A stretch of 64,000 bases of DNA. Origin: a virus. Both the position numbers and the translations under genes were made by a program. Under the pieces are notes generated by a model. That model did not search any database. It was not told where the DNA came from and saw only the letters and a list, made by a program, of their open reading frames with translations. The DNA lies in the IMG/VR virus record IMGVR_UViG_3300032286_000510, positions 14,932 to 78,931 of that record; one strand, written 5' to 3'. The number at the start of each line of letters is the position of its first letter. The stretch's first letter is position 1. Of this stretch, positions 1 to 64,000 are shown one piece after another.

Positions 1-244
1 TGTTGTATATTGGGAACAACTTAAAGAACTAATGGACATTTGCGAGAAACTTAGTTTGTCTAAGGATGTTGAACAAGCAAAGGTACTTCTTCCCCCTCAA
101 AGTGGTTTTTTCTTTGGAAGTACTGATATTGATGAATGGTATTTTTCTGATATTGAATATACCTACAATCTTCTGAAAAAGATTCTTGAAAAAATTCCAA
201 AAGAAGATTGTAAGTATGATTTCAGTTATAGGGCATCCTGGTAG
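1..244 (+). CDS. Conserved phage hypothetical protein (probably 5'-truncated by window edge)
   Basis: ORF with LLPPQSGFFFGSTDIDEWY...YRASW motif common in phage early proteins; frame open toward window start. Confidence 0.6.
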   Translation, partial: VVYWEQLKELMDICEKLSLSKDVEQAKVLLPPQSGFFFGSTDIDEWYFSDIEYTYNLLKKILEKIPKEDCKYDFSYRASW

Positions 245-300
245 GACACCTGACGAACTGGCACAATAGATTCCCACAGGGGCACCAGATGCCTTATAAT
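244..300 (+). promoter_or_regulatory. Early promoter cassette (TGGCACA half-site + TATAAT)
   Basis: TGGCACA 259-265, TATAAT 295-300; near-identical upstream 20-mer at 704-725. Confidence 0.7.
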
Positions 301-320
301 ACTCTCATACACACAGAGGA

Positions 321-680
321 ATGATGACTGCTCTTTATTTTGAATCCGAAGACGGAACTCAATTTGATACTGCCATTTTTGATGGTTATCCTGTTGGAGA
401 CCGAATGCTCGAAGGTGTTCGTTTTATTGTGAAGATTGAGGATGGAAAACTTCACCCAACTATTCACACTGATGATGCCCAATACTTTTCTACTCTGAAT
501 GAAAAGTATTGGTTGAATAAAGTGACGGACTATGTTCAAGACTATGATGTTTTTAGTCATCCTCAAACAGGAGAAGATGTTTATCTTGTGACTGATGAAG
601 AATCTGAACCTGTTGTAGGTGTTGTTGGTAAAGCATACACTTGGGGAGAAGTTCTTCAAAAAGCATATACTTTTGAATAA
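321..680 (+). CDS. Hypothetical acidic protein
   Basis: ORF downstream of promoter, AGAGG RBS. Confidence 0.7.
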   Translation: MMTALYFESEDGTQFDTAIFDGYPVGDRMLEGVRFIVKIEDGKLHPTIHTDDAQYFSTLNEKYWLNKVTDYVQDYDVFSHPQTGEDVYLVTDEESEPVVGVVGKAYTWGEVLQKAYTFE

Positions 681-782
681 CTCATCACTATTTTGAATGA
701 AAAGGACACTTGACGAACTGGCACAAGACCCTTCCCACTTCTCCTCAATCCCCGCTATAATTACTAGGTAATCAACAAAATT

Positions 783-1277
783 ATGAAACCCTTTATTGCT
801 ATTGCTTCCGTTGCCGTTCTTGGTATTTCTCTTGTTGGGTGTGATTATACTCCCAGTTCTGATGAAACACAACGAGAACAACAGGAACGAATTCTACAAG
901 AAGGTACGGCACAAACTGGTATGCCTGCCATCAAGAACTTCCGTGAACGCAAACTTTTGAAGCAAATCATTGAGATGCGTGACCAAGATGGTCTTGTGAC
1001 TTATACTTATACTGTTCCCGAAACTACTGGTCGTCCAGTGTTCCTGTGTAACTCTATTGGTTATGGTTTGCCTGCTGCGACACAATATACAAGTCCTGAG
1101 AAGGTTGATTATGGTACTAATGGAAATGTATCTATTCCTCAGGCAGACCCAAATGGTTTGTTCTCTCCCAGTAGTGCCGAAGGTACTTGGGTGATGTGTA
1201 CTGACCCCAGTGGTAGTGGAAAGACCCGACCTGTGTATGTTGAACCTCGTGTAATTGTATCTCCCTTCAAACTCTGA
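783..1277 (+). CDS. Putative lipoprotein, conserved phage family
   Basis: Signal peptide with LVGC lipobox; PQADPNGLF motif. Confidence 0.7.
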   Translation: MKPFIAIASVAVLGISLVGCDYTPSSDETQREQQERILQEGTAQTGMPAIKNFRERKLLKQIIEMRDQDGLVTYTYTVPETTGRPVFLCNSIGYGLPAATQYTSPEKVDYGTNGNVSIPQADPNGLFSPSSAEGTWVMCTDPSGSGKTRPVYVEPRVIVSPFKL

Positions 1278-1279
1278 TT

Positions 1280-1492
1280 ATGGCACTTTCAAATAAAACA
1301 ATTCAATCACTTGCTGAGGTTCTCGCACCCGAAGTGATTGATTATATTCACGAAGATGAACGTTATGCTGAGTTTATGATGGAGATTCTTCCTGACGCAA
1401 TTCAAGATAAACTTGGTACAATTAGTGAAGAACTAATGAATGACCTACCATTCTGTATAATGGATCGTATTTGTTTTCATAAGGTATCATAG
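1280..1492 (+). CDS. Hypothetical protein
   Basis: ORF in operon, tight spacing. Confidence 0.65.
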   Translation: MALSNKTIQSLAEVLAPEVIDYIHEDERYAEFMMEILPDAIQDKLGTISEELMNDLPFCIMDRICFHKVS

Positions 1493-1494
1493 TG

Positions 1495-1836
1495 ATGAAT
1501 CCTCAAATCAAAGAAAAATGGGTTGATGCCCTTCGGTCTGGTGGTTACCAACAAACTCAACGTCGTCTTCACGACGAAAATGGGTTCTGTTGCCTAGGAG
1601 TTCTTTGTGATCTTTATGGGAAAGAGAACAATGTAGAATGGGAACCTTCAACTCATTATAAAAATGCTTATGTGTTCCAAGATATGGCGATAATTCTTCC
1701 TCGATCTGTGATGGAATGGGTAGGTGTTGAAGAGGTTAATCCATATGTTAATGGTGGACCGTTTACTCTTGCAGAACTTAATGATAAGGGATCTACCTTC
1801 AATGAAATCGCAGATGTAATTGAAAACCACTTTTAG
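1495..1836 (+). CDS. Hypothetical protein, tandem paralog 1 (WV.ALRSG.YQQ / FCCLGVLCDL family)
   Basis: Near-identical N-half to 1845..2189. Confidence 0.75.
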   Translation: MNPQIKEKWVDALRSGGYQQTQRRLHDENGFCCLGVLCDLYGKENNVEWEPSTHYKNAYVFQDMAIILPRSVMEWVGVEEVNPYVNGGPFTLAELNDKGSTFNEIADVIENHF

Positions 1837-1844
1837 AAATCCTT

Positions 1845-2189
1845 ATGAATCCTCAAATCAAACAAAAATGGGTTAGTGCCCTTCGGTCTGGTGATTACCA
1901 ACAAACTCAACAAGTTCTTCACAACAAAAATGGGTTCTGTTGTCTAGGTGTTCTTTGTGATCTTTATATAAAAGAGAATCAGTTAGAATGGGAACCTAAT
2001 CACTTGAATAATGGTAATTATTATAATTTTCAGGATGAAAATGTATATCTTCCCCATTCTGTGGTAGAATGGTCTGGTATTGGAGATGATGATCCAACTA
2101 TTAATGACGGAGAATCAACTCTTGTGGAACTTAATGATGGTGGAAGCACCTTTATTGAAATAGCAGATGTAATTGAAAAACAGTTGTAG
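1845..2189 (+). CDS. Hypothetical protein, tandem paralog 2
   Basis: Paralog of 1495..1836. Confidence 0.75.
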   Translation: MNPQIKQKWVSALRSGDYQQTQQVLHNKNGFCCLGVLCDLYIKENQLEWEPNHLNNGNYYNFQDENVYLPHSVVEWSGIGDDDPTINDGESTLVELNDGGSTFIEIADVIEKQL

Positions 2190-2192
2190 AAC

Positions 2193-2234
2193 TGGCACAA
2201 GGCACTTGACATCCCACCAAAACTCTGGTATGAT
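2193..2234 (+). promoter_or_regulatory. Sigma70-type promoter driving CAGCAA RNA units 1-2 and the DUF2828 gene
   Basis: TGGCACA 2193-2199; TTGACA 2206-2211, 17 bp, TATGAT 2229-2234. Confidence 0.85.
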
Positions 2235-2251
2235 ACATAGGTAATCAACAA

Positions 2252-2310
2252 AAGATCAGTCAGCAACACAAGACACTTTTCATGTAAGAAAACTCGTAAA
2301 AACTGATCTT
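2252..2310 (+). ncRNA. Stem-CAGCAA structured RNA unit 1 (Y-RNA-like candidate)
   Basis: AAGATCAGT (2252-2260) pairs ACTGATCTT (2302-2310); CAGCAA 2261-2266; inner hairpin TTTTC-ATGTAA-GAAAA. Confidence 0.65.
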
Positions 2311-2316
2311 GTAATA

Positions 2317-2370
2317 AAGTTAATTCAGCAACACAACTTGAACTTCTAAACTCAAACAAAACATTAACTT
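2317..2370 (+). ncRNA. Stem-CAGCAA structured RNA unit 2
   Basis: AAGTTAAT (2317-2324) pairs ATTAACTT (2363-2370); CAGCAA 2326-2331; abuts GGAG RBS of next gene. Confidence 0.65.
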
Positions 2371-2380
2371 GGAGAAAATT

Positions 2381-3850
2381 ATGACTTTCCTGACCGCACT
2401 TGAAACTGAACTGAACACCACTGAAACTCTCAATGGTGCCAAAGCATACAAATCCACTCTCAACAAATGTGTAGATCTTTTTGGTAAAATTGGTGCTTGC
2501 CGTAATGACATTCCACAAGCAAAAAAACTATTTGCTTACGCATTCAAAGAAGATCCAGAGACTGCTACTCGTATCCTATTTTGGGTAAGAGACATTAGGG
2601 GTGGTGGACAAGGAGAACGTGAAATCTTCCGTAATCTCTTCAAAGACCTTGTGAATGGAAATAGTGAAATTGCCACTAAACTTGTGGAACTCATTCCTGT
2701 TTATGGTCGTTGGGATGACCTTCTGATTCTTGAAGGCACTTCCGTCTGGGATAATGTCGTGAATGTTATCGTCAATCAACTTCGCAAAGATGATGTTGCT
2801 CTGACCGCAGGGGAGAATGTTTCTCTGCTTGGTAAGTGGATGCCTTCTATCAATGCTTCTAGTGCTGATAGCAAACGTCTTGGTCGTGTGTTCGCAAAAC
2901 GTCTTGAACTGAACGAACGTCAGTATCGTAAGTTCCTGACTGCTCTTCGTTCTCAAATTAAAATTGTGGAACAGAAGATGTGTTCCAAAGAATGGTCTGA
3001 GATTGACTACGAACATCTTCCTTCTCGTGCTGGATTTATGTATCGTAAGGCATTCGCAAAGCAGGATGCTACTCGTTACGCAGAATATCTGAGTGCCGTG
3101 GAGAAAGGTGATAAGAAAATCAATGCCGGAACCATCTATCCTTATGAGATTGTAGAAAAATATCTCTATAAAGGTGGCAGTCAAGATAAGACTATTGACC
3201 TGATGTGGGAGGCACTGCCTAACTATATGGAAGGTCAAGAACTCAATGGTCTTGTGGTTGCCGATGTTTCTGGTAGTATGATGGGAACTCCAATGGCAGT
3301 TTCTATCTCTCTTGCGATGTATATTGCCGAACGCAATACTGGTATTTGGAAAAATAAGTTCATCACTTTCACCGAATGTCCTGAACTTCAATCCATCGTC
3401 GGTAATACTATCGGTGATCGTATTCGCAATCTTGCCAATTCTTCTTGGGGATACAATACTGACCTCAAAGCAGTATTTGAAAGTGTTCTGAATGCCGGAA
3501 TCAAGAATAATGTTCCTGACGCAGAAATGCCTAAGAAACTTATCATTGTTTCTGATATGCAGTTTGACCAAGCATGTGCTTCTAACAAACGCACCAACTT
3601 TGAGCAAATTCAGAAGATGTATCGTAAAGCAGGATATGAGATGCCTGAACTGGTTTTCTGGAATGTGAATGCGATTGGGGGCAATGTTCCTATGACCATT
3701 CACGATACTGGTACTTGTCTGGTGTCTGGTTGTTCTCCTTCCATCCTGAAAAGTGTTCTGAGTGGTAAAACTATCACTCCTGTGGATGTAATGAAGGATG
3801 CGGTGTATGCCGAACGTTATGATAAAATTGGGGAAGTGTTCGGTTCCTAA
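2381..3850 (+). CDS. DUF2828-family protein (TROVE/Ro60-like helical domain + C-terminal vWA domain)
   Basis: RDIRGGGQGER, YGRWDDL, KWMPS, VADVSGSM (MIDAS DxSxS), SDMQFD, FWNV motifs; start placed at ATG 2381 behind GGAG. Confidence 0.85.
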   Translation: MTFLTALETELNTTETLNGAKAYKSTLNKCVDLFGKIGACRNDIPQAKKLFAYAFKEDPETATRILFWVRDIRGGGQGEREIFRNLFKDLVNGNSEIATKLVELIPVYGRWDDLLILEGTSVWDNVVNVIVNQLRKDDVALTAGENVSLLGKWMPSINASSADSKRLGRVFAKRLELNERQYRKFLTALRSQIKIVEQKMCSKEWSEIDYEHLPSRAGFMYRKAFAKQDATRYAEYLSAVEKGDKKINAGTIYPYEIVEKYLYKGGSQDKTIDLMWEALPNYMEGQELNGLVVADVSGSMMGTPMAVSISLAMYIAERNTGIWKNKFITFTECPELQSIVGNTIGDRIRNLANSSWGYNTDLKAVFESVLNAGIKNNVPDAEMPKKLIIVSDMQFDQACASNKRTNFEQIQKMYRKAGYEMPELVFWNVNAIGGNVPMTIHDTGTCLVSGCSPSILKSVLSGKTITPVDVMKDAVYAERYDKIGEVFGS

Positions 3851-3852
3851 AC

Positions 3853-3896
3853 TGGCACAAGGGGGGTTGACAGAAACCCCCAACCTATGATATAAT
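3853..3896 (+). promoter_or_regulatory. Sigma70-type promoter driving RNA units 3-4
   Basis: TGGCACA 3853-3859; TTGACA 3867-3872; TG-a-TATAAT 3891-3896. Confidence 0.8.
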
Positions 3897-3904
3897 ACAT
3901 ACAA

Positions 3905-3951
3905 TAGATGGTTCAGCAATTTACCCATTTTATAGGAAAAACAACCATCTA
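3905..3951 (+). ncRNA. Stem-CAGCAA structured RNA unit 3
   Basis: TAGATGGTT (3905-3913) pairs AACCATCTA (3943-3951); CAGCAA 3914-3919; begins near +1 of promoter. Confidence 0.65.
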
Positions 3952-3958
3952 GCAAACA

Positions 3959-4026
3959 AAGGTCTCTCAGCATTTCAATTTTCTCCTAACTCAAATCTGG
4001 GATTTGAAAAACCTCAGTGAGACCTT
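3959..4026 (+). ncRNA. Stem-CAGCAT structured RNA unit 4
   Basis: AAGGTCTC (3959-3966) pairs GAGACCTT (4019-4026); CAGCAT 3968-3973; inner hairpin TCAAATC-TGG-GATTTGA. Confidence 0.6.
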
Positions 4027-4053
4027 GAAAAAACTTTCAATCCGTGATATAAT
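4025..4053 (+). promoter_or_regulatory. Sigma70-type promoter driving RNA unit 5 and tRNA-like gene
   Basis: TTGAAA 4025-4030, 17 bp, TG-a-TATAAT 4048-4053. Confidence 0.75.
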
Positions 4054-4057
4054 TTTA

Positions 4058-4105
4058 TAGATGATTCAGCAATTAACTGCTTGGTTATGCAAACAAAATC
4101 ATCTA
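4058..4105 (+). ncRNA. Stem-CAGCAA structured RNA unit 5
   Basis: TAGATGATT (4058-4066) pairs AATCATCTA (4097-4105); CAGCAA 4067-4072; compensatory G-C to A-T change relative to unit 3. Confidence 0.65.
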
Positions 4106-4111
4106 GTTCAA

Positions 4112-4224
4112 AGGAAGGTAGCTCAGCTGGATAGAGCAACGTAAAATATATCTTGTCAAGATATTCACAGCAATTAAACCGCATTGTAAGCCGTTTGTCG
4201 CAGGTTCAAGTCCTGCCCTTCCTA
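4112..4224 (+). tRNA. tRNA-Thr(UGU)-like RNA with 39-nt insertion in anticodon stem (tRNA mimic or intron-containing tRNA)
   Basis: Acceptor AGGAAGG/CCTTCCT, D-arm GCTC-AGCTGGATA-GAGC, T-arm GCAGG-TTCAAGT-CCTGC; deleting 4142-4180 gives ACGGC-ATTGTAA-GCCGT. Confidence 0.75.
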
Positions 4225-4315
4225 TATCAAAACCAGTTCTCAAACTGGCACACTGAGACCCCCGCAAAGGGGTCTTTTGCTGTATAATACAAACACATTC
4301 AAGGAGGAACCTCAC

Positions 4316-4711
4316 ATTTCTACTCGTTCTCGCATTGGTCTTCAACTTTCTGATGGTTCTGTTCTATCAGTATATCACCATTGGAATGGATATCCTGAAT
4401 GGTTGGGACGTATTTTGAATACTCACTACAACGCAAAATCTCTTGCCGAAGAACTGATTGATGGTGGTGATATGAGCATCTGTTGGACTGATGAACGATG
4501 GGATGATAGTGGTGTGGAAGGTGTTTATGGTCCCAATTATTATGCCCTCCGTGGTGATGATTGTCCTCCTCGTCTTGATGCTAATTTGATTGAGTATCTC
4601 GGTGATAATGAGGAATATGCTTACCTCTTTACTAATGGTGAATGGGTATGCTATGAACTTGGTGAAACCCCTGAAATTGTTGAAATTCCAAATGGAGCAT
4701 TGATGGTATGA
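4316..4711 (+). CDS. Conserved phage hypothetical protein (STRSRIG...YHHW.GYP family), apparent ATT start
   Basis: AAGGAGG 4301-4307 followed by in-frame ATT 4316; promoter TATAAT 4283. Confidence 0.7.
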   Translation: MSTRSRIGLQLSDGSVLSVYHHWNGYPEWLGRILNTHYNAKSLAEELIDGGDMSICWTDERWDDSGVEGVYGPNYYALRGDDCPPRLDANLIEYLGDNEEYAYLFTNGEWVCYELGETPEIVEIPNGALMV

Positions 4712-4911
4712 TTAAAGAAAAACGTAAGATTATTTCAGTTGAACCCATTACTTCAATCGCACAAACTAGATTTAAAGAAGAAATGGATTTACTGACTTCC
4801 TGTTATGTGGAAGATGAAAATGAAACACAAGTATTTCTTTGTTCTGTGAATAAGAAATACAAGTTCATTATGAATAAAAACGAAGACAAGAACTGGAGAA
4901 TCGTAAAGTGA
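4708..4911 (+). CDS. Cyanophage-type hypothetical protein
   Basis: ATGA overlap with upstream gene. Confidence 0.65.
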   Translation: MIKEKRKIISVEPITSIAQTRFKEEMDLLTSCYVEDENETQVFLCSVNKKYKFIMNKNEDKNWRIVK

Positions 4912-4969
4912 TGTGCCAGTTGTAGAGGTGGCACACTAAACGAGCACAGACCCCAAAATGCCCTATAAT
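4912..4969 (+). promoter_or_regulatory. Palindromic early promoter cassette
   Basis: TGTGCCA-N10-TGGCACA 4912-4935, 28 bp, TATAAT 4964. Confidence 0.8.
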
Positions 4970-4991
4970 AAGGAGACACAAGCAGAGGAAA

Positions 4992-5291
4992 ATGTCTAGC
5001 ATTGATATTCACGCAACCATCACAAAACCAATTGATGAATTAGAGAATGACATTTTCTTCTCTTTGGATAAAGAACAACTAAAAGATTTCATTTGTTCTT
5101 TGGAAGAGAAAGTTGGTTCTGTTGATTTCACACTACAACTTACCAAAAGACTTGTAGGTGGATTGATTGATTTCTACAAATGTTATATCGCAGATACGGA
5201 TTGTGATAAAGGACTTACTTATCATAATGAGTATGTATGGCAATATAAAAAATTAGATGCTATTCTAAACATTCTTAATGACATCCGATGA
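4992..5291 (+). CDS. Hypothetical protein
   Basis: ORF after promoter with GAGG RBS. Confidence 0.65.
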   Translation: MSSIDIHATITKPIDELENDIFFSLDKEQLKDFICSLEEKVGSVDFTLQLTKRLVGGLIDFYKCYIADTDCDKGLTYHNEYVWQYKKLDAILNILNDIR

Positions 5292-5551
5292 CCACTTCAA
5301 ATCTTTCTAAAATCAAGACAAAACTTCGCACCGAAGGTCGTGTATCTGGTAACTTTGGCAAAAACAAAGTAAAGGCAGGAAGTCCTATTACAGGAATTGG
5401 TGTTACAAACGCAAAGGTAGTCAATATCACAACTACTAATGATTATCTAACCAAAATGTATTATGTGTTAGATAATGCGACTGATTCTAAAATGAAACAG
5501 TTTGCTTATAATGAAATCAAAAAAATTCTTGTTCAACGAGGTGAATGGTAA
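5288..5551 (+). CDS. Hypothetical protein
   Basis: Coupled ORF. Confidence 0.65.
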   Translation: MTTSNLSKIKTKLRTEGRVSGNFGKNKVKAGSPITGIGVTNAKVVNITTTNDYLTKMYYVLDNATDSKMKQFAYNEIKKILVQRGEW

Positions 5552-5817
5552 TGGAACTTTCTACACAAAAACTGGAACGGATTTACAAAGAGTTGAAGGA
5601 GATTGTGAAGTTTGAAAACTCACTTCATATGATGGATATGACCCTCAATCAAACTGATGTGAATACTCTTGAAGAAGTGATTTCTATGATTGAAGACATC
5701 GTGAATTATGACCCAACACCTTATTATCTTTATGATAATTCTGGTGGGGAACCTCTTATGACTGCGAATGAAAGACTTTCTGCTGCTTGGCAAGAACACC
5801 TAAATCTTCATTCTTGA
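5551..5817 (+). CDS. Hypothetical protein
   Basis: Coupled ORF (TAATG). Confidence 0.6.
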   Translation: MELSTQKLERIYKELKEIVKFENSLHMMDMTLNQTDVNTLEEVISMIEDIVNYDPTPYYLYDNSGGEPLMTANERLSAAWQEHLNLHS

Positions 5818-5844
5818 TAAATACATAAAAAAGTATTTGTAAAG

Positions 5845-6489
5845 ATGAACTCACAAGACCTTCACAATCTTCAAGAAGCTTATATGGATGTTTATGGGGA
5901 AGAAACAAATTCAATGCGTCTTCCTGGAGAAACACGCAGACAATATAAAAAACATCAAGAAAGAAATCAACAATTACTAGATGATAAGGACAGTAGAAAA
6001 AAAGACAGAGCAAGAAATAAAAATCCATTATTTATTGGTAAAGATGGTAAAATAACTAAAACTCAAAGAGAAGAAACAGACCTTTACGACATCATTCTTT
6101 CACACTTACTTGATGAAGGTTATGCTGAAACACAAGAACAAGCAGAAGTCATTATGGTGAATATGAGTGAAGATTGGAGGGAAAGTATTGTGGATGTTTA
6201 TGGACTTGATGAAGAAATAACTCCAGAAAAAAGAGAACGATTTAAAAAAATTCTTTCGGTTAGACAATCAAATCAAGAAACTTACTTTGGTAAAAAAAGA
6301 CCAAGAAAAAGAGCAACCCCACCACAACCAGGAGCAGACTATTATAGACAAGGAATGACGCCAGATGATCGTTATAATAGAAGAGATCTTGCGAGAGAAG
6401 AAAATCCAGAAATACCAGAAGGTGAAGGCACAATAACCAAAAATCCAAAGAAACTTCGTAAACAAAAAGCAATGGGTGAGCACGGATGA
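5845..6489 (+). CDS. Late-expressed cyanophage protein (LQEAY..VY / DLYDIILSHLLDEGYA family), possible internal head protein
   Basis: ATAAATA late promoter-like 5817-5823; charged low-complexity protein. Confidence 0.65.
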   Translation: MNSQDLHNLQEAYMDVYGEETNSMRLPGETRRQYKKHQERNQQLLDDKDSRKKDRARNKNPLFIGKDGKITKTQREETDLYDIILSHLLDEGYAETQEQAEVIMVNMSEDWRESIVDVYGLDEEITPEKRERFKKILSVRQSNQETYFGKKRPRKRATPPQPGADYYRQGMTPDDRYNRRDLAREENPEIPEGEGTITKNPKKLRKQKAMGEHG

Positions 6490-6590
6490 GACCACTTCCC
6501 AAACTGGCACACTAAACCGGCACAGACCCCAAAACGTGGTATATTAAGGGAGTGGTCAAAGCAGACCACTCTTTTTTATTTCTAACTAAA

Positions 6591-6845
6591 ATGGAACAAA
6601 CTTTTGGATTTCCTCCTGTTGATGGTTTTTACAACTCCCTGAGGAAACTTGATTATGTAAAACTTGGTGAAGATTTTATCTTCATTCTTGCTACAATTTG
6701 TGCGGTTGTGGTTGGTGTTGTATCTTATGCCTACACCGCATTTCAGTTGTATTGGAATGATAATGGTGAAAGTATTGTAAATAGTATTACGACAAACACT
6801 AATCGTGTTGTTGATTTTTTCTTTTACAATTCAACCGACCAGTGA
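6591..6845 (+). CDS. Small membrane protein
   Basis: One hydrophobic segment; follows promoter cassette at 6490-6546. Confidence 0.6.
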   Translation: MEQTFGFPPVDGFYNSLRKLDYVKLGEDFIFILATICAVVVGVVSYAYTAFQLYWNDNGESIVNSITTNTNRVVDFFFYNSTDQ

Positions 6846-7054
6846 TTGCCTTGGGACAGTTCAGCAACCGTCCCTTCACACTTGATTCCGCACTCAAAAG
6901 GTGCTATACTAACAGAGTTCACAAACAAGCAAATGCCTCAAACACTAGATTTCACCGGAAACTGGATTACATTCCTAGGTTTTATCGGTATAGCATCAAC
7001 TGCTCTCATCGTCTTCACTTCTTTTCGTCGTTTTCATAATTCTCCTCTACGCAA

Positions 7055-7273
7055 ATGATTTACGACAAAAGTCTTTCTGAATACGAAAAAGACCTGAAAG
7101 AATCAAAAAAGAAGTATGAAAAACTTCTCAAACAAATGAAGAAAGCAAGGTCGGAGCATCAGTATTACAATCTTTATGATGAAGCAGAACTTCTTTATGA
7201 AGATATTGCCGACCTTCAACTACGAATTGCTGACCTCCGTAAGCAAAAGAAACTACAATCCAACTTGTTCTAA
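7055..7273 (+). CDS. Coiled-coil hypothetical protein
   Basis: Coupled ORF; 3' end overlaps convergent endonuclease. Confidence 0.6.
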   Translation: MIYDKSLSEYEKDLKESKKKYEKLLKQMKKARSEHQYYNLYDEAELLYEDIADLQLRIADLRKQKKLQSNLF

Positions 7274-7960
7274 TAAAACAAATCCTTTATGTTGTTTTCT
7301 TTTTCCATTTAGGGTATTCATAATGTTAGAACGATAAAGCATCTTATCTTTACAGAAAGCATTTAAATTATTAGTTTCGTAAATTTTAGATTCTTCAATT
7401 GAATATATTTTGTAATTGTATTTCAATTGTGAATCACTTTTTTTTCTTCTAGTTTCTTCTGATGGATTTTTATTTCTCTCACTTATTTTCTTTCTAGTTT
7501 CATCACTTATATTTTTCTTCGCTTCACTCATTTTTCTTTTGGTTTCTTCTGAAAGAGTTTTGCCTTTATTTGCTTCACTTATTTTTTTTCTGGTTTCTTT
7601 TGATGGATTTTTATTTGATTCACTAATTTTTTTTCTCGTTTCTTCTGAACGAGTTCTTTCTCTCTGCTTTCTTTTCCATTCATCACTCATTATAGCACCA
7701 GAAGAACCTTCACCACCATTAGTTCTATTAAGAAGAATACCTGTTCCTAAATCTTTTCTACCAAACACAGCAATCATATAGACCTCGTGCCTAAATGCTT
7801 CTTCTTCGGTTAAGTTCTGTTTTAGAATAAGTATTCTAGATTTATCTTTTGGTGGTTTGATGCCTTTATATCTTCTTCTATATGCCCTATTACCTTTTCC
7901 TTTGCCTATGTAATAGGGTGTCTTATCTTCACGCAAGAATGCGTAAGTGTAGTATTCCAT
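7253..7960 (-). CDS. GIY-YIG-like freestanding homing endonuclease with NUMOD3 repeats
   Basis: [19 protein letters not shown]-domain; repeated SEETRKKISE motifs; TATAAATA on minus strand at 7990-7983. Confidence 0.85.
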   Translation of the reverse strand: MEYYTYAFLREDKTPYYIGKGKGNRAYRRRYKGIKPPKDKSRILILKQNLTEEEAFRHEVYMIAVFGRKDLGTGILLNRTNGGEGSSGAIMSDEWKRKQRERTRSEETRKKISESNKNPSKETRKKISEANKGKTLSEETKRKMSEAKKNISDETRKKISERNKNPSEETRRKKSDSQLKYNYKIYSIEESKIYETNNLNAFCKDKMLYRSNIMNTLNGKRKQHKGFVLLEQVGL

Positions 7961-8056
7961 CTGCTTTACTTGTGGTTATATCTATTTATACAAGAAAGAG
8001 GTCAAAAATGACCCCTCTCTCTGCTTAAATAACCACAAGTAAGCAGTATTATTTAT
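7961..8056 (-). promoter_or_regulatory. Dual late promoter / antisense-hairpin cassette A upstream of endonuclease
   Basis: 14-bp inverted repeat 7966-7979/8029-8042 around a GGTCA hairpin and TATAAATA; second ATAAATA upstream. Confidence 0.65.
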
Positions 8057-8063
8057 TCCTATT

Positions 8064-8318
8064 ATGACTGACCTTTACCAAGAAATTTTGGAGTTTGATA
8101 AAATGAACCTTGATCTTGACCAACTGATTGAAGATTATGCTACTGACATCGTAGAAGGAATGGACCTTGATACTTTGGTTCAATTTGCCTATGATGTGAT
8201 TGTAGAGGGTCTAGAAGATATGAGTGTTAATGAGATTCTGGAACAAGTTGAAGAAAATGCTCCGCATCTTCTGGAAGAATTGGACGTGATTGTTCCAGAT
8301 GTTGAACCGGCACAGTAA
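8064..8318 (+). CDS. Acidic hypothetical protein (paralog of 17469..17681)
   Basis: YA..I...MD.D....AYD motif shared. Confidence 0.65.
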   Translation: MTDLYQEILEFDKMNLDLDQLIEDYATDIVEGMDLDTLVQFAYDVIVEGLEDMSVNEILEQVEENAPHLLEELDVIVPDVEPAQ

Positions 8319-8642
8319 AACAGCACAGACCCTCAAACCTGCTATAATTACTTCATAATCAATCAAAAACCTACGATGATTCGTGATTCTTCTGATCTTT
8401 ATCAAACTTCTTATGAACGTTTGAGAGACACTTGCCATGGTCTAATGAAACACTACAACCTTATGTTGTGTTGGCCTTCTAATAATGAAGTTGATAACTT
8501 ATTTTTTCAAGAGAAGTTTAATCAACACAAGTTCTACGAAGTTTGATTAGTCCTTGTGCCACTTCTTCTGGTGGCACACTGACCCTTGCCAAGATCCCCC
8601 CAAACGTGTTATGATGACTACATCAACAGTTAGAGGTGACAC

Positions 8643-8781
8643 GATGATTGAAACTTCTCTTATTCTTCACGATGATCTTGAGACTTTTGCTCAATATCTT
8701 GGTGTAGATTATGAAGACTACTACGAACTTTATCTTGGCATCGTTCAAGATGAAGAAGATGAAAGTCTAATTACTGTTTGA
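8643..8781 (+). CDS. Small acidic hypothetical protein
   Basis: GAGGTG RBS then ATG; after palindromic cassette at 8555. Confidence 0.5.
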
Positions 8782-8842
8782 TGATTATAGTCCTGGGATG
8801 ACTTAAAAAGCACCAAAACCCTTCACTTTACTTTCTTACATA

Positions 8843-9076
8843 ATGACTGCTCCTGCTTCTTTGATTGCTCTTGCTGCCGAACTCGTGAATACGAATCCTG
8901 CTGCTTCTCAACTGATTGTGAATCTTGGTAATGCTGAAACTGGTGATGAAGTGCTTGAAGCACTGAACACCTATGATGAATCCATTCTTGATTCTCTGGA
9001 ACCTGTTGATGAAGATGAAGATGAAGATGAGACTGATGAAGTTGAAGTTGATGAAACTGAACTCGTTGCTGTCTGA
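8843..9076 (+). CDS. Highly acidic hypothetical protein
   Basis: ORF with D/E tail, followed by hairpin. Confidence 0.65.
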   Translation: MTAPASLIALAAELVNTNPAASQLIVNLGNAETGDEVLEALNTYDESILDSLEPVDEDEDEDETDEVEVDETELVAV

Positions 9077-9088
9077 TAAGTAATATCA

Positions 9089-9114
9089 GGGAGAGAGAAA
9101 TCTCTTCCTTTCTT
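9089..9114 (+). terminator. Possible intrinsic terminator / processing hairpin before tRNA-Arg
   Basis: Imperfect GGGAGAGA-GAAA-TCTCTTCC hairpin followed by TTTCTT. Confidence 0.45.
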
Positions 9115-9188
9115 GTCTCAGTAGCTCAGATGGATAGAGCATCTCACTTCTAATGAGTAGGTCGGGGGTTCAAGTCCCTCCTGAGACG
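9115..9188 (+). tRNA. tRNA-Arg(UCU)
   Basis: Cloverleaf: GTCTCAG/CTGAGAC acceptor, anticodon loop CTTCTAA, GGGGG-TTCAAGT-CCCTC T-arm; CCA not encoded. Confidence 0.92.
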
Positions 9189-9211
9189 TTATACAAACAC
9201 CCTTCAAGACA

Positions 9212-9982
9212 ATGAAACTCAAACTATTAAGTGACCTTCACCTTGAGCACTATTGTGCTGGACAATACTTTGACCCAGGAGAAGGTGATGTTTTAGTTCT
9301 TGCTGGTGATATTCTTTGTGCCAAGCACTTGAAGAAGAATGGTTATCTTGCCGAAGTGTATGAAAAGTTCCTGACTGATTGTAGCAAGAACTATCAAAAG
9401 GTTCTCTATGTGAAAGGAAATCACGAGGCATATGGATATAATTACGAAGGAACACACAAAACCATTCAGGAGCATCTTCCTGATAACTTTCAGTTGATGG
9501 AGAATGATACAGTTACGATTGATAACTGGAACTTTATTGGTTTCACATTCTGGACTGATTTTCGTAATGAGAATCCATTAGAAATGATGTATGCTCAACA
9601 GTATATGAATGATTACAAAGTCATTCGCATTACTTCCAATTTCCGTAAGTTGAATACAAATGATACTCTTGGTTTTCATAAGAAGAGCAAGGAGTATCTT
9701 CTCAATCAACTTCAAGAATTGAATGAGAATGTATTCGTCATTAGTCATATGGCACCGAGTTATCAATCGGTTGCTCCTCAATTCAAGAACACGGAAAATG
9801 GTGCCTTTGTAAGTGATTTGGATGATTTGATTTTAAGTTATCCTCAAATCAAATACTGGTGTCATGGTCATGTCCATTCGTATTTTAACTATAATATTGG
9901 GGGATGTAAAATTCTATGTAATCCTGGTGGTTATCCTGGTCAGGACACAGGATTTAATCCAAATTTGATTTTGGGCATCTAG
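9212..9982 (+). CDS. Calcineurin-like metallophosphoesterase
   Basis: SDLHLE, LAGDI, GNHE, SH.AP, HGHVH motifs. Confidence 0.9.
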   Translation: MKLKLLSDLHLEHYCAGQYFDPGEGDVLVLAGDILCAKHLKKNGYLAEVYEKFLTDCSKNYQKVLYVKGNHEAYGYNYEGTHKTIQEHLPDNFQLMENDTVTIDNWNFIGFTFWTDFRNENPLEMMYAQQYMNDYKVIRITSNFRKLNTNDTLGFHKKSKEYLLNQLQELNENVFVISHMAPSYQSVAPQFKNTENGAFVSDLDDLILSYPQIKYWCHGHVHSYFNYNIGGCKILCNPGGYPGQDTGFNPNLILGI

Positions 9983-10031
9983 ATATAATGGGAATACTTA
10001 TTCTCAATTACAAACATTACTAAAAAGGTCG

Positions 10032-10508
10032 ATGGATTACTTAAAGATTGAACCAAATCAAACAATACTTGTTCTTAATGCTTCTTATGAACCTCTAAAT
10101 TTCATAAATTGGAGGAGAGCAGTTGTGTTGCTTATTAAGAACAAGGCACAGGCACTCGGCAAAAGAGTTATCCGTTTGGTTAATTACATTAAGATACCAT
10201 ACAAAAAACTAATGCAAAATAAACCATCACGAACAATGATTTATAAACGTGATGGTCACAAATGCCAGTATTGTGGTTCTACAAGAAATCTCACAATAGA
10301 TCACATCTTTCCAACTTCTAAAGGTGGTGGTAATACTTGGGAAAACCTAGTAGTTGCTTGTATGCCTTGTAATACAAGGAAAGGTGATAAACTATTGGAA
10401 GAAACCAATTTAATTCTTGATACTATTCCAAAGAAACCATTTAACAAAATGTTGTTTTCTTTGGATAGAACAGATGTTGATGAATGGAAAAAGTATTCTT
10501 ATAACTGA
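10032..10508 (+). CDS. HNH endonuclease (McrA-like)
   Basis: LVLNASYEPL; RDGHKCQYCG; TIDHIFP.SKGG...WENLVVAC..CN..KG. Confidence 0.9.
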   Translation: MDYLKIEPNQTILVLNASYEPLNFINWRRAVVLLIKNKAQALGKRVIRLVNYIKIPYKKLMQNKPSRTMIYKRDGHKCQYCGSTRNLTIDHIFPTSKGGGNTWENLVVACMPCNTRKGDKLLEETNLILDTIPKKPFNKMLFSLDRTDVDEWKKYSYN

Positions 10509-10527
10509 TAATTGAGAATTGTAATGA

Positions 10528-10632
10528 CTAAATACTAATGCCTTAGTTGGGTCGTATCTTCTCAGGTGAAAAGGGGCATTTCTGCCCCTTTTCTTGTATA
10601 AATACTAATACGACCCAATATAAAGAGCAGAA
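10528..10632 (+). promoter_or_regulatory. Dual late promoter / antisense-hairpin cassette B
   Basis: CTAAATA 10528; TTGGGTCGTAT 10547-10557 complementary to ATACGACCCAA 10608-10618; 11-bp hairpin 10568-10593; TATAAATA 10597-10604. Confidence 0.65.
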
Positions 10633-11307
10633 ATGAATTATTACACTTACGCATATTTGCGTGAAGATAGAACACCTTATTACATAGGAAAAGGTAATGG
10701 TAATAGGGCATATAGAAGAAGACATAAAGGCATCAAACCACCAAAAGATAAATCAAGAATAATATTCCTAAAACAGAACTTAACAGAAGAAGAGGCATTT
10801 AGACACGAAATCTATATGATTGCTGTGTTTGGTAGAAAGGATTTAGGAACTGGTATTCTTCACAACAGAACCGATGGTGGAGAGGGTGTTTCTGGTCTTA
10901 TTCATAATGAAGAAAGCAAAAGAAAAATGAGTAAAGCAAAGAAAGGTAAATCTCGGTCGGAAAAAACTAAAAGAAAAATAAGGGAAGCAGGTAAAGGCAG
11001 AACTCATTCAGACGAAAGTAAAAGAATAATAAGTGAAACAATGAAGGGCAGAAATCATTCAGAAGAAACTAAAAGAAAAATGAGTGAATCTAAACTAGGA
11101 AAACCTCGTAGCGAAGAAACTAAAAGAAAACTGAGTGAAGCAAATGTTGGTAAATCTCTTTCGGAAGAAACAAGAAAAAAATTAAGTGACCTTAATCGGG
11201 GTGAGAATAACGCACAATATGGTAAAAAATGGTGGAATAATAGAAAAGAGACTAAATTGTGTGTTAAGTGCCCTGGTGATGGTTGGGTTCTTGGAAGAAT
11301 AAAATAA
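10633..11307 (+). CDS. GIY-YIG-like freestanding homing endonuclease with NUMOD3 repeats
   Basis: N-terminal ~87 aa nearly identical to 7253..7960; [11 protein letters not shown] repeats. Confidence 0.85.
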
Positions 11308-11320
11308 TAAAGTATAGTGA

Positions 11321-11378
11321 TGTGCCAGTTGTAGCACTGGCACACTCAATCAGCACTGGTCCTAAAACCTGCTATAAT
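11321..11378 (+). promoter_or_regulatory. Palindromic early promoter cassette (consensus copy)
   Basis: TGTGCCAGTTGTAGCACTGGCACA, 28 bp, TG-C-TATAAT. Confidence 0.85.
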
Positions 11379-11399
11379 AAGAGGACACAAGCAAAGGAA

Positions 11400-11525
11400 A
11401 TGTCTACTCCAAATTGGCAACACAATTCAGGAAAACAAAAGAATACCAAAGGCACTTGTAAGGGCAAACTCAAATCCCGCAAACAATCACTTCAAGCACT
11501 CAAATCCAAACTGAATTTCAAATGA
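11400..11525 (+). CDS. Small basic cyanophage protein (MSTPNWQHNSGK)
   Basis: AAGG RBS + ATG 11400 after cassette. Confidence 0.55.
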   Translation: MSTPNWQHNSGKQKNTKGTCKGKLKSRKQSLQALKSKLNFK

Positions 11526-11917
11526 CTGAATCCACCAACGAAGTTCTTCATTACACTCAAGTTCTTTGCGAAGTTCTTCGTGAGAACTATAGGCAATATG
11601 GTATTGATTCTCACCGTCACTATATCACAAAAGGTGAGAATGTAGAGTATCACCAAAAACAAATTGATAGACTTTGTGAAGGTGAAGACCTTGCCGAATA
11701 TATCATTGATAAAGGTCGCAAATACTATAAGATTGTGATGAAGAATCACGGACAAAAACACGCACACTTGTTTGTTGATATGAATACTGGGGATTGTTAC
11801 AAGCCAGCATCTTGGAAAGCACCTGCCAAAGGTATTCGTTATAATCTTCTTGATGTTACATCCCGTGAGGAAATGTATAGGAGAGCAGACTGGGCAGGGT
11901 CGTACACTTACAAATAA
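11522..11917 (+). CDS. Conserved phage hypothetical protein
   Basis: GRKYYKIV...FVD..TGD.YKPASWKAPAKG.RYNL motif. Confidence 0.75.
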   Translation: MTESTNEVLHYTQVLCEVLRENYRQYGIDSHRHYITKGENVEYHQKQIDRLCEGEDLAEYIIDKGRKYYKIVMKNHGQKHAHLFVDMNTGDCYKPASWKAPAKGIRYNLLDVTSREEMYRRADWAGSYTYK

Positions 11918-11969
11918 TCAAGACCCAATCATTCTGGTATAAATAGAAATAGTTAGTATCCAATCAACT

Positions 11970-12470
11970 ATGAAACTTATACCAGAATATGAGGCATATA
12001 GTGTCACCGAAGACGGTGTAATTTATTCACACAAAAAACCAGGAGGAAAAGGAAAAGGCAAAATTGTTGATTATTCTTATAAAAGGCAACTAAAACCGCA
12101 AACCAACCACAAAGGATACTTAAATGTTATTTTGGAACAAGGTAGTTCTAATGCTAGAACTATGTCTATTCACAGAGCAGTAGCATTAGCATACATTCCA
12201 AATCCAAATAATTATGACACCATAAATCATATTGACGAAAACAAAACAAACAATCACGTATCAAATCTTGAATGGATGAGTAATGCTGACAACGTAGCAT
12301 ATTCACAAGCAAAAACAAGACTAATACAAACACCAGAGGGTGATAAAATAGAAATTACTAATTTATCAAAATGGTGTCGTGAAGTTTTAGGACTAAAATC
12401 ATCAGGGAATATGTTAAGGAGTTTGAGAAATCCTAATATGCCCTGTATGGGATATAAATTACTTAAATAA
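11970..12470 (+). CDS. HNH homing endonuclease (NUMOD4/HNH_3 type)
   Basis: IHRAVALAYIPNPNN..TINHIDENKTNNHVSNLEW; TATAAATA 11938-11945. Confidence 0.9.
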   Translation: MKLIPEYEAYSVTEDGVIYSHKKPGGKGKGKIVDYSYKRQLKPQTNHKGYLNVILEQGSSNARTMSIHRAVALAYIPNPNNYDTINHIDENKTNNHVSNLEWMSNADNVAYSQAKTRLIQTPEGDKIEITNLSKWCREVLGLKSSGNMLRSLRNPNMPCMGYKLLK

Positions 12471-12486
12471 CCTTCTCATATAACTG

Positions 12487-12678
12487 ATGTCAAACATTTC
12501 TTTCACCAAAGGTCTTGAAGTTTATTATGATGGAATGTATGGCATAGTTGATTTCATCTGCGAACAATACATCACAGTTTGTGTAAGAGTGATGGACCAC
12601 AAATCTAGAAATGTTTGTATATTAGTTTATCCAGACAGATTTAATTTAGTAAAACTAGCAAAAGAATCTGAAAAATGA
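12487..12678 (+). CDS. Cyanophage-type hypothetical protein
   Basis: G.V.FIC.QYITVC motif. Confidence 0.6.
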   Translation: MSNISFTKGLEVYYDGMYGIVDFICEQYITVCVRVMDHKSRNVCILVYPDRFNLVKLAKESEK

Positions 12679-12760
12679 ATCCTCATACAATCTCACTCAT
12701 AATGAGTCAATTATGGGTTCTTTTAATTCTTGTTATTGCTGTTTCTAATTTTCTAAATTG

Positions 12761-13099
12761 ATGAAAAAACTTCTATTACTTCTGTTGCTCATTCCTGCTC
12801 CTGTATTCGCAGCACCATTCAAGTATCAAACTCCTTGTATTTTAGAATCACAGAATGTTCTAACAGAAGATATTTGTACGGTAGTTGAAGTTCGTGAGAA
12901 AGGTGGAGCACTTAAATCACGCAACATCTATTCAAACAAGTTCTCATTGACAATCAAATCTTATTTCAGCAAGGAAAAAGGATTTATGACTTGGGATTCA
13001 TTTAACAAAATAGAATATCCTTGGCAATATAAGATTGACCCACTCAAAGGAAGTCTGGTGATGCCTGGAGTGTATCTCAAAGAAGTTTCTTGGGATTAA
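12761..13099 (+). CDS. Secreted/periplasmic hypothetical protein
   Basis: Signal peptide MKKLLLLLLLIPAPVFA. Confidence 0.65.
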   Translation: MKKLLLLLLLIPAPVFAAPFKYQTPCILESQNVLTEDICTVVEVREKGGALKSRNIYSNKFSLTIKSYFSKEKGFMTWDSFNKIEYPWQYKIDPLKGSLVMPGVYLKEVSWD

Positions 13100-13100
13100 A

Positions 13101-13727
13101 TTAAGAATAAAATAAAAAATACTTAACGTATTTTTCAGCAAACTCTTTATCAAAATAAGATTTCAAAATACCAAAAGCAGGATCATTTGTGGACATATAA
13201 TCATCAAATTTTTGATGGTGTTCTACGAATGATTCTTTTTTTGTGGCAGAATTCATTAAACACTTTTTGTATTGATGTAAGTAGCACTTTACCATAATTT
13301 GATATTCATTATAAAAACATTCACTGCTCTTTTTTATCCACAACTTTTTTGAGAAATACTTATTAAAATCATAAAACTTAGATGCGTTTGTTTTTGTGTT
13401 TGGAAACATTTCAAGATAAGACAAATAATCTTTATTATCACTAATTGGATGAAAATCTATTGCCCCAAAGTATTTTTTACTTCCAATCTGTAAATACTCT
13501 GTTCCAAATATAGGAGTTTCATAATGATGATTTGGATATATGACTAAGGACTCTGCTTGAAACTTTTGTTCAACATTTAATTCACACACTCTTATACGTT
13601 TACAATAATCAGACTTAAAAAGATATGATTTTAACTTAACTGAATTATTATTAGATGTCCTTTCTACCCAAATTGGAACTTCGGTTGAAGATAAATCTAA
13701 AAACTCTTTGAGTATATCTTTTAACAT
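13101..13727 (-). CDS. Ferredoxin-dependent bilin reductase (PebA/PebS-like, divergent)
   Basis: VIYP....TPIFG.E, AIDFHP, FYD.NKYFS, FDDYM...DPAFGILKSYF..EFA..Y...FLF motifs. Confidence 0.8.
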   Translation of the reverse strand: MLKDILKEFLDLSSTEVPIWVERTSNNNSVKLKSYLFKSDYCKRIRVCELNVEQKFQAESLVIYPNHHYETPIFGTEYLQIGSKKYFGAIDFHPISDNKDYLSYLEMFPNTKTNASKFYDFNKYFSKKLWIKKSSECFYNEYQIMVKCYLHQYKKCLMNSATKKESFVEHHQKFDDYMSTNDPAFGILKSYFDKEFAEKYVKYFLFYS

Positions 13728-13874
13728 TCAATCTATCAATATTTTTAACTTAACCTATTTAATACTAATACTGCTTGTGCCAGTTGTAGCACTGGCACAC
13801 TAAACGGGCACAGACCCCAATCTGTGGTATTCTAAGAGGGTGGTTGAGAGACCACCCTTTCGTTCAACAAACAA

Positions 13875-14108
13875 ATGATTCTTGACGTTTTTCATTATAC
13901 TACTTCCCGTTGGGATTGGCAGTCTGGTGATGTAAACCAAATGTGGATTCAAGAGATTGAAGAAGCACCTGATGTTTATAGGTACGTTGCTGTTGCTTAC
14001 AATCCTCGCAAGGATTCAAGTATGGTGATGTCTAATCCTCGTGGGTATTTTGATACTCTACAATGGGTTCAAAAGTTCTGTGGTTCCTTCTCCCTTCTTC
14101 CTAACTGA
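13875..14108 (+). CDS. Hypothetical protein
   Basis: ORF after cassette at 13776. Confidence 0.6.
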   Translation: MILDVFHYTTSRWDWQSGDVNQMWIQEIEEAPDVYRYVAVAYNPRKDSSMVMSNPRGYFDTLQWVQKFCGSFSLLPN

Positions 14109-14330
14109 TTATGATTTACGACATTACTATTGAGTTTAGGGATGGAACTGTTGATAAGTTTCAACGCAAAAGTAATATCAAACCTATCAATAGTATAAAA
14201 CTCAACGATAAAATTGCTAATGAAATCTTTCCACGAGAGTGGAAAGAAATCTCTTCCAAACCTGTTTATTGATTATGACTTTCACTTTTCCTCGTGTCTC
14301 TGCTGGTCTCTACGAAGTTCAAAAGAATTC

Positions 14331-14430
14331 ATAAATAATGATGCTTATGTGTGGTTACTAAGCAAAAGATTAGAGGCAGAAATGCCTCTTTTCTTGTATA
14401 AATAGATATAACCACACATAAAGTAGAACT
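14331..14430 (+). promoter_or_regulatory. Dual late promoter / antisense-hairpin cassette C
   Basis: ATAAATA 14331; TTATGTGTGGTTA 14345-14357 complementary to TAACCACACATAA 14409-14421; hairpin 14372-14389; TATAAATA 14397-14404. Confidence 0.65.
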
Positions 14431-15219
14431 ATGGAAACTCCAAAGGAGTATTACTATACCTATTATTCTTATGAAGAATGGGGTAGAGGATATATTGGCA
14501 GTAGAGGTTGCTATTGCTTACCAGAAGAAGACATAAGATATTTTGGTTCATTCAGGGATAAAACATTCAAACCAACTCAAAAAATAATACTCAAAGATGA
14601 TTATGCTACAAGAGAAGACGCATATGTTGATGAGATTATTTTACACGACTTTTATGATGTAGGTAATAATCCTCATTTTGCCAATAGAGCAAAGGCAACT
14701 TCTGCAAAGTTTTGTTTATCCAAAGAACAATCAAAAGAAATTGGATTGAAAAGTAAAGAACTTGGTATTGGTTTATTTTCACTAACAAAAGAACAAAGAA
14801 TAGAAAATGGCAGAAAAGGTGGTCCAATAGGTGGAAAGATTGTGGGGGCAGAAAATAAAAGACTTGGACGTGGGATATTTGGACTATCTCCACAACAAAA
14901 AAGTGAAATTGCCAAAAAAGCAAATAAACTGTCAAGTAAAAATACAAAAAAAGGAAGGAAACCAAAACCACCTCTTCTTGAACCAGAAGAACTAAAAAAT
15001 TGTAAAATTAAAAACGGAAAAAAATCTGGTATGAAACACAAAGAAAACAAAACAGGTGTTTGTGGAATATCACCGGAAGAACATTCAAAAAGAGCATCTA
15101 TCACAAATAGTCAAAAGTGGAGATGTCTTGAAACCGGACACATTAGTAATGCCGGAGGATTGTCTAAATATCAAAAATCAAAAGGGATAGATACTTCATT
15201 GAGAGAAAGATTGGAATAA
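14431..15219 (+). CDS. GIY-YIG-like (Seg-like) homing endonuclease
   Basis: YYYTYYSYEEWGRGYIGSR, YFGS, E..LH..YDV..NPHFAN; basic Gly-rich repeats. Confidence 0.8.
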   Translation: METPKEYYYTYYSYEEWGRGYIGSRGCYCLPEEDIRYFGSFRDKTFKPTQKIILKDDYATREDAYVDEIILHDFYDVGNNPHFANRAKATSAKFCLSKEQSKEIGLKSKELGIGLFSLTKEQRIENGRKGGPIGGKIVGAENKRLGRGIFGLSPQQKSEIAKKANKLSSKNTKKGRKPKPPLLEPEELKNCKIKNGKKSGMKHKENKTGVCGISPEEHSKRASITNSQKWRCLETGHISNAGGLSKYQKSKGIDTSLRERLE

Positions 15220-15321
15220 ACTTGAATAAATGATGCCCTGTGCCAATTTTTGAACCGTCCCCAACACCCCCAAACCCACACCATTCCGTGCTATGATTAC
15301 GGAGTAATCGGCACAAGATTT

Positions 15322-15660
15322 ATGACTTCCTTTGAGTTTGTTAGACAAAAAGCAGGAGAATACAAAATCACCAAAAACGGACAATTTGTTGGAAGTATAA
15401 AAAAAGCAAATGCTTCCAAATGGATTGTAACTGATGTTGTTGATACTCCTCAACAAGTTACAAAGACTCTCAAAGATGCCAAAGATGCCTGTATCAATCT
15501 CATCATCTTTGATGTAGTTGACAACACCTCTGAACCTGTGTATAATGACTCTGTTAGGGTTGATAGTCATATTAACTCTATTGAACTTCAAAGGCAAATG
15601 CTGGAGAATATGTGTAATCTTCAAGTCAAAGTTCCTACACTTGAACCCATTGCTTTTTGA
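15322..15660 (+). CDS. Hypothetical protein
   Basis: ATG after promoter cassette 15239-15297. Confidence 0.6.
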   Translation: MTSFEFVRQKAGEYKITKNGQFVGSIKKANASKWIVTDVVDTPQQVTKTLKDAKDACINLIIFDVVDNTSEPVYNDSVRVDSHINSIELQRQMLENMCNLQVKVPTLEPIAF

Positions 15661-15683
15661 TGTATAAATAAAATACATTTCTT

Positions 15684-15754
15684 GCCCTATAAGCATTGTG
15701 GTGATGCAGCAGTTTTGTAAACTGCAGAGAACAGTTCAATTCTGTTATGGGGCT
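15684..15754 (+). tRNA. tRNA-Thr(UGU)
   Basis: GCCCTAT/ATGGGGC acceptor, GCAT/ATGC D-stem, GCAGT-TTTGTAA-ACTGC anticodon arm, AACAG-TTCAATT-CTGTT T-arm; TATAAATA at 15663. Confidence 0.8.
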
Positions 15755-15850
15755 CTTAATCTTATAGTGATGTGCCAGTTGTAGGACTGGATGATAACAC
15801 CCTGAATAGCACCTAAAACGTGCTATAATAACTTTGTAATGATTCAACCT

Positions 15851-17083
15851 ATGAAACTCTATCCCTACCAGCAAACTGCCTTAAATGCCATTCAGCAGCA
15901 CAATAAAGGTGTCGTTGTGATTCCTACTGGTGGTGGCAAAACAGTAGTGATGATGGAAGATGTAAAAGGCAAACTGCTTGCATCTACCTTACCGCTCACA
16001 GTTGTGATTGTGTGCCCTCGTATTATGCTTGCAACACAACTTTGTAGTGAGTTTGAAGAGTATCTCAAAGAGTTTTCAATTTCTATCTCTCACGTTCATA
16101 GTGGTGAAACTCATTATCATTCTACGACTTCACCCGGAAATCTAAAAGCACAAAGTGCGATTGTAAAAGCACTCAATCATCATCACTTTATCTTTACGAC
16201 TTACAACTCACTACAACGTGTGAATGAGTCAGGAATCACTTTGGACGTGGTGTATTTTGATGAAGCACATCATTGTGTGAAACAATCTAACTTCGTTGGT
16301 GTTGCACAAACATCTGCAAGTTCTAATGCTGCGTATTTCTTCACTGCAACTCCACGAGTGAATAATACACCACAATCTATGAATAATACTGATGTGTATG
16401 GTCAAAAGATTGTATCTATTCCTGCACAAGAACTGATTGATGTTGGTAGTATTATTCCCCCACAAGTTGAAGTGTTTGAGCATAGTCATACACGTACAAA
16501 GTTCAATGCTGCGTATGTTGATTCAGAGAACGTGATTGATATTCTTTCTTCGTTTGATGAGACTGGAACACATAAAGTTCTTGTTGCTGCACCATCTACC
16601 AAAGTAATCTGGGAAATGGTATCACAATCTGATGCTCTTCATCGTTTGAATGAAATGGGTTATGAAGTTCTGCATATCACCAGCAAGCACGGTGCTTATA
16701 TCGGCAAGAAGAAAGTATCCCGTGAAGTATTCTTTGATACACTCACTGATTATGGCAACGACCCAGACAAAAAGTTTGTGTTGATGCACTATTCAATTCT
16801 TTCAGAAGGAATGAATGTATCAGGTCTCACTCATTGTATTGTTCTTCGTAATCTTCCAATGATTGAGATGTGCCAAACTATTGGTCGTGTAGTTCGTATG
16901 CACCGTGATGACCGAAAAGCAATCATAGATGGTAAGATTGCAGCAGGACAGTTTCAATTCTATAAGAAACCATATGGTAAGATGATTGTGCCAGTCAATC
17001 AGGGTTTGGGTAAGAACATTCTACGTCAACTTCAAAATGTTGTTGATGCTGTGTTTGTAAAAGGAGAGTTCACTGCTACATAA
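15851..17083 (+). CDS. SF2 (DEAH) helicase, type III restriction Res-like
   Basis: PTGGGKT, FDEAHH, TATP, SEG, QTIGRVVR motifs. Confidence 0.9.
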   Translation: MKLYPYQQTALNAIQQHNKGVVVIPTGGGKTVVMMEDVKGKLLASTLPLTVVIVCPRIMLATQLCSEFEEYLKEFSISISHVHSGETHYHSTTSPGNLKAQSAIVKALNHHHFIFTTYNSLQRVNESGITLDVVYFDEAHHCVKQSNFVGVAQTSASSNAAYFFTATPRVNNTPQSMNNTDVYGQKIVSIPAQELIDVGSIIPPQVEVFEHSHTRTKFNAAYVDSENVIDILSSFDETGTHKVLVAAPSTKVIWEMVSQSDALHRLNEMGYEVLHITSKHGAYIGKKKVSREVFFDTLTDYGNDPDKKFVLMHYSILSEGMNVSGLTHCIVLRNLPMIEMCQTIGRVVRMHRDDRKAIIDGKIAAGQFQFYKKPYGKMIVPVNQGLGKNILRQLQNVVDAVFVKGEFTAT

Positions 17084-17105
17084 TATATGTCCCGCACATA
17101 AACTA

Positions 17106-17270
17106 ATGGTATTTCAAAAAAAGTTCAGTAATTCAGGGGAAACCAAACATATGAGAGTTCCTGTTGTTTATGCTGATTTGATTGATGAACTTATGGTTAT
17201 ATTTGATAAGAAGTTTGAGATAAACAAAGGCAGACACATTCTACGAATCTTTATAGATCGTTTCTTGTGA
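17106..17270 (+). CDS. Small protein, possible ribbon-helix-helix DNA binder
   Basis: 54 aa ORF read by hand: MVFQKKFSNSGETKHMRVPVVYADLIDELM... Confidence 0.45.
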   Translation: MVFQKKFSNSGETKHMRVPVVYADLIDELMVIFDKKFEINKGRHILRIFIDRFL

Positions 17271-17468
17271 GTCTAGCATAGTCATTGTGCCTATGAATGA
17301 ATTTCTTGCAGTAGTTCCGTGATGGGGAGACCTGTTGCAAAAAATTCATCCAACATCAGTCTTACTGAGTCCAATGATACTCTGTGCCGGTTGTAGGGGT
17401 GGCACATAACACTCCCAAACGACCCTAGGACCTGCTATAATAAGAGGACACAAGCACAGAAAACTCAA

Positions 17469-17681
17469 ATGAACTTCAAAGACCGTGATTCCGTCATTGA
17501 TTCTTATGCTCAATACATTCTGGATAGTCTAGATATGGACGCAGTATTGAACATTGCTTATGATACTCTTGTGGGAAATCTCACCGACTATACTAATGAA
17601 CAACTGGCAACAGAAATTGTTGAAAGTTATGGTGAAGAATGGTTTGAAGACCATAATGTAGAAATGGATGAGGCAGTATAG
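17469..17681 (+). CDS. Acidic hypothetical protein
   Basis: After cassette 17383; paralog of 8064..8318. Confidence 0.65.
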   Translation: MNFKDRDSVIDSYAQYILDSLDMDAVLNIAYDTLVGNLTDYTNEQLATEIVESYGEEWFEDHNVEMDEAV

Positions 17682-17767
17682 TGCTGTGCCACTTGTAGCA
17701 CTGGCACACTACACTCCCAAACGACCCTAGGACCTGCTATAATAAGAAGACAAACAAACAAAGACCA

Positions 17768-17971
17768 ATGACTTCTACAATCACCAAAACTCTAACCTTC
17801 ATTGAGGAAACTGATTTGCTTGCGATGGCATATAGTTCTGTTGCTTATATGAAACTCTATGCTGAACAATCTACCGATAACAAAGATTATTGGATGATGC
17901 GAGCAGAACAGTTTGAACGAGTTGCGAATAAATTGAATACTGAAATGCGTCAAAATATGGAGGCAAACTGA
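17768..17971 (+). CDS. Hypothetical protein
   Basis: After cassette 17685. Confidence 0.6.
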   Translation: MTSTITKTLTFIEETDLLAMAYSSVAYMKLYAEQSTDNKDYWMMRAEQFERVANKLNTEMRQNMEAN

Positions 17972-18138
17972 TGATTGTTGCTGATGGTTTTGATTACCCC
18001 AAAGAACCCATCGGCGGTGGTAATCCTTATTACTGTTGCTCTTATTGTAAGAGAAGTGACCCACAAATCAATGGATATATTGGAAACCACCACGAGTGGT
18101 GTGAGTATCGTATTCAAAAAGAATCGGAGGCAAACTGA
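17971..18138 (+). CDS. Small Cys/His-rich (Zn-binding?) protein
   Basis: MIVADGFDYPKEPIGGGNPYYCCSYCKRSDPQINGYIGNHHEWCEY; TGATG coupling. Confidence 0.55.
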   Translation: MIVADGFDYPKEPIGGGNPYYCCSYCKRSDPQINGYIGNHHEWCEYRIQKESEAN

Positions 18139-18323
18139 TGATTTCTAACGGACTTCGTAATCAACTTCAAGAACTTACTCAATCTGCTAATCTCACACCT
18201 GATGTTGTGAGTGTTGTTCGCAATCTTATGGAGAGTTCTTATAGTGAAGGGTATAGTGATGGTCTTGAAGAAGGAAGATATCAAGAAAGTTATGCGAATT
18301 CTATGAGTTATCTTGGAGATTAA
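18138..18323 (+). CDS. Hypothetical protein
   Basis: Coupled ORF. Confidence 0.55.
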   Translation: MISNGLRNQLQELTQSANLTPDVVSVVRNLMESSYSEGYSDGLEEGRYQESYANSMSYLGD

Positions 18324-18325
18324 AA

Positions 18326-18508
18326 ATGACTGATTTGGAAAAAGTTTTATTGCTGGAAGAAATCTTGACCGAAAAGCAAATGTCTTCCTTGCGGGATATG
18401 TTGTCCCATTACAAAGAGTTTCAGGAAGAACTTTACAACTATCCTGAACCTGATACTTTATTTACGAAAACTCAACGAGAACTCTTCACCATTTTTGACA
18501 TCGTATGA
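18326..18508 (+). CDS. Hypothetical protein
   Basis: GGAG RBS. Confidence 0.55.
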   Translation: MTDLEKVLLLEEILTEKQMSSLRDMLSHYKEFQEELYNYPEPDTLFTKTQRELFTIFDIV

Positions 18509-18753
18509 ACCGAACACTACAACAACTGAAAGAATCAGTAGAAAAACTGATTGAACAACAAGGAGCAAACGCATCTTGTGCTGCTTTCATCTTCACAAAG
18601 GATGATGTATATGTGGAGAATGATGATTGTGAGCAGGTCTATTGTAGTGAGGAAATCACTAACAAAGTCCTCAATGATTTGGATGAAACTGATTATATTT
18701 TAGGAAAAGCATTCGATTGTATTGATGATTACATCCAGGAGCACACAAAATGA
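18505..18753 (+). CDS. Hypothetical protein
   Basis: ATGA coupling. Confidence 0.6.
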   Translation: MNRTLQQLKESVEKLIEQQGANASCAAFIFTKDDVYVENDDCEQVYCSEEITNKVLNDLDETDYILGKAFDCIDDYIQEHTK

Positions 18754-18947
18754 CTCAAATCTCTTTCACATCTGGTGAGTTGTATGACATTATCTCTGCT
18801 CTTCAACTTGTAGAAGAATATGATGATGGATACCACCAAGGTGCTGCTTATTATCAAAATATGATTCAACAATTTGAACTCATTCATTCTAAATTGCTAG
18901 AACGACCGGGGGAAGATAGAGTATCGTACCTGATATTAGCAGATTGA
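18750..18947 (+). CDS. Hypothetical protein
   Basis: ATGA coupling, AGGAG RBS. Confidence 0.6.
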   Translation: MTQISFTSGELYDIISALQLVEEYDDGYHQGAAYYQNMIQQFELIHSKLLERPGEDRVSYLILAD

Positions 18948-19035
18948 CCCTGTGTGCCACTTGTAGCACTGGCACACTAAACGAGCACAGACCCCAAAAT
19001 CTGCTATAATAAGAGGACACAAGCAAAGGAAACTG

Positions 19036-19248
19036 ATGGATAATCAATTCAAACCACAGATTACTTTGTGGACCCGCAAAGAACCAAATCTTAAATGTTT
19101 GCTTCTTCGTATTCTTACTCCGATTGCTGGACTGATTGATTCTCTCATTTCTATTTTTACTCTCACTCTTGTTGTGAGTAATTTTGAAATGGAAGTAGTC
19201 ACTCTTCACGCATACGAATACTTTCAGTCCAAAATCAAACAAAAATAA
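19036..19248 (+). CDS. Hypothetical protein
   Basis: After cassette 18953. Confidence 0.55.
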   Translation: MDNQFKPQITLWTRKEPNLKCLLLRILTPIAGLIDSLISIFTLTLVVSNFEMEVVTLHAYEYFQSKIKQK

Positions 19249-19555
19249 ATGAACTACCTTTGCTTGGTTGATGGTCTTGTTGTGTTTGCTAGCACCAGTT
19301 CAAGTTCTTTTGCTCACTATCAACTGATGTATGCCACAGAACACCAAGATGCTGATGTTCAGTATCTCACACTGACTGATGAAGAGTATGATGCTATGTT
19401 TCCTGTGGAGAATGAAGAATGAAAGTGAAAGATAAATTACTGATTGTCTGTATTGCTATTGCTATGTTTCCAGGTTTTGTATCTGGTATTCATTATCTCA
19501 AAAGAGACATCACTTTTCTTTATTGTTCTATGATTGTTTGTATGGAGGAAAAAGA

Positions 19556-19735
19556 ATGACTGTTGCTGAATGGATTGAGAAACTCAAAGAGTTTCCACAA
19601 GACAAAGAAGTAAAAATCACTGATGGGTTTAAGTCTCACTTTTACGAAGGTGATTTTGACTTCCAACTCTTTGAGGATCTAGATGGTTTTACCTTTGTTG
19701 ATATTGGTATTGGTGAATTTCAGGTAGAAGAATGA
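19556..19735 (+). CDS. Hypothetical protein (MTVAEWIEKLKEFPQD family)
   Basis: GGAGG RBS then ATG 19556. Confidence 0.6.
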   Translation: MTVAEWIEKLKEFPQDKEVKITDGFKSHFYEGDFDFQLFEDLDGFTFVDIGIGEFQVEE

Positions 19736-19910
19736 AACTTACTAATTGTAATATGAATCAAGTAGAGTGGAATCAATTGTATTCCAAACTCTATGATGCT
19801 TATTCTTACTCTGCGAATCGTGATGAACAGATTCGCAAGAATCTTGGAGAGATGTTAGAATATATGATTGAATACAAACAACAATTTTACACACGTCCTT
19901 CTTAATTCAA

Positions 19911-20177
19911 ATGGAACTCTCACAAATCCTCACACTATCCACGGCACACCTTCATCCTTTGGAAGGAGCAAAGATTGATAAGGTTGCTTATATCTCCAGT
20001 GATACACTTTCTTTGATAAATGCTTCACCAGAAATATATGATTATTATATCAAAGAAAGTGTGCCTTGTTTAGTAGAATTACTGAAATTGGTTAAGGAAC
20101 AATATAATGATGTTGCTTATGTATTGTTTGACCCCGATGCTGGTGTAGTAGATTATATTAAATCATACGATTGGTGA
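19911..20177 (+). CDS. Hypothetical protein (LSTAHL family)
   Basis: LSTAHL and Y.LFDPD motifs. Confidence 0.6.
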   Translation: MELSQILTLSTAHLHPLEGAKIDKVAYISSDTLSLINASPEIYDYYIKESVPCLVELLKLVKEQYNDVAYVLFDPDAGVVDYIKSYDW

Positions 20178-20482
20178 TTAGTGATTGACCCTATGTGCCA
20201 GTTGTAGCACTGGCACACTAAATGAGCACAGGTCGTAGGACCTGCTATAATAAGAGGACACAAGCAAAGGAACGGACTTGATGACGACCGCACAAAAGTT
20301 GGAAAAAGCATTTCTTTTGAATGTTTTTGCTTTGGTGAATGAAGTTCAAGGTAAGCACAAACTTCCTTCGCAGTTTCATTCTAAGCAACGTTCTTCTTGG
20401 GTGAAGCAAAATCATAATCCCAAGCAAAAGAAAGATGCTCTTTCTCGTGTTTGAACTCAACTAACTCATTTCTTCTTCTATT

Positions 20483-20686
20483 ATGTCTTCTTCTTCCTCT
20501 TCTTCCTCCGGTGGAATTGGTTTCACTGGTGCTCTGACTGTATTGTTTATTGGTCTAAAACTCACTCACGTTATTTCTTGGCCTTGGTTGTGGGTATTGT
20601 CTCCCATTTGGATTGGTTTGCTAATTGGTTTGACTGTTATTGGTGTTCTTCTCATCATTCTTATTATTGCTGGTCTCTTCAAATGA
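20483..20686 (+). CDS. Small membrane protein (LKL..VI.W.W.WVLSP.W phage family)
   Basis: Poly-Ser N-terminus, two TM segments. Confidence 0.7.
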   Translation: MSSSSSSSSGGIGFTGALTVLFIGLKLTHVISWPWLWVLSPIWIGLLIGLTVIGVLLIILIIAGLFK

Positions 20687-20949
20687 ACTTCTCTGATTTA
20701 CAATTTCAACCCCATCCTATTGGTAATGGTGTTCAGGCAAAACACTTCTTTGATAATGGTTATGGTGTAAGTGTTGTAAAGTTTAATGGTTCTTATGGTT
20801 ATAAACAAGGATTGTATGAGAGTGCCGTTCTCAAAGGAACAGAAGAAGATTTTCAAATCTGCTATGATACTGTAATTGCTGATGATGTTCTAGGTTATCA
20901 ATCCGAAGAAGAAGTTGAAGTTCTATTGTATGAAGTGGAGAATCTCTGA
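20683..20949 (+). CDS. Conserved phage hypothetical protein (FDNGYGVSVV)
   Basis: ATGA coupling; family motif. Confidence 0.7.
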   Translation: MNFSDLQFQPHPIGNGVQAKHFFDNGYGVSVVKFNGSYGYKQGLYESAVLKGTEEDFQICYDTVIADDVLGYQSEEEVEVLLYEVENL

Positions 20950-21194
20950 ATGAATCCTTTTCTTGATGAAGTTCAAATTGAAGAAGACACACTCAATCAA
21001 ATCTTTGAAGATTTGGAGTATGTTATTCATTGGGAATCAATTTATGAAACTAATGAAGAAGATTGGCAAGGTGTAGAATCTAGTGCCAGTCTTATGTGTC
21101 TCGCATGGTCAATGTGCCAGATGTAGCACTGGCACATAACACTCCCAAACCACCTCAATCCGTGCTATGATTACGGAGTAATCAAAACAAAGCA

Positions 21195-21614
21195 ATGTCT
21201 AACACTCTCACGATGAACTACAAAGAACTTTATTCTCAGGAAACTGTTGATAAAATTGAAGAACTGATTGCTGATTCTTATGCTCTGGATGATATTGTAG
21301 ATTTCATTGCTGAAACTTCGGAAGAATCTTTCCGCAGTTATTATCAAACCTATGTTGAAACTGGTGAAGAGTATTCTTATGAAGCAGTAGATGCTTTCAT
21401 TGAAGAGTTTGGTCTTCATTCTTTGGTTGGTGATAACTTTCAAGATGCTTATCTGGGTCAATATGATTCCAAAGCAGATTATGCCGAGCAATATGTAAGT
21501 GAATGTTATTCTGTGGAAGTTCCTAGTTTTGTGGAAGTTGATTGGGAAGCAACATTTGATAATATGGATGTTGTAATGAGTGATACTGGTTATGTGTTTG
21601 ACAATCAATTCTGA
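21195..21614 (+). CDS. ArdA-like antirestriction (DNA-mimic) protein
   Basis: Very acidic; C-terminal FQDAYLGQYDS.ADYAEQYV...VPSFVEVDWEA...GYVF resembles ArdA C-domain; first gene behind early promoter. Confidence 0.65.
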   Translation: MSNTLTMNYKELYSQETVDKIEELIADSYALDDIVDFIAETSEESFRSYYQTYVETGEEYSYEAVDAFIEEFGLHSLVGDNFQDAYLGQYDSKADYAEQYVSECYSVEVPSFVEVDWEATFDNMDVVMSDTGYVFDNQF

Positions 21615-21620
21615 ATCATT

Positions 21621-21884
21621 ATGAAACTTCAATCGCAAGACAATCCGTTGGTGGTTGATTTTTATCCCACCAAAACCTTGACTGGTAATGTATCCAAAGA
21701 GTGGTTTCTCAAAACTATCACATTTCAAGGAAAGACATTATCTAAGATGATGCTCAACCGAATTGAAATGAATCTTGAAGTTCAAACTTATTTGAACAAT
21801 GATTCAATTCCTTTTGAAGTTGTAGATTTCAATACACTTCCTCAATTTGTGGAAGACCATTTTGCTGAACCATTTTCTGCCTGA
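21621..21884 (+). CDS. Hypothetical protein
   Basis: ORF in operon. Confidence 0.6.
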   Translation: MKLQSQDNPLVVDFYPTKTLTGNVSKEWFLKTITFQGKTLSKMMLNRIEMNLEVQTYLNNDSIPFEVVDFNTLPQFVEDHFAEPFSA

Positions 21885-21890
21885 ATTATT

Positions 21891-22073
21891 ATGGAAGTCT
21901 ATGCTGTGATTGGTGGTTCTTATTTTGGTGGGGAAGATTTTGATACATTGGAACTCTTTGATTGTAAATCAACTTCGGAAGCATATGCCCATAAACTGGT
22001 AGAAGAAGATGGGTGTGATTATTTTAGAATGGACATCAGAGAAGTTAATATGGAATCGGCAATCAAACTATAG
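21891..22073 (+). CDS. Hypothetical protein
   Basis: ORF in operon. Confidence 0.6.
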   Translation: MEVYAVIGGSYFGGEDFDTLELFDCKSTSEAYAHKLVEEDGCDYFRMDIREVNMESAIKL

Positions 22074-22159
22074 TCGGTGTGCCACTTGTAGGGGTGGCAC
22101 ACTATATCCCCAAACCCCCTCAATCCGTGCTATGATTACGGAGTAATCAAGACAAAACG

Positions 22160-22363
22160 ATGAAGTTTCAAGTTACTCAAATTGAGTTTGATTTTGAGAT
22201 GGAGGATGATGAGTATCCTTCAGTTGATTATCAACAAGCACTCAGATATGACACAATCGGTCAAATCTGGGATGCTGATGATGCTGATGATTTAGTGGAA
22301 GAAATTACTTGTGCCACTGGTTGGTGTATCAAGTCTATTGATTATCGCATCATTCTTTCCTAG
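22160..22363 (+). CDS. Cyanophage-type hypothetical protein
   Basis: F.VT.IEFDF...DDLVEEIT..TGWCIKSIDY motif. Confidence 0.7.
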   Translation: MKFQVTQIEFDFEMEDDEYPSVDYQQALRYDTIGQIWDADDADDLVEEITCATGWCIKSIDYRIILS

Positions 22364-22390
22364 TCTTACACACAACTAACAAACAAACAA

Positions 22391-22693
22391 ATGTCTTATT
22401 CTGAAAAGTACCAGCAACTGGAAAATCAAATTCAAGAACTTCAAGCAGAAGTTGAAAGATTGAAGCAAGAAGAAACAAATAACAAACTTCCTCGTAATTT
22501 TGCGATTGATGTTGTCAAAAAAATCCTTGATGATGGTGATACTAATTACCTTGATGATGCCTTTGATTGGGTTGATACGAAACAAGGATATACTTATTGG
22601 AATGACATCTTTGACATTGAACCACTTCGTAAGAAAGATATCATTCAACTTCAAAAATGGGTGATTATCTATCTGGAACAAAATCAAAAGTAA
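22391..22693 (+). CDS. Coiled-coil paralog family member 1
   Basis: KYQQLE.QIQELQ.EVERLKQEE ... AFDW..T.QG..YW ... IIQLQKWVII. Confidence 0.7.
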   Translation: MSYSEKYQQLENQIQELQAEVERLKQEETNNKLPRNFAIDVVKKILDDGDTNYLDDAFDWVDTKQGYTYWNDIFDIEPLRKKDIIQLQKWVIIYLEQNQK

Positions 22694-22736
22694 ATCATAA
22701 TTCTTAATCATTCAAACACACATTACAAACAACTTT

Positions 22737-22937
22737 ATGAACTCTGACAAGCAACGCAATTCTCAAATTGAAGTTTCGGTTGATTATATGAACGATCAAG
22801 TTTTTCATCTTATCAATGACAATCAAGCAGAGAATGCGAAAGCAATTCTAATGGAATGGGAAGAATTGATGACACACGAAGATGGTGATGATTCAGTTAC
22901 GGTTATTTGGATGAAGAATCTAGCAGGGTCTTACTGA
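22737..22937 (+). CDS. Hypothetical protein
   Basis: ORF. Confidence 0.55.
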   Translation: MNSDKQRNSQIEVSVDYMNDQVFHLINDNQAENAKAILMEWEELMTHEDGDDSVTVIWMKNLAGSY

Positions 22938-23249
22938 GTCCAATGATGCGATGTGCCAGTAATCCTTCTGGCACATAACACTCCCAAACGACCCTAGGAC
23001 CTGCTATGATAAGAGGACACAAGCAAAGGAAACCAAAGTGAAGTTCAGTAAGGCACAATCTGTGATTATTGAAGAGATCGGAAATACAAATTGTGTTCTA
23101 AATCATTCACAACGGATGCGAGCAATTCAACCTATGCTTGATTCCAACATCATCAAACGCACAGTGATTTATGGTCCTGAGGGTTGGGGCATTGGTTATC
23201 ACTGGGAATTAGTTTAGTTCATTTCTCAACCAACTCAACAACCAACAAA

Positions 23250-23573
23250 ATGAAAAAGTACGAACAACTCGAATCTCAGATTCAAGAACTTCAAGCAAAA
23301 GTTGAAAGACTGAAACAAGAAGAAGCAAGCAATAAACTTCCTGATTACTTTGATGTTTGTCTTGTCAAAAAAGTAATTGCTGGTGATAATAGTAGCCTTC
23401 ATGGTGCCTTTGATTGGGATGTTACTCCACAAGGTTATGATTATTGGGGGCGCATCTATTATAAGTATCAACCACTAACTGACAAGGACATCATTCAACT
23501 TCAAAAATGGGTGATTATCTGTCTGGAACTAATTAAAAGTACAACTTACTACACTCAACAACCAACAAAATGA
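23250..23573 (+). CDS. Coiled-coil paralog family member 2
   Basis: Paralog of 22391; ATG 23250. Confidence 0.7.
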   Translation: MKKYEQLESQIQELQAKVERLKQEEASNKLPDYFDVCLVKKVIAGDNSSLHGAFDWDVTPQGYDYWGRIYYKYQPLTDKDIIQLQKWVIICLELIKSTTYYTQQPTK

Positions 23574-24037
23574 AAAAGTACCAGCAACTCGAATCTCAAA
23601 TTGAAGAACTTCAGAAAGAAGTTGAACGTCTCAAACAAGAAGAAACAGAACAAATTGATCTTTCAACTTGTATTGCCGGACAATTAGTTCAACTTCGCAA
23701 TGGTCAGTTTGAGTATTACGAATATAAAGATGAGGCAGGTTTTTATATTGTTGGTGGTGAGCCTTTTAATCAGGATGGAAGTTATTTTGTTAAATATACT
23801 GAACCCCAGTATGATGTAGTGAAAGTCTTTCCTGCCGAGATTCCAGTTCCTGATTCATTTAATGTTTCTCGTGCCAAGAAAGTTCTAAAAGGAGATGTTT
23901 ATTGTCTTGGAGGTTCATTTGGTTTTGATGATACTCCGCAAGGAGATAAGTATTGGAGAGATATTTTCACTGGTAAAACTCATCTTTCTCTTGGTGATAT
24001 GATCTTCATTCAGAAGTGGATTATTCAATCACCCTGA
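23570..24037 (+). CDS. Coiled-coil paralog family member 3 (with internal insertion)
   Basis: Same N- and C-terminal motifs with ~60 aa insert. Confidence 0.7.
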   Translation: MKKYQQLESQIEELQKEVERLKQEETEQIDLSTCIAGQLVQLRNGQFEYYEYKDEAGFYIVGGEPFNQDGSYFVKYTEPQYDVVKVFPAEIPVPDSFNVSRAKKVLKGDVYCLGGSFGFDDTPQGDKYWRDIFTGKTHLSLGDMIFIQKWIIQSP

Positions 24038-24476
24038 ACGGTTAGCATACATAAGGGATGCTGATGTCTCTAACAACCGTAGACCCCTTGACAACCACCT
24101 CAAAAGGTGCTATGATAAGGGGACAGACAAACAAAAGAAAATGAGTGAGTTTCAAAAAATCATTCAAGAAGCAAACTTTCAATCAAAGTCAAAGAACCAA
24201 TTTATTCAAGAACTTTTGAAAGATAAAGTGTTCTGTTCATTGATGATTGAATCTTGTTTGATTGGATTTGTAGAGGGTGTGGTAGAAGCTATATTTCCTG
24301 ATAAAAATAACTAATCTCTCACTCTCACCCATTCATTCAAAACACAATGACAACTCGTTTCACCTACGACATCAAAACTCAACAACTTGTTTATGCTCTT
24401 GTTGATAAAGATGGTGTTTGTAAGTATCTGACTACTTCCATCACTGATGCTATCAAACTCACTCAAAAGAACTGAA

Positions 24477-24692
24477 ATGAAAAACTTTGATCTCTTTCAA
24501 TTTCTTGTAGTTGTTGGAGTTGTTGTTATTTTTCTAGCAGCTCCTATTGTTGGTGCGGGTAGGGTAATCGTAACACAACAAGCAATCAATCAAGAATGTA
24601 AGACTAATTATTCTTTCATTCAAGTTGCTCTTGCTGGAAATAATCTTTCACGCATTTGCCAAATCAAAAATCAAACCATCACCATCAAATAA
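24477..24692 (+). CDS. Small membrane protein
   Basis: N-terminal TM helix. Confidence 0.55.
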   Translation: MKNFDLFQFLVVVGVVVIFLAAPIVGAGRVIVTQQAINQECKTNYSFIQVALAGNNLSRICQIKNQTITIK

Positions 24693-24697
24693 CTAAA

Positions 24698-24907
24698 ATG
24701 ATTTTACTTCACAAAGAAGATCAAGGTGCTATTTACACTCTTGATGAGTTCAATGAGTTATTAGTTGCTCCTATTTACACTGATGGTTCAATCAATCTGA
24801 ATGAGTTTGATGTTGTAGATATTGACCAATGTGATGATGAATATGAACTGCTAGATATTCAAAATGAACTAATTTCTATGTCCTCTGTATCTCTTGTTAC
24901 AAAATGA
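24698..24907 (+). CDS. Acidic hypothetical protein
   Basis: ATG 24698 in frame with listed ORF. Confidence 0.55.
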   Translation: MILLHKEDQGAIYTLDEFNELLVAPIYTDGSINLNEFDVVDIDQCDDEYELLDIQNELISMSSVSLVTK

Positions 24908-25092
24908 TTGATATGCGGGTCACTTCTAACTATGGTTACATTCATACCAAGTTATTTTATCTTGGATGGAGTCATTGTCAATCAAAAGATGAAGAACAAT
25001 TTGGTTTTTCTATTGGTAATTTGTATGTTGGAGTATATAATCATCAATGGTTTGGTGGATTTCTTGATGAAAATGGTGTATTGAAAGAATGA
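24904..25092 (+). CDS. Hypothetical protein
   Basis: ATGA coupling; last early gene. Confidence 0.55.
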   Translation: MIDMRVTSNYGYIHTKLFYLGWSHCQSKDEEQFGFSIGNLYVGVYNHQWFGGFLDENGVLKE

Positions 25093-25148
25093 AATAAATG
25101 TATTAAAAAACATTATGTGTTGATTTGTTAATGATTTGTTAATTGTAT

Positions 25149-25252
25149 CTTTATGTGTTAATGAGTTCTTCTATCTGTTAATGCTTGATTGAACCTTCTA
25201 CTTTATGTGTTAATGAGTTCTTTTATCTGTTAATGCTTGATTGAACCTTCTA
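25149..25252. repeat. 2 x 52-bp tandem repeat
   Basis: CTTTATGTGTTAATGAGTTCTT(C/T)TATCTGTTAATGCTTGATTGAACCTTCTA twice, one mismatch. Confidence 0.9.
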
Positions 25253-25276
25253 CTTTTTATGGGTCTAAGCCCGCTA

Positions 25277-25305
25277 ATTATAACACAAACCACCTCAAAT
25301 GTCAA
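25277..25305 (-). promoter_or_regulatory. Consensus sigma70 promoter pointing leftward
   Basis: Minus strand TTGACA (25305-25300), 17 bp, TG-T-TATAAT (25282-25277). Confidence 0.8.
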
Positions 25306-25406
25306 GTATTTCCAGACACTTGCACAACTGGCACAAGGCATCAACATAATATTCTGTCTTGTGCTATACTATAAGGGAACGATTCTCTATAGGGGGAACT
25401 GATAGG

Positions 25407-25569
25407 TTTTCCACAGGTTATACACAATAGTTTTCCACAGGCAATTAACAAATCCCAGTGATTGCAGTGGTTTATGATTTTTACCCTGTGGAAAACTTTT
25501 ATACTTTTTCCACAGGTTATCATAAAGTTGTGGAAAACTATTATACTTTTTTCACAACCCTGTGGAAAA
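25407..25569. promoter_or_regulatory. Cluster of 8 DnaA-box-like 9-mers
   Basis: TTTTCCACA at 25407, 25431, 25506; TGTGGAAAA at 25487, 25529, 25561; TTATACACA 25418; TTTTTCACA 25548. Confidence 0.7.
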
Positions 25570-25656
25570 CTATCATAAGAACATCTAATTCGTGCTATCA
25601 GATACTTCGTGTAATCCTATACTATCAGTTATTCTTATAGATCTTCGTCTTTTGCA

Positions 25657-26017
25657 TACCTAGGGATATGTTTCGTGTATTAGAATCAAGCAGTACTAAA
25701 TGGTTCTTAATAAGCACCACTGTTTGATACTTAACACACTGACAAAATATACTAGATTGCATTTCGTTTATTCTATTATACTTTGCAACTTCGTCAATAT
25801 TTTATAGTATTAGGCAGTGCTTCGTGTTATAGTATAGCTTACTCATTCGTTTATGCAGGGAGGATAATGTTCTTAAATATAATATACCTGGGGGTATGTT
25901 TCGTGTATTAGAATCAAATTGCACTAAATGGACAGTTATATCGTCGCCTTCGTTATAGCGTACCTGGGGGTATGTTTCGTGTATTAGAATAAAAATGTCC
26001 TAAATGGACAGTTATAT
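25657..26017. repeat. Three dispersed ~47-57 bp direct repeats (iteron-like)
   Basis: TACCT(A/G)GGG(A/G)TATGTTTCGTGTATTAGAAT...CTAAATGG at 25657, 25885, 25961. Confidence 0.85.
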
Positions 26018-26277
26018 TTTGGGGGTTTGTGTTAATTATACGCCCCGTTGCCCGCCCTTAAGGCGTAAAAGGCGTCCTAACCCCAAAAGCTAATTTAAAG
26101 GGTCCCTGTAACCTACAAAACTTTGAAAACGCTCGAACATATACACGTTAATTAAAAAAAATTTCCAGGATTCAAAATTCCCACACAGGTTTACACAAGG
26201 AACAAAAAATTTTCCCAGAAAAAAACACTCACAAAAGGACAAAAAATACTATATAAAAAGAAACACACATTTCAAAT

Positions 26278-26430
26278 ATGAAACTGGAATTTGACGATTA
26301 CGAAAAAGATCTATTACTGGAAACAATTCAGCATAGATTATACACAGATAAAATATTAGTGATTAATAATACTCTTAGAGAAGAAATTGAAGATCTTCTC
26401 AGAAAAGTAGAAGAAGATGAATACTTATAA
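26278..26430 (+). CDS. Small hypothetical protein
   Basis: 50 aa ORF read by hand (MKLEFDDYEKDLLLETIQHRL...). Confidence 0.5.
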   Translation: MKLEFDDYEKDLLLETIQHRLYTDKILVINNTLREEIEDLLRKVEEDEYL

Positions 26431-26635
26431 TATTTCAGTCAAAGGCACGAATATTATAAGTCAATTACCTCAGAGTGATTTGCAGGAAAATCTGAAACTT
26501 ATCAGGGGACTTGTATGGACTTCTGGGGGCAATGATGATGATATCAAGATCACACTAAATAAAGCAGAACCACCTTGCAATAAATGAGTTGTGGTGGTAG
26601 AATAATAAAGGTACTATTTTTAAAATTTTATACTT

Positions 26636-27391
26636 ATGGCAAAAGGTTTTACGGTAAAGGCAGCAGCACCCAAATCTTCAAATAACAATGAAGATGATTT
26701 TGATTTAGCATCAGCAAAACAAGCAATACAAGGAAAATCAATTGTATTTTGTCTTCCTGGACGAGGAGTATCATATACTTTTCTAAAAAACTTCGTTCAA
26801 TTGTGTTTTGATCTAGTTCAATCTGGAGCAAGTATTCAGATTTCACAAGATTACAGTTCAATGGTGAATTTTGCTCGTTGTAAAGTTCTTGGGGCAAATG
26901 TTCTCAGAGGACCAAAGCAAGTTCCTTGGGATGGTCGTTTAAAGTATGATTATCAGTTATGGATTGATAGTGATATTGTATTTGATACTGAAAAGTTTTA
27001 TCGTCTTGTTTCAATGAATAAGGACATTGCAGCGGGATGGTATTGTACTGAGGACGGAATGACCACCTCAGTTGCTCATTGGTTAGACGAAGATGATTTC
27101 AGAGGCAATGGTGGAGTGATGAATCACGAAACCTTAGAAACGATGGGCAAACGTCGCAAGATGTTTACAGTTGATTACACAGGTTTTGGATGGGTACTCA
27201 TCAAGAATGGAGTCTTTGAGAATCTTGAATATCCCTGGTTTGCACCGAAGATGCAAGTCTTCGAATCTGGTGAGGTTCAGGACATGTGTGGTGAGGATGT
27301 CTCATTCTGTCTAGATGCAAAAGAAGCAGGATTTGAGATTTGGTGTGATCCAAAGATTCGTGTTGGACATGAAAAGACTAGAATCATTTGA
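26636..27391 (+). CDS. Glycosyltransferase-like protein (GT-A fold), conserved in T4-like cyanophages
   Basis: LWIDSDI (DxD), GFGWVLIK, GEDVSFC, VGHEK motifs. Confidence 0.8.
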   Translation: MAKGFTVKAAAPKSSNNNEDDFDLASAKQAIQGKSIVFCLPGRGVSYTFLKNFVQLCFDLVQSGASIQISQDYSSMVNFARCKVLGANVLRGPKQVPWDGRLKYDYQLWIDSDIVFDTEKFYRLVSMNKDIAAGWYCTEDGMTTSVAHWLDEDDFRGNGGVMNHETLETMGKRRKMFTVDYTGFGWVLIKNGVFENLEYPWFAPKMQVFESGEVQDMCGEDVSFCLDAKEAGFEIWCDPKIRVGHEKTRII

Positions 27392-27567
27392 GGTACTTCT
27401 CTCAGGCGCTTCTTGACTTTTTCAACTGAATAATGATAAAATGCCTTTGTGGGAGGTTTTAAGTCTTACAAAGGCATTTTCAATGTTCTCAGAAGGTATT
27501 AAAGATTATAAGTCTTCTGAAAAAACCGTACAAAAACCGTTTTATAAACAAATTGGGAGAAAATTAA

Positions 27568-27702
27568 ATGGCTGTTTCAAAAAAAGAGATGAAGATTGGG
27601 AGTAATCCAAAGAATACTCGTCAAGGTGAAGGGAAAAATACCAAATACGCAAAATCAAGTCGTAATGGTGCTCGAAAAAAGTATAGAGGTCAAGGTCGTT
27701 GA
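27568..27702 (+). CDS. Small basic cyanophage protein (PK.TRQG...KYRGQGR)
   Basis: GGGAG RBS; 44 aa ORF read by hand. Confidence 0.7.
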   Translation: MAVSKKEMKIGSNPKNTRQGEGKNTKYAKSSRNGARKKYRGQGR

Positions 27703-27920
27703 TTCAATTGAATCCACAAATCCCGGTTATTACCCCAAAAGGTAATGGCTGGGCTTTCTTTTTGATAGATCGTTCTCAAGAACATGACCTTGAATGGATA
27801 GTTTTTCTAGATGATGGTGGTTTTTGTTGGACTTTTCGAAATTCAGATATTCGAATTCAGAAAAATTTAACATTTAATAGAGATTCTATTCTACAATTTA
27901 ACGAAAAGATTGAAAAATAA
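27699..27920 (+). CDS. Hypothetical protein
   Basis: QLNP.IPV.TPKG.GWAFFLID.SQEHDL.W motif. Confidence 0.7.
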   Translation: MIQLNPQIPVITPKGNGWAFFLIDRSQEHDLEWIVFLDDGGFCWTFRNSDIRIQKNLTFNRDSILQFNEKIEK

Positions 27921-27986
27921 AATAATATAGATAAAATATGGGATAGAAACCCCAAAAAAAGTTCTGATTTTCAATCAGGAGCCAAA

Positions 27987-28226
27987 ATGTCAAACCAAAA
28001 AGTCGATAGAGACCAAGAATACATGAGAAAAATGTGGGGGACCACAAAATTGATTACAGATTATCAAATAGATCCAACAAAAAGGGTCATTCAAGAATTT
28101 ATGTATGACGTTGCGCCAAAGCACGACCTAAAAAAACAGACTGATCTTCACGAAAAAATTCGTAATGACGAAGATTATGATGATTGGTCTTATGGAACTG
28201 AACCTGCTTACGGAAAAAGTTGGTAA
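27987..28226 (+). CDS. Cyanophage hypothetical protein
   Basis: AGGAG RBS; upstream of gp25. Confidence 0.65.
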   Translation: MSNQKVDRDQEYMRKMWGTTKLITDYQIDPTKRVIQEFMYDVAPKHDLKKQTDLHEKIRNDEDYDDWSYGTEPAYGKSW

Positions 28227-28262
28227 AAAGTATTATAGATATATAAAAGTGCAAAAATTTGA

Positions 28263-28664
28263 ATGGCAGTAACAATTTCTCGCAGTTTTAAAGATATTAG
28301 TTTGTCTTTTGCGAGACATCCAGTTACAAATGATGTAACCATTCTCAAAAATGAGGATGCAATCAAAAGATCTGTCATAAATTTGGTCAGAACTCGCATT
28401 AATGAAAGATTTTTTAATAGTTTGTTGGGTTCTTCTGTGGATAATTCATTATTTGAACTCCAATCTTCTGGTGTATCTTCATTTTTACAAGAAGAAATCA
28501 CATCACTTCTCGAAAACTTTGAACCTAGAATTAGATTAAGAAGTGTTGTGATTGATACTCCAGAAGATTCTAATGATTTAAATATTCGTATTTCTTATGA
28601 TATTGTTGGTTTACCATTTCCAACTCAAAATATAGAATTCATCTTACAACCAACTAGAGTATAA
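28263..28664 (+). CDS. gp25: Baseplate wedge subunit gp25
   Basis: FKDISLSF..HPVTND, AIKRSV.NLV.T...ERFF, FEPRI motifs. Confidence 0.92.
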   Translation: MAVTISRSFKDISLSFARHPVTNDVTILKNEDAIKRSVINLVRTRINERFFNSLLGSSVDNSLFELQSSGVSSFLQEEITSLLENFEPRIRLRSVVIDTPEDSNDLNIRISYDIVGLPFPTQNIEFILQPTRV

Positions 28665-30550
28665 TGGCATTCAATCAGTTTACCAACTTAGATTTTGGCG
28701 ATCTACGAACTCAGATTAAAGATTATCTGAGAACAAATTCTAATTTTACTGATTTTGATTTTGAAGGATCCAACTTTTCGGTCCTGATTGATATTCTTGC
28801 TTATAATAGTTACATTACATCATACAATACCAATATGGCTATCAATGAGTCATTCATTGATAGCTCCACATTAAGAGAAAATGTAGTTTCTTTAGCAAGA
28901 AATATTGGTTATGTGCCAAGATCTGTTAAATCCGCAAAAGCAAAGATTAGTTTTAGTGTAGATGTTAGTAATATTAATACAAGATTAGTAAAATTGAATG
29001 CTGGCGTAGTTGCTTTGGGGTCAGTTCAAGGCGGAAATTATATTTTTTCAATTCCTGAAGATATTTCAGTAACACCAAATCAAAATGGAATCGCAATATT
29101 TGATAATGTCGAGATTTATGAAGGAACATTTTTAAATAAGACCTTTAATGTAGATAATTCGCAAACAAATGCAAAATATATCTTACCAAATGCAAATATT
29201 GACACCTCAACAATTAGAGTTTCTGTTACTGGCACCACAACAGAGAAATATGAACTCTATACAAATATTTTTGCAGTAGAACCAAACTCAAAAATCTTTT
29301 TAATTCAAGAAATTGATGATGAAAAGTATCAAATTTTGTTTGGTGATAATATTTTTGGAAAAAATCCAGACAATGGCAGTAAAATTACTGTATCATACAT
29401 TATAACAAATGGAATTGATGGTAATGGTGGTGCAAATTTCACATTTTCTGGCAATTTATCTTATATTGAGAATGGAATTACTAAACCAGTCACTTCCGGC
29501 ATATCTCTCCTAACAACTCTACAATCGTCTGAAAACGGTGATAGCATAGAATCTATAGATACTATCAAATATCTTGCCCCAAGGGTCTACGCATCGCAAT
29601 ATAGGGCAGTTACGTCTAATGATTATACAAGTTTAATTCCATTTTTATATTCAAATGTTGACTCGGTAAGCGCATATGGTGGAGAAGAACTTGATCCTCC
29701 ACAATATGGCAAAGTTTACATTACAATTAAACCAAAAAATGGTGAAACTCTTTCCGATATTACGAAAAATTCAATCAAAAATGATTTAAAGAAGTATACA
29801 GTAGCAGGTATTAAACAAGAATTTATTGATTTGAAGTATTTGTATGTCGAATATGATTCCACGGTATCATATGATCCAAGTTTTATATCAAATAAAGAAA
29901 ATCTCCATACAAGAATTCAATCAGCAATCAATTCGTATTCAAAATCTTCTGATATTAATTCCTTCGGTGGAAGGATTAAATATAGTAAGATGATTTCATT
30001 GATTGATAATGTGGATAAGGGAATAACTTCAAATATTACTCTCTTAAAAATGAGAAGAAACCTTTCTCCTGCATATAATGCACTTGCTAACTATGAATTA
30101 TGTTTTGTAAATAAATTTCACGCAGATGTTTATGGATTTAATATCCGTTCGACACCATTCAAAATAAGTGGAGTGGATAACGATATATATTTGACCGATC
30201 TTCCGGATGATTCAACAGGAAAAACAGGAAAAATTAAATTTTTTACTTTAATAAACGGATCTCCAAATTTTATCAATAATAATGCTGGAACAGTAAACTA
30301 CGAAAAAGGAGAAATTATACTATATCCCGTAACTATTACATCTACAACATCTTCTGTTGGAATTGAGATTGAAGTTGTTCCGGATTCTAATGACATTATT
30401 GCAAAAGAAAATCTTTACATTATCCTAGATACTACAAGTAATAGTTTACTAAATCTTATAGAAGATCCCATATCTTCCGGATCTAATAAATCTGGAAATT
30501 CTTACGTTCCACCTTCTAGTTTTACAAGCAATAAAAAGTATACGAGATAA
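28664..30550 (+). CDS. gp6: Baseplate wedge subunit gp6
   Basis: LDF..L...IKDYL, FTDFDFEGSN, LAYN, RAVT..DY, PPQYGKV. Confidence 0.95.
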   Translation: MAFNQFTNLDFGDLRTQIKDYLRTNSNFTDFDFEGSNFSVLIDILAYNSYITSYNTNMAINESFIDSSTLRENVVSLARNIGYVPRSVKSAKAKISFSVDVSNINTRLVKLNAGVVALGSVQGGNYIFSIPEDISVTPNQNGIAIFDNVEIYEGTFLNKTFNVDNSQTNAKYILPNANIDTSTIRVSVTGTTTEKYELYTNIFAVEPNSKIFLIQEIDDEKYQILFGDNIFGKNPDNGSKITVSYIITNGIDGNGGANFTFSGNLSYIENGITKPVTSGISLLTTLQSSENGDSIESIDTIKYLAPRVYASQYRAVTSNDYTSLIPFLYSNVDSVSAYGGEELDPPQYGKVYITIKPKNGETLSDITKNSIKNDLKKYTVAGIKQEFIDLKYLYVEYDSTVSYDPSFISNKENLHTRIQSAINSYSKSSDINSFGGRIKYSKMISLIDNVDKGITSNITLLKMRRNLSPAYNALANYELCFVNKFHADVYGFNIRSTPFKISGVDNDIYLTDLPDDSTGKTGKIKFFTLINGSPNFINNNAGTVNYEKGEIILYPVTITSTTSSVGIEIEVVPDSNDIIAKENLYIILDTTSNSLLNLIEDPISSGSNKSGNSYVPPSSFTSNKKYTR

Positions 30551-30552
30551 AG

Positions 30553-33500
30553 ATGTCAGAAAACAAAGTTAAAATTTCAAATATTGTTGAGAATCAAATT
30601 CCAGAGTTCCTCAATGAAGAAAATCCTTTATTTAAAGAATTTTTAAATCAGTATTATATTTCTCAAGAATTTGATTATTCTATTGTAAATTTAGCAGAAA
30701 ATATTTTTTCATATAAACATATTGATACTTATAGAAATGTTGGACTATCTACAATTTCTATAAAGTTAACATCTAATGTATTGGCATTTGAGGATACAAT
30801 TGATGTGACCACAACTATTGGATTTCCTCCAAAATATGGTCTATTGAAGGTTAATGATGAAATTATAACTTATACTGGAATTACAACAAATTCCTTTACT
30901 GGTTGTATTCGTGGATTTAGTGGGATTAGTCAAATCGAAACTGAAGGTAATCCAGAATTTTTAACTTTTAGTTCAACCGAAGCACAAGAGCACTCATCTG
31001 GATCTTTAGTTAGTAATTTAAGTTTCATATTTGTTCAAGAATTTTTCAAAAAATACAAATATCAATTTTTACCTGGATTCGAAAATAGAACTTTTATTTC
31101 TGGAGTATCTATTGAAAATATTTTAACTAGAGCAAAAGATTTTTATAGATCAAAAGGAACTGATAGTGCTATTAAAATTTTATTTAAAATTTTGTTTGGA
31201 AAAAATGTCCAAATCATAAAACCATTTGACAATACAATATCTACATCGGAAGCAGAGTGGATAAGTGTTGATGAAATGATAGTAGAATCTTTGGATGGAA
31301 ATCCATCAAACCTCAAAGAAACTACCATATATCAAAATTCTTTTAATTTTCCTACTGCCAGTGGAACAATATCAAATGTAGAAGATATTTATTTGGCAAA
31401 TAAAAAATATTATAAAATTAGTTTTCCAAAATTTACTATTAATGGAAATTTTTTAATTAGCAATAAAACCAAAGTAATTGGAAATACACCATCTTCTGAT
31501 GTTGTTACTGTAGATTCCACTATTGGATTTAAAGATTCTGGTAATTTTTATTATTTGGATAAAGAAAGTAATGTTTACAACCAAATTGAATATACCTCAA
31601 AATCCCATAATCAATTTTTTGGTTGTATTGGACTTACAACTTCATTAACTGAAAATACACCTATTATAGATAATAATTTTGTTTATGGTTATGAAAATAA
31701 TGACATAAACTTAATATGCAAAATGAGAGTTGTTGGTACAATTTCAAATCTTTCTACTGGAGTTGAGAATACAAAATATTTTCTTCCTGGTGATAAAATT
31801 AAATTAAAATATATTGGCGAGAAAACTTCATTAGATGATAAAAAGTTTTCTACTTGGTTTTATAATAATATTTCATACGTAGAAACTCAATCTGTAGATG
31901 CAGCAACAAAAACAATAATAACAAAATCTCCACATTTTTTGCACAAAGGAGATAATGTAGATATTATAAACAAATTAACAAATTCAACAACAGTAAGTTC
32001 TTCTGAAGTTTCTAGTGTATTAAATTCTACTCAATTTCAAATTACAACAGGATCTTTAGATAATAATACAGAATATTATGTTAAGAAAAATTTAAATTTT
32101 GTTTCCAGTAATTTAAATTTAAATAGTCTTCTTGCAGATATTCAAAATTCATTTATTGATAAAGACGAAAATACTTATATTGCATTTTCTGGTTACCCAT
32201 CATATAGTGCATTAGAAACAACTAACAGATCAAAAACATTTACATCAAACTCTGCGTCTTCAGGTGTAATTAATATTAGTTCTCACGGATTCATTACTGG
32301 AGATAAAATTTACCTAGAAGCATCTTCAGATATAACTGGTGTATCATCTGGTTATTATTATGCAAATAAACTAAATGAAAATTCTATCCAATTGTCTTTA
32401 AGTAGATTAAACATATATTCAAATGATTTTTTGATTTTCAACGGATCTGGAGATACCACAAATACAATCACACCAGCAGATCTTTATGGAAGTAATTTAA
32501 TAAATCAAGATAACTTCAAAAGAATTTTAAAAATTCCACAAAAAAATACAAATAATTTGTCATTGAATGGTCCAATTGGAGTTTTTTTGAATGGTGTAGA
32601 ATTATATTCTCCAATTTCAAATGATTCTGTATTTTATGGTCAACTACAAAAAATTAATATTTTGGATAGTGGATTAAATTATGATGTTATAAATCCCGCA
32701 ACTATTTCAATTGTAGATTCATCTGGAACTGGAGCAGAAGCATATCCGCATTTATCTGGAAATATAGAAGAAATAATTTTAGAAAATCCTGGATTTAATT
32801 ATATTGATTTGCCTACAGTAAAAATATCAGGAGGCAATGGATCTGGTTGTGTTGCTGAGGCAAAAATGACCTCACATCAGCACTTTGTGTCTTTCTCTGA
32901 TTTAAAAGTTAATTTAATTTCAAATTCAATTAATTTAGATGATGATCACAAATTTTTTGATGGAGAAGAAGTAATTTATACTTCTTCTGGTCTTCCAATT
33001 GGAATTGGAAGTACGAATGTTGGATTTTCAACATCTTGTTTGACAAATAATGCATTTTATTATATTTCAAAAATTGATGGGACATCATTTTCTATTGCAG
33101 TATCAAAAGAAAATGCATTAGCAAAAACAAATCTTATAGATTTTACATCTTTTGGAAATCAAACACATACTTTTAAGTCTTCAAAATTTAAAAATATTAT
33201 TGATAGAATTTCAATTCAAAATCCAGGAAGTACATATTCAAATAAAAAAGTAGTAGTTGATTCTATTGCATATCCACCATTAGAAAAAAAAGATATAATT
33301 AAAACTTTTGTTGGCATAAACACCTATGATAATTATATTTTTGCAATAAATCATAATTATAAAAATGGTGACATACTAACATATTCTGTTGATGGTACTA
33401 CAATATCTGGATTGTCAACTTCAAATTATTATAAAGTTACAATAATAGATGAAAATAAATTCAAATTAAGTTATGCTGGAACTGCTTCAAGTATAAGCAC

Positions 33501-36500
33501 TATAGATTATGATAATAAAATTTATGCAAATTTAACTAATATTGGAGTAGGTACACATACATTTAATTATCCACCAATAACTGTAAGTATTTTTGGAAAT
33601 ACTGGTATTTCATCAACAACAATTCCATCATATTATACTGCAACTGCACATGCAGTTGTAAGTGGTAAAGTTGAAAATGTATTTTTAAAAAAAGGTGGTG
33701 TTGGTTATGGTGTTACGAATATTATAAACTTAATAAGAAGACCAGAAGTAATTCTTCAAACTGGAAAAAATGCTTCAATTAGAGCAATTGTAAATGATAG
33801 TGGAGAAATTTCGGATGTTTATATTATAGACAAAGGGTCTGAATATACAACTCCACCAATTTTAGAGGTAATTGGTTCAGGAAAGTATGCAAAATTGAAC
33901 GCAAATATTTTCAATGGTCAAATAACATCAATTAATATTATAAGTAGCGGAAAGGGGTATTCTAAAAATAATACTACTATAAAAGTATCTCCTCGTGGAT
34001 CTGGTGCATTTTTTAATGCCGAAATTCAAAAATGGTCAATAAATGCAGTAGAAAAATATAAAAATATTTTAGAAACAGAACAATATAAAGGAACTTTACA
34101 AATTCCATCTGAAGCAAAATTCAAAGAAAATAAAATAGGTTCATATTATGCAACAAAGGAAATTCGTAAAATTTTAAATGATAATTTAGACCAAAATACT
34201 TTTGAAGAATTAGATGAACTCAATTCACATTCTCCAATTATAGGTTGGGCATATGATGGCAATCCAATTTATGGTCCATATGGAAATGCAAAAGCTATTG
34301 CAGACTCTTCTGGAACTGGTGGATTAAAAAGAATAACATCTAGTTATAATAAATTATCCTCAATTATAGATACAAATTTAAGACCACCATATCCAAGTGG
34401 ATATTTTATTGAAGATTACAATTTTGACAATAGTGGAGATCTTGATGAATATAATGGAAGATTTATTGTCAATTCAGATTTTCCAAATGGAACTTATGCA
34501 TATTTTTCAACTTTAGATATAGATAAAAAACCATCATTCCCATATACAACTTTTAAACATCATAATGCAACTGATTTATTCAATTATGATGTATTAAAAA
34601 CTCAATCAGATTTATATTTAAATACTGGAGAGTATAAAAGGAATATTACACCACAAGGAATATCGGAGAAATATAAAAAATATCCTTTCTTTAATGATAA
34701 TTTTAATTCTAATGTAAATTTAGAAGTAATTCTCACAAAAAAATCTAAAATTTCAGAAATTATCGTTAAAGATGGTGGTTCTTCTTATAAAGTCGGAGAT
34801 GATGTGATATTTTTAAATGATCCAAATATTAATTCAAGTGTAAAGGAAGTTTTGGGGAAAAATATTGTATCAATTGCATCTTCGGAAATTATAAATGAAA
34901 ATCTTGTTTTTTCATTTTTAGATAAAAAAGTTACTGCATTAAGTACAGCTCCTCATAATTTTGTAGATGGGGACATTGTTGAAATTTCTGGAATTTCAAC
35001 ATCATTATATAAATCTATAGAAGGTCTAAAAACTATTGAGGTTTCATCAATAGTTGCATCACTGTCTGTTTCTATTGGAAACACAAGCACCACTGGAATT
35101 ACTACATTTATTTCAATTTCAGATCCAACTTCAAATGGCAATTTTACACCAAACAATATTATACAGATCGAATCCGAACAATTATTAATTTTGAATCTTG
35201 ATAATTATAACAATAGGTATAGAGTTCAAAGAGCATATAATAATACAGTTGGATCAGCACATACGGCAACAAGTATAGTTCGTTTATTGCCAAAATCATT
35301 TACATTTGATAATAATCTACCAATACCAACAAATAACGAAACAAATTATTCATATTATTTTAATCCAAACAATTCTATCGGAATTGGCAGTAGTTATACC
35401 AATATTATTGTAGAGACTTCTGGAAGTAATAATATTGTAAAATCTGTCCCACCAAAAGCAATATATCTTCCAAATCATAAATTTAATACTGGAGATTTAT
35501 TGTCATATACTTCCATAGGTTCAACAATAGTTGCATCAAAAGATAGTTCGCTAACACCAACATTTAAACTAAATGATTTTCAAAATTTATATTGTGTTAA
35601 AATTAGCGATGAATATATTGGGATTTCCACAGAAAAAGTTGGTTTTACAACTTCTTCTGTTTATTTTGTTTCATATACAGGAACAAATCATAATTTTGAA
35701 TCCATCAAAAATCAAATAACAGGGAATTCCAAAAAAGTAAATGTCACAGTAACTGTTGATGAATCAATTGATTTGAAGGTAGATGATAATATAAATTTAA
35801 ATATATTACCAAAATTAAATCAATCTTTTAATTTTAAATTCAATAGCGTTATAAAAAAATTAGTTGTCAATCCAGTTTCATTTGCATCGACAGCAGTTGG
35901 TGTTGGAACTGCAAATTCCACAATAACAATTAATAACCATAACTATAAAACTGGAGATGTGGTAGTATACACTGCAGCAAATCCAATTACACCTCTTGTA
36001 AATAATGAAATTTATTATGTCATAAAGACATCAAATTCTTCCATTAAGCTAGCATCAAATTCATATAATGCTTCTAAATTAGATTATGAATATATTGGAA
36101 TTTCTTCGTATGGATCGGGAACTCACGATTTATCGCTAATCAACCCAAAGTTAACTTTTTATAAAGGAAATAATGTTTCTATAGCAGTATCAGATACTAG
36201 TTTGTCTGGATATGATATTAAATTTTATTATGACAATCAGTTTAAATCAGAATACAATTCAACTTTAATAAGAAAATATGGAACAATTGGAGATTCAAAC
36301 CCTTCATCAAGAATAAATGTTTATATTGGTGATTCGATTGAAAATCAATTTTTTTATAGAATTGAAGGAAAAGATATAAATTTTACCGATACTTATCCAT
36401 CATCAACAAATACTGATGTTAAAAATTATTCATTAATAGAAATAAAACAATCGATATATAATGGATCTCATATTATTTCTGGAGTTGGAACAACTTCATT

Positions 36501-39500
36501 TGATTTTACTTTAGTTGGAACAGCAGAGACAACATCATATGTCTCATCTGGTTTTTCAACTGCGTATTACTCTACAGATTCTAAAAATACAAAAGGAAAA
36601 ATATTTTCAATAAAAACAATTAATTTTGGATCAAATTTACAAAAAATACCTCAAATATCTTCTATACAATCAGATGAAGGAACTAATGGAGTTCTTTCAA
36701 TTGAATCTAATGATATTGGAACCGTAAAAGATATTAGAGTTATAAATCAAGGTCTTGAATTTTCAAACAATAAAACATTAACTCCAAAAGCAGATACATA
36801 TACTATTTTAAAATTAAAAAATGTATATAAATTAAAAACAATTGGAATTACCACTGGTGGCAAAAATTATACTACTGCGCCAAATGTAATTGCCGTTGGA
36901 AACTCATCAATTTTAACAAGAACTTCAATACAAGGAAGTTCTGTAGAAAAAATAGAAATTATTTCAAATGACAGTGGATTGACAAATGACATTAGAATTT
37001 TACCAACCAACAATTCAAATGGAGTTGGTATTATTAATGCATCATCAAGTTTTAAACTTAATACTTTGTATCTGAAAGCACCTCTTTTGGGATTTACAGA
37101 ATTTCCATTTAATATTGGCGATAAAATTTTTGTGGAAAACATATCAATAACTGATTCGTCCGATGGTTATAATTCAAGCGATTATGATTACAAATATTTT
37201 ACAGTCACTGGAATTAATACAATTTCTGGTTCGGAATATGTTAGATATTCAATTTCTGGTCTTGGCAATACTGGTGGATTATTTGATTCAACAAAAACTT
37301 TTGGTAGAGTTATAAAAGTAAATGATTTGGCTTCATTTGACGTAGAATTTGAAAAAATTAATTTTTTAGAAGGAGAAAAGATAACTCAATTGAGCGACAA
37401 TACAACTGCATATGTCTCCGAAAATGGTTGGGACCCAGAAGCACAAACTTTGAAGGTTATCAATATTGATGGAAAATTCAACGAAGACAGTCAAATAAAA
37501 GGATCTGTAGGAAATTACAAATCAAGTATTGATTCTATATATTCATTTGATTTTGATTTAAATGTCAATTCAACTACTAAAAAAAATAAAAATTGGAACA
37601 CAGACAAAGGAAAATTAAATTTTGATAGTCAAAGAATTCAAGATAGTGATTATTATCAAAGATTTTCATATTCTATAAAAGGAGAAGTTGAATATGATGC
37701 TTGGAAAGAATCAGTCAACAGTTTAACTCATACATCTGGTTTTAAAAACTTTTCTAATTTAGAAATACTAAACGGTGTTGGAAAAACATCTTCTATAAAA
37801 TCAACTGATTCACAAATTGATTTGAATGTTGAAATATTAAGTTCGGCTTCAGTAAATGATAGATTGTACTATGATTTTGCTTCCGAAGATACTAATAACC
37901 AATCACTATCAAAAATAATTAAATTTGATTCTAAAATTATTACAGACTATAACGAATCAAGAACTAATAAAGTTTTAGAAATTGATGATATTAGTTCACA
38001 ATTTACAGGAATAACAACTACTCTTGGTGGTCAAATTGTTGGTCTGACTTCATTTAGATTGTATAATAATACAAATACACTATTATACAAAAATTTTAAT
38101 TCTTCTGCAATAACAACATCTTTATCACTAATAACAATTACCGATCACGAATTTAATACTGGAGAGATATTGCAATATTCTCCAAATGGAGGAACACCAA
38201 TTGGAATTATAACAACAACAGTAGTTGGTGTTGGAACGACAACCATATTACCATCTAATGTGTATGCTATTAAAATATCTAAAGATACGATTAAACTGGC
38301 AATAGGATCGTCTGAAGCATCTTCTGGAGTAGCAATAACATTTACTTCTTCTGGCATTGGAACACAACATAGTCTTTCTGTTGAATCAGAATTGGCTACA
38401 AGTAGATGTTTTATTACTGTTGATAACATAATTCAAAGTCCACTATCAAGAAAAGACATATTAGTAGGATTATCCACTCAAGTTGGATTGACCACAACAA
38501 CAATTTATTTAAATGATATTTCAAAAATTCAAGGAAAATCATTAATAAAAATAGAAAATGAAATTGTTAAAGTTAATTTGGTTGGTGTTGGATCAACTAA
38601 TTCTCTCAATGTCATTAGAAGTTATATGGGATCTGTTGCATCCGCACATACTGTTGGTGCAGCAGTTACCGTATTATCTGGTGATTATAGAATAAAAAAA
38701 GGTACAATTTATTTTTCAGATGCTCCTTATGGTCCAACGGGAATTGGTTCATTAACATCAAAATCAACTTTTGCCGGAAGAGTATTTTATCGTTTAAATT
38801 ATGATACAAATCACATTATTGATGATATTTCAGAATCATTTAACAGTATTCAAAATAAATTTGATTTAAAAACAAATGGAACAACTTTGTCTGGAATACA
38901 AACCAGTTTTGGAGTTGTTTTAGTTAATAATATTTTTCAAAGACCATTTTACGGTGACGTTGGATCTATCTTGGAATCGGATTATCAAATTGTGGGTACT
39001 GGACAAACAATTAGTTTTACTGGATCAAATTATAAAAATTTACCAAGAGGTGGTGTAATTAATGAGTTTGACGTAATAAATGGAAGTGGATATCAAACAC
39101 CATACAGAGCGTCTGCATATGTTACTGTTTCTGTTGGTGGAACAATTCAATCAATAGGATTATCAACTGGAGGATCTGGTTATATTGCCGCACCTAGAGT
39201 TTCTATTGCAGATACACTTGGAATTGGAGTATCAATTGTTTCGTCAATAACAAATGGAATTGTAACTTCATTTACGATAGTAAATCCAGGAAGTGGATAT
39301 ACAACTTCCAGTCCACCTATAGTTACTATAGATGAACCATATCCATACAAAAATCTATTATTGACTGGTGGCAATGGAACTGGAGCAAAAATGAATGTAG
39401 TAGTTGGCACTGGGGGAAGTATAATTTCATTTGACTTACAGGATCGTGGATATGGATACAATATCGGTGATGTGTTGACTCTTTCTGGAATACCATTCAG

Positions 39501-40791
39501 AACTGGAATTGGAACTACTGCATTTAAAATTACAGTAAAGAATAGATATCAAAGCAAATTCTCTGGTTGGACTTTTGGTCAATTATTAGAACTTGACGAT
39601 TTTAGTAATTTATTTAATGGATCCAGAAAGTCATTTTTATTAACAAGAACTATAGTCACTAAAGAATACTATAGCATAAATGCACAAAAAGATTCTGGAA
39701 TTATTTTGAAAAATAATTTACTTATTTTCTTAAATGATGTATTACAAAAACCAGAAATAGATTATACTTTCAATGGTGGAACTAGAATTACATTCCAAGA
39801 AGCACCAAAATATGGAAGTAAATTAAAAATTTATTTTTATGTTGGATCTTCGGAAGATTATGTGATTATTGATGTGGATCAATCAGTAAAACCAGGAGAT
39901 AGATTGAGATTGCAAGAACAAAATAACGTCCCATCTCAAGATGAAAGAATCATTTATGAATTAATTGCTTCGGATAGCGTCGAAACACAAACTTATGGTG
40001 GTATTGGAATAGTAACAGATTCCACATTCTTGAGACCAATAGTTTGGACAAAACAATCTTCAGATCTTATTATTGATGGAATCAAAATATCAAAACAAAG
40101 AGATTATCTCGAACCGCAAATATATCCAAGTACAAATATCATTGCTTCAGTTGCATCAACTGATTCAAAAATTTATGTCAAAAATACATATCCATTGTTT
40201 AATAACTTGGATGACCTATCGCAAACTTTAAATGATATTATAATTGTTGGTTTGGGAACTACTGCAGTGACCGAAAAAATAAAAAAAGTCACATATTCTG
40301 GAGATTATGGGATTGTTGTTGGAATTGCGACAAGTGCTACTGGAATAAGCACATCATCACCTATGATTATTTTTGACATAAATCCAAATCCAAATATTTC
40401 CGGAAATGTAATTAGACCAGGAATTTCAACAGGTGATTATTTTGTTATTGAAAATACAATAATTGGTTCCGGTGTAACTTCCATAAAGAATAATTTATCT
40501 TCGGTTGTTTCTGTTGGAAATAGTTTTATTGATAATGTTTATTATGCAAGTAATATTGTTTCGGTTGGATCAAGCACTCTTCGTGTATATTCAAATGTAA
40601 CATCTATTTCTGGAGTAAACACATCTACATTACCTAATCTTAATTTTTACGGAACTTATACTTGGGGATCAATCAATATATCTAGAAATCCAAATTCTAA
40701 ATCATTTCAATTTTATAATCAAAATGGTATTGCTGGAATCGAAACGTCAGCACACGTTTCTAGATTATTGCAATTGAGATTAACTTATTAA
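30553..40791 (+). CDS. gp7: Baseplate wedge initiator gp7-like, 3412 aa
   Basis: QIPEF...ENPLF.EFL.QYY, KDFYRSKGT, HSPIIGWAYDGNPIYGPYG, RIQDSDYYQ.FSY; position between gp6 and gp8. Confidence 0.85.
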   Translation: MSENKVKISNIVENQIPEFLNEENPLFKEFLNQYYISQEFDYSIVNLAENIFSYKHIDTYRNVGLSTISIKLTSNVLAFEDTIDVTTTIGFPPKYGLLKVNDEIITYTGITTNSFTGCIRGFSGISQIETEGNPEFLTFSSTEAQEHSSGSLVSNLSFIFVQEFFKKYKYQFLPGFENRTFISGVSIENILTRAKDFYRSKGTDSAIKILFKILFGKNVQIIKPFDNTISTSEAEWISVDEMIVESLDGNPSNLKETTIYQNSFNFPTASGTISNVEDIYLANKKYYKISFPKFTINGNFLISNKTKVIGNTPSSDVVTVDSTIGFKDSGNFYYLDKESNVYNQIEYTSKSHNQFFGCIGLTTSLTENTPIIDNNFVYGYENNDINLICKMRVVGTISNLSTGVENTKYFLPGDKIKLKYIGEKTSLDDKKFSTWFYNNISYVETQSVDAATKTIITKSPHFLHKGDNVDIINKLTNSTTVSSSEVSSVLNSTQFQITTGSLDNNTEYYVKKNLNFVSSNLNLNSLLADIQNSFIDKDENTYIAFSGYPSYSALETTNRSKTFTSNSASSGVINISSHGFITGDKIYLEASSDITGVSSGYYYANKLNENSIQLSLSRLNIYSNDFLIFNGSGDTTNTITPADLYGSNLINQDNFKRILKIPQKNTNNLSLNGPIGVFLNGVELYSPISNDSVFYGQLQKINILDSGLNYDVINPATISIVDSSGTGAEAYPHLSGNIEEIILENPGFNYIDLPTVKISGGNGSGCVAEAKMTSHQHFVSFSDLKVNLISNSINLDDDHKFFDGEEVIYTSSGLPIGIGSTNVGFSTSCLTNNAFYYISKIDGTSFSIAVSKENALAKTNLIDFTSFGNQTHTFKSSKFKNIIDRISIQNPGSTYSNKKVVVDSIAYPPLEKKDIIKTFVGINTYDNYIFAINHNYKNGDILTYSVDGTTISGLSTSNYYKVTIIDENKFKLSYAGTASSISTIDYDNKIYANLTNIGVGTHTFNYPPITVSIFGNTGISSTTIPSYYTATAHAVVSGKVENVFLKKGGVGYGVTNIINLIRRPEVILQTGKNASIRAIVNDSGEISDVYIIDKGSEYTTPPILEVIGSGKYAKLNANIFNGQITSINIISSGKGYSKNNTTIKVSPRGSGAFFNAEIQKWSINAVEKYKNILETEQYKGTLQIPSEAKFKENKIGSYYATKEIRKILNDNLDQNTFEELDELNSHSPIIGWAYDGNPIYGPYGNAKAIADSSGTGGLKRITSSYNKLSSIIDTNLRPPYPSGYFIEDYNFDNSGDLDEYNGRFIVNSDFPNGTYAYFSTLDIDKKPSFPYTTFKHHNATDLFNYDVLKTQSDLYLNTGEYKRNITPQGISEKYKKYPFFNDNFNSNVNLEVILTKKSKISEIIVKDGGSSYKVGDDVIFLNDPNINSSVKEVLGKNIVSIASSEIINENLVFSFLDKKVTALSTAPHNFVDGDIVEISGISTSLYKSIEGLKTIEVSSIVASLSVSIGNTSTTGITTFISISDPTSNGNFTPNNIIQIESEQLLILNLDNYNNRYRVQRAYNNTVGSAHTATSIVRLLPKSFTFDNNLPIPTNNETNYSYYFNPNNSIGIGSSYTNIIVETSGSNNIVKSVPPKAIYLPNHKFNTGDLLSYTSIGSTIVASKDSSLTPTFKLNDFQNLYCVKISDEYIGISTEKVGFTTSSVYFVSYTGTNHNFESIKNQITGNSKKVNVTVTVDESIDLKVDDNINLNILPKLNQSFNFKFNSVIKKLVVNPVSFASTAVGVGTANSTITINNHNYKTGDVVVYTAANPITPLVNNEIYYVIKTSNSSIKLASNSYNASKLDYEYIGISSYGSGTHDLSLINPKLTFYKGNNVSIAVSDTSLSGYDIKFYYDNQFKSEYNSTLIRKYGTIGDSNPSSRINVYIGDSIENQFFYRIEGKDINFTDTYPSSTNTDVKNYSLIEIKQSIYNGSHIISGVGTTSFDFTLVGTAETTSYVSSGFSTAYYSTDSKNTKGKIFSIKTINFGSNLQKIPQISSIQSDEGTNGVLSIESNDIGTVKDIRVINQGLEFSNNKTLTPKADTYTILKLKNVYKLKTIGITTGGKNYTTAPNVIAVGNSSILTRTSIQGSSVEKIEIISNDSGLTNDIRILPTNNSNGVGIINASSSFKLNTLYLKAPLLGFTEFPFNIGDKIFVENISITDSSDGYNSSDYDYKYFTVTGINTISGSEYVRYSISGLGNTGGLFDSTKTFGRVIKVNDLASFDVEFEKINFLEGEKITQLSDNTTAYVSENGWDPEAQTLKVINIDGKFNEDSQIKGSVGNYKSSIDSIYSFDFDLNVNSTTKKNKNWNTDKGKLNFDSQRIQDSDYYQRFSYSIKGEVEYDAWKESVNSLTHTSGFKNFSNLEILNGVGKTSSIKSTDSQIDLNVEILSSASVNDRLYYDFASEDTNNQSLSKIIKFDSKIITDYNESRTNKVLEIDDISSQFTGITTTLGGQIVGLTSFRLYNNTNTLLYKNFNSSAITTSLSLITITDHEFNTGEILQYSPNGGTPIGIITTTVVGVGTTTILPSNVYAIKISKDTIKLAIGSSEASSGVAITFTSSGIGTQHSLSVESELATSRCFITVDNIIQSPLSRKDILVGLSTQVGLTTTTIYLNDISKIQGKSLIKIENEIVKVNLVGVGSTNSLNVIRSYMGSVASAHTVGAAVTVLSGDYRIKKGTIYFSDAPYGPTGIGSLTSKSTFAGRVFYRLNYDTNHIIDDISESFNSIQNKFDLKTNGTTLSGIQTSFGVVLVNNIFQRPFYGDVGSILESDYQIVGTGQTISFTGSNYKNLPRGGVINEFDVINGSGYQTPYRASAYVTVSVGGTIQSIGLSTGGSGYIAAPRVSIADTLGIGVSIVSSITNGIVTSFTIVNPGSGYTTSSPPIVTIDEPYPYKNLLLTGGNGTGAKMNVVVGTGGSIISFDLQDRGYGYNIGDVLTLSGIPFRTGIGTTAFKITVKNRYQSKFSGWTFGQLLELDDFSNLFNGSRKSFLLTRTIVTKEYYSINAQKDSGIILKNNLLIFLNDVLQKPEIDYTFNGGTRITFQEAPKYGSKLKIYFYVGSSEDYVIIDVDQSVKPGDRLRLQEQNNVPSQDERIIYELIASDSVETQTYGGIGIVTDSTFLRPIVWTKQSSDLIIDGIKISKQRDYLEPQIYPSTNIIASVASTDSKIYVKNTYPLFNNLDDLSQTLNDIIIVGLGTTAVTEKIKKVTYSGDYGIVVGIATSATGISTSSPMIIFDINPNPNISGNVIRPGISTGDYFVIENTIIGSGVTSIKNNLSSVVSVGNSFIDNVYYASNIVSVGSSTLRVYSNVTSISGVNTSTLPNLNFYGTYTWGSINISRNPNSKSFQFYNQNGIAGIETSAHVSRLLQLRLTY

Positions 40792-40797
40792 TTAAAG

Positions 40798-40805
40798 TAT
40801 AAATA
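40798..40805 (+). promoter_or_regulatory. T4-type late promoter
   Basis: TATAAATA upstream of gp8; others at 49895, 57936, 62731. Confidence 0.8.
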
Positions 40806-40820
40806 GTCAAAAAGAACAAA

Positions 40821-42383
40821 ATGCCCGCTATAATTACTGATCAATTTAGAATATTAAATACAGAAACTTTTGTTAAAAGTTTTACTGGAATTGGTACTAC
40901 GACAAATTACTATTATAGTTTTTTGGCTCATCCAAATCCCACAAACACAACTATTGAAAATTATGGTACTTCTAATTGGCAAGCACAGCCACCAGAACCA
41001 AAAGATTCATTTAGGGATGGGAATTCATACTTTGATAGTATGTTATTTTTGAAAAGGATAACATCCAATGATGTTGCTAGAATTATTCCTAGATTGAATT
41101 GGGAATCTGGTGTAAGTTATGATATGTATAGAAATAATTATAGTATTGACAATCCTGCTCCACAAACTGACGCAAAAACTTTATACGAATCTAGGTTTTA
41201 TGTAATAAATTCCGAGTATAAAGTATATATTTGTTTAAATAATGGATCAAATCCAGAATATCCAAAAGGACAAAAATCATTATATGAACCAAATTTCGTA
41301 GATACAAATCCGCAAATAGCAGGGGATGATGGATACTTATGGAAATATCTTTACACAATTTCTCCATCAGACATCTTGAAATTTACAACTGAAACTTATA
41401 TTCCTGTTCCAAAAACTTGGGGTGATCCGACAACAGAATCTATCAAAAATTCTGCAGTTAATGGAAAAATACAGACTGTAATTATAAAAAATAGAGGATT
41501 GGGGTATACACTTTCCGGTGGTGGTGGTTCAACTGGAACTATTACTGACATTCCAATATTAGGAGATGGAACTGGAGGAACAGTATCAATAACAATCAAT
41601 GGTGGAGAAATTGATACAATACAAGTTACAAATGGTGGTTCTAATTACACTAAAGGATTCATAAACTTTGGTAGTGGTTTTGGGGGAATTCCAGAGATTA
41701 CAGGAGGTTCTGGGGGTTCTTTGGAGGTGATTATTCCCCCAATTGGTGGTCATGGATTTGATATTTACAAAGAACTTGGATCATATAGAGTTATGATCTA
41801 TTCAAAATATGATTCTGACCCAGATTATGTTATTGGAAATAATTTTTCAAGAATTGGAATAGTCAAAAATCCAGTTGTTTATGGCAGTCAAGTAGATCCA
41901 ATAAATACTTCCACAGCAACAAATCTTGGTGCATTGAAATTAAAACCAGTGGGATCTGGCAATACGTCGGATACAACATATCCAATAAATGCATTAATAA
42001 CACAATCTGTTGGGGTTGGATCCACTGCGGTTGGATATGTTGCTTCTTGGAATGGAAATACTGGCATTTTAAAATACTATCAACCAGTTGGACTATCAAC
42101 TTTGTCTACATATGGTTATAAGTTAAATTCATTTGTTGGTTCTGAAACAACAATAAATTGCTCCAATGTCACTGGGTCTCCGTTAATTGTGGATACATCA
42201 TTCTTTGGTGACAATATTCAAGTTGGCGGAAAAATAATTCAACTTGGACAAACTTTTATTGGTGGAATTTCAAATCCAGATATAAAAAAATATTATGGTG
42301 AAATCATTTATATTGACAACAGAGCTCCAATAACGAGATCTGCTTCACAAAAAGAAGAATTAAAAATTGTAGTAGAATTCTAA
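40821..42383 (+). CDS. gp8: Baseplate wedge subunit gp8
   Basis: MPAIITDQFRILN, YKVYICL.N, DGYLWKYLYTI, GEIIYIDNR.PITR...QKEE.K.V.EF. Confidence 0.92.
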   Translation: MPAIITDQFRILNTETFVKSFTGIGTTTNYYYSFLAHPNPTNTTIENYGTSNWQAQPPEPKDSFRDGNSYFDSMLFLKRITSNDVARIIPRLNWESGVSYDMYRNNYSIDNPAPQTDAKTLYESRFYVINSEYKVYICLNNGSNPEYPKGQKSLYEPNFVDTNPQIAGDDGYLWKYLYTISPSDILKFTTETYIPVPKTWGDPTTESIKNSAVNGKIQTVIIKNRGLGYTLSGGGGSTGTITDIPILGDGTGGTVSITINGGEIDTIQVTNGGSNYTKGFINFGSGFGGIPEITGGSGGSLEVIIPPIGGHGFDIYKELGSYRVMIYSKYDSDPDYVIGNNFSRIGIVKNPVVYGSQVDPINTSTATNLGALKLKPVGSGNTSDTTYPINALITQSVGVGSTAVGYVASWNGNTGILKYYQPVGLSTLSTYGYKLNSFVGSETTINCSNVTGSPLIVDTSFFGDNIQVGGKIIQLGQTFIGGISNPDIKKYYGEIIYIDNRAPITRSASQKEELKIVVEF

Positions 42384-42387
42384 AGAA

Positions 42388-45300
42388 ATGGCACAAAACA
42401 CTAATTTAAATGTCTCTCCATATTTTGATGATTTTGATGAGAATAAAAACTACAAGAAAGTTTTATTCAAACCTGGATTTCCAATTCAATCTAGAGAATT
42501 AAACACTCTACAATCAATTCTTCAAAATCAAACTGAAAAATTTGGTAAATATTTTTTCAAGGAGGGATCAGTTGTTATTCCAGGAGCAACTTTTTATGAT
42601 GATAGATATTTTGCCGTTAGAATAGATCCATATTTTTTGAATATACCTGTAAAGGAATATACAAATATACTAGCATCCGAAGAGATTGAAATAAAAGGAG
42701 AAACTTCTGGTGTAACTGCAACTGTTATTAATAAAATTACAGATACGGAATCTACAGATGGATTCGATACTCTTTATGTAAAATACAAATCTGCTGGAAT
42801 AGATCCAAATATAAAAACTTTTATTGATGGCGAAAATTTAATCACACTTTCAGATATTGATTATTCTTTAACTAAAATTTCAGCAAATAGTTCATTTGCA
42901 AAATGTATAATTTCAAATTCAACTAAAATTGGATCTTGTGCTTCAATTAATGAAGGCGTTTATTTTATAAGAGGATATTTTGTAAAAGTACAAAAAGAAA
43001 CAATAATTTTAGATCAATATAGTAATTCTCCCAGTTATAGAATTGGGTTATTAATCAATGAAGAAATTATTTCAGCATCAAGTGAAAATCCAGATCTTTT
43101 TGACAATGCTCAAGGATTTCCAAACGAATCAGCACCAGGAGCTGATAGATTTAAAATTAGTGTAAGTTTACATAAAAAAGAATTAACTGATTTAAATGAT
43201 CAAAATTTTATAGAATTGATTCGTGTAGATCAAGGAATATTACAAAAATTTGTCAATAAAACAGAATTAAATATTTTTAAAGAAGAATTAGCAAGGAGAA
43301 CATTTGAAGAGTCTGGGGATTATTATATTTCCCCATTTGCTATTGATGTAAGAGAATCTTTGAATGATAGAATTTCAAATAGAGGTGTATATTATGAAAA
43401 TCAATTAACGCAGAATGGAAATACTCCATCTGATGATATTTTTGTTTTACAAGTTTCTCCAGGAAAAGCATACATTAGAGGATACGATATTGATAAATTA
43501 TCTACATCATCTATAGATTCAGTAAAACCAAGAACTACAAAATCAAAACAGAATGTAAGTCTGCCAATAAAAATTGGTAACTTGGTGAGAACAAATAATG
43601 TTTATGGTTCTCCAAAAATTGGATTTTCTACAACATATACAGTAAGTTTATTGAATCAGCGATTGAATGGAAATCGCACAATCGGATCTGCAACAACCAT
43701 TGGTATTGCTAGAGTTTATGACTTCAACCAAAGATCTGTTTCTGGAGTTTCAACTACTCAATACGATTTAAGACTTTTTGATATTCAAACATATACTTCA
43801 GTCACAATAGGATTTGGAATCACTGCATCGGCAGACTCACACATTAAAGGTCAATATAGTGGTGCAACAGGATTTCTAAAAAATTCAATTTCAAATGGAA
43901 CATCTCTAACCATATATGACACCAAAGGAAATTTCACAATTAATGAACCAATTATAGTTAATGGGATTAACGCAGGTAGAAATTTAACATCAGTAATAGA
44001 TTATAACTTTACCGATGTCAAATCAGTGTATGGAATAGTTGGAGTATCAACTTTTGCTTCTGATTTTGTTTTGGATCAAAAAGCAAAAGTTTTTACAGAG
44101 ACAAGTCAATTTACAATTACTTCAGGAACAACAGGAGTCAGTACAGTAACAAGCCCAAGTGTTTCTGATTTTAGATCAATAGTAAAAGTTGGAGATATTG
44201 TACAATATTCTAGACCAGGATTCAGTACAATTACATACAATAGAGTATCAAATGTTTCCGCAACCAATCTAACAGTTGTTGGTTTGTCTACAGTTATTGG
44301 AGTTTGTGAAGGTGGTCTTGTTGGGTCCGATTTAACTGTTGTTGATTTTGATGTTGTGATTCCATCATTGGAGAATGCATCAAATCCTGGATATACAATT
44401 GATGTGCAAAATAGATATGTTTCTTCAATTAATTTATTAGATTCTACATATATTGCAAGAAAGCAAATTTCAAAAAACATTACAGGATCTACATATACTT
44501 TCTATCTGAGTGATCTTGGAGATAATAATATCTATTTTGAACCATTTAAAGAAGATAATTATATCTTAACTTGGGAGACAGGACAAAAAGAAGTTTTAAC
44601 TAACGCACAAGTATCTTTTAGTGGAAATTTAAGAGAATTAACTATTTCTGGTCTTTCTAGAACTGGAAATGCAACTTTATCTTGTACAGTGAAAAGAACA
44701 TCACTTTCTTCTAAAGAAAAAACATTAGTTAGATGTAATGAATTAATAGTCAATAGATCAAAATATAGTGGATCTGGAATTGGTTCAACTACTTTTAATG
44801 ATGGACTTACATATAGTTCAGTATATGGAACTAGAGTACAAGATAGTGAAATTTCATTAAATTATCCAGACATCTATAGAATTTTAGGTGTTTTTGAATC
44901 TAATGATAGCAACAATCCAACTTTACCATCATTAACAGTTTCGTCACAATCTGATAGTTTTGCAAATAATGTAAAAACTGGAGAACAACTTATTGGAAAT
45001 TCTTCTGGAGCACTTGCTCGGGTTGTATATGTTGATGGATCAAATCAAATAAGATTTGTATATGAAAATGAAAAAACTTTTGAAATTGGAGAAACAATAA
45101 CATTTAAAACTTCTTCAATTATTGCAACTATTAGTATTTTGATAGTTGGAGATAGAAATATTGTCAGAAATTATGAATTTGATGATGGGTATAGATTAGA
45201 ATATGCAGATTATGGAAGAATTATAAGAGCATCTGGAAATTCAGAACCAACTAAAAAATTAAGTATTATTTTTGATTATTATCAGAATAATGAATCATCA

Positions 45301-48300
45301 GGAACAGTTGAGTCTGTAAATAGTTACAATTCATTAAATTATTCTAAAGAAATACCCTCAGTATTGGGTGTGCGAGCATCTGACTACATTGATTTAAGAC
45401 CAAAAGTTTCACCATACTCTACATCCAGTACATTATCACCATTTTCGTTCTCAAGTAGAAATTTTTCAGGATCTTCTTCCGAAAGTATTGTTTCCAATGA
45501 AACAATTGTAGTTGATTATTCATATTATCTTGGAAGATTGGATAGATTGTATCTAACTAAAGATGGATTGTTTGAAATAAAAAAAGGAGAACCATCCGAA
45601 AATCCAAAACTTCCTGTTCCAAATAATGAAGGATTTGAAGTTGCAACAATTTCAATGAATCCTTATGTAATCAATGCTACTAATGATTGTTCAATAAAAA
45701 CTATACCTCATAAGAGGTATACTATGAATGATATTGGAAATCTTGAAACCAGAATTAAAACATTAGAAGATTATACAACTCTTTCTTTACTTGAAACTGA
45801 TACAAAAAATCTTTCAATTAAAGATCCAAATACTGGACTTGATAAATTTAAATCAGGATTTTTTGTAGATACTTTCAGAAATCACGAATCTCACAATTTG
45901 ACTGGTGATTCTAAATTTGATATTGATGTGGAAAATGGAGAATGCAGACCAAGATCAACAGAAAGGAATGTTTCTTTAATTTTTGAAACAAAATCATCTT
46001 TGGCAAATCCAACAAATTCAGACTATCGTTGGATTGAAGATTTTGAATCTGACAATATTACAAGAAATGGTGTAGGATTAACTTTAAAATACACTGAAGT
46101 TCCATTTATTGTCCAAAGTCTTGCAAGTAGAACAGAAAATATAAATCCTTTCCACATAGCATTATATGCTGGAGCAATTGAACTCACTCCAATATCCGAT
46201 TTCTGGATTGAAGAAGTTATGCTAGAAACTCCAGATGTAATAAAAATTGATTCTACTTTTGGCGCTGTTGCGGAATTACTTGGAGTAGAAAATAGAGAAA
46301 ATGGTGGAATGTCGGCAAGTTATTGGAATTCCCACGAAACAACTTGGACTGGAAGAGAATTAATTAGAGAAGAATTGGTCGCTAGTGATTTAGTTTCATC
46401 AAAATCATCTGCTGATGAGCAATACAGAAACCAAATACCAAGAAGAAGAAGTGTAACTACTACTACTAATGTGTTTTCTAATGATTATCTACAAACAATC
46501 AAACAAACAGGAATAGACAAAACTTTTGGTCTACAATTGACTGCTGGTGAAAAAAATATAAGTCTCGGAAATAGAGTTGTTGGGGTTGATGTTTTATATA
46601 ATTGCCGCTCTAGAAACATCGAAGTAGTTGGAAACAAATTAAAACCAAATACAAGATATTATGTTTTCTTTGAAAATACAGATGTGACAGAATATTGCAC
46701 CCCAAAACTTTTGCCAATCACAATGACAAGAGGATCATTTAAAACTTCTGATATTGTAAGAACTTCGGCGGCAACACAATCAGTTGGAAATCCTAAAATT
46801 AAATTTAGAGTTGCACAACTCAATCACAAATTTGGTGATTTTAAAACACCAACTGTAACTTATAGTACAGATCCATATACATTATCTCCTTTGGGATCAT
46901 CATATTCAAGCACCAGTACGCTTATAAACCTTGATACTGGTGATTTAGCACTTCTAGTTGATCCATCACGTTTTGGGTGGGTTAGAAAAGGTTCTGTGAT
47001 AGCAAATGAATCTGGAACTGCTGAAGCTGTTGTTAATGAATTGAGTTTAAAGAGTGACGAAAAAGGAACTCTTATTTTCTCGTTATTTATTCCGGATCCA
47101 AAAATTGCAAGTAATCCTAAATTTACAACTGGAAAAAATACAATTAGAATTACAACAAGTCCAACAAATGCAAATAATTTAGATCTAGGAGAAAGTTCTG
47201 CACAAACAACTTATTTTGCTACTGGTTATGCACAAAATACCCAAGAGCAAACACTTTCAATCAAAACTCCAGAAATTGAAAGAAAACAAATTGGTTCTGA
47301 TCAACCAATCACACAAATAACACAAAATCTTGATGAAAATAGAATTGAAACCAGAACAAATGTTTCTGATACTGGTTGGTATGATCCTCTTGCTCAATCT
47401 TTCTTAATTGAAAGAGACAAATATCAAGATGGAGTATTTGTTACTGGTGGAGAAGTTTACTTTAAAACAAAAGATGAAGTTTCTCCGGTGACAATCCAAA
47501 TTAGAACCATGAAAGATGGTTCTCCAACTGGAGTAATCGTCCCCTTTGCAGAAACACAAGTTGACCCAAAAGACATTCCACTCTCCACAGATGGAAGTGC
47601 TGCAACTACATTTAAGTTTTCAACGCCAGTATATTTACAATCTGGATATGAATACGCACTTGTTTTGGTATCTCCCACTAGTAAATACTTAACATTCACG
47701 TCTAGGGTTGGTGAAGAGGATTATATTCTCGGATCAATAAGCAATAAGCAACCATATATGGGTTCATTGTTTAAATCGCAAAATGGATCAACTTGGGATC
47801 CAAGTCAATTTGAAGATTTGAAGTTTAAACTTTTCAAGGCAAAGTTTGTAACAAATACTCCATCTAGTTTTATATTTTATAATTCGGACCTTCCAAAAGG
47901 TAAGATTTTAAAAGAAAATCCAGCAACTTCATATTCGAAGAGACAATATGTTTCTATTGCAAACACAACTATTGCATTTGTCCAAGGAAATAGTTTAACT
48001 CAAACAACATCTTATGGTAATATTTTTGATTATGGTGGTCCAGTTGGATTAGGAACAACTTCTCTTTTTGTATCTTCTACTGGAATTGGATTGACTGATG
48101 GTACTTTTGCTGGAATTGGATTTAGTGCAATAACTGGTTATGGAAGTTCTTGCGTTGCAACAGTTACTGTTTCTAGTGGTTCTGTAACTAATTTAAATGT
48201 AACAAGTGGAGGAAACGGATATAAAGTTGGTGATTTGATTTTGGCAAATCAATTAGGAAATACCGGAACTGGAGTGAGAGCGACAGTTGGAATTGTCACC

Positions 48301-49671
48301 AATACAAATTTGTTAATTGTTGATGATGTGAATGGATCATTTAATACATCAAATTCTTTGACATATTATAATTCATCTGGTTCATCGTCTGGAATTGCTG
48401 CCCCAACTTCTGTCAATAATGATCCAATTAGAGATGGATATACATTGTTTTTTGATCACAGAAATCACGGAATGCATTCAAGTTCAAATAAACTAGAAGT
48501 AATTAATTTTAATAGTGATATATCTCCAACAATTCTTTCTTCATCTATTTCAGATACATCAACAACAATAACTGTAAGTAATGCTGGAATACTAACTTCA
48601 TTTGAAGGTTCTGCTATAGGTGTTGCCAATACTGGTTATTTGTTGATTGATAATGAAATAATTTCTTATAATTCTATTACTGGCAATAACATTACAATTG
48701 CGGCAAGAGCAATTGACAATAGTTTGAAGTCATCTCACGCAGCAAACTCATTAGTGTACACTTATCAATTTAATTCTGTTTCATTGAGAAAAATCAATAA
48801 CACACACAATATTGATTCAAGAGAAAAAACATTTAATAGTTATTATTTAAAATTAGCAGATACATCAAAATCATTCAAAACCACTAAATCTGGTGGCGGA
48901 AAAAATCTTGAAGTTTCCCAAAACATTCCATTTGAAGTTATTTCCCCAAGAGTGAACTCAATTACACCTTCTGGAACAAATATTACATCAAGAATTAAAA
49001 CAATTTCAGGAACTAGTATTAGTGGAAATGAATCCTCATTCGTAGATCAGGGATATGAAAATGTTTCTTTGAATAAATTAAATTATCTCAATAGTCCAAG
49101 AATTGTGGCATCAAAAGTAAATGAATATAATTTACTTTCAAATCAAAAGTCATTTGCACTCGAAATGACATTATCCACAACAAAAGAAGACGTATCTCCA
49201 TTTATTGATCTAAATACTGCCAATATTATCACAATCAGCAATTTAGTCGATGATAAAGTTGATAATTTTGAAACCGATAGTAGATGCAAAATTCCAGGAA
49301 ATGATCCAAATTCTGCAATATATGAAACTAAAAAAATATCACTGGAATTCCCATCAAACTCACTTTATGTTCAATTTGATGGACATAAACTTGCAGGAGC
49401 AGATATTAGAGTTATGTATAAACTTTACAGAAATGATAATTCGGATTTTCAACAAATTTATACTCCATTTAATACTGATGGTTCCTCAGATAAAACAGTA
49501 AATCCAAATAATAATTTAAATCAATTTAGTGAATATAAATTTACTGCTGAAAATCTGCCACAATTTAATGGTTTTATGATTAAAGTTATTATGACATCTA
49601 ATGATCAGTCAAAGCCGCCTAGAATTAAAAACTTCAGATCAATTGCCCTTCGTTCATATGCAGCAGAATGA
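42388..49671 (+). CDS. Large virion structural protein (VrlC-like / DUF4815)
   Basis: NLNVSPYFDDF...YKKVLFKPG.P.Q.RELN.LQSILQNQ; APGADR; DPLAQSF; EDLKFKL. Confidence 0.85.
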   Translation: MAQNTNLNVSPYFDDFDENKNYKKVLFKPGFPIQSRELNTLQSILQNQTEKFGKYFFKEGSVVIPGATFYDDRYFAVRIDPYFLNIPVKEYTNILASEEIEIKGETSGVTATVINKITDTESTDGFDTLYVKYKSAGIDPNIKTFIDGENLITLSDIDYSLTKISANSSFAKCIISNSTKIGSCASINEGVYFIRGYFVKVQKETIILDQYSNSPSYRIGLLINEEIISASSENPDLFDNAQGFPNESAPGADRFKISVSLHKKELTDLNDQNFIELIRVDQGILQKFVNKTELNIFKEELARRTFEESGDYYISPFAIDVRESLNDRISNRGVYYENQLTQNGNTPSDDIFVLQVSPGKAYIRGYDIDKLSTSSIDSVKPRTTKSKQNVSLPIKIGNLVRTNNVYGSPKIGFSTTYTVSLLNQRLNGNRTIGSATTIGIARVYDFNQRSVSGVSTTQYDLRLFDIQTYTSVTIGFGITASADSHIKGQYSGATGFLKNSISNGTSLTIYDTKGNFTINEPIIVNGINAGRNLTSVIDYNFTDVKSVYGIVGVSTFASDFVLDQKAKVFTETSQFTITSGTTGVSTVTSPSVSDFRSIVKVGDIVQYSRPGFSTITYNRVSNVSATNLTVVGLSTVIGVCEGGLVGSDLTVVDFDVVIPSLENASNPGYTIDVQNRYVSSINLLDSTYIARKQISKNITGSTYTFYLSDLGDNNIYFEPFKEDNYILTWETGQKEVLTNAQVSFSGNLRELTISGLSRTGNATLSCTVKRTSLSSKEKTLVRCNELIVNRSKYSGSGIGSTTFNDGLTYSSVYGTRVQDSEISLNYPDIYRILGVFESNDSNNPTLPSLTVSSQSDSFANNVKTGEQLIGNSSGALARVVYVDGSNQIRFVYENEKTFEIGETITFKTSSIIATISILIVGDRNIVRNYEFDDGYRLEYADYGRIIRASGNSEPTKKLSIIFDYYQNNESSGTVESVNSYNSLNYSKEIPSVLGVRASDYIDLRPKVSPYSTSSTLSPFSFSSRNFSGSSSESIVSNETIVVDYSYYLGRLDRLYLTKDGLFEIKKGEPSENPKLPVPNNEGFEVATISMNPYVINATNDCSIKTIPHKRYTMNDIGNLETRIKTLEDYTTLSLLETDTKNLSIKDPNTGLDKFKSGFFVDTFRNHESHNLTGDSKFDIDVENGECRPRSTERNVSLIFETKSSLANPTNSDYRWIEDFESDNITRNGVGLTLKYTEVPFIVQSLASRTENINPFHIALYAGAIELTPISDFWIEEVMLETPDVIKIDSTFGAVAELLGVENRENGGMSASYWNSHETTWTGRELIREELVASDLVSSKSSADEQYRNQIPRRRSVTTTTNVFSNDYLQTIKQTGIDKTFGLQLTAGEKNISLGNRVVGVDVLYNCRSRNIEVVGNKLKPNTRYYVFFENTDVTEYCTPKLLPITMTRGSFKTSDIVRTSAATQSVGNPKIKFRVAQLNHKFGDFKTPTVTYSTDPYTLSPLGSSYSSTSTLINLDTGDLALLVDPSRFGWVRKGSVIANESGTAEAVVNELSLKSDEKGTLIFSLFIPDPKIASNPKFTTGKNTIRITTSPTNANNLDLGESSAQTTYFATGYAQNTQEQTLSIKTPEIERKQIGSDQPITQITQNLDENRIETRTNVSDTGWYDPLAQSFLIERDKYQDGVFVTGGEVYFKTKDEVSPVTIQIRTMKDGSPTGVIVPFAETQVDPKDIPLSTDGSAATTFKFSTPVYLQSGYEYALVLVSPTSKYLTFTSRVGEEDYILGSISNKQPYMGSLFKSQNGSTWDPSQFEDLKFKLFKAKFVTNTPSSFIFYNSDLPKGKILKENPATSYSKRQYVSIANTTIAFVQGNSLTQTTSYGNIFDYGGPVGLGTTSLFVSSTGIGLTDGTFAGIGFSAITGYGSSCVATVTVSSGSVTNLNVTSGGNGYKVGDLILANQLGNTGTGVRATVGIVTNTNLLIVDDVNGSFNTSNSLTYYNSSGSSSGIAAPTSVNNDPIRDGYTLFFDHRNHGMHSSSNKLEVINFNSDISPTILSSSISDTSTTITVSNAGILTSFEGSAIGVANTGYLLIDNEIISYNSITGNNITIAARAIDNSLKSSHAANSLVYTYQFNSVSLRKINNTHNIDSREKTFNSYYLKLADTSKSFKTTKSGGGKNLEVSQNIPFEVISPRVNSITPSGTNITSRIKTISGTSISGNESSFVDQGYENVSLNKLNYLNSPRIVASKVNEYNLLSNQKSFALEMTLSTTKEDVSPFIDLNTANIITISNLVDDKVDNFETDSRCKIPGNDPNSAIYETKKISLEFPSNSLYVQFDGHKLAGADIRVMYKLYRNDNSDFQQIYTPFNTDGSSDKTVNPNNNLNQFSEYKFTAENLPQFNGFMIKVIMTSNDQSKPPRIKNFRSIALRSYAAE

Positions 49672-49892
49672 ATAATTATTTAATAGTAGAAACTGATAGA
49701 AATTTAATTAGGGATTTAAATTCTAATGCAATCATCAATAAAAATAAAAGTGAATATGATCAATTTTTAAAAATATCAGAACAAAAATATAAAGAAAAAA
49801 AAGAATTTGAAAATTTAAAAAATGAAGTCAATTCAATAAAAAGTGATTTAAGTGAAATTAAATCACTATTGACTTTTATTGTGAATAAATGA
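49668..49892 (+). CDS. Conserved cyanophage coiled-coil protein
   Basis: L.RD..SNAIIN motif; ATGA coupling. Confidence 0.75.
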   Translation: MNNYLIVETDRNLIRDLNSNAIINKNKSEYDQFLKISEQKYKEKKEFENLKNEVNSIKSDLSEIKSLLTFIVNK

Positions 49893-49931
49893 TTTATAAA
49901 TATCTTAAGAAAGAACTATCTCGGCATAATA

Positions 49932-50276
49932 ATGGCAGCTTCTTATGTTAGTAATATAGTAATTAATGGAGGGGCTGATTTTAATCAAACATTTGATTTT
50001 GAAACTACTGAAAATACTCCATTAAATTTAACTGGGTATACTGCATACTCTTCCATTAAAAAAAGTCCAGCATCATCAAAAACTGCTGCAAATTTTTCCA
50101 TTATATTTGAAAATAGAATTTATGGGAAATTAACTATTTCTTTGGGTTCTACTATAACATCTACTTTAAAACCTGGAAGATATTCCTATGATATTTTATT
50201 AGTTAGTTCAACTTCAACTAAGACGAGAGTCGTGGAAGGAAGTGCGATTGTTACTGCGGGCATTACCACGGTATAA
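49932..50276 (+). CDS. Virion structural protein
   Basis: NIVI..GADF.QTF, LKPGRY.YDILL, RVVEG; late promoter 49895. Confidence 0.75.
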   Translation: MAASYVSNIVINGGADFNQTFDFETTENTPLNLTGYTAYSSIKKSPASSKTAANFSIIFENRIYGKLTISLGSTITSTLKPGRYSYDILLVSSTSTKTRVVEGSAIVTAGITTV

Positions 50277-50278
50277 AA

Positions 50279-50914
50279 ATGGCAGATATAAGAGTAAGAC
50301 TTGGTTCAGAAAACGCAATTAGAGTTCCTGCTACATCTATTGTAGCAGGAGGAAAATTATATCAACTTTCTGATGTTGATGTAAATAATGGTCAAGTTGG
50401 TGGAATGATTTTAGTATTCAATTCCACCACATTAAAATGGGAAGCAACTAGCAATCCAGTTTTAGTTGGATCATTGACTGTAAACGGGAATACTACACTT
50501 GGGCAAGTAAGTACAAATTTAAACACTTTTATTGGAATATCTTCTTTTTTGGGGAAGGTAAATATCGCTGGTTCTATTACAAATGCTGGTGGTGCAATAT
50601 TTGATAGTGTCAAAATTGATTCAAATATAATTTCATCTTTACCTGGATCTGGAGATACTTTATATATTGATCCCTATCCAATCGGAATAAACACCGGAGG
50701 TAAGGTAATAATTAAAGGAGATCTTCAAATTTATGGAGATACTACTTTTTCTGGAATTAGCACTAGAGGATCTGCGTATTTTAATTCTGCTGGCAAATTA
50801 ATTAGTACTAATTCTCCAGAAGTTGGATATGCGTCCACTTCAAATTATATTTTGACAACAGATAATTCAAATGTTCCGGTTTGGACAAACACAATAGATG
50901 GAGGGCAATATTAA
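50279..50914 (+). CDS. Short tail-fibre-related protein
   Basis: LSDVD, IKGDLQI.G, PVWTNTIDGGQY C-terminus. Confidence 0.6.
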   Translation: MADIRVRLGSENAIRVPATSIVAGGKLYQLSDVDVNNGQVGGMILVFNSTTLKWEATSNPVLVGSLTVNGNTTLGQVSTNLNTFIGISSFLGKVNIAGSITNAGGAIFDSVKIDSNIISSLPGSGDTLYIDPYPIGINTGGKVIIKGDLQIYGDTTFSGISTRGSAYFNSAGKLISTNSPEVGYASTSNYILTTDNSNVPVWTNTIDGGQY

Positions 50915-50915
50915 A

Positions 50916-51107
50916 ATGAATAATGAAAATGATATTGATGTAACAATTCTAATCAATACATATTCGCAAAAAATATCTTCACTTTCAATTGAAAATATTG
51001 TATTAGAATCAAAAATTCAATCTTTAATTAAAGATTTTGAAAAAGAAAGATGTGAGTTATTAGAAAAAATAAAAGAATTACAAGAAGAAACTACTGATAA
51101 ATATTAA
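50916..51107 (+). CDS. Small coiled-coil protein
   Basis: ORF upstream of gp13. Confidence 0.6.
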   Translation: MNNENDIDVTILINTYSQKISSLSIENIVLESKIQSLIKDFEKERCELLEKIKELQEETTDKY

Positions 51108-51125
51108 AAGGAAGGTATTCAAATA

Positions 51126-51941
51126 ATGGCACAACCATCATCTCGTCAAGGATTAATTGATTATTGTCTAAGAAAACTTGGTTATCCCGTTCTAGAAATT
51201 AATATTGAAGATGATCAAATTGATGATTTGGTAGATGATGCCATTCAATATTTCAATGAAAGACATTATGATGGTATCGAAAAAGTATTTTTAAAACATA
51301 AATTAGATCAAACACAATTAGATACAATAAGAACTGGCGTCACAACTTCAACTGCAACATCGGCAGTAGGAATAACAACTGTAGCATACACAGAGACAAA
51401 TAACTTTTTACAATTACCAGATCACGTAATTGGTGTAAATAATGTATTTAAAGTAGATTCTAGTACAATATCTAGTGGTCTATTTAATATCAAATATCAA
51501 TTATTTTTGAACGATTTGTATTACTATGGAGCACTTGATCTATTAAACTATGCGATGGTAAAAACATATCTTGAAGATTTGAGTAGAATTATTACTCCAG
51601 ACATTCAAATTAGATTTAATAAAAAAAATCATAGACTATATTTAGATATTGATTGGAGTCAAATGGGTCCAAATAATTATTTAATTTTTGATTGTTATAG
51701 ACTAGTAGATCCTTCAGATGCGCCAAGCATTTATAATGATTGGTGGTTGAAAAAATATTTAACTGCTTTGATGAAGAGGCAATGGGGGATCAATTTAAGT
51801 AAGTTTCAAGGAGTATCTCTTCCTGGTGGTATTCAATTTAATGGAGAAAGAATTTTAAATGATGGAATAAGAGAAGTTGAAGAAGCAGAAAAACAACTCA
51901 AAGATGAATATGAAACTCCACCAATGGATATGATAGGATAA
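51126..51941 (+). CDS. gp13: Neck protein gp13
   Basis: LIDYCLRKLGYPVLEINI; KRQWG.NLSKF.GV.LPGG. Confidence 0.95.
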   Translation: MAQPSSRQGLIDYCLRKLGYPVLEINIEDDQIDDLVDDAIQYFNERHYDGIEKVFLKHKLDQTQLDTIRTGVTTSTATSAVGITTVAYTETNNFLQLPDHVIGVNNVFKVDSSTISSGLFNIKYQLFLNDLYYYGALDLLNYAMVKTYLEDLSRIITPDIQIRFNKKNHRLYLDIDWSQMGPNNYLIFDCYRLVDPSDAPSIYNDWWLKKYLTALMKRQWGINLSKFQGVSLPGGIQFNGERILNDGIREVEEAEKQLKDEYETPPMDMIG

Positions 51942-51945
51942 TACT

Positions 51946-53361
51946 ATGTCTCCACTTAATCCTTATTTTTTAAATGGAACTGTCGGTGAGCAAAGATTAG
52001 TGCAAGATTTAATCAATGAACAGTTAAAGATGTTTGGACAAGATGTTGTCTATATGCCCAGAAAAATAGTAAATAAAAGTAATATATTAAAAGAAGTAAC
52101 TGTATCTAAATTTGATGATTCATATAGATTGGAAGCTTACGTAATGAATTATCAAGGTTTTGGGGGAAGAGGAGATATACTATCAAAATTTGGTGTTCAA
52201 ACTACTGATGAATTAACTTTAATTATATCAAGAGAAAGATACGAAGATTTTGTATCTGCTTTTATTGCAAACAGTGAAGAAATAGAAGTATCCACAAGAC
52301 CTGAAGAAGGTGATATAATTTATTTACCTTTAGATAATACAATATTTGAAATTAAATATGTAGAAGCAAAGTCTCCATTCTACCAATTAAATAATCTTTA
52401 TGTTTATGAATTGAGATGTGAGGTATTTGATTATGAAGCAGATGAAAATATTAATACTGGCATTAGTGAAGTCGATGAGTCAGTAAAAGATTTTGGGTAT
52501 ATTACAACTTTAAATATGGTTAAATCTGATGCTGCACCAGCATCTGCAATTGTAATACTTGCATCCAGTCTTGCGCCAGTAACTGGTGGTTCAGTTTCTA
52601 AAATTGATCTGATTAATGACGGTACTGGTTATTTAACAACTCCAACTATTTCTATTTCTCCTGCAATTTCTGGAGGAGTAAACGCAACTGCGGTTGCAAT
52701 TATGACAAGTCGTTCAAATCAAACTGGAAAATCAATTGATAGGATATTAATAACAAATCCAGGAATTGGTTATACAGTTACGCCATCAGTTACAATTTTA
52801 AGTTCAAATGGTTCTGGAGCAATAGCAACAGCAATTGTATCTTCTGGTTCTCTTGGTACATTTGAATTTATTAACAATGGTGTGGGGTATTCTACTAATC
52901 CTATAGTATCAATATCAACAGCACCTTTTGGCGGAATAAACGCAAAAGCAGAATCCGTAATCAATTCTCTAGGAATAGTAACTGCCATTAGATATAGTAA
53001 TGCCGGATCTGGATATACGACAATACCTTCAATTTCTTTCTCTTCACCTGTTGGAATTTCTACTGGAAATTATGTATTCAATGAGATAGTTAAAGGTGTT
53101 TCTACCGGAACAACTGCACACGTTGCTGATTGGGATTACGATACAAGAATACTTAAAGTCAAAATAACAAATGGATCTTTTGCTTTAGGCGAATCTATAA
53201 TTGGTATGGGGACAAATTATGGCGGTTCAAATTCAAATTATAAACTTCTTTCAGTTAATACACAAGATGAATATGATCCATATGCAGAGAACATTCCTAT
53301 TGAATCAGAAGCAGATGAATTTTTGGATTTTAGTGAGCGCAACCCCTTTGGAGATTTTTAA
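51946..53361 (+). CDS. gp14: Neck protein gp14 (with Gly/Thr-rich insertion)
   Basis: EQRLVQDLINEQLKMFG.DV.Y.PR; PFYQL...YVY.LRCE; FSERNPFG. Confidence 0.92.
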   Translation: MSPLNPYFLNGTVGEQRLVQDLINEQLKMFGQDVVYMPRKIVNKSNILKEVTVSKFDDSYRLEAYVMNYQGFGGRGDILSKFGVQTTDELTLIISRERYEDFVSAFIANSEEIEVSTRPEEGDIIYLPLDNTIFEIKYVEAKSPFYQLNNLYVYELRCEVFDYEADENINTGISEVDESVKDFGYITTLNMVKSDAAPASAIVILASSLAPVTGGSVSKIDLINDGTGYLTTPTISISPAISGGVNATAVAIMTSRSNQTGKSIDRILITNPGIGYTVTPSVTILSSNGSGAIATAIVSSGSLGTFEFINNGVGYSTNPIVSISTAPFGGINAKAESVINSLGIVTAIRYSNAGSGYTTIPSISFSSPVGISTGNYVFNEIVKGVSTGTTAHVADWDYDTRILKVKITNGSFALGESIIGMGTNYGGSNSNYKLLSVNTQDEYDPYAENIPIESEADEFLDFSERNPFGDF

Positions 53362-53390
53362 ATCTAAATAATTAATAAAAGGACATTATT

Positions 53391-54443
53391 ATGTTAGGAG
53401 AATACTATTATCACGAAATAGTCAAAAAAACCATAATTGCGTTTGGAACTTTATTTAATAATATTAACATAAAGCACAAAAATCAAGATGGTAGCGATTA
53501 TAGTACAATAAAAGTTCCTATTGCATATGGTCCAGTAGAGAAGTTTACGGCAAGATTAGAACAAAAACCAGATTTAAGAAACAGGGTTTCTATTGTTCTA
53601 CCAAGATTGGCATTTGAAATGACTAGTATTCAATATGACAATACTAGAAAAGTTTCTACTATGCAAACTTTCAAAGCATTAAGTTCTACAGACAATCAGG
53701 TAGTAAAGAAAGTTTTTATGCCTGCTCCATATAATATTGGCATTCAACTTTCGATTATGACCCAATATAATGATGATGCGTTACAAATCATTGAGCAAAT
53801 TCTTCCATATTTTCAACCATCTTTCAATTTAACAATAAATTTGGTTTCATCCATAGGAGAAAAAAGGGATATTCCTATGATACTTGAAAATATCAATTTT
53901 AAAGATAATTATGATAGTGGTTATGAAGAAAAAAGAATTATAATTTATGATTTGAGTTTTACTGCCAAAACTTATTTATTTGGTCCTATTCCAGACAATA
54001 CGGAAGGATTTATCAAAAAAGTTCAGGTGGACTATTACTCAGATACAGACACCAAAAATGCATCTAGACAACTTCGCTATATTGCGGAACCAAGAGCAAT
54101 TAAAGATTATAATGAAGACAGCACAACTTCTCTTGCACAAGATGTAGATGATAAAATTACTAAATTTATAGTGAATGATGCAACTTCTCTTATAGAAGAT
54201 ACATATATACAAATTGATGATGAAGAAATGTATATTAAATCTATATCGGGGAATACTATTACAGTATTGAGAGGTAGGGATGATTCTTCTGTAGTTTCAC
54301 ATTTAAATGGTTCATCTGTAAATCTCATCAATGCTGCAGATGATAATTTGATTGAACAAACAGATGATTTTGGGTTTGACGAATATCGTTTTGATTATGG
54401 TGATGGTAAAATTTATAGTCCTTCTAAAGGTATTGACGTATGA
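53391..54443 (+). CDS. gp15: Tail sheath stabilizer/terminator gp15
   Basis: YYHE...KTIIAFGTLFNNI; VPIAYGP; QIIEQILPYFQP. Confidence 0.93.
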   Translation: MLGEYYYHEIVKKTIIAFGTLFNNINIKHKNQDGSDYSTIKVPIAYGPVEKFTARLEQKPDLRNRVSIVLPRLAFEMTSIQYDNTRKVSTMQTFKALSSTDNQVVKKVFMPAPYNIGIQLSIMTQYNDDALQIIEQILPYFQPSFNLTINLVSSIGEKRDIPMILENINFKDNYDSGYEEKRIIIYDLSFTAKTYLFGPIPDNTEGFIKKVQVDYYSDTDTKNASRQLRYIAEPRAIKDYNEDSTTSLAQDVDDKITKFIVNDATSLIEDTYIQIDDEEMYIKSISGNTITVLRGRDDSSVVSHLNGSSVNLINAADDNLIEQTDDFGFDEYRFDYGDGKIYSPSKGIDV

Positions 54444-54862
54444 ATAACAAATTTGACGACATAAATGAAGCATTGGATATAGAAGCAACTCCAATAGAAA
54501 AAGAAATTGTAAAAAGATCTTCATCAAAATTATCTAGACCAATAGATAAAAATGATTTAGATGCTGATTATGAATATGCAAGAGGGCACTATTATGCTTT
54601 ATTGGAAAAGGGACAAGAAGCAATTGATAGTATATTAGAACTAGCACAAAGTTCAGAAAAAGCAAGGGATTTTGAAGTTGCTCTTCAGGGAATTAAAAGT
54701 ATGGCCGATGTGGTAGATAAACTTATGGAATTACAGCAAAAAAATAAAAAAATAAGAGAAGAAGATAAATCTAATCCAAAGAATGTTACGAATGCACTTT
54801 TTATTGGTTCTACTGCAGAATTGCAAAAATTACTCAAGAAAGGAATCATAGATTCTAAATAG
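54440..54862 (+). CDS. gp16: Terminase small subunit gp16
   Basis: DYEYAR...Y.LLEKGQEAI; NVTNALFIGSTAELQKLLK. Confidence 0.92.
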   Translation: MNNKFDDINEALDIEATPIEKEIVKRSSSKLSRPIDKNDLDADYEYARGHYYALLEKGQEAIDSILELAQSSEKARDFEVALQGIKSMADVVDKLMELQQKNKKIREEDKSNPKNVTNALFIGSTAELQKLLKKGIIDSK

Positions 54863-54876
54863 TTAGAAAGTTTTAT

Positions 54877-56049
54877 ATGAAAAATTTTAAAGAGTTTATA
54901 GATGAAACTAAAGTAATAAAATTAAAATCACATAAAACTGTAGACGAAATAGCAAAAAAACACAGACTTGATATTTCTTTTATACAAAATCAACTTGAGA
55001 TGGGAATACCAATCGAGCACGAACATACTCGTGATAAAGTTTTAGCAACTGATATTGCTTTGCAGCATTTGAATGAAATTCCAGATTATTATACTCGTCT
55101 GAAAAAAATGGAGGCATCTGCAAAGAAAGAGCACAAAAAATTTAAAGATGTGGTAGAAGAAAAAGAGGAAAAAAGATATTGCAATCTCTGTAAAAAAGAA
55201 GAATCGCAAAAAGAATGTAAATATGGTCCTGTTATGTGGAATATAAACACGGGAGGATTGACACAAAATCAAATTAAATTTAATACCACTAGAATACATC
55301 CTGCAAATGAATCAGTGACCATTGAAGATGTAAATGGCAATACTTTTTTGGAAGTTATTGATTTAATTAAACCAGAAAAAATGAAAGGCGTTAGTGAAGA
55401 AACAAAATCTGGTGATTCATCTCTCCATGATTGGTTTTCAAAAAGCAAATCAAGTGATGGAAAACCAGGATGGGTTCAGTTAGGAGGTAGATACGCAGGC
55501 AAACCTTGTGCCAAACAACCAGGACAAAATACTAAACCAAAATGTGGTTCATCAAAAATGTCTGCAAATATGTCCGATGAGGAAGAAGATGCAGCAGCAA
55601 GAAGAAAAAGAAAAGAAGACCCAAATCCAGAAAGAAGTGGGAAAGCAAAAAATGTTGCAACTGAAGAATTTGTAAATGAAGATGCTTGTAAAGAAAAAGT
55701 AAAATCTAGATATAAAATATGGCCTTCTGCTTATGCATCTGGGGCAGTTGTTAAATGCCGTAAAGTTGGTGCGGCAAACTGGGGAAATAAGACAGAAAAA
55801 AATAATGTCTCGGAAAACTATCTGAGGATACAGACTCGCGGAACAACTTATAGTATAGTTCTCAATTGGAGAGGTAAATATATTACAACTCAAATGTTCT
55901 TCCAACAATTTACTAGACCAACAAAATTAGAAGTAACAAGAGAAGTTAGAAAAGTTTATCCAAATGCGATTGTATTAGCATTCAATCCATCATTAAAAGA
56001 TCCAACAAAACCATTATTATTTACAGGACAAACTAATGAACCCAGATAA
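54877..56049 (+). CDS. Mosaic late hypothetical protein (DUF5661-like segment)
   Basis: MGIPIEHEHT...IALQHL.EIPDYYTRLKKME; DACK.KVKSRY.IWPSAYASGA; CTAAATA upstream. Confidence 0.7.
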   Translation: MKNFKEFIDETKVIKLKSHKTVDEIAKKHRLDISFIQNQLEMGIPIEHEHTRDKVLATDIALQHLNEIPDYYTRLKKMEASAKKEHKKFKDVVEEKEEKRYCNLCKKEESQKECKYGPVMWNINTGGLTQNQIKFNTTRIHPANESVTIEDVNGNTFLEVIDLIKPEKMKGVSEETKSGDSSLHDWFSKSKSSDGKPGWVQLGGRYAGKPCAKQPGQNTKPKCGSSKMSANMSDEEEDAAARRKRKEDPNPERSGKAKNVATEEFVNEDACKEKVKSRYKIWPSAYASGAVVKCRKVGAANWGNKTEKNNVSENYLRIQTRGTTYSIVLNWRGKYITTQMFFQQFTRPTKLEVTREVRKVYPNAIVLAFNPSLKDPTKPLLFTGQTNEPR

Positions 56050-56224
56050 TATTGAACTTGACAATTTAAGTAAAATTTTTGAATATGAAAAAATATCAAG
56101 AGAATTAGAATCTTGCACTAATATTGATTTACTAAAAAATATTTGTAGGTGCTACGTGAAACTTTATTTTAAGCAACAGGAAACACTAACACTATTGAAT
56201 ATAAAAGAATTTGAGGTAAAATAA
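56036..56224 (+). CDS. NblA-like phycobilisome degradation protein (putative)
   Basis: 62 aa helix-loop-helix; L...FEY.K..RE....... L......VKLY..QQE pattern similar to NblA. Confidence 0.55.
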   Translation: MNPDNIELDNLSKIFEYEKISRELESCTNIDLLKNICRCYVKLYFKQQETLTLLNIKEFEVK

Positions 56225-56226
56225 GT

Positions 56227-57924
56227 ATGAGCAGTGGTGATCAGTATCTGGGCAATCCTTTATTAAAAAAAGCGAATACGCCAATAGAGTTTACTAAGGA
56301 TAATATTGAACAATACATAAAATGTAAAGAAGATCCTGTATATTTTGCAAGAAATTATATAAAAATTGTTTCTCTTGATCATGGTCTTGTATCATTTAAT
56401 ATGTATAAGTTTCAAGAAAAACTTATCAGTAATTTCCATGATCATAGATTTAATATATGTAAAATGCCAAGGCAGTCTGGAAAATCCACTACTGTAGTTT
56501 CCTATTTGCTCCATTACGCAATATTTAATGATAATGTCAATATTGCAATTCTTGCCAATAAAGCGTCTACTGCCAGAGACCTTCTTGGGAGACTTCAATT
56601 AGCATACGAAAATCTTCCTAAATGGATGCAGCAAGGAGTTCTGATATGGAACAAAGGTTCACTAGAACTTGAGAACGGTTCCAAGATTGTTGCTGCTTCT
56701 ACTAGTGCATCTGCTGTTCGTGGTGGATCATATAATATTGTATTTTTGGACGAATTTGCGTTCGTTCCAAATAATGTCGCGGAAGAATTTTTTAGTTCAG
56801 TGTATCCTGTTATATCATCTGGTAAATCTACCAAGATGATTATTGTTTCTACCCCTCACGGGATGAATCATTTTTATAAAATTTGGCACGATGCGGAAAG
56901 AAAAAAGAACGAATATATATCAACCGAAGTTCATTGGAGTGACGTTCCTGGTAGAGATGAGGAATGGAGGCGCCAAACAATAGCAAATACCAGCGAACAA
57001 CAATTTGCAGTTGAATTTGAGTGCGAATTTCTTGGTTCTGTTGGAACTTTAATCAATGCATCAAAATTGAGAAACTTAGTTTATGACGATCCAATAGAAA
57101 GAAGTGGAGGATTGGATGTATACGAAGAACCACAAGAAGATCACACTTATATAATGACTGTGGATGTTTCGAGGGGATTAAATAATGATTACTCTGCCTT
57201 TGTTGTTTTTGATATAACTACGTTTCCATATAGAATAGTTTCAAAATATAGAAATAATGAAATTAAACCTATGCTTTTTCCAAATATTATTTTGGACGTA
57301 GCAAAAGCATATAATAAAGCATTTGTTTTAGCGGAAGTTAATGATATTGGAGAGCAAGTAACAAGTATTTTACATTTTGATTTAGAATATGATAATATTC
57401 TAATGTGTGCAATGAGAGGTAGAGCAGGACAATTAGTTGGGCAAGGATTTTCTGGAAAGAAAACTCAATTGGGCGTTAAAATGTCCAAAACAGTAAAGAA
57501 AGTTGGTTGCTCCAATTTAAAAACGATTGTAGAAGATGATAAATTAATATTCAATGATTATGATATCATTAGCGAACTTACAACCTTTATCCAAAAAAAT
57601 CAATCATTTGAAGCAGAAGAAGGATCAAATGATGATTTGGTAATGTGTTTAGTTATCTTTGCTTGGTTGGTTGTCCAGGATTATTTCAAGGAGATGACCG
57701 AAAATGATGTTCGCAAAAGAATATATGAAGACCAAAAAGAACAAATAGAACAAGATATGTCTCCTTTTGGATTCATTACTGATGGTCTAAATAATGAAAA
57801 TACCTTTGTTGATACTGAAGGAGATACTTGGAAAGTTATTGGTGGCAATCAAGTTCAAGGTGATGAAAATGGGTGGCACCTTGATGAGTATGGGGATAGT
57901 TCATATATGTGGGAATATAGGTAA
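56227..57924 (+). CDS. gp17: Terminase large subunit gp17
   Basis: YLGNPLLKKAN; PRQSGKST Walker A; FLDEFAF Walker B; DDLVMCLV nuclease motif. Confidence 0.97.
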   Translation: MSSGDQYLGNPLLKKANTPIEFTKDNIEQYIKCKEDPVYFARNYIKIVSLDHGLVSFNMYKFQEKLISNFHDHRFNICKMPRQSGKSTTVVSYLLHYAIFNDNVNIAILANKASTARDLLGRLQLAYENLPKWMQQGVLIWNKGSLELENGSKIVAASTSASAVRGGSYNIVFLDEFAFVPNNVAEEFFSSVYPVISSGKSTKMIIVSTPHGMNHFYKIWHDAERKKNEYISTEVHWSDVPGRDEEWRRQTIANTSEQQFAVEFECEFLGSVGTLINASKLRNLVYDDPIERSGGLDVYEEPQEDHTYIMTVDVSRGLNNDYSAFVVFDITTFPYRIVSKYRNNEIKPMLFPNIILDVAKAYNKAFVLAEVNDIGEQVTSILHFDLEYDNILMCAMRGRAGQLVGQGFSGKKTQLGVKMSKTVKKVGCSNLKTIVEDDKLIFNDYDIISELTTFIQKNQSFEAEEGSNDDLVMCLVIFAWLVVQDYFKEMTENDVRKRIYEDQKEQIEQDMSPFGFITDGLNNENTFVDTEGDTWKVIGGNQVQGDENGWHLDEYGDSSYMWEYR

Positions 57925-57980
57925 GTTTAGCAATTTATAAATACTTCTAGACAAAATGAAACTTCTTTAGAGGGAAAGAC

Positions 57981-60353
57981 ATGTCGCTAAACTTAGTATC
58001 TCCAGGGGTCAATATAAGAGAAGTTGACTTAACTATTGGGGGAATTACTGCATCAAATGAGCAGGTTGGCGCAATAGCAGGTCCATTTTCAAAAGGACCA
58101 GTCAATGTACCTATTTTAATCCAGAATGAGAATGATCTTCTCAATACATTCGGAAAACCACTTTCTACTGATTCTCAGTACGAATATTGGTTGAGTGCTT
58201 CTTCATACTTATCATATGGTGGTATTCTCAGAGTTCTTAGAACAGATGGAACTGCATTAAATAATTCAAACGCTTCTGTCGGTGGTGGGTCAACGACATT
58301 AAAAATTTCTTCATATGAAGATTACATCAATCAATATACTACCGATTCCTCTTGGTCTTATGCATCAAGAAATCCAGGATCTTGGGCAAATAAATTAAAA
58401 GTTTGTACTATTGATGCTTTTGCGGATCAGACTATTTCTGGTATATCTACTGCTTCAATTTCCGTTGGAATGGGCATAACACAATCTACAGTTGGTAGAA
58501 TCTTACCAGGTATTGGTGTGACATCTTCATCTTCTGGGTATTTGAGAGGAATTATCACTGGCGTAGGTGTAAGTGAAATATATGTAAAAATTAGTGATGT
58601 GGCATCAGTAGGAAATACTGTTTCGCAAATTGCTTACACCGAAGGTGGTGCATATTCATTCCAAACTCCAACAACATCTACTGTATCAACAACAGTTGGA
58701 GTTGCAACAACTTCTGGTTTTATAAGTGAAGTGTTTGATGTTTCAATTACTGGAATTGTAACAACCGGAATTCAACCTGGTGATACTATTTCTGGAACAA
58801 ATGTATCAACGGGAACAACCGTCATTGGTATTGGGGTAAGTATAATCTATGTCGATAAAGCAATCACTGCTGGCATTGGAACAACAACGTTTACTTTCAC
58901 GAGAGGTTCCACAACAACTACTATTTCAAATTCAGTTATTGTAAGTAGTGCTACAACTGCAGGAATTAGCACAATTACTTCTGCGACTTTCTCAGATTGG
59001 TACAACCAACAAACTTTGGGTCTTACCAATACTACGATTTATTGGAAATCGATTGCAGAAAAACCAAAAACTTCCCAATATTCTTCCGAAAGAAGCGGTC
59101 GTAATGATGAAATTCATATTGTAGTTGTAGATGACACTGGTTCAGTTAGTGGAATTTCTGGAAATATTTTGGAAAAATATACTTATCTTTCAAAAGGATT
59201 AGATAGTAAAATATCTCCATCTGAACAAGTATATTACAAAGATTTTATTGCATCAAATTCTTCATATATTTTTGCAGGAAAGTCTCCAGATGGAACTTCT
59301 ACTGGATTTGGTTCAACTACTGGATTTACCACTACTGGAAATGGAAATTGGGGAGTAAATGCTCAAGGAACTACATTTAGTGCTTCTGGAAATGTTACTT
59401 ATAATTTAACTGGTGGTGTGGATTATTCTACTTCTGGTGGAATGGGATCTTCACTTTCAGATATAATTACATCTTATAATATTTTATCAAATCCAGCGGA
59501 ATATCAAGTCAATTTCTTAATCAATGGTCCTTCTGGTGGGGCATCAATTTATGAATCCCAAGCAAAAGCAAATGCTCTAATTGCAATTGCTGAATCAAGA
59601 AAAGATTGTGTTGCTGTGATTTCCCCACACAAATCCGGAATTGTAAATATTACAAACTCTGACACTCAAACCACTAATGTTATTAATTTCTTTGATCCAA
59701 TCACATCCAGTTCTTATGCTGTATTTGATAGTGGTTATAAGTATATGTTTGATAGATTCAACAATACTTTCAGATACATTCCCTGCAATGCCGATGTTGC
59801 CGGTCTGATGGCTAGAACATCTATTAACCAATACTCTTGGTTCTCTCCTGCTGGTGCCTCTAGAGGGGCAATTAATGGTGCCGTAAAGCTTGCTTACAAT
59901 CCATCAAAAGCACAAAGAGATCTATTGTATCCTAAGAGAATTAATCCAATTATTTTCTCTCCTGGTGCTGGCATTATTCTTTATGGAGACAAAACTGCAC
60001 TTTCATATACTTCCGCTTTTGATAGAATTAACGTTCGTCGTTTATTCCTCACAATTGAATCTACAATTGAAAGAGCAGCAAGAGCACAGTTGTTTGAATT
60101 TAATGATATAATCACAAGATCAAACTTTGTAAATATTGTTGAACCATATCTTCGTGATGTAAAATCAAAGAGAGGTATTATTGACTTCTTGGTTGTTTGT
60201 GATGAAACAAATAACACTCCCGACGTGATTGATGGAAATCAGTTTAGAGCTGATATCTTTGTTAAACCTGCAAGATCAATTAACTTCATCGGACTTACCT
60301 TTGTTGCTACACGCACAGGTGTAAGTTTTGAAGAAGTTGTTGGAAACGTTTAA
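57981..60353 (+). CDS. gp18: Tail sheath protein gp18
   Basis: LVSPGV.IREVDLT; WFSPAG..RG; FDRINVRRLF; KPARSINFI.L.FVATRTGVSFEE. Confidence 0.97.
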   Translation: MSLNLVSPGVNIREVDLTIGGITASNEQVGAIAGPFSKGPVNVPILIQNENDLLNTFGKPLSTDSQYEYWLSASSYLSYGGILRVLRTDGTALNNSNASVGGGSTTLKISSYEDYINQYTTDSSWSYASRNPGSWANKLKVCTIDAFADQTISGISTASISVGMGITQSTVGRILPGIGVTSSSSGYLRGIITGVGVSEIYVKISDVASVGNTVSQIAYTEGGAYSFQTPTTSTVSTTVGVATTSGFISEVFDVSITGIVTTGIQPGDTISGTNVSTGTTVIGIGVSIIYVDKAITAGIGTTTFTFTRGSTTTTISNSVIVSSATTAGISTITSATFSDWYNQQTLGLTNTTIYWKSIAEKPKTSQYSSERSGRNDEIHIVVVDDTGSVSGISGNILEKYTYLSKGLDSKISPSEQVYYKDFIASNSSYIFAGKSPDGTSTGFGSTTGFTTTGNGNWGVNAQGTTFSASGNVTYNLTGGVDYSTSGGMGSSLSDIITSYNILSNPAEYQVNFLINGPSGGASIYESQAKANALIAIAESRKDCVAVISPHKSGIVNITNSDTQTTNVINFFDPITSSSYAVFDSGYKYMFDRFNNTFRYIPCNADVAGLMARTSINQYSWFSPAGASRGAINGAVKLAYNPSKAQRDLLYPKRINPIIFSPGAGIILYGDKTALSYTSAFDRINVRRLFLTIESTIERAARAQLFEFNDIITRSNFVNIVEPYLRDVKSKRGIIDFLVVCDETNNTPDVIDGNQFRADIFVKPARSINFIGLTFVATRTGVSFEEVVGNV

Positions 60354-60373
60354 TTCAATAGAGGAAACCCACA

Positions 60374-61009
60374 ATGGCTAACTTAAACATTCCAAATACA
60401 AAAGATAGAACCCTTGATCAATTCAAGGGAAGAATGCTCGGGGGTGGAGCGAGACCTAATTTATTTGAATGTGAATTGTTTTTTCCTTCCGATTCAATTC
60501 CATTAGGAACTACCGAAGATGCGCTTTCGGATAAAACTAGATTTTTAGTTAAAGCTGCAAATCTTCCTGCTTCTACTCTTGGAGTTATTGATGTTCCATT
60601 TAGAGGAAGAAACCTCAAAATTGCTGGAGATAGAACATTTGACCCTTGGACTATTACCGTAATTAATGATTCCGATTTCATAATTAGAACTGCTTTTGAA
60701 AGATGGATGAATCTTATCAACAAGCACGAGGATAATGCTGGAAAAAATAATCCAGTAGATTATCAGAAAGAAGTTTATGTGAAGCAATTTGGAAGAGCTT
60801 TAACTAATGGTTCAACTCCAATAAGTGCAACTCAAATTCCAGTATTGAAGCAATATAAATTCTACGGAGTTTTCCCAACTTCAGTAAGTGATATTGCTCT
60901 TTCGTATGATTCTTCAGATACAATTGAAGAATTCACTGTAGATCTTCAAGTTCAATGGTGGGATGCTCTTGATCCTTCTGGCGCAACTCAACTTGGAACT
61001 GGGGCATAA
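60374..61009 (+). CDS. gp19: Tail tube protein gp19
   Basis: GGARPNLFE; FRGR.LKIAGDRTFDPWT.TV.ND; IEEFTV. Confidence 0.97.
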   Translation: MANLNIPNTKDRTLDQFKGRMLGGGARPNLFECELFFPSDSIPLGTTEDALSDKTRFLVKAANLPASTLGVIDVPFRGRNLKIAGDRTFDPWTITVINDSDFIIRTAFERWMNLINKHEDNAGKNNPVDYQKEVYVKQFGRALTNGSTPISATQIPVLKQYKFYGVFPTSVSDIALSYDSSDTIEEFTVDLQVQWWDALDPSGATQLGTGA

Positions 61010-61034
61010 ATAGTAGAAACTGATTTAATTATTG

Positions 61035-62735
61035 ATGGCTAAATTATTTGGATTTAAAATACAAGATACTACTGGAGCAGATAAGTCCAAAGGCATTATC
61101 TCTCCAGTACCTCCTAATGAGGAAGATAAGTCAGATTTTTATCTTCAAAGTGGATTTTATGGCCAATATGTAGATATTGAAGGTGTTTATAAAAGTGAGC
61201 AAGATTTAGTAAGAAGATATCGTGAGATGGCACTTCACCCAGAATGTGATAGTGCCATTGAAGATGTAGTAAATGAAGCAATTGTATCAGATTTGAATGA
61301 TTCTCCCGTAGAGATTGAACTTTCAAATCTTCCAGCTTCAGATAAATTGAAGCAAATTATTAGAGACGAATTCAAAACAATCAAAGATATTTTAGATTTT
61401 GATAGAAAATCACACGAAATTTTTAGAAATTGGTATATCGATGGAAGAATCTTTTACCATAAAGTAATTGATCTAAAAAAACCAGAAGAAGGAATAAAAG
61501 AAATAAGATACATTGATCCACTTAAAATTAGATTTATTCGTAGAGCAGAACAATCTGGACCAAATGCAAATTTCCCAACTCCTATGGGAACAAGTAAGGA
61601 TCCAATTGATATCTATCAAGCACCAAAAATAGAAGAGTATTATCTGTATGATCCAAATGCCGCTATGGGTAGTGGCGGATCAATTTCATTCAGAAATGAT
61701 TCAAAAAGTGTAAAAATTGCAAAAGACGCGATTACATTTATCACATCTGGTCTCGTAGATCGCAATAAACAAACAGTTCTTTCTTATCTTCATAAAGCAA
61801 TTAAAGCACTTAATCAATTAAGAATGATTGAAGATAGTCTTGTAATTTATAGACTATCTCGTGCTCCAGAACGTAGAATTTTCTATATTGACGTTGGCAA
61901 TCTGCCAAAAATCAAAGCTGAACAATATCTTCGTGATGTGATGAATCGTTATAGAAATAAACTTGTTTATAATGCCGATACTGGAGAAATTCGTGATGAT
62001 CGCAAATATATGGCAATGCTTGAAGATTTTTGGTTGCCCCGTAGAGAAGGTGGTCGTGGAACAGAAATCACTACACTCCCTGGTGGGCAAAATCTTGGAG
62101 AACTTGCTGATATTGAATACTTCCAAAAGAAACTTTACAAATCTTTAAATGTCCCATCAAGTAGAATTGACGTTGGTGGTGGTGGATTCAATCTTGGAAG
62201 ATCTTCTGAAATTTTAAGAGACGAACTTAAATTTACAAAGTTTGTAGGAAGACTGAGAAAGAGATTTTCTCAGATGTTTAATGATTTCTTAAAAACACAA
62301 CTGATTTTAAAAAATATTATTACCCCAGAAGATTGGGAATCATTATCAGAACATATCCAATATGATTTTATTTACGATAATCATTTTTCTGACTTAAAAA
62401 ATAACGAACTATTAAACGACCAATTGGGTGTTGTTGCTGCTATGCAACCATATATTGGAACTTATTTTTCTTCGCAATATGTAAGACAAAAAGTTTTAAG
62501 ACAATCCGATAGTCTTATGCAAGAAATTGATGAGCAGATCAAAAAAGAAATTAAAGATGGCATTATAGCAGATCCAGCAACAATTGATCCATCTACTGGT
62601 ATGCCTTTCCAAGATAATACTGGAGGAATGCAAAACCCTGGGGGAATGGATTTGGGACAACCAATGATGGAGCCTGACTTAACAAAACAAGCAAAATCCA
62701 CTCAAATCAATATGCCTAAAGGTGGAGAGATATAA
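61035..62735 (+). CDS. gp20: Portal vertex protein gp20
   Basis: YRLSRAPERRIFYIDVGNLPK.KAEQYL; EDFWLPRREGGRGTEITTLPGGQ. Confidence 0.97.
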   Translation: MAKLFGFKIQDTTGADKSKGIISPVPPNEEDKSDFYLQSGFYGQYVDIEGVYKSEQDLVRRYREMALHPECDSAIEDVVNEAIVSDLNDSPVEIELSNLPASDKLKQIIRDEFKTIKDILDFDRKSHEIFRNWYIDGRIFYHKVIDLKKPEEGIKEIRYIDPLKIRFIRRAEQSGPNANFPTPMGTSKDPIDIYQAPKIEEYYLYDPNAAMGSGGSISFRNDSKSVKIAKDAITFITSGLVDRNKQTVLSYLHKAIKALNQLRMIEDSLVIYRLSRAPERRIFYIDVGNLPKIKAEQYLRDVMNRYRNKLVYNADTGEIRDDRKYMAMLEDFWLPRREGGRGTEITTLPGGQNLGELADIEYFQKKLYKSLNVPSSRIDVGGGGFNLGRSSEILRDELKFTKFVGRLRKRFSQMFNDFLKTQLILKNIITPEDWESLSEHIQYDFIYDNHFSDLKNNELLNDQLGVVAAMQPYIGTYFSSQYVRQKVLRQSDSLMQEIDEQIKKEIKDGIIADPATIDPSTGMPFQDNTGGMQNPGGMDLGQPMMEPDLTKQAKSTQINMPKGGEI

Positions 62736-62767
62736 ATAGTTTTTAGTTATTAATATATTATAACAAT

Positions 62768-62986
62768 ATGGACGATTTAATAGATATGATTGCTGCTGGT
62801 GATTCCCAATCACAAGTTTCTGATCGGATCAAAGATCTTCTTTTCAGTAAAAGCGCAGAAAGAATAGATGCAGTAAGACCATATGCTGCTGCTAGTCTTT
62901 TTGGTGAAGAAGATTCGGAAACTTATGAAGATGATGAATCTGACGAAGATGAAGATGAAGATGAATACGAAGATGAGGAAGACTGA
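62768..62986 (+). CDS. Small acidic prohead core-like protein
   Basis: Position after gp20, late promoter 62731, acidic tail. Confidence 0.65.
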   Translation: MDDLIDMIAAGDSQSQVSDRIKDLLFSKSAERIDAVRPYAAASLFGEEDSETYEDDESDEDEDEDEYEDEED

Positions 62987-63528
62987 TGGCAACAAAAATT
63001 GTCCAAGATACACAAATTCCAAGATTGGCACCATCTGTCGGTGTTGCCGCAACAAGTGTTCCTATTGCACTTAAGAGTGGTTACTTAAGAATTACCATTG
63101 GATCAACTACTGGTAGTTCTGGTGGATATATTGCTATTGGAACAAATCCAGTGGCAACTCAAGATAATTATCACATTACTTCGTACAGTATTGATACTAT
63201 AAAAGAAGTAATGAGAAGGCAACAAATATCTGGAATTACTACTGGAACAACAACAACATTATTGTTTGGTGAAAATGCAGGAAATCCTTTTTTGGGTACA
63301 GAATTTGTTAGCATTGTTGGTGCTCCAACTGCAGGAATAAACACATCTCATAATGCAATACTTTCAAGAACAGAATCATCTCTTACTATTGATTTTAATA
63401 GTTCTTCGATAGTATCTCCAAACATCAGTGGAGCAACTGTATGTAAAAGTGTCAAAGTATCTTGTCTTACATTTGAACCAGATACTTTCTTTAATATTGC
63501 AGAAGTAGTCACACTAGTATCAGAATAA
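62986..63528 (+). CDS. Cyanophage structural hypothetical protein
   Basis: ORF between gp20 and gp21. Confidence 0.7.
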   Translation: MATKIVQDTQIPRLAPSVGVAATSVPIALKSGYLRITIGSTTGSSGGYIAIGTNPVATQDNYHITSYSIDTIKEVMRRQQISGITTGTTTTLLFGENAGNPFLGTEFVSIVGAPTAGINTSHNAILSRTESSLTIDFNSSSIVSPNISGATVCKSVKVSCLTFEPDTFFNIAEVVTLVSE

Positions 63529-63529
63529 A

Positions 63530-64000
63530 ATGAAACTAATCACAGAAGAAGTCCAAAAAGTAGAATTTATTATTGAAGGGACTGGATCCTCCAAAAGAAT
63601 GTTCATTGAAGGTATATACCTTCAGGGAAATATGAGGAATCGTAATGGAAGAGAATATCCACTCGAAATTCTTGACCGCGAAGTACGTCGTTACAACGAG
63701 TCTTTTATCCAAAAAGGTCGTGCTCTTGGTGAACTTGGACATCCAGATGGACCAACAATCAATTTAGATCGTGTTTCTCATAAAATTACTTCACTTGTTC
63801 GTGAGGGAAATAATTTTAAAGGAAGATCACAACTACTTTCTACTCCTATGGGAAAAATTGCACAATCACTTATTGGCGAAGGTGTGACTCTTGGGGTTTC
63901 TTCTCGTGGTGTTGGTTCATTAATTCAAACGAATGAAGGACATAAAGTTGTTGGTGAAGATTTTATGTTAGCAACTGCTGCGGATATTGTTGCCGATCCA
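63530..64000 (+). CDS. gp21: Prohead core scaffold/protease gp21 (3'-truncated by window)
   Basis: Read by hand: MKLITEE...NRNGREYP...ALGELGHPDGPTINLDRVSH...LGVSSRGVGSL. Confidence 0.95.
   Translation, partial: MKLITEEVQKVEFIIEGTGSSKRMFIEGIYLQGNMRNRNGREYPLEILDREVRRYNESFIQKGRALGELGHPDGPTINLDRVSHKITSLVREGNNFKGRSQLLSTPMGKIAQSLIGEGVTLGVSSRGVGSLIQTNEGHKVVGEDFMLATAADIVADP

What the first reader, a model, noticed from the sequence alone, without database searches (positions are those of the whole stretch)
4112..4224. tRNA-Thr(UGU)-like gene split by a 39-nt CAGCAA-bearing insert between positions 29 and 30
Seen: acceptor, D and T arms are perfect. Removing exactly 4142-4180 restores a 5-bp stem ACGGC/GCCGT around loop ATTGTAA (anticodon UGU), giving a 74-nt tRNA. 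The insert has its own hairpin (ATATCTT-GTC-AAGATAT) plus CACAGCAATTAA, matching unit 5 (CAGCAATTAA). It is far too short for a group I/II intron and is not at the canonical 37/38 site. Established: ThrRS identity uses G1:C72/C2:G71, whereas this RNA has A1:U72/G2:C71 and A32. An intact tRNA-Thr(UGU) with G1/C2 exists at 15684. Inference: either a tRNA-scaffolded Y-RNA-like mimic with a docking site for the DUF2828 protein, or a novel protein-spliced tRNA intron.
Basis: partly seen in the sequence, partly recalled or inferred. Interest (0 to 1): 0.85.

Follow-up and report, generated by a model that had tools for sequence, protein, structure and literature searches.

The report
tRNA-shaped partner RNA of phage Ro60-like protein
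A cyanophage gene that looks like a tRNA split by a 39-base insert is most likely not a tRNA with an intron but a tRNA-shaped small RNA carrying a docking "handle" for the neighbouring Ro60-like protein, one of a large undescribed RNA family.

Summary
Window 4112-4224 (+) has perfect acceptor, D and T arms. A 39-nt insert (4142-4180) sits between positions 29 and 30 of an otherwise perfect anticodon arm with loop AUUGUAA. Rfam's tRNA model scores it 46.5 bits.

It is one of at least 35 distinct insert-bearing tRNA-shaped genes in related cyanomyovirus contigs. Nearly all lie in tandem arrays beside a DUF2828/DUF7788 gene. That gene's predicted fold is Ro60 (TROVE ring plus vWA with MIDAS).

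All stems, including the insert's hairpin, covary. The insert (hairpin, then CAGCAAUU) is the most conserved part. Its position in the arm varies from 26 to 31 across the family. Many members lack a canonical anticodon loop, and near-identical bodies carry different anticodons. The same helix + CAGCAA handle, without a tRNA body, forms the hairpin RNAs around the gene. It also recurs beside this gene in a mycobacteriophage and a Felixounavirus.

Best reading (about 0.7): a Y-RNA-like tRNA mimic whose insert docks the Ro60-like protein. The spliced-intron reading is disfavoured but not excluded, because no read-level RNA data were available.

This scan has found the same system before on other DNA, and earlier follow-ups reached the same reading. 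I found no Rfam family or paper describing it.

The parts
4112..4224 (+). tRNA-shaped RNA gene (113 nt): 7-bp acceptor stem, D arm, T arm, and an anticodon arm carrying the handle
   Evidence: Sequence. Rfam tRNA 46.5 bits. Model R1 130.6 bits. Covariation across 23 distinct homologues.
4142..4180 (+). 39-nt insert ('handle') between positions 29 and 30 of the anticodon stem
   Evidence: Sequence. Conserved in all family members.
4148..4164 (+). Handle hairpin: ATATCTT, loop GTC, AAGATAT
   Evidence: RNAfold. 6 of 7 pairs change on both sides and 98.1% of cells are paired (helix 4).
4168..4177 (+). Single-stranded CAGCAATTAA motif directly after the hairpin's 3' strand
   Evidence: Sequence. 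The C(A/U/C)GCA(A/U)U motif is present in all 35 members and in the hairpin-only units.
4181..4191 (+). Inner 2-bp stem (GC/GC) around the anticodon-like 7-nt loop AUUGUAA (4183-4189; U33, A37)
   Evidence: Sequence. Analysis of each family member.
4025..4053 (+). Sigma-70-type promoter: TTGAAA, 17 nt, TATAAT, with TG before the second hexamer. It would start transcription at about 4058-4060.
   Evidence: Consensus scan, 11 of 12 matches. A consensus match only.
4058..4105 (+). Hairpin unit 5: 9-bp terminal helix TAGATGATT/AATCATCTA, with CAGCAATTAA right after the 5' strand. It lies 6 nt upstream of the tRNA-shaped gene and is probably co-transcribed with it.
   Evidence: (z -3.29).
4256..4278 (+). 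Intrinsic-terminator-like hairpin AGACCCC / GGGGTCT followed by TTTT
   Evidence: Read from the sequence. The consensus scan did not list it.
2369..3850 (+). Gene for the Ro60-like protein (Pfam DUF2828 + DUF7788, the latter a vWA domain with the MIDAS motif DxSxS). The likely start is ATG 2381, after GGAG.
   Evidence: Pfam. MIDAS residues invariant. AF2 model with pLDDT 82.6. Foldseek top 12 hits are all Ro60. VIA-align Z 10.7-14.7 over 327-396 aligned residues.
2252..2370 (+). Hairpin units 1 (2252-2310) and 2 (2317-2370), each helix + CAGCAA, in the 5' leader of the Ro60-like gene. Promoter at 2206-2234.
3905..4026 (+). Hairpin units 3 (3905-3951) and 4 (3959-4026), behind a 12/12 consensus promoter at 3867-3896

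Best explanation
The gene encodes a non-decoding, tRNA-shaped small RNA that acts as a partner (Y-RNA analogue) of the phage's Ro60-like protein. It is probably transcribed from its own promoter together with hairpin unit 5. Its genuine 7-bp acceptor stem would let host RNase P and 3' processing enzymes trim it like a tRNA (inferred). The 39-nt insert is the docking handle: a short helix, whose strand before the motif reads (A/U)AGAU, followed by single-stranded CAGCAAUU. The ring-shaped TROVE + vWA protein encoded 262 nt upstream would bind this handle (inferred from co-occurrence, not shown). The rest of the RNA shows an L-shaped tRNA body and a real-looking anticodon loop to some tRNA-binding factor, so the RNA would tether that factor to the protein. 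This is how bacterial Y RNAs tether Ro60 to PNPase. The tethered factor is not known.
For: (1) The protein has a Ro60 fold. Foldseek's top 12 PDB matches are all Ro60/TROVE entries over the full length, E 3e-8 to 6e-5. VIA-align gives Z 10.7-14.7 with 327-396 aligned residues, ranking above the vWA-only rows. The MIDAS residues D299, S301 and S303 are invariant. Relatives in 705 phage records are often annotated 'Ro-like RNA binding protein'.

(2) It is a family. R1 finds 35 distinct 110-123-nt insert-bearing tRNA shapes in 17 loci that encode the protein. They lie on the same strand, mostly just downstream of the gene, in arrays of 2-4. In whole related genomes, every long hit that carries this handle sits beside the gene. 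The four metagenomic contigs found by an insert pattern alone also carry the gene.

(3) The fold is under selection. 97.9% of cells are paired against 74.0% in shuffles, and 25 of 28 pairs change on both sides. Controls with partners slid by 1-3 columns give 42-48%.

(4) The insert, not the tRNA identity, is what is conserved. The same ACG|handle|GC-loop-GCCGT arm carries the anticodons UGU, UGG, UCU, UCG, GUU and UUU on different acceptor stems. The same acceptor stem (AGGAAGG) carries UGU here and UGG in L011.

(5) The same helix + CAGCAA handle without a tRNA body forms the five hairpin units around the gene here and in all cyanophage loci. Some of those units contain T-arm-like GGTTCGATTCC. 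The handle also recurs beside the gene in Mycobacterium phage LilDestine, where there are three RNAs, one with a permuted tRNA-like domain as in YrlA. It recurs again in a Felixounavirus.

(6) There is precedent. Y RNAs are tRNA mimics encoded within 4 kb of Ro60 on the same strand (PMC4201824). Phage phiLo Ro60 binds two adjacent Yrl RNAs and host PNPase (PMC12135203). Abundant ncRNAs lie near the Rsr-like gene of a Listeria phage (PMC12282133).
Against: No binding, expression or processing data exist for this RNA. The metatranscriptome runs gave only contigs of relatives and none spanned this gene. Ten members, including this one, keep a flawless 5-bp/7-nt anticodon arm with U33 and R37 once the insert is removed, which is also what a spliced tRNA would need. 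Rnl2-type RNA ligase domains are present in 4 of 5 related genomes, so a ligase for splicing cannot be ruled out. The handle differs from the GNCGAA motif of YrlA, and Rfam's Y RNA models do not match. The covariation alignment was fitted to the model, which favours the structure.
Confidence: 0.7

Rival explanations
1. It is a real tRNA gene with a new kind of short, protein-spliced intron in the anticodon stem. An unknown endonuclease recognises the hairpin/CAGCAA element and cuts out the 39 nt. A phage Rnl2-type ligase then joins the halves to give a decoding tRNA(UGU).
For: Exact removal restores a canonical anticodon arm in 10 family members, with U33 and R37 always kept. Rnl2-type ligase domains occur in 4 of 5 related genomes. 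One lies about 5 kb from the Ro-like gene if that genome is circular.
Against: The insert position varies from 26 to 31, and 25 of 35 members give loops of 6-9 nt, no U33, or imperfect stems after removal. No RtcB and no tRNA splicing endonuclease was found in five genomes, two of them complete. Inspection shows no bulge-helix-bulge geometry, and there is no ribozyme or intron hit. The A1:U72 / G2:C71 acceptor lacks ThrRS identity pairs, and the same body carries UGG in a close relative. A normal tRNA-Thr(UGU) already exists at 15684. The same handle also occurs in hairpin RNAs that have no tRNA to splice.
Confidence: 0.08
2. The tRNA body is mainly a processing and stability scaffold. Tightly packed tRNA shapes act as RNase P / RNase Z punctuation that releases the neighbouring CAGCAA hairpin RNAs from polycistronic transcripts. 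The anticodon-like loop has no role of its own. This overlaps with the best explanation, because the handle would still bind the protein.
For: Elements in the arrays are only 1-10 nt apart and alternate between hairpin units and tRNA shapes. In this window unit 5 ends 6 nt before the tRNA shape, and one promoter precedes both.
Against: It does not explain why the handle sits inside the tRNA body. It also does not explain why ten members keep a perfect 7-nt loop with U33 and R37 while the triplet varies. Units 1-4 in this window have no flanking tRNA shape.
Confidence: 0.15
3. It is a decaying pseudo-tRNA, disrupted by a chance insertion and without function.
For: ARAGORN does not call this gene.
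Against: Thirty-five distinct homologues keep all stems through compensatory changes, 97.9% paired. The insert is the best conserved part. The gene has its own near-consensus promoter.
Confidence: 0.02

Closest known systems
Bacterial and mycobacteriophage Ro60 (Rsr) with YrlA-type Y RNAs (Chen et al. 2014, PMC4201824)
   Same: A ring-shaped TROVE + vWA protein with small RNAs encoded close by on the same strand. The RNAs combine a protein-binding helix that has a conserved motif on its 5' strand with a tRNA-like domain (D arm, T arm, acceptor-like stem). Several RNAs occur per locus.
   Different: The protein here is the DUF2828/DUF7788 branch. It does not match Pfam TROVE by sequence. The motif is CAGCAA rather than GNCGAA. 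In YrlA the RNA ends form the Ro-binding helix and the tRNA-like part is permuted, with a closed 'acceptor' stem. Here the tRNA is complete and unpermuted, its ends lie in a true 7-bp acceptor stem, and the handle is inserted in the anticodon stem. Rfam Y RNA models do not match.
Thermus phage phiLo Ro60 with Yrl1/Yrl2 (PMC12135203; PDB 9KOP, 9L5Y)
   Same: It is the best structural match to the predicted protein (Z 14.7 and 13.4). It is a phage-encoded Ro60 whose partner RNAs are encoded next to the gene. It forms a complex with host PNPase.
   Different: Yrl1/2 are stem-bulge-stem RNAs with a CGAA motif and are not tRNA-shaped. Sequence identity to the protein here is only 16-18%.
Deinococcus radiodurans Yrn1 Y RNA
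   Same: It has a Ro-binding helix plus a tRNA-like part that, as modelled in PMC4201824, includes an anticodon-arm-like stem-loop.
   Different: In Yrn1 the Ro-binding helix takes the place of the acceptor stem. Here the acceptor stem is intact and the handle is in the anticodon arm.
Non-canonical tRNA introns of archaea (bulge-helix-bulge introns outside position 37/38)
   Same: Short inserts (tens of nt) in tRNA genes at positions other than 37/38, including the anticodon stem, whose exact removal restores a cloverleaf. This is recalled from established knowledge.
   Different: There is no bulge-helix-bulge geometry at these junctions. No splicing endonuclease or RtcB was found in the phages. 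The insert position varies among homologues, and the host is bacterial.
Class I RNAs of dictyostelid social amoebae (PMC7919456)
   Same: [quoted passage not shown] This is the layout of the hairpin-only units here.
   Different: I could not verify the letters in the text held. Those RNAs are eukaryotic and have no tRNA body.

Membership tests
Y RNA of the YrlA type (Ro60 partner RNA) | Encoded within about 4 kb of a Ro60 orthologue, on the same strand | tested here: met
   The gene starts 262 nt after the stop codon of the Ro60-like gene, on the same strand. The same arrangement holds in 17 related loci and in whole genomes.
Y RNA of the YrlA type (Ro60 partner RNA) | The partner protein is a Ro60 (TROVE + vWA) | tested here: inconclusive
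   At fold level the answer is yes, and MIDAS is present. By sequence only Pfam DUF2828 and DUF7788 match, not TROVE, and no PDB sequence matches.
Y RNA of the YrlA type (Ro60 partner RNA) | Conserved GNCGAA(N)G motif on the 5' strand of the protein-binding helix | tested here: not met
   The conserved motif is C(A/U/C)GCA(A/U)U, and it lies after the helix strand.
Y RNA of the YrlA type (Ro60 partner RNA) | A tRNA-like domain with D and T arms | tested here: met
   Rfam tRNA 46.5 bits. D, T and acceptor stems covary.
Y RNA of the YrlA type (Ro60 partner RNA) | RNA ends form the protein-binding helix, and the tRNA-like part is permuted | tested here: not met
   The ends lie in a 7-bp acceptor stem with a discriminator base, and the handle is internal.
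Y RNA of the YrlA type (Ro60 partner RNA) | Match to an Rfam Y RNA covariance model | tested here: not met
   Only the tRNA family matches at E up to 10.
Y RNA of the YrlA type (Ro60 partner RNA) | Physical association with the Ro60 protein | not testable with these tools
   Needs immunoprecipitation or a gel-shift assay.
Elongator tRNA-Thr(UGU) | Contiguous cloverleaf with a 5-bp anticodon stem and a 7-nt loop | tested here: not met
   A 39-nt insert splits the stem, and ARAGORN does not call the gene.
Elongator tRNA-Thr(UGU) | ThrRS identity pairs G1:C72 and C2:G71 (established for E. coli) | tested here: not met
   The gene has A1:U72 and G2:C71. The phage's real tRNA-Thr at 15684 has G1 and C2.
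Elongator tRNA-Thr(UGU) | Anticodon kept among orthologues | tested here: not met
   The same acceptor stem and body carry UGG in L011 and UGU in L010 and in this window.
tRNA intron (group I/II or bulge-helix-bulge type) | Ribozyme core, or bulge-helix-bulge motif at the junctions | tested here: not met
   The insert is only 39 nt, and no intron or ribozyme family matches. Inspection of 4139-4194 shows no pairing between the junctions that could form the 4-bp central helix.
tRNA intron (group I/II or bulge-helix-bulge type) | Splicing enzymes available (EndA-type endonuclease, RtcB or another ligase) | tested here: inconclusive
   PF01974 and PF01139 are absent from 5 genomes. PF09414 ligase domains are present in 4 of 5. 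Host enzymes were not examined.
tRNA intron (group I/II or bulge-helix-bulge type) | Fixed insertion site, with a canonical tRNA after removal in all homologues | tested here: not met
   The position varies from 26 to 31, and only 10 of 35 members give a canonical arm.
tRNA intron (group I/II or bulge-helix-bulge type) | A spliced RNA is observed | not testable with these tools
   Only contigs of relatives were available, and none covered this gene.

The most novel reading that the evidence does not exclude
The arrays are panels of tRNA-shaped baits. Each RNA shows a particular, real-looking anticodon loop on a full tRNA body, while its handle anchors it to the Ro60-like ring. The particle would capture or redirect host enzymes that read anticodon loops. 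Candidates are anticodon nucleases of anti-phage defence systems, tRNA-modifying enzymes, or an RNA-repair ligase. That would make this a new viral counter-defence or tRNA-surveillance mechanism, and it would give the very large DUF2828 family a function.
Probability: 0.17. Interest if true: 0.9.

Novelty: new variant of a known kind. Interest (0 to 1): 0.7.

Why it matters
Ro60 and its Y RNAs are a conserved but poorly understood RNA-surveillance particle. The DUF2828/DUF7788 branch is very large: 7075 clusters at 50% identity match at E up to 0.001, and it occurs in 705 phage records. It has no described RNA partner. These tRNA-shaped RNAs, together with the hairpin units, give that branch a candidate partner RNA family with a simple, testable recognition element (helix + CAGCAA).

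The architecture is also new for a tRNA mimic. It is a complete, unpermuted tRNA with the protein handle grafted into the anticodon stem and with a variable, canonical-looking anticodon loop on show. Isolated phages that carry it exist (Synechococcus phages B3 and B23), so the question can be tested at the bench. For genome annotation, it also explains entries such as the 'tRNA-OTHER' / 'tRNA-Pseudo-GCA' annotation in the B3 record.

Tried and rejected
- **RNA evidence.** The one run search found only freshwater metatranscriptomes holding small shares of the stretch. Laying four of them gave contigs of 90-95% relatives that cover 3600-4032 and 4344-4597 but replace the tRNA-like region with other letters. 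This shows nothing about transcription, RNA ends or splicing.
- **A misleading joint.** One contig joins 4141 to 4187 with six other letters in between. It is a different, ordinary tRNA with another acceptor stem and an encoded CCA, so it is not a spliced form.
- **Rfam.** At E up to 10, 2200-4300 and 3000-17000 gave no Y RNA, ribozyme or intron family. Ten remote loci gave no Y RNA either.
- **PDB by sequence.** phmmer with the protein found nothing.
- **Literature.** 'DUF2828' gave only plant and tardigrade gene lists. 'Cyanophage' with 'TROVE' gave nothing relevant. The S-CREM1 ncRNA paper does not mention these RNAs. The supplements of Chen et al. 2014 are not held.
- **Class I RNA motif.** I could not verify the letters of the Dictyostelium motif.
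- **Anticodon loop rate.** The test for faster change in the anticodon loop was weak. Window against L011a had 3 of 13 differences in the 7-nt loop (P 0.03, uncorrected), and the B3, L017 and L025 pairs were not significant.
- **Ligase argument.** I dropped the 'no RNA ligase' argument against splicing after PF09414 matched relatives.

Full report
**Observation**

The window is part of a T4-like cyanomyovirus. In the 'phages' collection the nearest records for the region around the gene (query 3600-4900) are Synechococcus phages B3 and B23 (Kyanoviridae), at about 76% identity. The window lies in a 78.9-kb viral record estimated to be 40% complete.

- a 7/7 acceptor stem with discriminator A
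- a 4-bp D stem with a GG-containing loop
- a 5-bp T stem with loop TTCAAGT
- the anticodon stem ACG...CGT / GC...GC around loop ATTGTAA, split after position 29 by 39 nt (4142-4180)

The insert holds a 7-bp hairpin (4148-4164) followed by CAGCAATTAA (4168-4177). Rfam's tRNA model aligns end to end at 46.5 bits and treats the arm as a 50-nt local insertion. ARAGORN does not call the gene. A normal tRNA-Thr(UGU) with G1 and C2 lies at 15684.

**It is a family, not a one-off**

Phage B3 has a homologue. It has a different acceptor stem and the anticodon UCG, but the same split arm. Its insert is nearly identical, and the hairpin has a compensatory U:A to A:U change.

A pattern taken from the insert found more copies in IMG/VR contigs, including tandem pairs. 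I built a covariance model from six copies. I then searched 33 viral loci that had been fetched because they encode relatives of the neighbouring protein.

This gave 35 distinct 110-123-nt insert-bearing tRNA shapes in 17 loci. They lie on the gene's strand, mostly immediately downstream, and often in arrays of two to four. Of the 35, 33 have 7/7 acceptor pairs, with many different sequences, and 34 have 5/5 T stems.

On a cleaner alignment of 23 distinct sequences, 97.9% of cells pair, against 74.0% in shuffles. Of 28 pairs, 25 show changes on both sides. Controls with the 3' partners slid by 1-3 columns give 42-48%. The insert hairpin itself has 6 of 7 covarying pairs. The alignment was fitted to the model, which favours the structure, but the size of the effect and the diversity of stem sequences leave little doubt that the fold is selected.

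In complete or large related genomes, every long hit that carries this handle sits beside the gene. Two other long tRNA-like genes in tRNA clusters carry unrelated inserts.

**The neighbouring protein**

ORF 2369-3850 matches Pfam DUF2828 and DUF7788. An alignment of 18 phage homologues shows an invariant DxSxS, the MIDAS motif of vWA domains. An AlphaFold2 model (pLDDT 82.6) was compared with the PDB. The twelve best Foldseek matches are all Ro60/TROVE proteins over the full length. They include Thermus phage phiLo Ro60, Xenopus and human Ro60, and Deinococcus Rsr.

VIA-align gives these matches Z 10.7-14.7 with 327-396 aligned residues spanning both domains. The vWA-only matches rank below them. 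Relatives occur in 705 phage records, many annotated 'Ro-like RNA binding protein', and the family has thousands of clusters. So the protein is a Ro60-shaped ring plus vWA, from a branch that Pfam does not file under TROVE.

**The handle is shared with tRNA-less RNAs and with remote phages**

Five hairpin units lie around the gene: 2252-2310, 2317-2370, 3905-3951, 3959-4026 and 4058-4105. Each has an 8-9-bp terminal helix, and CAGCA(A) follows directly after the 5' strand. All cyanophage loci have such units in the same places. Two sit just before the start codon, and others are interleaved with the tRNA shapes at 1-10-nt spacing.

In both kinds of RNA the helix strand that precedes CAGCAA reads (A/U)AGAU. 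In the units its partner strand lies at the RNA's 3' end. In the tRNA shapes the partner strand lies just upstream, and a small loop closes the helix. The two forms are therefore circular permutations of one module. Some units in relatives contain T-arm-like GGTTCGATTCC.

The module recurs beside the gene in phages whose proteins are only 35-41% identical:
- Mycobacterium phage LilDestine has three such RNAs in the 369-nt gap after its 'Ro-like' gene. One has a T arm, a closed stem and a D arm in the permuted YrlA order.
- A Felixounavirus has three between the tRNAs that follow the gene.

Co-inheritance of the module with the gene over this distance is the main argument that the module is the protein's binding site. 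This is an inference. Nothing here shows binding.

**Intron or partner RNA**

For each family member I asked where the insert sits and what remains after its removal. Ten members, including this one, give a perfect 5-bp stem and 7-nt loop with U33 and R37. These ten share the same stem letters and carry the anticodons UGU, UGG, UCU, UCG, GUU and UUU.

In the other 25 the insert lies anywhere from position 26 to 31. The loops are 6-9 nt, U33 is often missing, or the stem is imperfect. A splicing system with a fixed geometry does not predict this. An arm that has been rebuilt around a protein handle does.

The same acceptor stem and body carry UGU here and in L010 but UGG in L011. The acceptor lacks the G1:C72 and C2:G71 pairs that ThrRS uses, according to established E. 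coli identity rules. Members with Arg anticodons have U20, not A20.

No RtcB and no EndA-type endonuclease is encoded in this record, in B3 or in three large relatives. Rnl2-type ligase domains are present in four of the five, so I do not use the absence of a ligase as an argument. There is no bulge-helix-bulge pairing at the junctions, and no intron or ribozyme family matches. Enrichment of changes in the anticodon loop is weak (P about 0.03 in one lineage).

**Transcription unit**

Three near-consensus sigma-70-type promoters with a TG extension lie 5-10 nt before units 1, 3 and 5. The third (4025-4053) would drive unit 5 and the tRNA-shaped gene. A GC-rich hairpin with a T run follows at 4256-4278 (read from the sequence). 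These are consensus matches, not proof of transcription.

Metatranscriptome contigs of relatives cover neighbouring parts at depth, but they cannot show RNA ends or splicing, and none spans this gene.

**Comparison with what is known**

The closest system is Ro60 with tRNA-mimicking Y RNAs. Those RNAs are encoded within 4 kb on the same strand, several per locus (PMC4201824). Phage examples include phiLo Ro60 with Yrl1/2 and host PNPase (PMC12135203). Abundant ncRNAs near the Rsr-like gene of a Listeria phage have been suspected to be Y RNAs (PMC12282133).

The differences are these:
- The protein branch is different.
- The motif is CAGCAA, not GNCGAA.
- The tRNA is complete and unpermuted, with the handle in the anticodon stem.
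- No Rfam family matches.

I therefore say that it works like a Y RNA, but I do not file it as a YrlA member.

Earlier notes of this scan report the same protein-RNA pairing on many other genomes, and earlier follow-ups reached the same reading. I treated those notes as leads and re-derived the evidence here. Their suggestion that the handle resembles Dictyostelium Class I RNAs fits the published layout (PMC7919456), but I could not check the motif letters.

**Verdict**

The most likely explanation (about 0.7) is a tRNA-shaped partner RNA of the Ro60-like protein, with the 39-nt insert as the docking handle. The intron reading is unlikely (about 0.08), and the pseudogene reading is essentially excluded. 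It is a new variant of a known kind of system and is of real interest to the Ro60/Y RNA and phage-tRNA fields.

Noticed in passing
window 2206-2380: Hairpin units 1 and 2 lie between a near-consensus promoter (2206-2234) and the start of the Ro60-like gene. The 3' strand of unit 2 ends at 2370, just before GGAG and ATG 2381. If the protein binds these units, it could regulate its own translation.
   Followed up: partly
window 4032-4058; L011:4671-4788: Close relatives carry a further tRNA-shaped RNA (starting GGGAACGTGGTGTAA) between unit 4 and unit 5. It is missing from this window. Metatranscriptome contigs diverge from the window exactly at 4032 and run into that gene.
   Followed up: partly
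Read-laying run X3, contig record 6, against window 4119-4217: An ordinary, insert-less tRNA gene of some other organism matches the D arm exactly (23/23 letters) and the stretch from the 3' strand of the anticodon stem through the T arm nearly so (29/31 letters). Its loop is UUUCUAA, its acceptor stem differs, and CCA is encoded. Like bacterial tRNA-Arg, this window's RNA has A20 in the D loop, so the body may descend from a tRNA-Arg.
   Followed up: no
G001:C1:62104-62224 and G004:C1:76958-77075 (L054, L055): Two other tRNA-shaped genes of about 120 nt sit in the tRNA clusters of related phages. They carry 45-50-nt structured inserts in the anticodon arm without the CAGCAA handle. They may be a second kind of tRNA-like RNA.
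   Followed up: partly
G002:C1:244397-244852 and other relatives: Rnl2-type RNA ligase domains (PF09414) occur in 4 of 5 related genomes. In G002 the best one (104 bits, 222-aa frame) would lie about 5 kb from the Ro60-like gene if the ends of the record join. That would hint at an RNA-repair context.
   Followed up: no
L053:3890-4200 (Mycobacterium phage LilDestine): Three unannotated RNAs of the helix + UA-(A)CAGCAA type fill the 369-nt gap after the 'Ro-like RNA binding protein' gene. The middle one has a T arm, a closed stem and a D arm in the YrlA order. Rfam does not detect any of them.
   Followed up: partly
L015:5002-5054, L019:4930-4985, L018:4610-4693, L014:4994-5074, L028:2810-2902: Some hairpin-only units in relatives enclose a T-arm-like GGTTCGATTCC stem-loop. 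The family therefore grades from a bare handle, through handle plus T arm, to handle inside a whole tRNA.
   Followed up: no
window 7960-8048 (-): A long, near-perfect hairpin gives a spurious microRNA-family match (mir-627, 32.7 bits, E 0.0004). It overlaps a cassette noted separately by the first stage.
   Followed up: no

Follow-up and report, generated by a model that had tools for sequence, protein, structure and literature searches.

A split RNA helix around a nested late promoter probably marks an insulated late-expression unit of homing endonuclease genes in T4-like cyanophages

What does a leader of about 100 bases do ahead of a homing endonuclease gene when it carries two late-promoter-like boxes, a terminator-like hairpin and two complementary arms? 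The window, by which we mean the whole stretch of viral DNA analyzed (64,000 nt of IMG/VR record IMGVR_UViG_3300032286_000510), holds three such cassettes, each ahead of a homing endonuclease gene, and a fourth copy lies 1 kb upstream of it on the same contig (G000:C1:13751-13886). The cassette runs from a first box, P1, (A/C)TAAATA, through 5 nt, the 5′ arm, a GC hairpin with a U-tract, a second box, P2, and another 5 nt to the 3′ arm and the ATG (Table 1). P2 is the late-promoter box TATAAATA in every copy and lies 22 to 28 nt 5′ of the ATG in the window copies, and the 5′ arm has a second option, a small hairpin that we call H1. The window has exactly three occurrences of the junction TTTCTTGTATAAATA, and at least five near-matches were found in 0 of 100 shuffles. 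Gene A is inverted relative to all its neighbors. A sequence-only reading of this DNA had reported the three copies and the order of their elements, and the positions are as it said. It had proposed that a separate small RNA from each cassette represses its cognate nuclease in an antitoxin-like, copy-specific way, or serves as a guide or cofactor.

Table 1. Elements of cassettes A, B and C and the genes behind them (window coordinates)
Feature	Position	Strand	Basis and remarks
A, P1, late-promoter-like box AATAAATA	8050..8057	-	sequence; predicted +1 = G 8044; TAAATA invariant in family
A, 5′ arm GCTTACTTGTGGTTAT of long-range helix	8029..8044	-	folds and covariation (long helix, H1)
A, H1: first 5-6 nt of 5′ arm pair with 8022-8027		-	fold; H1 covariation
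A, intrinsic-terminator-like hairpin, then TTTCTTG	7991..8015; stem 8015-8009 with 8004-7998	-	fold; stem covaries in family
A, P2, consensus late promoter box TATAAATA	7983..7990	-	sequence; predicted +1 = A 7977
A, 3′ arm ATAACCACAAGTAAAGC, the nuclease mRNA 5′ leader; ends 2 nt before ATG (7960)	7963..7979	-	sequence, folds
Homing endonuclease gene A, 235 aa, GIY-YIG-type N-terminus and NUMOD3	7253..7960	-	Pfam NUMOD3; phrog_314 homing endonuclease; PDB GIY-YIG profile match E 0.0017
B, P1 ACTAAATA	10527..10534	+	sequence; predicted +1 = G 10540
B, 5′ arm GCCTTAGTTGGGTCGTAT; weak H1 with 10561-10567	10540..10557	+	folds
B, terminator-like hairpin GAAAAGGGGCA / TGCCCCTTTTC plus TTG	10568..10596	+	fold
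B, P2 TATAAATA	10597..10604	+	sequence; predicted +1 = A 10610
B, 3′ arm and leader ATACGACCCAAT...AAAGAGC; ATG 10633	10608..10628	+	folds
Homing endonuclease gene B, 224 aa, GIY-YIG-type N-terminus, five NUMOD3 repeats	10633..11307	+	Pfam, phrog_314, motifs, PDB profile match
C, P1 CATAAATA	14330..14337	+	sequence; predicted +1 = G 14343
C, 5′ arm GCTTATGTGTGGTTAC; H1 with 14359-14363	14343..14358	+	folds
C, terminator-like hairpin AGAGGCA / TGCCTCT plus TTTCTTG	14372..14396	+	terminator scan; fold
C, P2 TATAAATA	14397..14404	+	sequence; predicted +1 = A 14410
C, 3′ arm and leader ATAACCACACATAAAGT; ATG 14431	14408..14424	+	folds
Nuclease-like gene C, 262 aa, S-PM2 p178 homologue, GIY-YIG-like motif pattern	14431..15219	+	tblastn, 40% identity to S-PM2p178

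As that reading had noted, the arms of each cassette contain exact reverse complements (14 nt in A, 11 nt in B, 13 nt in C). The length of 11 to 14 nt proved too short, however: with a bulge included, the pairing extends over 16 to 17 bp and reaches the 5′ arm of H1 and the purine tract before the ATG. Read-through RNA folds more stably than its shuffles, with z = -8.9 for A, -6.3 for B and -7.6 for C. The 16- to 17-bp helix is present in the minimum-energy fold of read-through RNA from 54 of 54 cassettes, where it adds about -17 kcal/mol and holds P2 inside its loop. The helix carries a conserved bulge, covers the purine tract and ends 2 to 11 nt before the AUG, which is unpaired. Since the long complementarity enters the 5′ arm of H1, H1 and the long helix are mutually exclusive.

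Is this pairing maintained in other phages? Cyanophage contigs of IMG/VR yielded 162 distinct cassettes, and S-SRM01, a cultured phage, has six. Their arms fall into about 17 sequence classes, with pairing in all of them, and the full TATAAATA lies between the arms in every cassette. The covariance-model set comprised 66 distinct cassettes, 10 of which lack the exact junction. Across the arms, 93.8% of cells are paired, versus 41 to 53% when the partners are slid by 1 to 3 columns; 398 alignment cells are altered on both sides, and all 12 core-helix pairs show two-sided change. H1 covaries as well (91.5% paired, against 47% at most when slid), and so does the terminator stem. Among the arm pairs there are 48 G.U but only 4 A.C, which indicates that the pairing occurs in RNA of the sense (coding) strand. 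The sequence-only reading had seen covariation in three copies and suggested a covariance search upstream of cyanophage endonucleases; such a search found covariation, and it holds across the 162 cassettes. The cassette RNA matched no Rfam family. S-PM2 has no cassette, and the leader of its F-CphI gene is a terminator plus TATAAATA without arms. Phage Sf-CH5 shows the plain cis form ahead of a relative of nuclease A: arm, TATAAATA, arm and ATG, with neither P1 nor terminator.

The genes behind the leader are DNA endonucleases of 150 to 330 aa with NUMOD3, GIY-YIG or HNH features. Types A and B carry Y-x-Y, 10 aa, YIG and then invariant R25, E59 and N78; with their NUMOD3 (Pfam), phrog_314 and PDB GIY-YIG (E 0.0017) matches, they are well supported as GIY-YIG enzymes. 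The same assignment is weakly supported for C. Its motif pattern is present and a relative matches NUMOD3 at 3e-15, but hhalign gave no support, and the best Foldseek matches of its model (pLDDT 73) are UvrC GIY-YIG domains at weak scores (E 0.5, TM 0.4 to 0.48). A and B had been described as having nearly identical nuclease domains; they are only similar, with 75% identity over the first 110 residues. Another downstream clade scores above the cut-off for Pfam PF01541. The common leader stands ahead of several GIY-YIG-like clades and of HNH-type genes, and the suggestion that the module is swappable between nuclease families is borne out across the 162-cassette set.

With this anatomy, the covarying RNA-level pairing and the spread over nuclease families all observed here, we consider it fairly probable that the cassette serves free-standing homing endonuclease genes of T4-like cyanophages as a portable, insulated unit of late expression; the activity of the promoters, the efficiency of the terminator and the block of translation are parts of this view that we infer. 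Transcription coming from upstream genes or from P1 would run into the intrinsic terminator. RNA that reads through would carry both arms, and the 16- to 17-bp helix would bury the 5′ leader and the purine tract, the presumed ribosome site, leaving the nuclease untranslated. P2 sits inside the helix loop, and RNAs started there would lack the 5′ arm and be translatable, so that nuclease would be made only late. An exit promoter at the end of the unit would limit harm to downstream genes. Many units do close with such an exit element, which is either a sequence after the nuclease stop codon that ends in TATAAT or a TAAATA box that spans the stop codon.

Translational masks with a nested late promoter are described for I-TevI, I-TevII, I-TevIII, segB and Aeh1 mobE, and also for T4 genes e, soc and 49 (PMC2988022, PMC3014915). 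Experiments have shown this logic for T4 I-TevI and Aeh1 mobE; for segB, I-TevII and I-TevIII it is a proposal (PMC2988022, PMC3014915). The cassettes share with these masks TATAAATA directly upstream of the nuclease gene, a stable RNA helix that covers the ribosome-binding region and whose 5′ strand precedes the late start, which would leave only late transcripts free, and the presumed restriction of a selfish element's expression to late times. They differ in that a covarying intrinsic terminator interrupts the helix, in that the 5′ strand has a second late-promoter box at a fixed 5 nt and its own hairpin option, and in that one conserved leader with about 17 arm classes is common to several nuclease families. 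An I-TevI-type mask would by itself explain the topology without any action in trans. With the terminator between the arms, however, few transcripts may hold both, and the mask would then be limited to the read-through fraction.

Other features of the cassette are not demanded by a cis mask. It does not need P1, yet P1 is kept in 80 of 81 cassettes at a fixed distance; it does not need H1, yet H1 covaries. Cassette A, inverted and with no co-directional gene upstream, still has perfect arms. The start codon itself stays free of the helix. These features speak against the cis model.

We therefore weighed a trans-acting antisense RNA, a tentative and less probable reading. An active late P1 would yield a transcript of 54 to 60 nt, from the first base of H1 to the terminator, with the recognition sequence in a loop. 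Pairing of this RNA with the initial ~16 nt of the P2 mRNA would reduce the translation or stability of that mRNA, so that the dosage of a potentially toxic nuclease would be controlled while genome copies increase, much as IS10 RNA-OUT acts on RNA-IN. Upstream mRNAs stopping at the same terminator would carry the same RNA module at their 3′ ends. P1 is present in 66 of 66 covariance-model cassettes and in 80 of the 81 that were picked only on P2 and the leader end, independently of P1; the exception is a natural cassette that keeps all other elements, which counts against the reading. Its degeneracy, N(A/C)TAAATA, equals that of boxes before structural ORFs of the same genome (CTAAATA also lies 5′ of those at 53363 and 54854) and that of late promoters known from the T4 family; in Aeh1 the late consensus reads a/gCTAAATA. 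P1 lies 5 nt before the first paired base, and the covarying 5′ arm starts at the predicted P1 +1 in 62 of 65 cassettes; the T4 late box occupies -13 to -6 (PMC2988020). P1 and P2 are alike followed by N4, T and then a purine. The nearly invariant TAAATA, its matching degeneracy and the 5-nt spacing make a terminated RNA of ~55 nt plausible, and P1 probably fires late to give such an RNA. On the other hand, P1 and the stop codon of the gene upstream often overlap, with the TAA of that gene used in 22 of 47 cases, and TAAATA recurs at the right end of some units; P1 may thus partly mark recombination of such units into late-promoter or stop sites.

Structure and energetics also bear on a trans-acting RNA. 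The short P1-to-terminator RNA folds as two hairpins (z about -5) and the P2 leader alone is unstructured. The recognition sequence is displayed in the loop of the covarying H1 and, by covariation and duplex energies, is complementary to the initiation region of the target; cognate duplexes average -21.5 kcal/mol, versus -9.2 for non-cognate ones. H1 varies in few classes, however, which implies few independent events. Moreover, the innermost covarying pair uses the fifth nucleotide after the P2 box in 57 of 65 cassettes; this base is at -1 and would be absent from a P2 mRNA, so one covarying pair falls outside the predicted target. Orthogonality between copies of one genome does not exceed that of random pairs, and cross-pairing is seen between A and C (-15 kcal/mol) and between the two L033 copies, which leaves the proposed copy-specific control without support. 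Nor did the other roles proposed for this RNA fare better: the targets are endonucleases rather than the small toxins of type I toxin-antitoxin systems, and no support was found for a guide or cofactor. The sequence-only reading had named I-TevI-like pairing only in cis as an outcome that would refute its proposal. Every transcript with both arms does fold that way, but the two readings are not mutually exclusive, and a trans-acting RNA could act alongside the cis mask.

Mobile elements do use RNA in this manner. In IS10 RNA-OUT/RNA-IN and in the c4 RNA of phages P1 and P7, which acts on icd-ant, a small structured RNA uses its loop to bind the 5′ end or the ribosome site of an mRNA of the same element. 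RNA-OUT is an antisense RNA in the strict sense, made from the opposite strand. The c4 RNA comes from the strand of its target, lies upstream of it and is cut out of one common transcript; between P1 and P7, the RNA and its target have changed in step. Unlike these, the cassette RNA is only predicted. In cyanophage S-PM2, a ~225-nt opposite-strand transcript, CfrI, is tied to the homing endonuclease gene F-CphI (PMC2984593), so that the cassettes would resemble it in associating a (predicted) non-coding RNA with such a gene.

Repeats of 11 to 17 bp flanking a promoter-bearing segment, with TAAATA boxes at the unit borders, could also point to an inverted repeat acting as DNA, as an invertible promoter segment, a cruciform or a recombination site. 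We regard this as very improbable: the excess of G.U over A.C is strand specific and fits RNA, the helix accommodates a conserved bulge, only about 50 bp separate the arms, and none of the 162 cassettes has this inner segment inverted. That the arms are operators bound by the nuclease itself is scarcely credible, even though I-TevI represses its own late promoter by binding an operator over it (PMC2988022) and the 3′ arm starts at the P2 start site, since the same arms in the same context are found ahead of different nuclease families (L004 versus L076/L118 versus L095), the similar nucleases A and B have unrelated arms, and reverse-complement covariation with G.U pairs is unexpected of a protein site.

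Hairpins enclosing TATAAATA were described in 5′ leaders of free-standing endonucleases at "fractured gene" loci of the marine GOS metagenome (Dassa et al. 2009, PMC2677866). There too, metagenomic phage loci with GIY-YIG and other nucleases have a complementary motif pair that forms a stem around the late-promoter box, and the hairpin persists where the nuclease gene has been lost, with locus L100 here as a comparable case. Compared by description rather than by sequence, it is probably the same or a sister module; the paper describes no internal terminator, upstream promoter box, alternative hairpin or family-wide covariation (PMC2677866). PeSL cassettes of T4-type phages, a stem-loop terminator plus an early sigma-70 promoter, are proposed to mediate modular shuffling (PMC2839356, PMC4122927). 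Like them, our cassettes are short conserved stem-loop and promoter units flanking variable genes. Unlike them, both cassette boxes are late-type, TATAAT endings occur only after stop codons, and a split leader mask is present; the resemblance is confined to the exit elements after nuclease genes.

The ways in which selfish nuclease genes spare their phage are known from only a few T-even cases. Here, one compact leader unites five elements (stop/late box, 5′ arm, terminator, nested late promoter and masked leader) and is reused by many nuclease genes of freshwater and marine cyanophages. The leaders also flag hot spots of insertion and the traces left by gained or lost nucleases, which should aid the annotation of cyanophage genomes. 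The 162 natural variants, with pairing kept and sequence changed, amount to a compensatory mutant set for the study of RNA masks. They also offer a clear test of trans-acting small RNAs, so far not demonstrated in T4-like phages, and since S-SRM01 is cultured and has six cassettes, the question can be answered at the bench. Should the cassettes encode a late antisense RNA of ~55 nt, which as judged from sequence we hold to be conceivable but on balance doubtful, it would repress its own nuclease mRNA from the same strand, in a programmable and dosage-compensating manner, through its hairpin loop and the first ~16 nt of the target. T4-like phages would then have their first regulatory RNA system that acts in trans, one that comes in about 17 natural specificities and serves at least five endonuclease families as a plug-in leader.

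The sequence-only reading had placed a three-copy cassette ahead of nuclease genes in the window, and all three sites are indeed present at the positions claimed, with the same order of parts in each (cassettes A, B and C). An upstream late-promoter-like box, [A/C]TAAATA (P1), is followed after 5 nt by a 5′ arm able to close into a small hairpin (H1), then by a GC-rich hairpin with TTTCTTG; next come TATAAATA, a nested late box (P2), 5 nt, a 3′ arm, and 2-11 nt further on the nuclease ATG. The window contains the 15-mer TTTCTTGTATAAATA exactly three times, and near-matches in shuffled sequences were never as numerous. The window belongs to a 78.9-kb IMG/VR cyanomyovirus contig, and the region is rich in homing endonuclease genes. 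A fourth cassette on this contig, with arms AACTGACTGCA and TGCAGTCAGTT, precedes a 242-aa nuclease-like gene (MQPRIYTYKITF..., phrog_314), and the TGA of the upstream ORF adjoins its P1. Among A, B and C, a simple terminator scan called cassette C only; pairing between A-tract and U-tract lengthens the stem in A and B beyond what the scanner's tail rule allows. The idea that the P1 RNA holds a conserved small ORF was rejected, since the cassettes do not conserve the ATG where H1 begins. Among the neighboring genes, tRNA-Thr(UGU) begins 14 nt behind a TATAAATA box at 15663-15670.

Coordinates of the cassettes, comparable leaders and neighboring features (L numbers denote individual cyanophage loci)
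Feature	Location	Remarks
Cassette A	window 8056-7961 (minus)	before nuclease gene A
Cassette B	window 10528-10632	before nuclease gene B
Cassette C	window 14331-14430	before nuclease gene C
Fourth cassette	G000:C1:13751-13886 = L128:1501-1636	~1.05-1.2 kb upstream of window position 1; found with covariance model
HNH endonuclease gene	window 10032-10508	
HNH_3 + NUMOD4 endonuclease gene	window 11970-12470	own TATAAATA at 11938
tRNA-Arg(UCU)	window 9114-9189	
tRNA-Thr(UGU)	window 15684-15755	
Cassette-less hot-spot allele	window 5816-5847	ORF 5845-6489, MNSQDLHN...
Exit elements	window 11316-11380 and 15770-15830	also behind many nuclease stops, e.g. L128 after 2346, L099, L046, L032, L123
Units with right-border TAAATA	L004:4205-4232; L033; L118; 8 further loci	in L033, behind nuclease gene of first cassette (start 719)
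P1-less cassette	L024:3-95	TCAAAAAAA at P1 place
Leader with nuclease gene deleted	L100:4391-4530	arms identical to L004
Sf-CH5 leader	L124:1420-1497	Synechococcus phage Sf-CH5, PV340852.1
F-CphI leader	L122:170-245	S-PM2, AJ630128.1; psbA terminator then directly TATAAATA

The arms had been described as complementary over a short segment. The complementarity is real, but the reported length is too short: folding of the two-arm RNA gives a helix of 16-17 bp with one bulge, which starts at the sixth nucleotide past P1, reaches the purine tract ahead of the ATG and encloses both the terminator and P2. This long helix was found by folding in 54 of 54 family members, and the window copies have fold z-scores of -8.9, -6.3 and -7.6; the HNH_3/NUMOD4 gene at 11970 has no leader mask by folding (z = -0.7). 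The arm's 5′ end also serves as the 5′ strand of H1, so only one of the two structures, H1 or the long helix, can form at a time. A plain MAFFT alignment misplaced the variable arms, so that RNAalifold overlooked the long helix; a model-based alignment together with raw reverse-complement matching took its place. In the former, which covers 66 distinct cassettes and is fitted to structure, 93.8% of long-helix cells are paired, compared with 41-53% after a shift of the partners by 1-3 columns; both sides have changed in 398 cells, with double changes at all 12 core-helix pairs. Raw exact reverse complements of 9-14 nt per cassette are independent of the structure-fitted alignment. H1 is paired in 91.5% of cells (≤47% when slid) and has 35 double changes, its variants falling into few classes. 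The arm pairs include 48 G.U against 4 A.C, so the pairing is in the coding-strand RNA, neither in DNA nor in the opposite transcript. No Rfam family was matched by the cassette; a sub-threshold mir-627 hit over cassette A merely reflects the long-hairpin shape.

The module generalizes in cyanophages. An exact-junction scan of IMG/VR, the covariance model of the family and another scan that required only P2 and the leader end gave a combined 162 distinct cassettes in the loci covered. The genes behind the leader include at least four GIY-YIG-like clades, HNH-like types and a few ORFs left unassigned. With the covariance model, the cultured freshwater phage S-SRM01 has six cassettes, and none was found in S-PM2 or Sf-CH5; blastn with cassette A against cultured phages returned nothing useful, the query being short and variable. 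One locus, L024 (IMGVR_UViG_3300007735_000887), carries seven cassettes within 14 kb, and at two others (L142 and L201) cassettes begin right behind a tRNA gene. PDB sequence searches with nucleases B and C gave no result, nor did clades C and D when their profiles were compared with that of the Pfam-positive GIY-YIG clade. Leaders that are identical and share their context stand before differing nucleases (L004 versus L076/L118 versus L095), and at L100 the leader is intact while the nuclease gene has been cleanly deleted. The proposal that the module is shared and swappable between nucleases is borne out by these two observations. L100 is a scar of nuclease loss: 8 nt of the old ORF remain, with ATG changed to ATT, followed by the downstream gene, now behind P2 and the mask.

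The best explanation of the cassette, and in our judgment probably the right one, is that the terminator would insulate the nuclease gene transcriptionally, the helix would mask the ribosome site in cis in read-through RNA, and P2 transcripts would escape the mask. We infer the promoter activity and terminator efficiency of the cassette. I-TevI and Aeh1 mobE are established cases of a late promoter enclosed by a helix over the ribosome site, and the same mask has been proposed for I-TevII, I-TevIII, segB and T4 genes e, soc and 49 (PMC2988022; PMC3014915); the topology here matches that of I-TevI and mobE. In marine metagenome loci, too, hairpins around TATAAATA have been reported upstream of free-standing endonucleases (PMC2677866). 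Phage Sf-CH5 encodes a protein related to nuclease A, with 73% identity over the N-terminal domain; its leader runs GTAGTCTGGGGA, TATAAATA, TCCCCAGACTAC, ATG, a plain form of the mask that has the nested late promoter and, unlike the window cassettes, neither P1 nor terminator. The F-CphI leader of S-PM2 has terminator and late box but, unlike the cassettes, lacks complementary arms; window gene C is a homologue of S-PM2p178, the ORF after F-CphI. The core trick of a mask with a nested late promoter is already known. For the elaborated leader, portable across nuclease families and with many arm classes, our literature search found no description.

A cis mask would work on the terminator read-through fraction only, and it does not account for three features: P1 is conserved, the arm coincides exactly with the predicted +1 of P1, and H1 covaries. 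The TAAATA of P1 is invariant in all model-found cassettes, including ten without the exact junction, and P1 lies at the expected distance in 80 of 81 real cassettes, a sample chosen without reference to the upstream half. The sole P1-less copy seen retains arms, terminator and P2. Immediately before the box stands A or C, and the next base outward is free, the same degeneracy as in boxes 15-37 nt ahead of large structural ORFs in the window (TATAAATA, GATAAATA, CATAAATA and TCTAAATA). T4 late boxes occupy -13 to -6, and that of Aeh1 is a/gCTAAATA (PMC2988020); the cyanophage late-promoter consensus is NATAAATA (PMC2984593). Both P1 and P2 are followed by N4, T and a purine, and in 62 of 65 cassettes the 5′ arm begins to covary at the base predicted as +1 of P1.

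An alternative, which we consider possible and somewhat improbable, is that P1-to-terminator is a real late RNA of ~55 nt that base-pairs in trans with the P2 mRNA at its 5′ end, a reading compatible with a cis mask; upstream mRNAs stopping at the same terminator would then carry the same sequence at their 3′ ends. Cognate duplexes have a mean energy of -21.5 ± 1.9 kcal/mol versus -9.2 ± 4.0 kcal/mol for non-cognate ones, and the arms differ widely in sequence, forming ~17 cross-reacting classes. Copy-specific control, which the sequence-only reading had suggested, is unsupported, since co-resident copies show no sign of selection for orthogonality (the non-cognate mean is -8.5 kcal/mol within genomes versus -9.2 overall) and A and C cross-pair at -15 kcal/mol. 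The innermost covarying pair includes P2 base -1, which the P2 mRNA should lack; this is a weak hint in favor of cis pairing, as start sites can shift by one base. A role as guide or cofactor is unsupported, and the data contradict DNA-level repeats and nuclease operators: the G.U/A.C asymmetry led us to reject a DNA-level inverted repeat or invertible promoter, and since arms and nuclease families assort independently, we also rejected the arms as operator sites.

In 22 of 47 cases the upstream ORF ends with the TAA of P1 as its stop codon, and in 36 of 47 this TAA is ≤10 nt from the stop; TAAATA is also found again at the right-hand border of some units. Junctions at which units join late-promoter or stop sites may therefore be marked by P1 as well. 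The idea that P1 originally belonged to the invaded locus as its native promoter is only suggestive; the cassette-less allele in the window differs from L004 in the upstream gene. This hot-spot allele, without cassette or nuclease, has GATAAATA right after the upstream TGA, 21 nt ahead of the ATG, and three different nuclease units precede homologues of its ORF in L004, L033 and L118. Many units close with an exit element, which takes one of two forms: a conserved motif with TATAAT at its end, or a TAAATA box that covers the stop codon. One class consists of ggacacttgaNNaactggcaca, a hairpin and tataat, with the window variant tagtgatgtgccagttgtagNactgg...ctaaaacNtgctataata. These elements look like early promoters that would restart downstream transcription, and they resemble PeSLs. 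In 11 of 53 units TAAATA overlaps the nuclease stop codon or lies ≤14 nt before it, which places late-promoter cores on both flanks of some units. This suggests that the flanking TAAATA boxes serve as junctions when units move.
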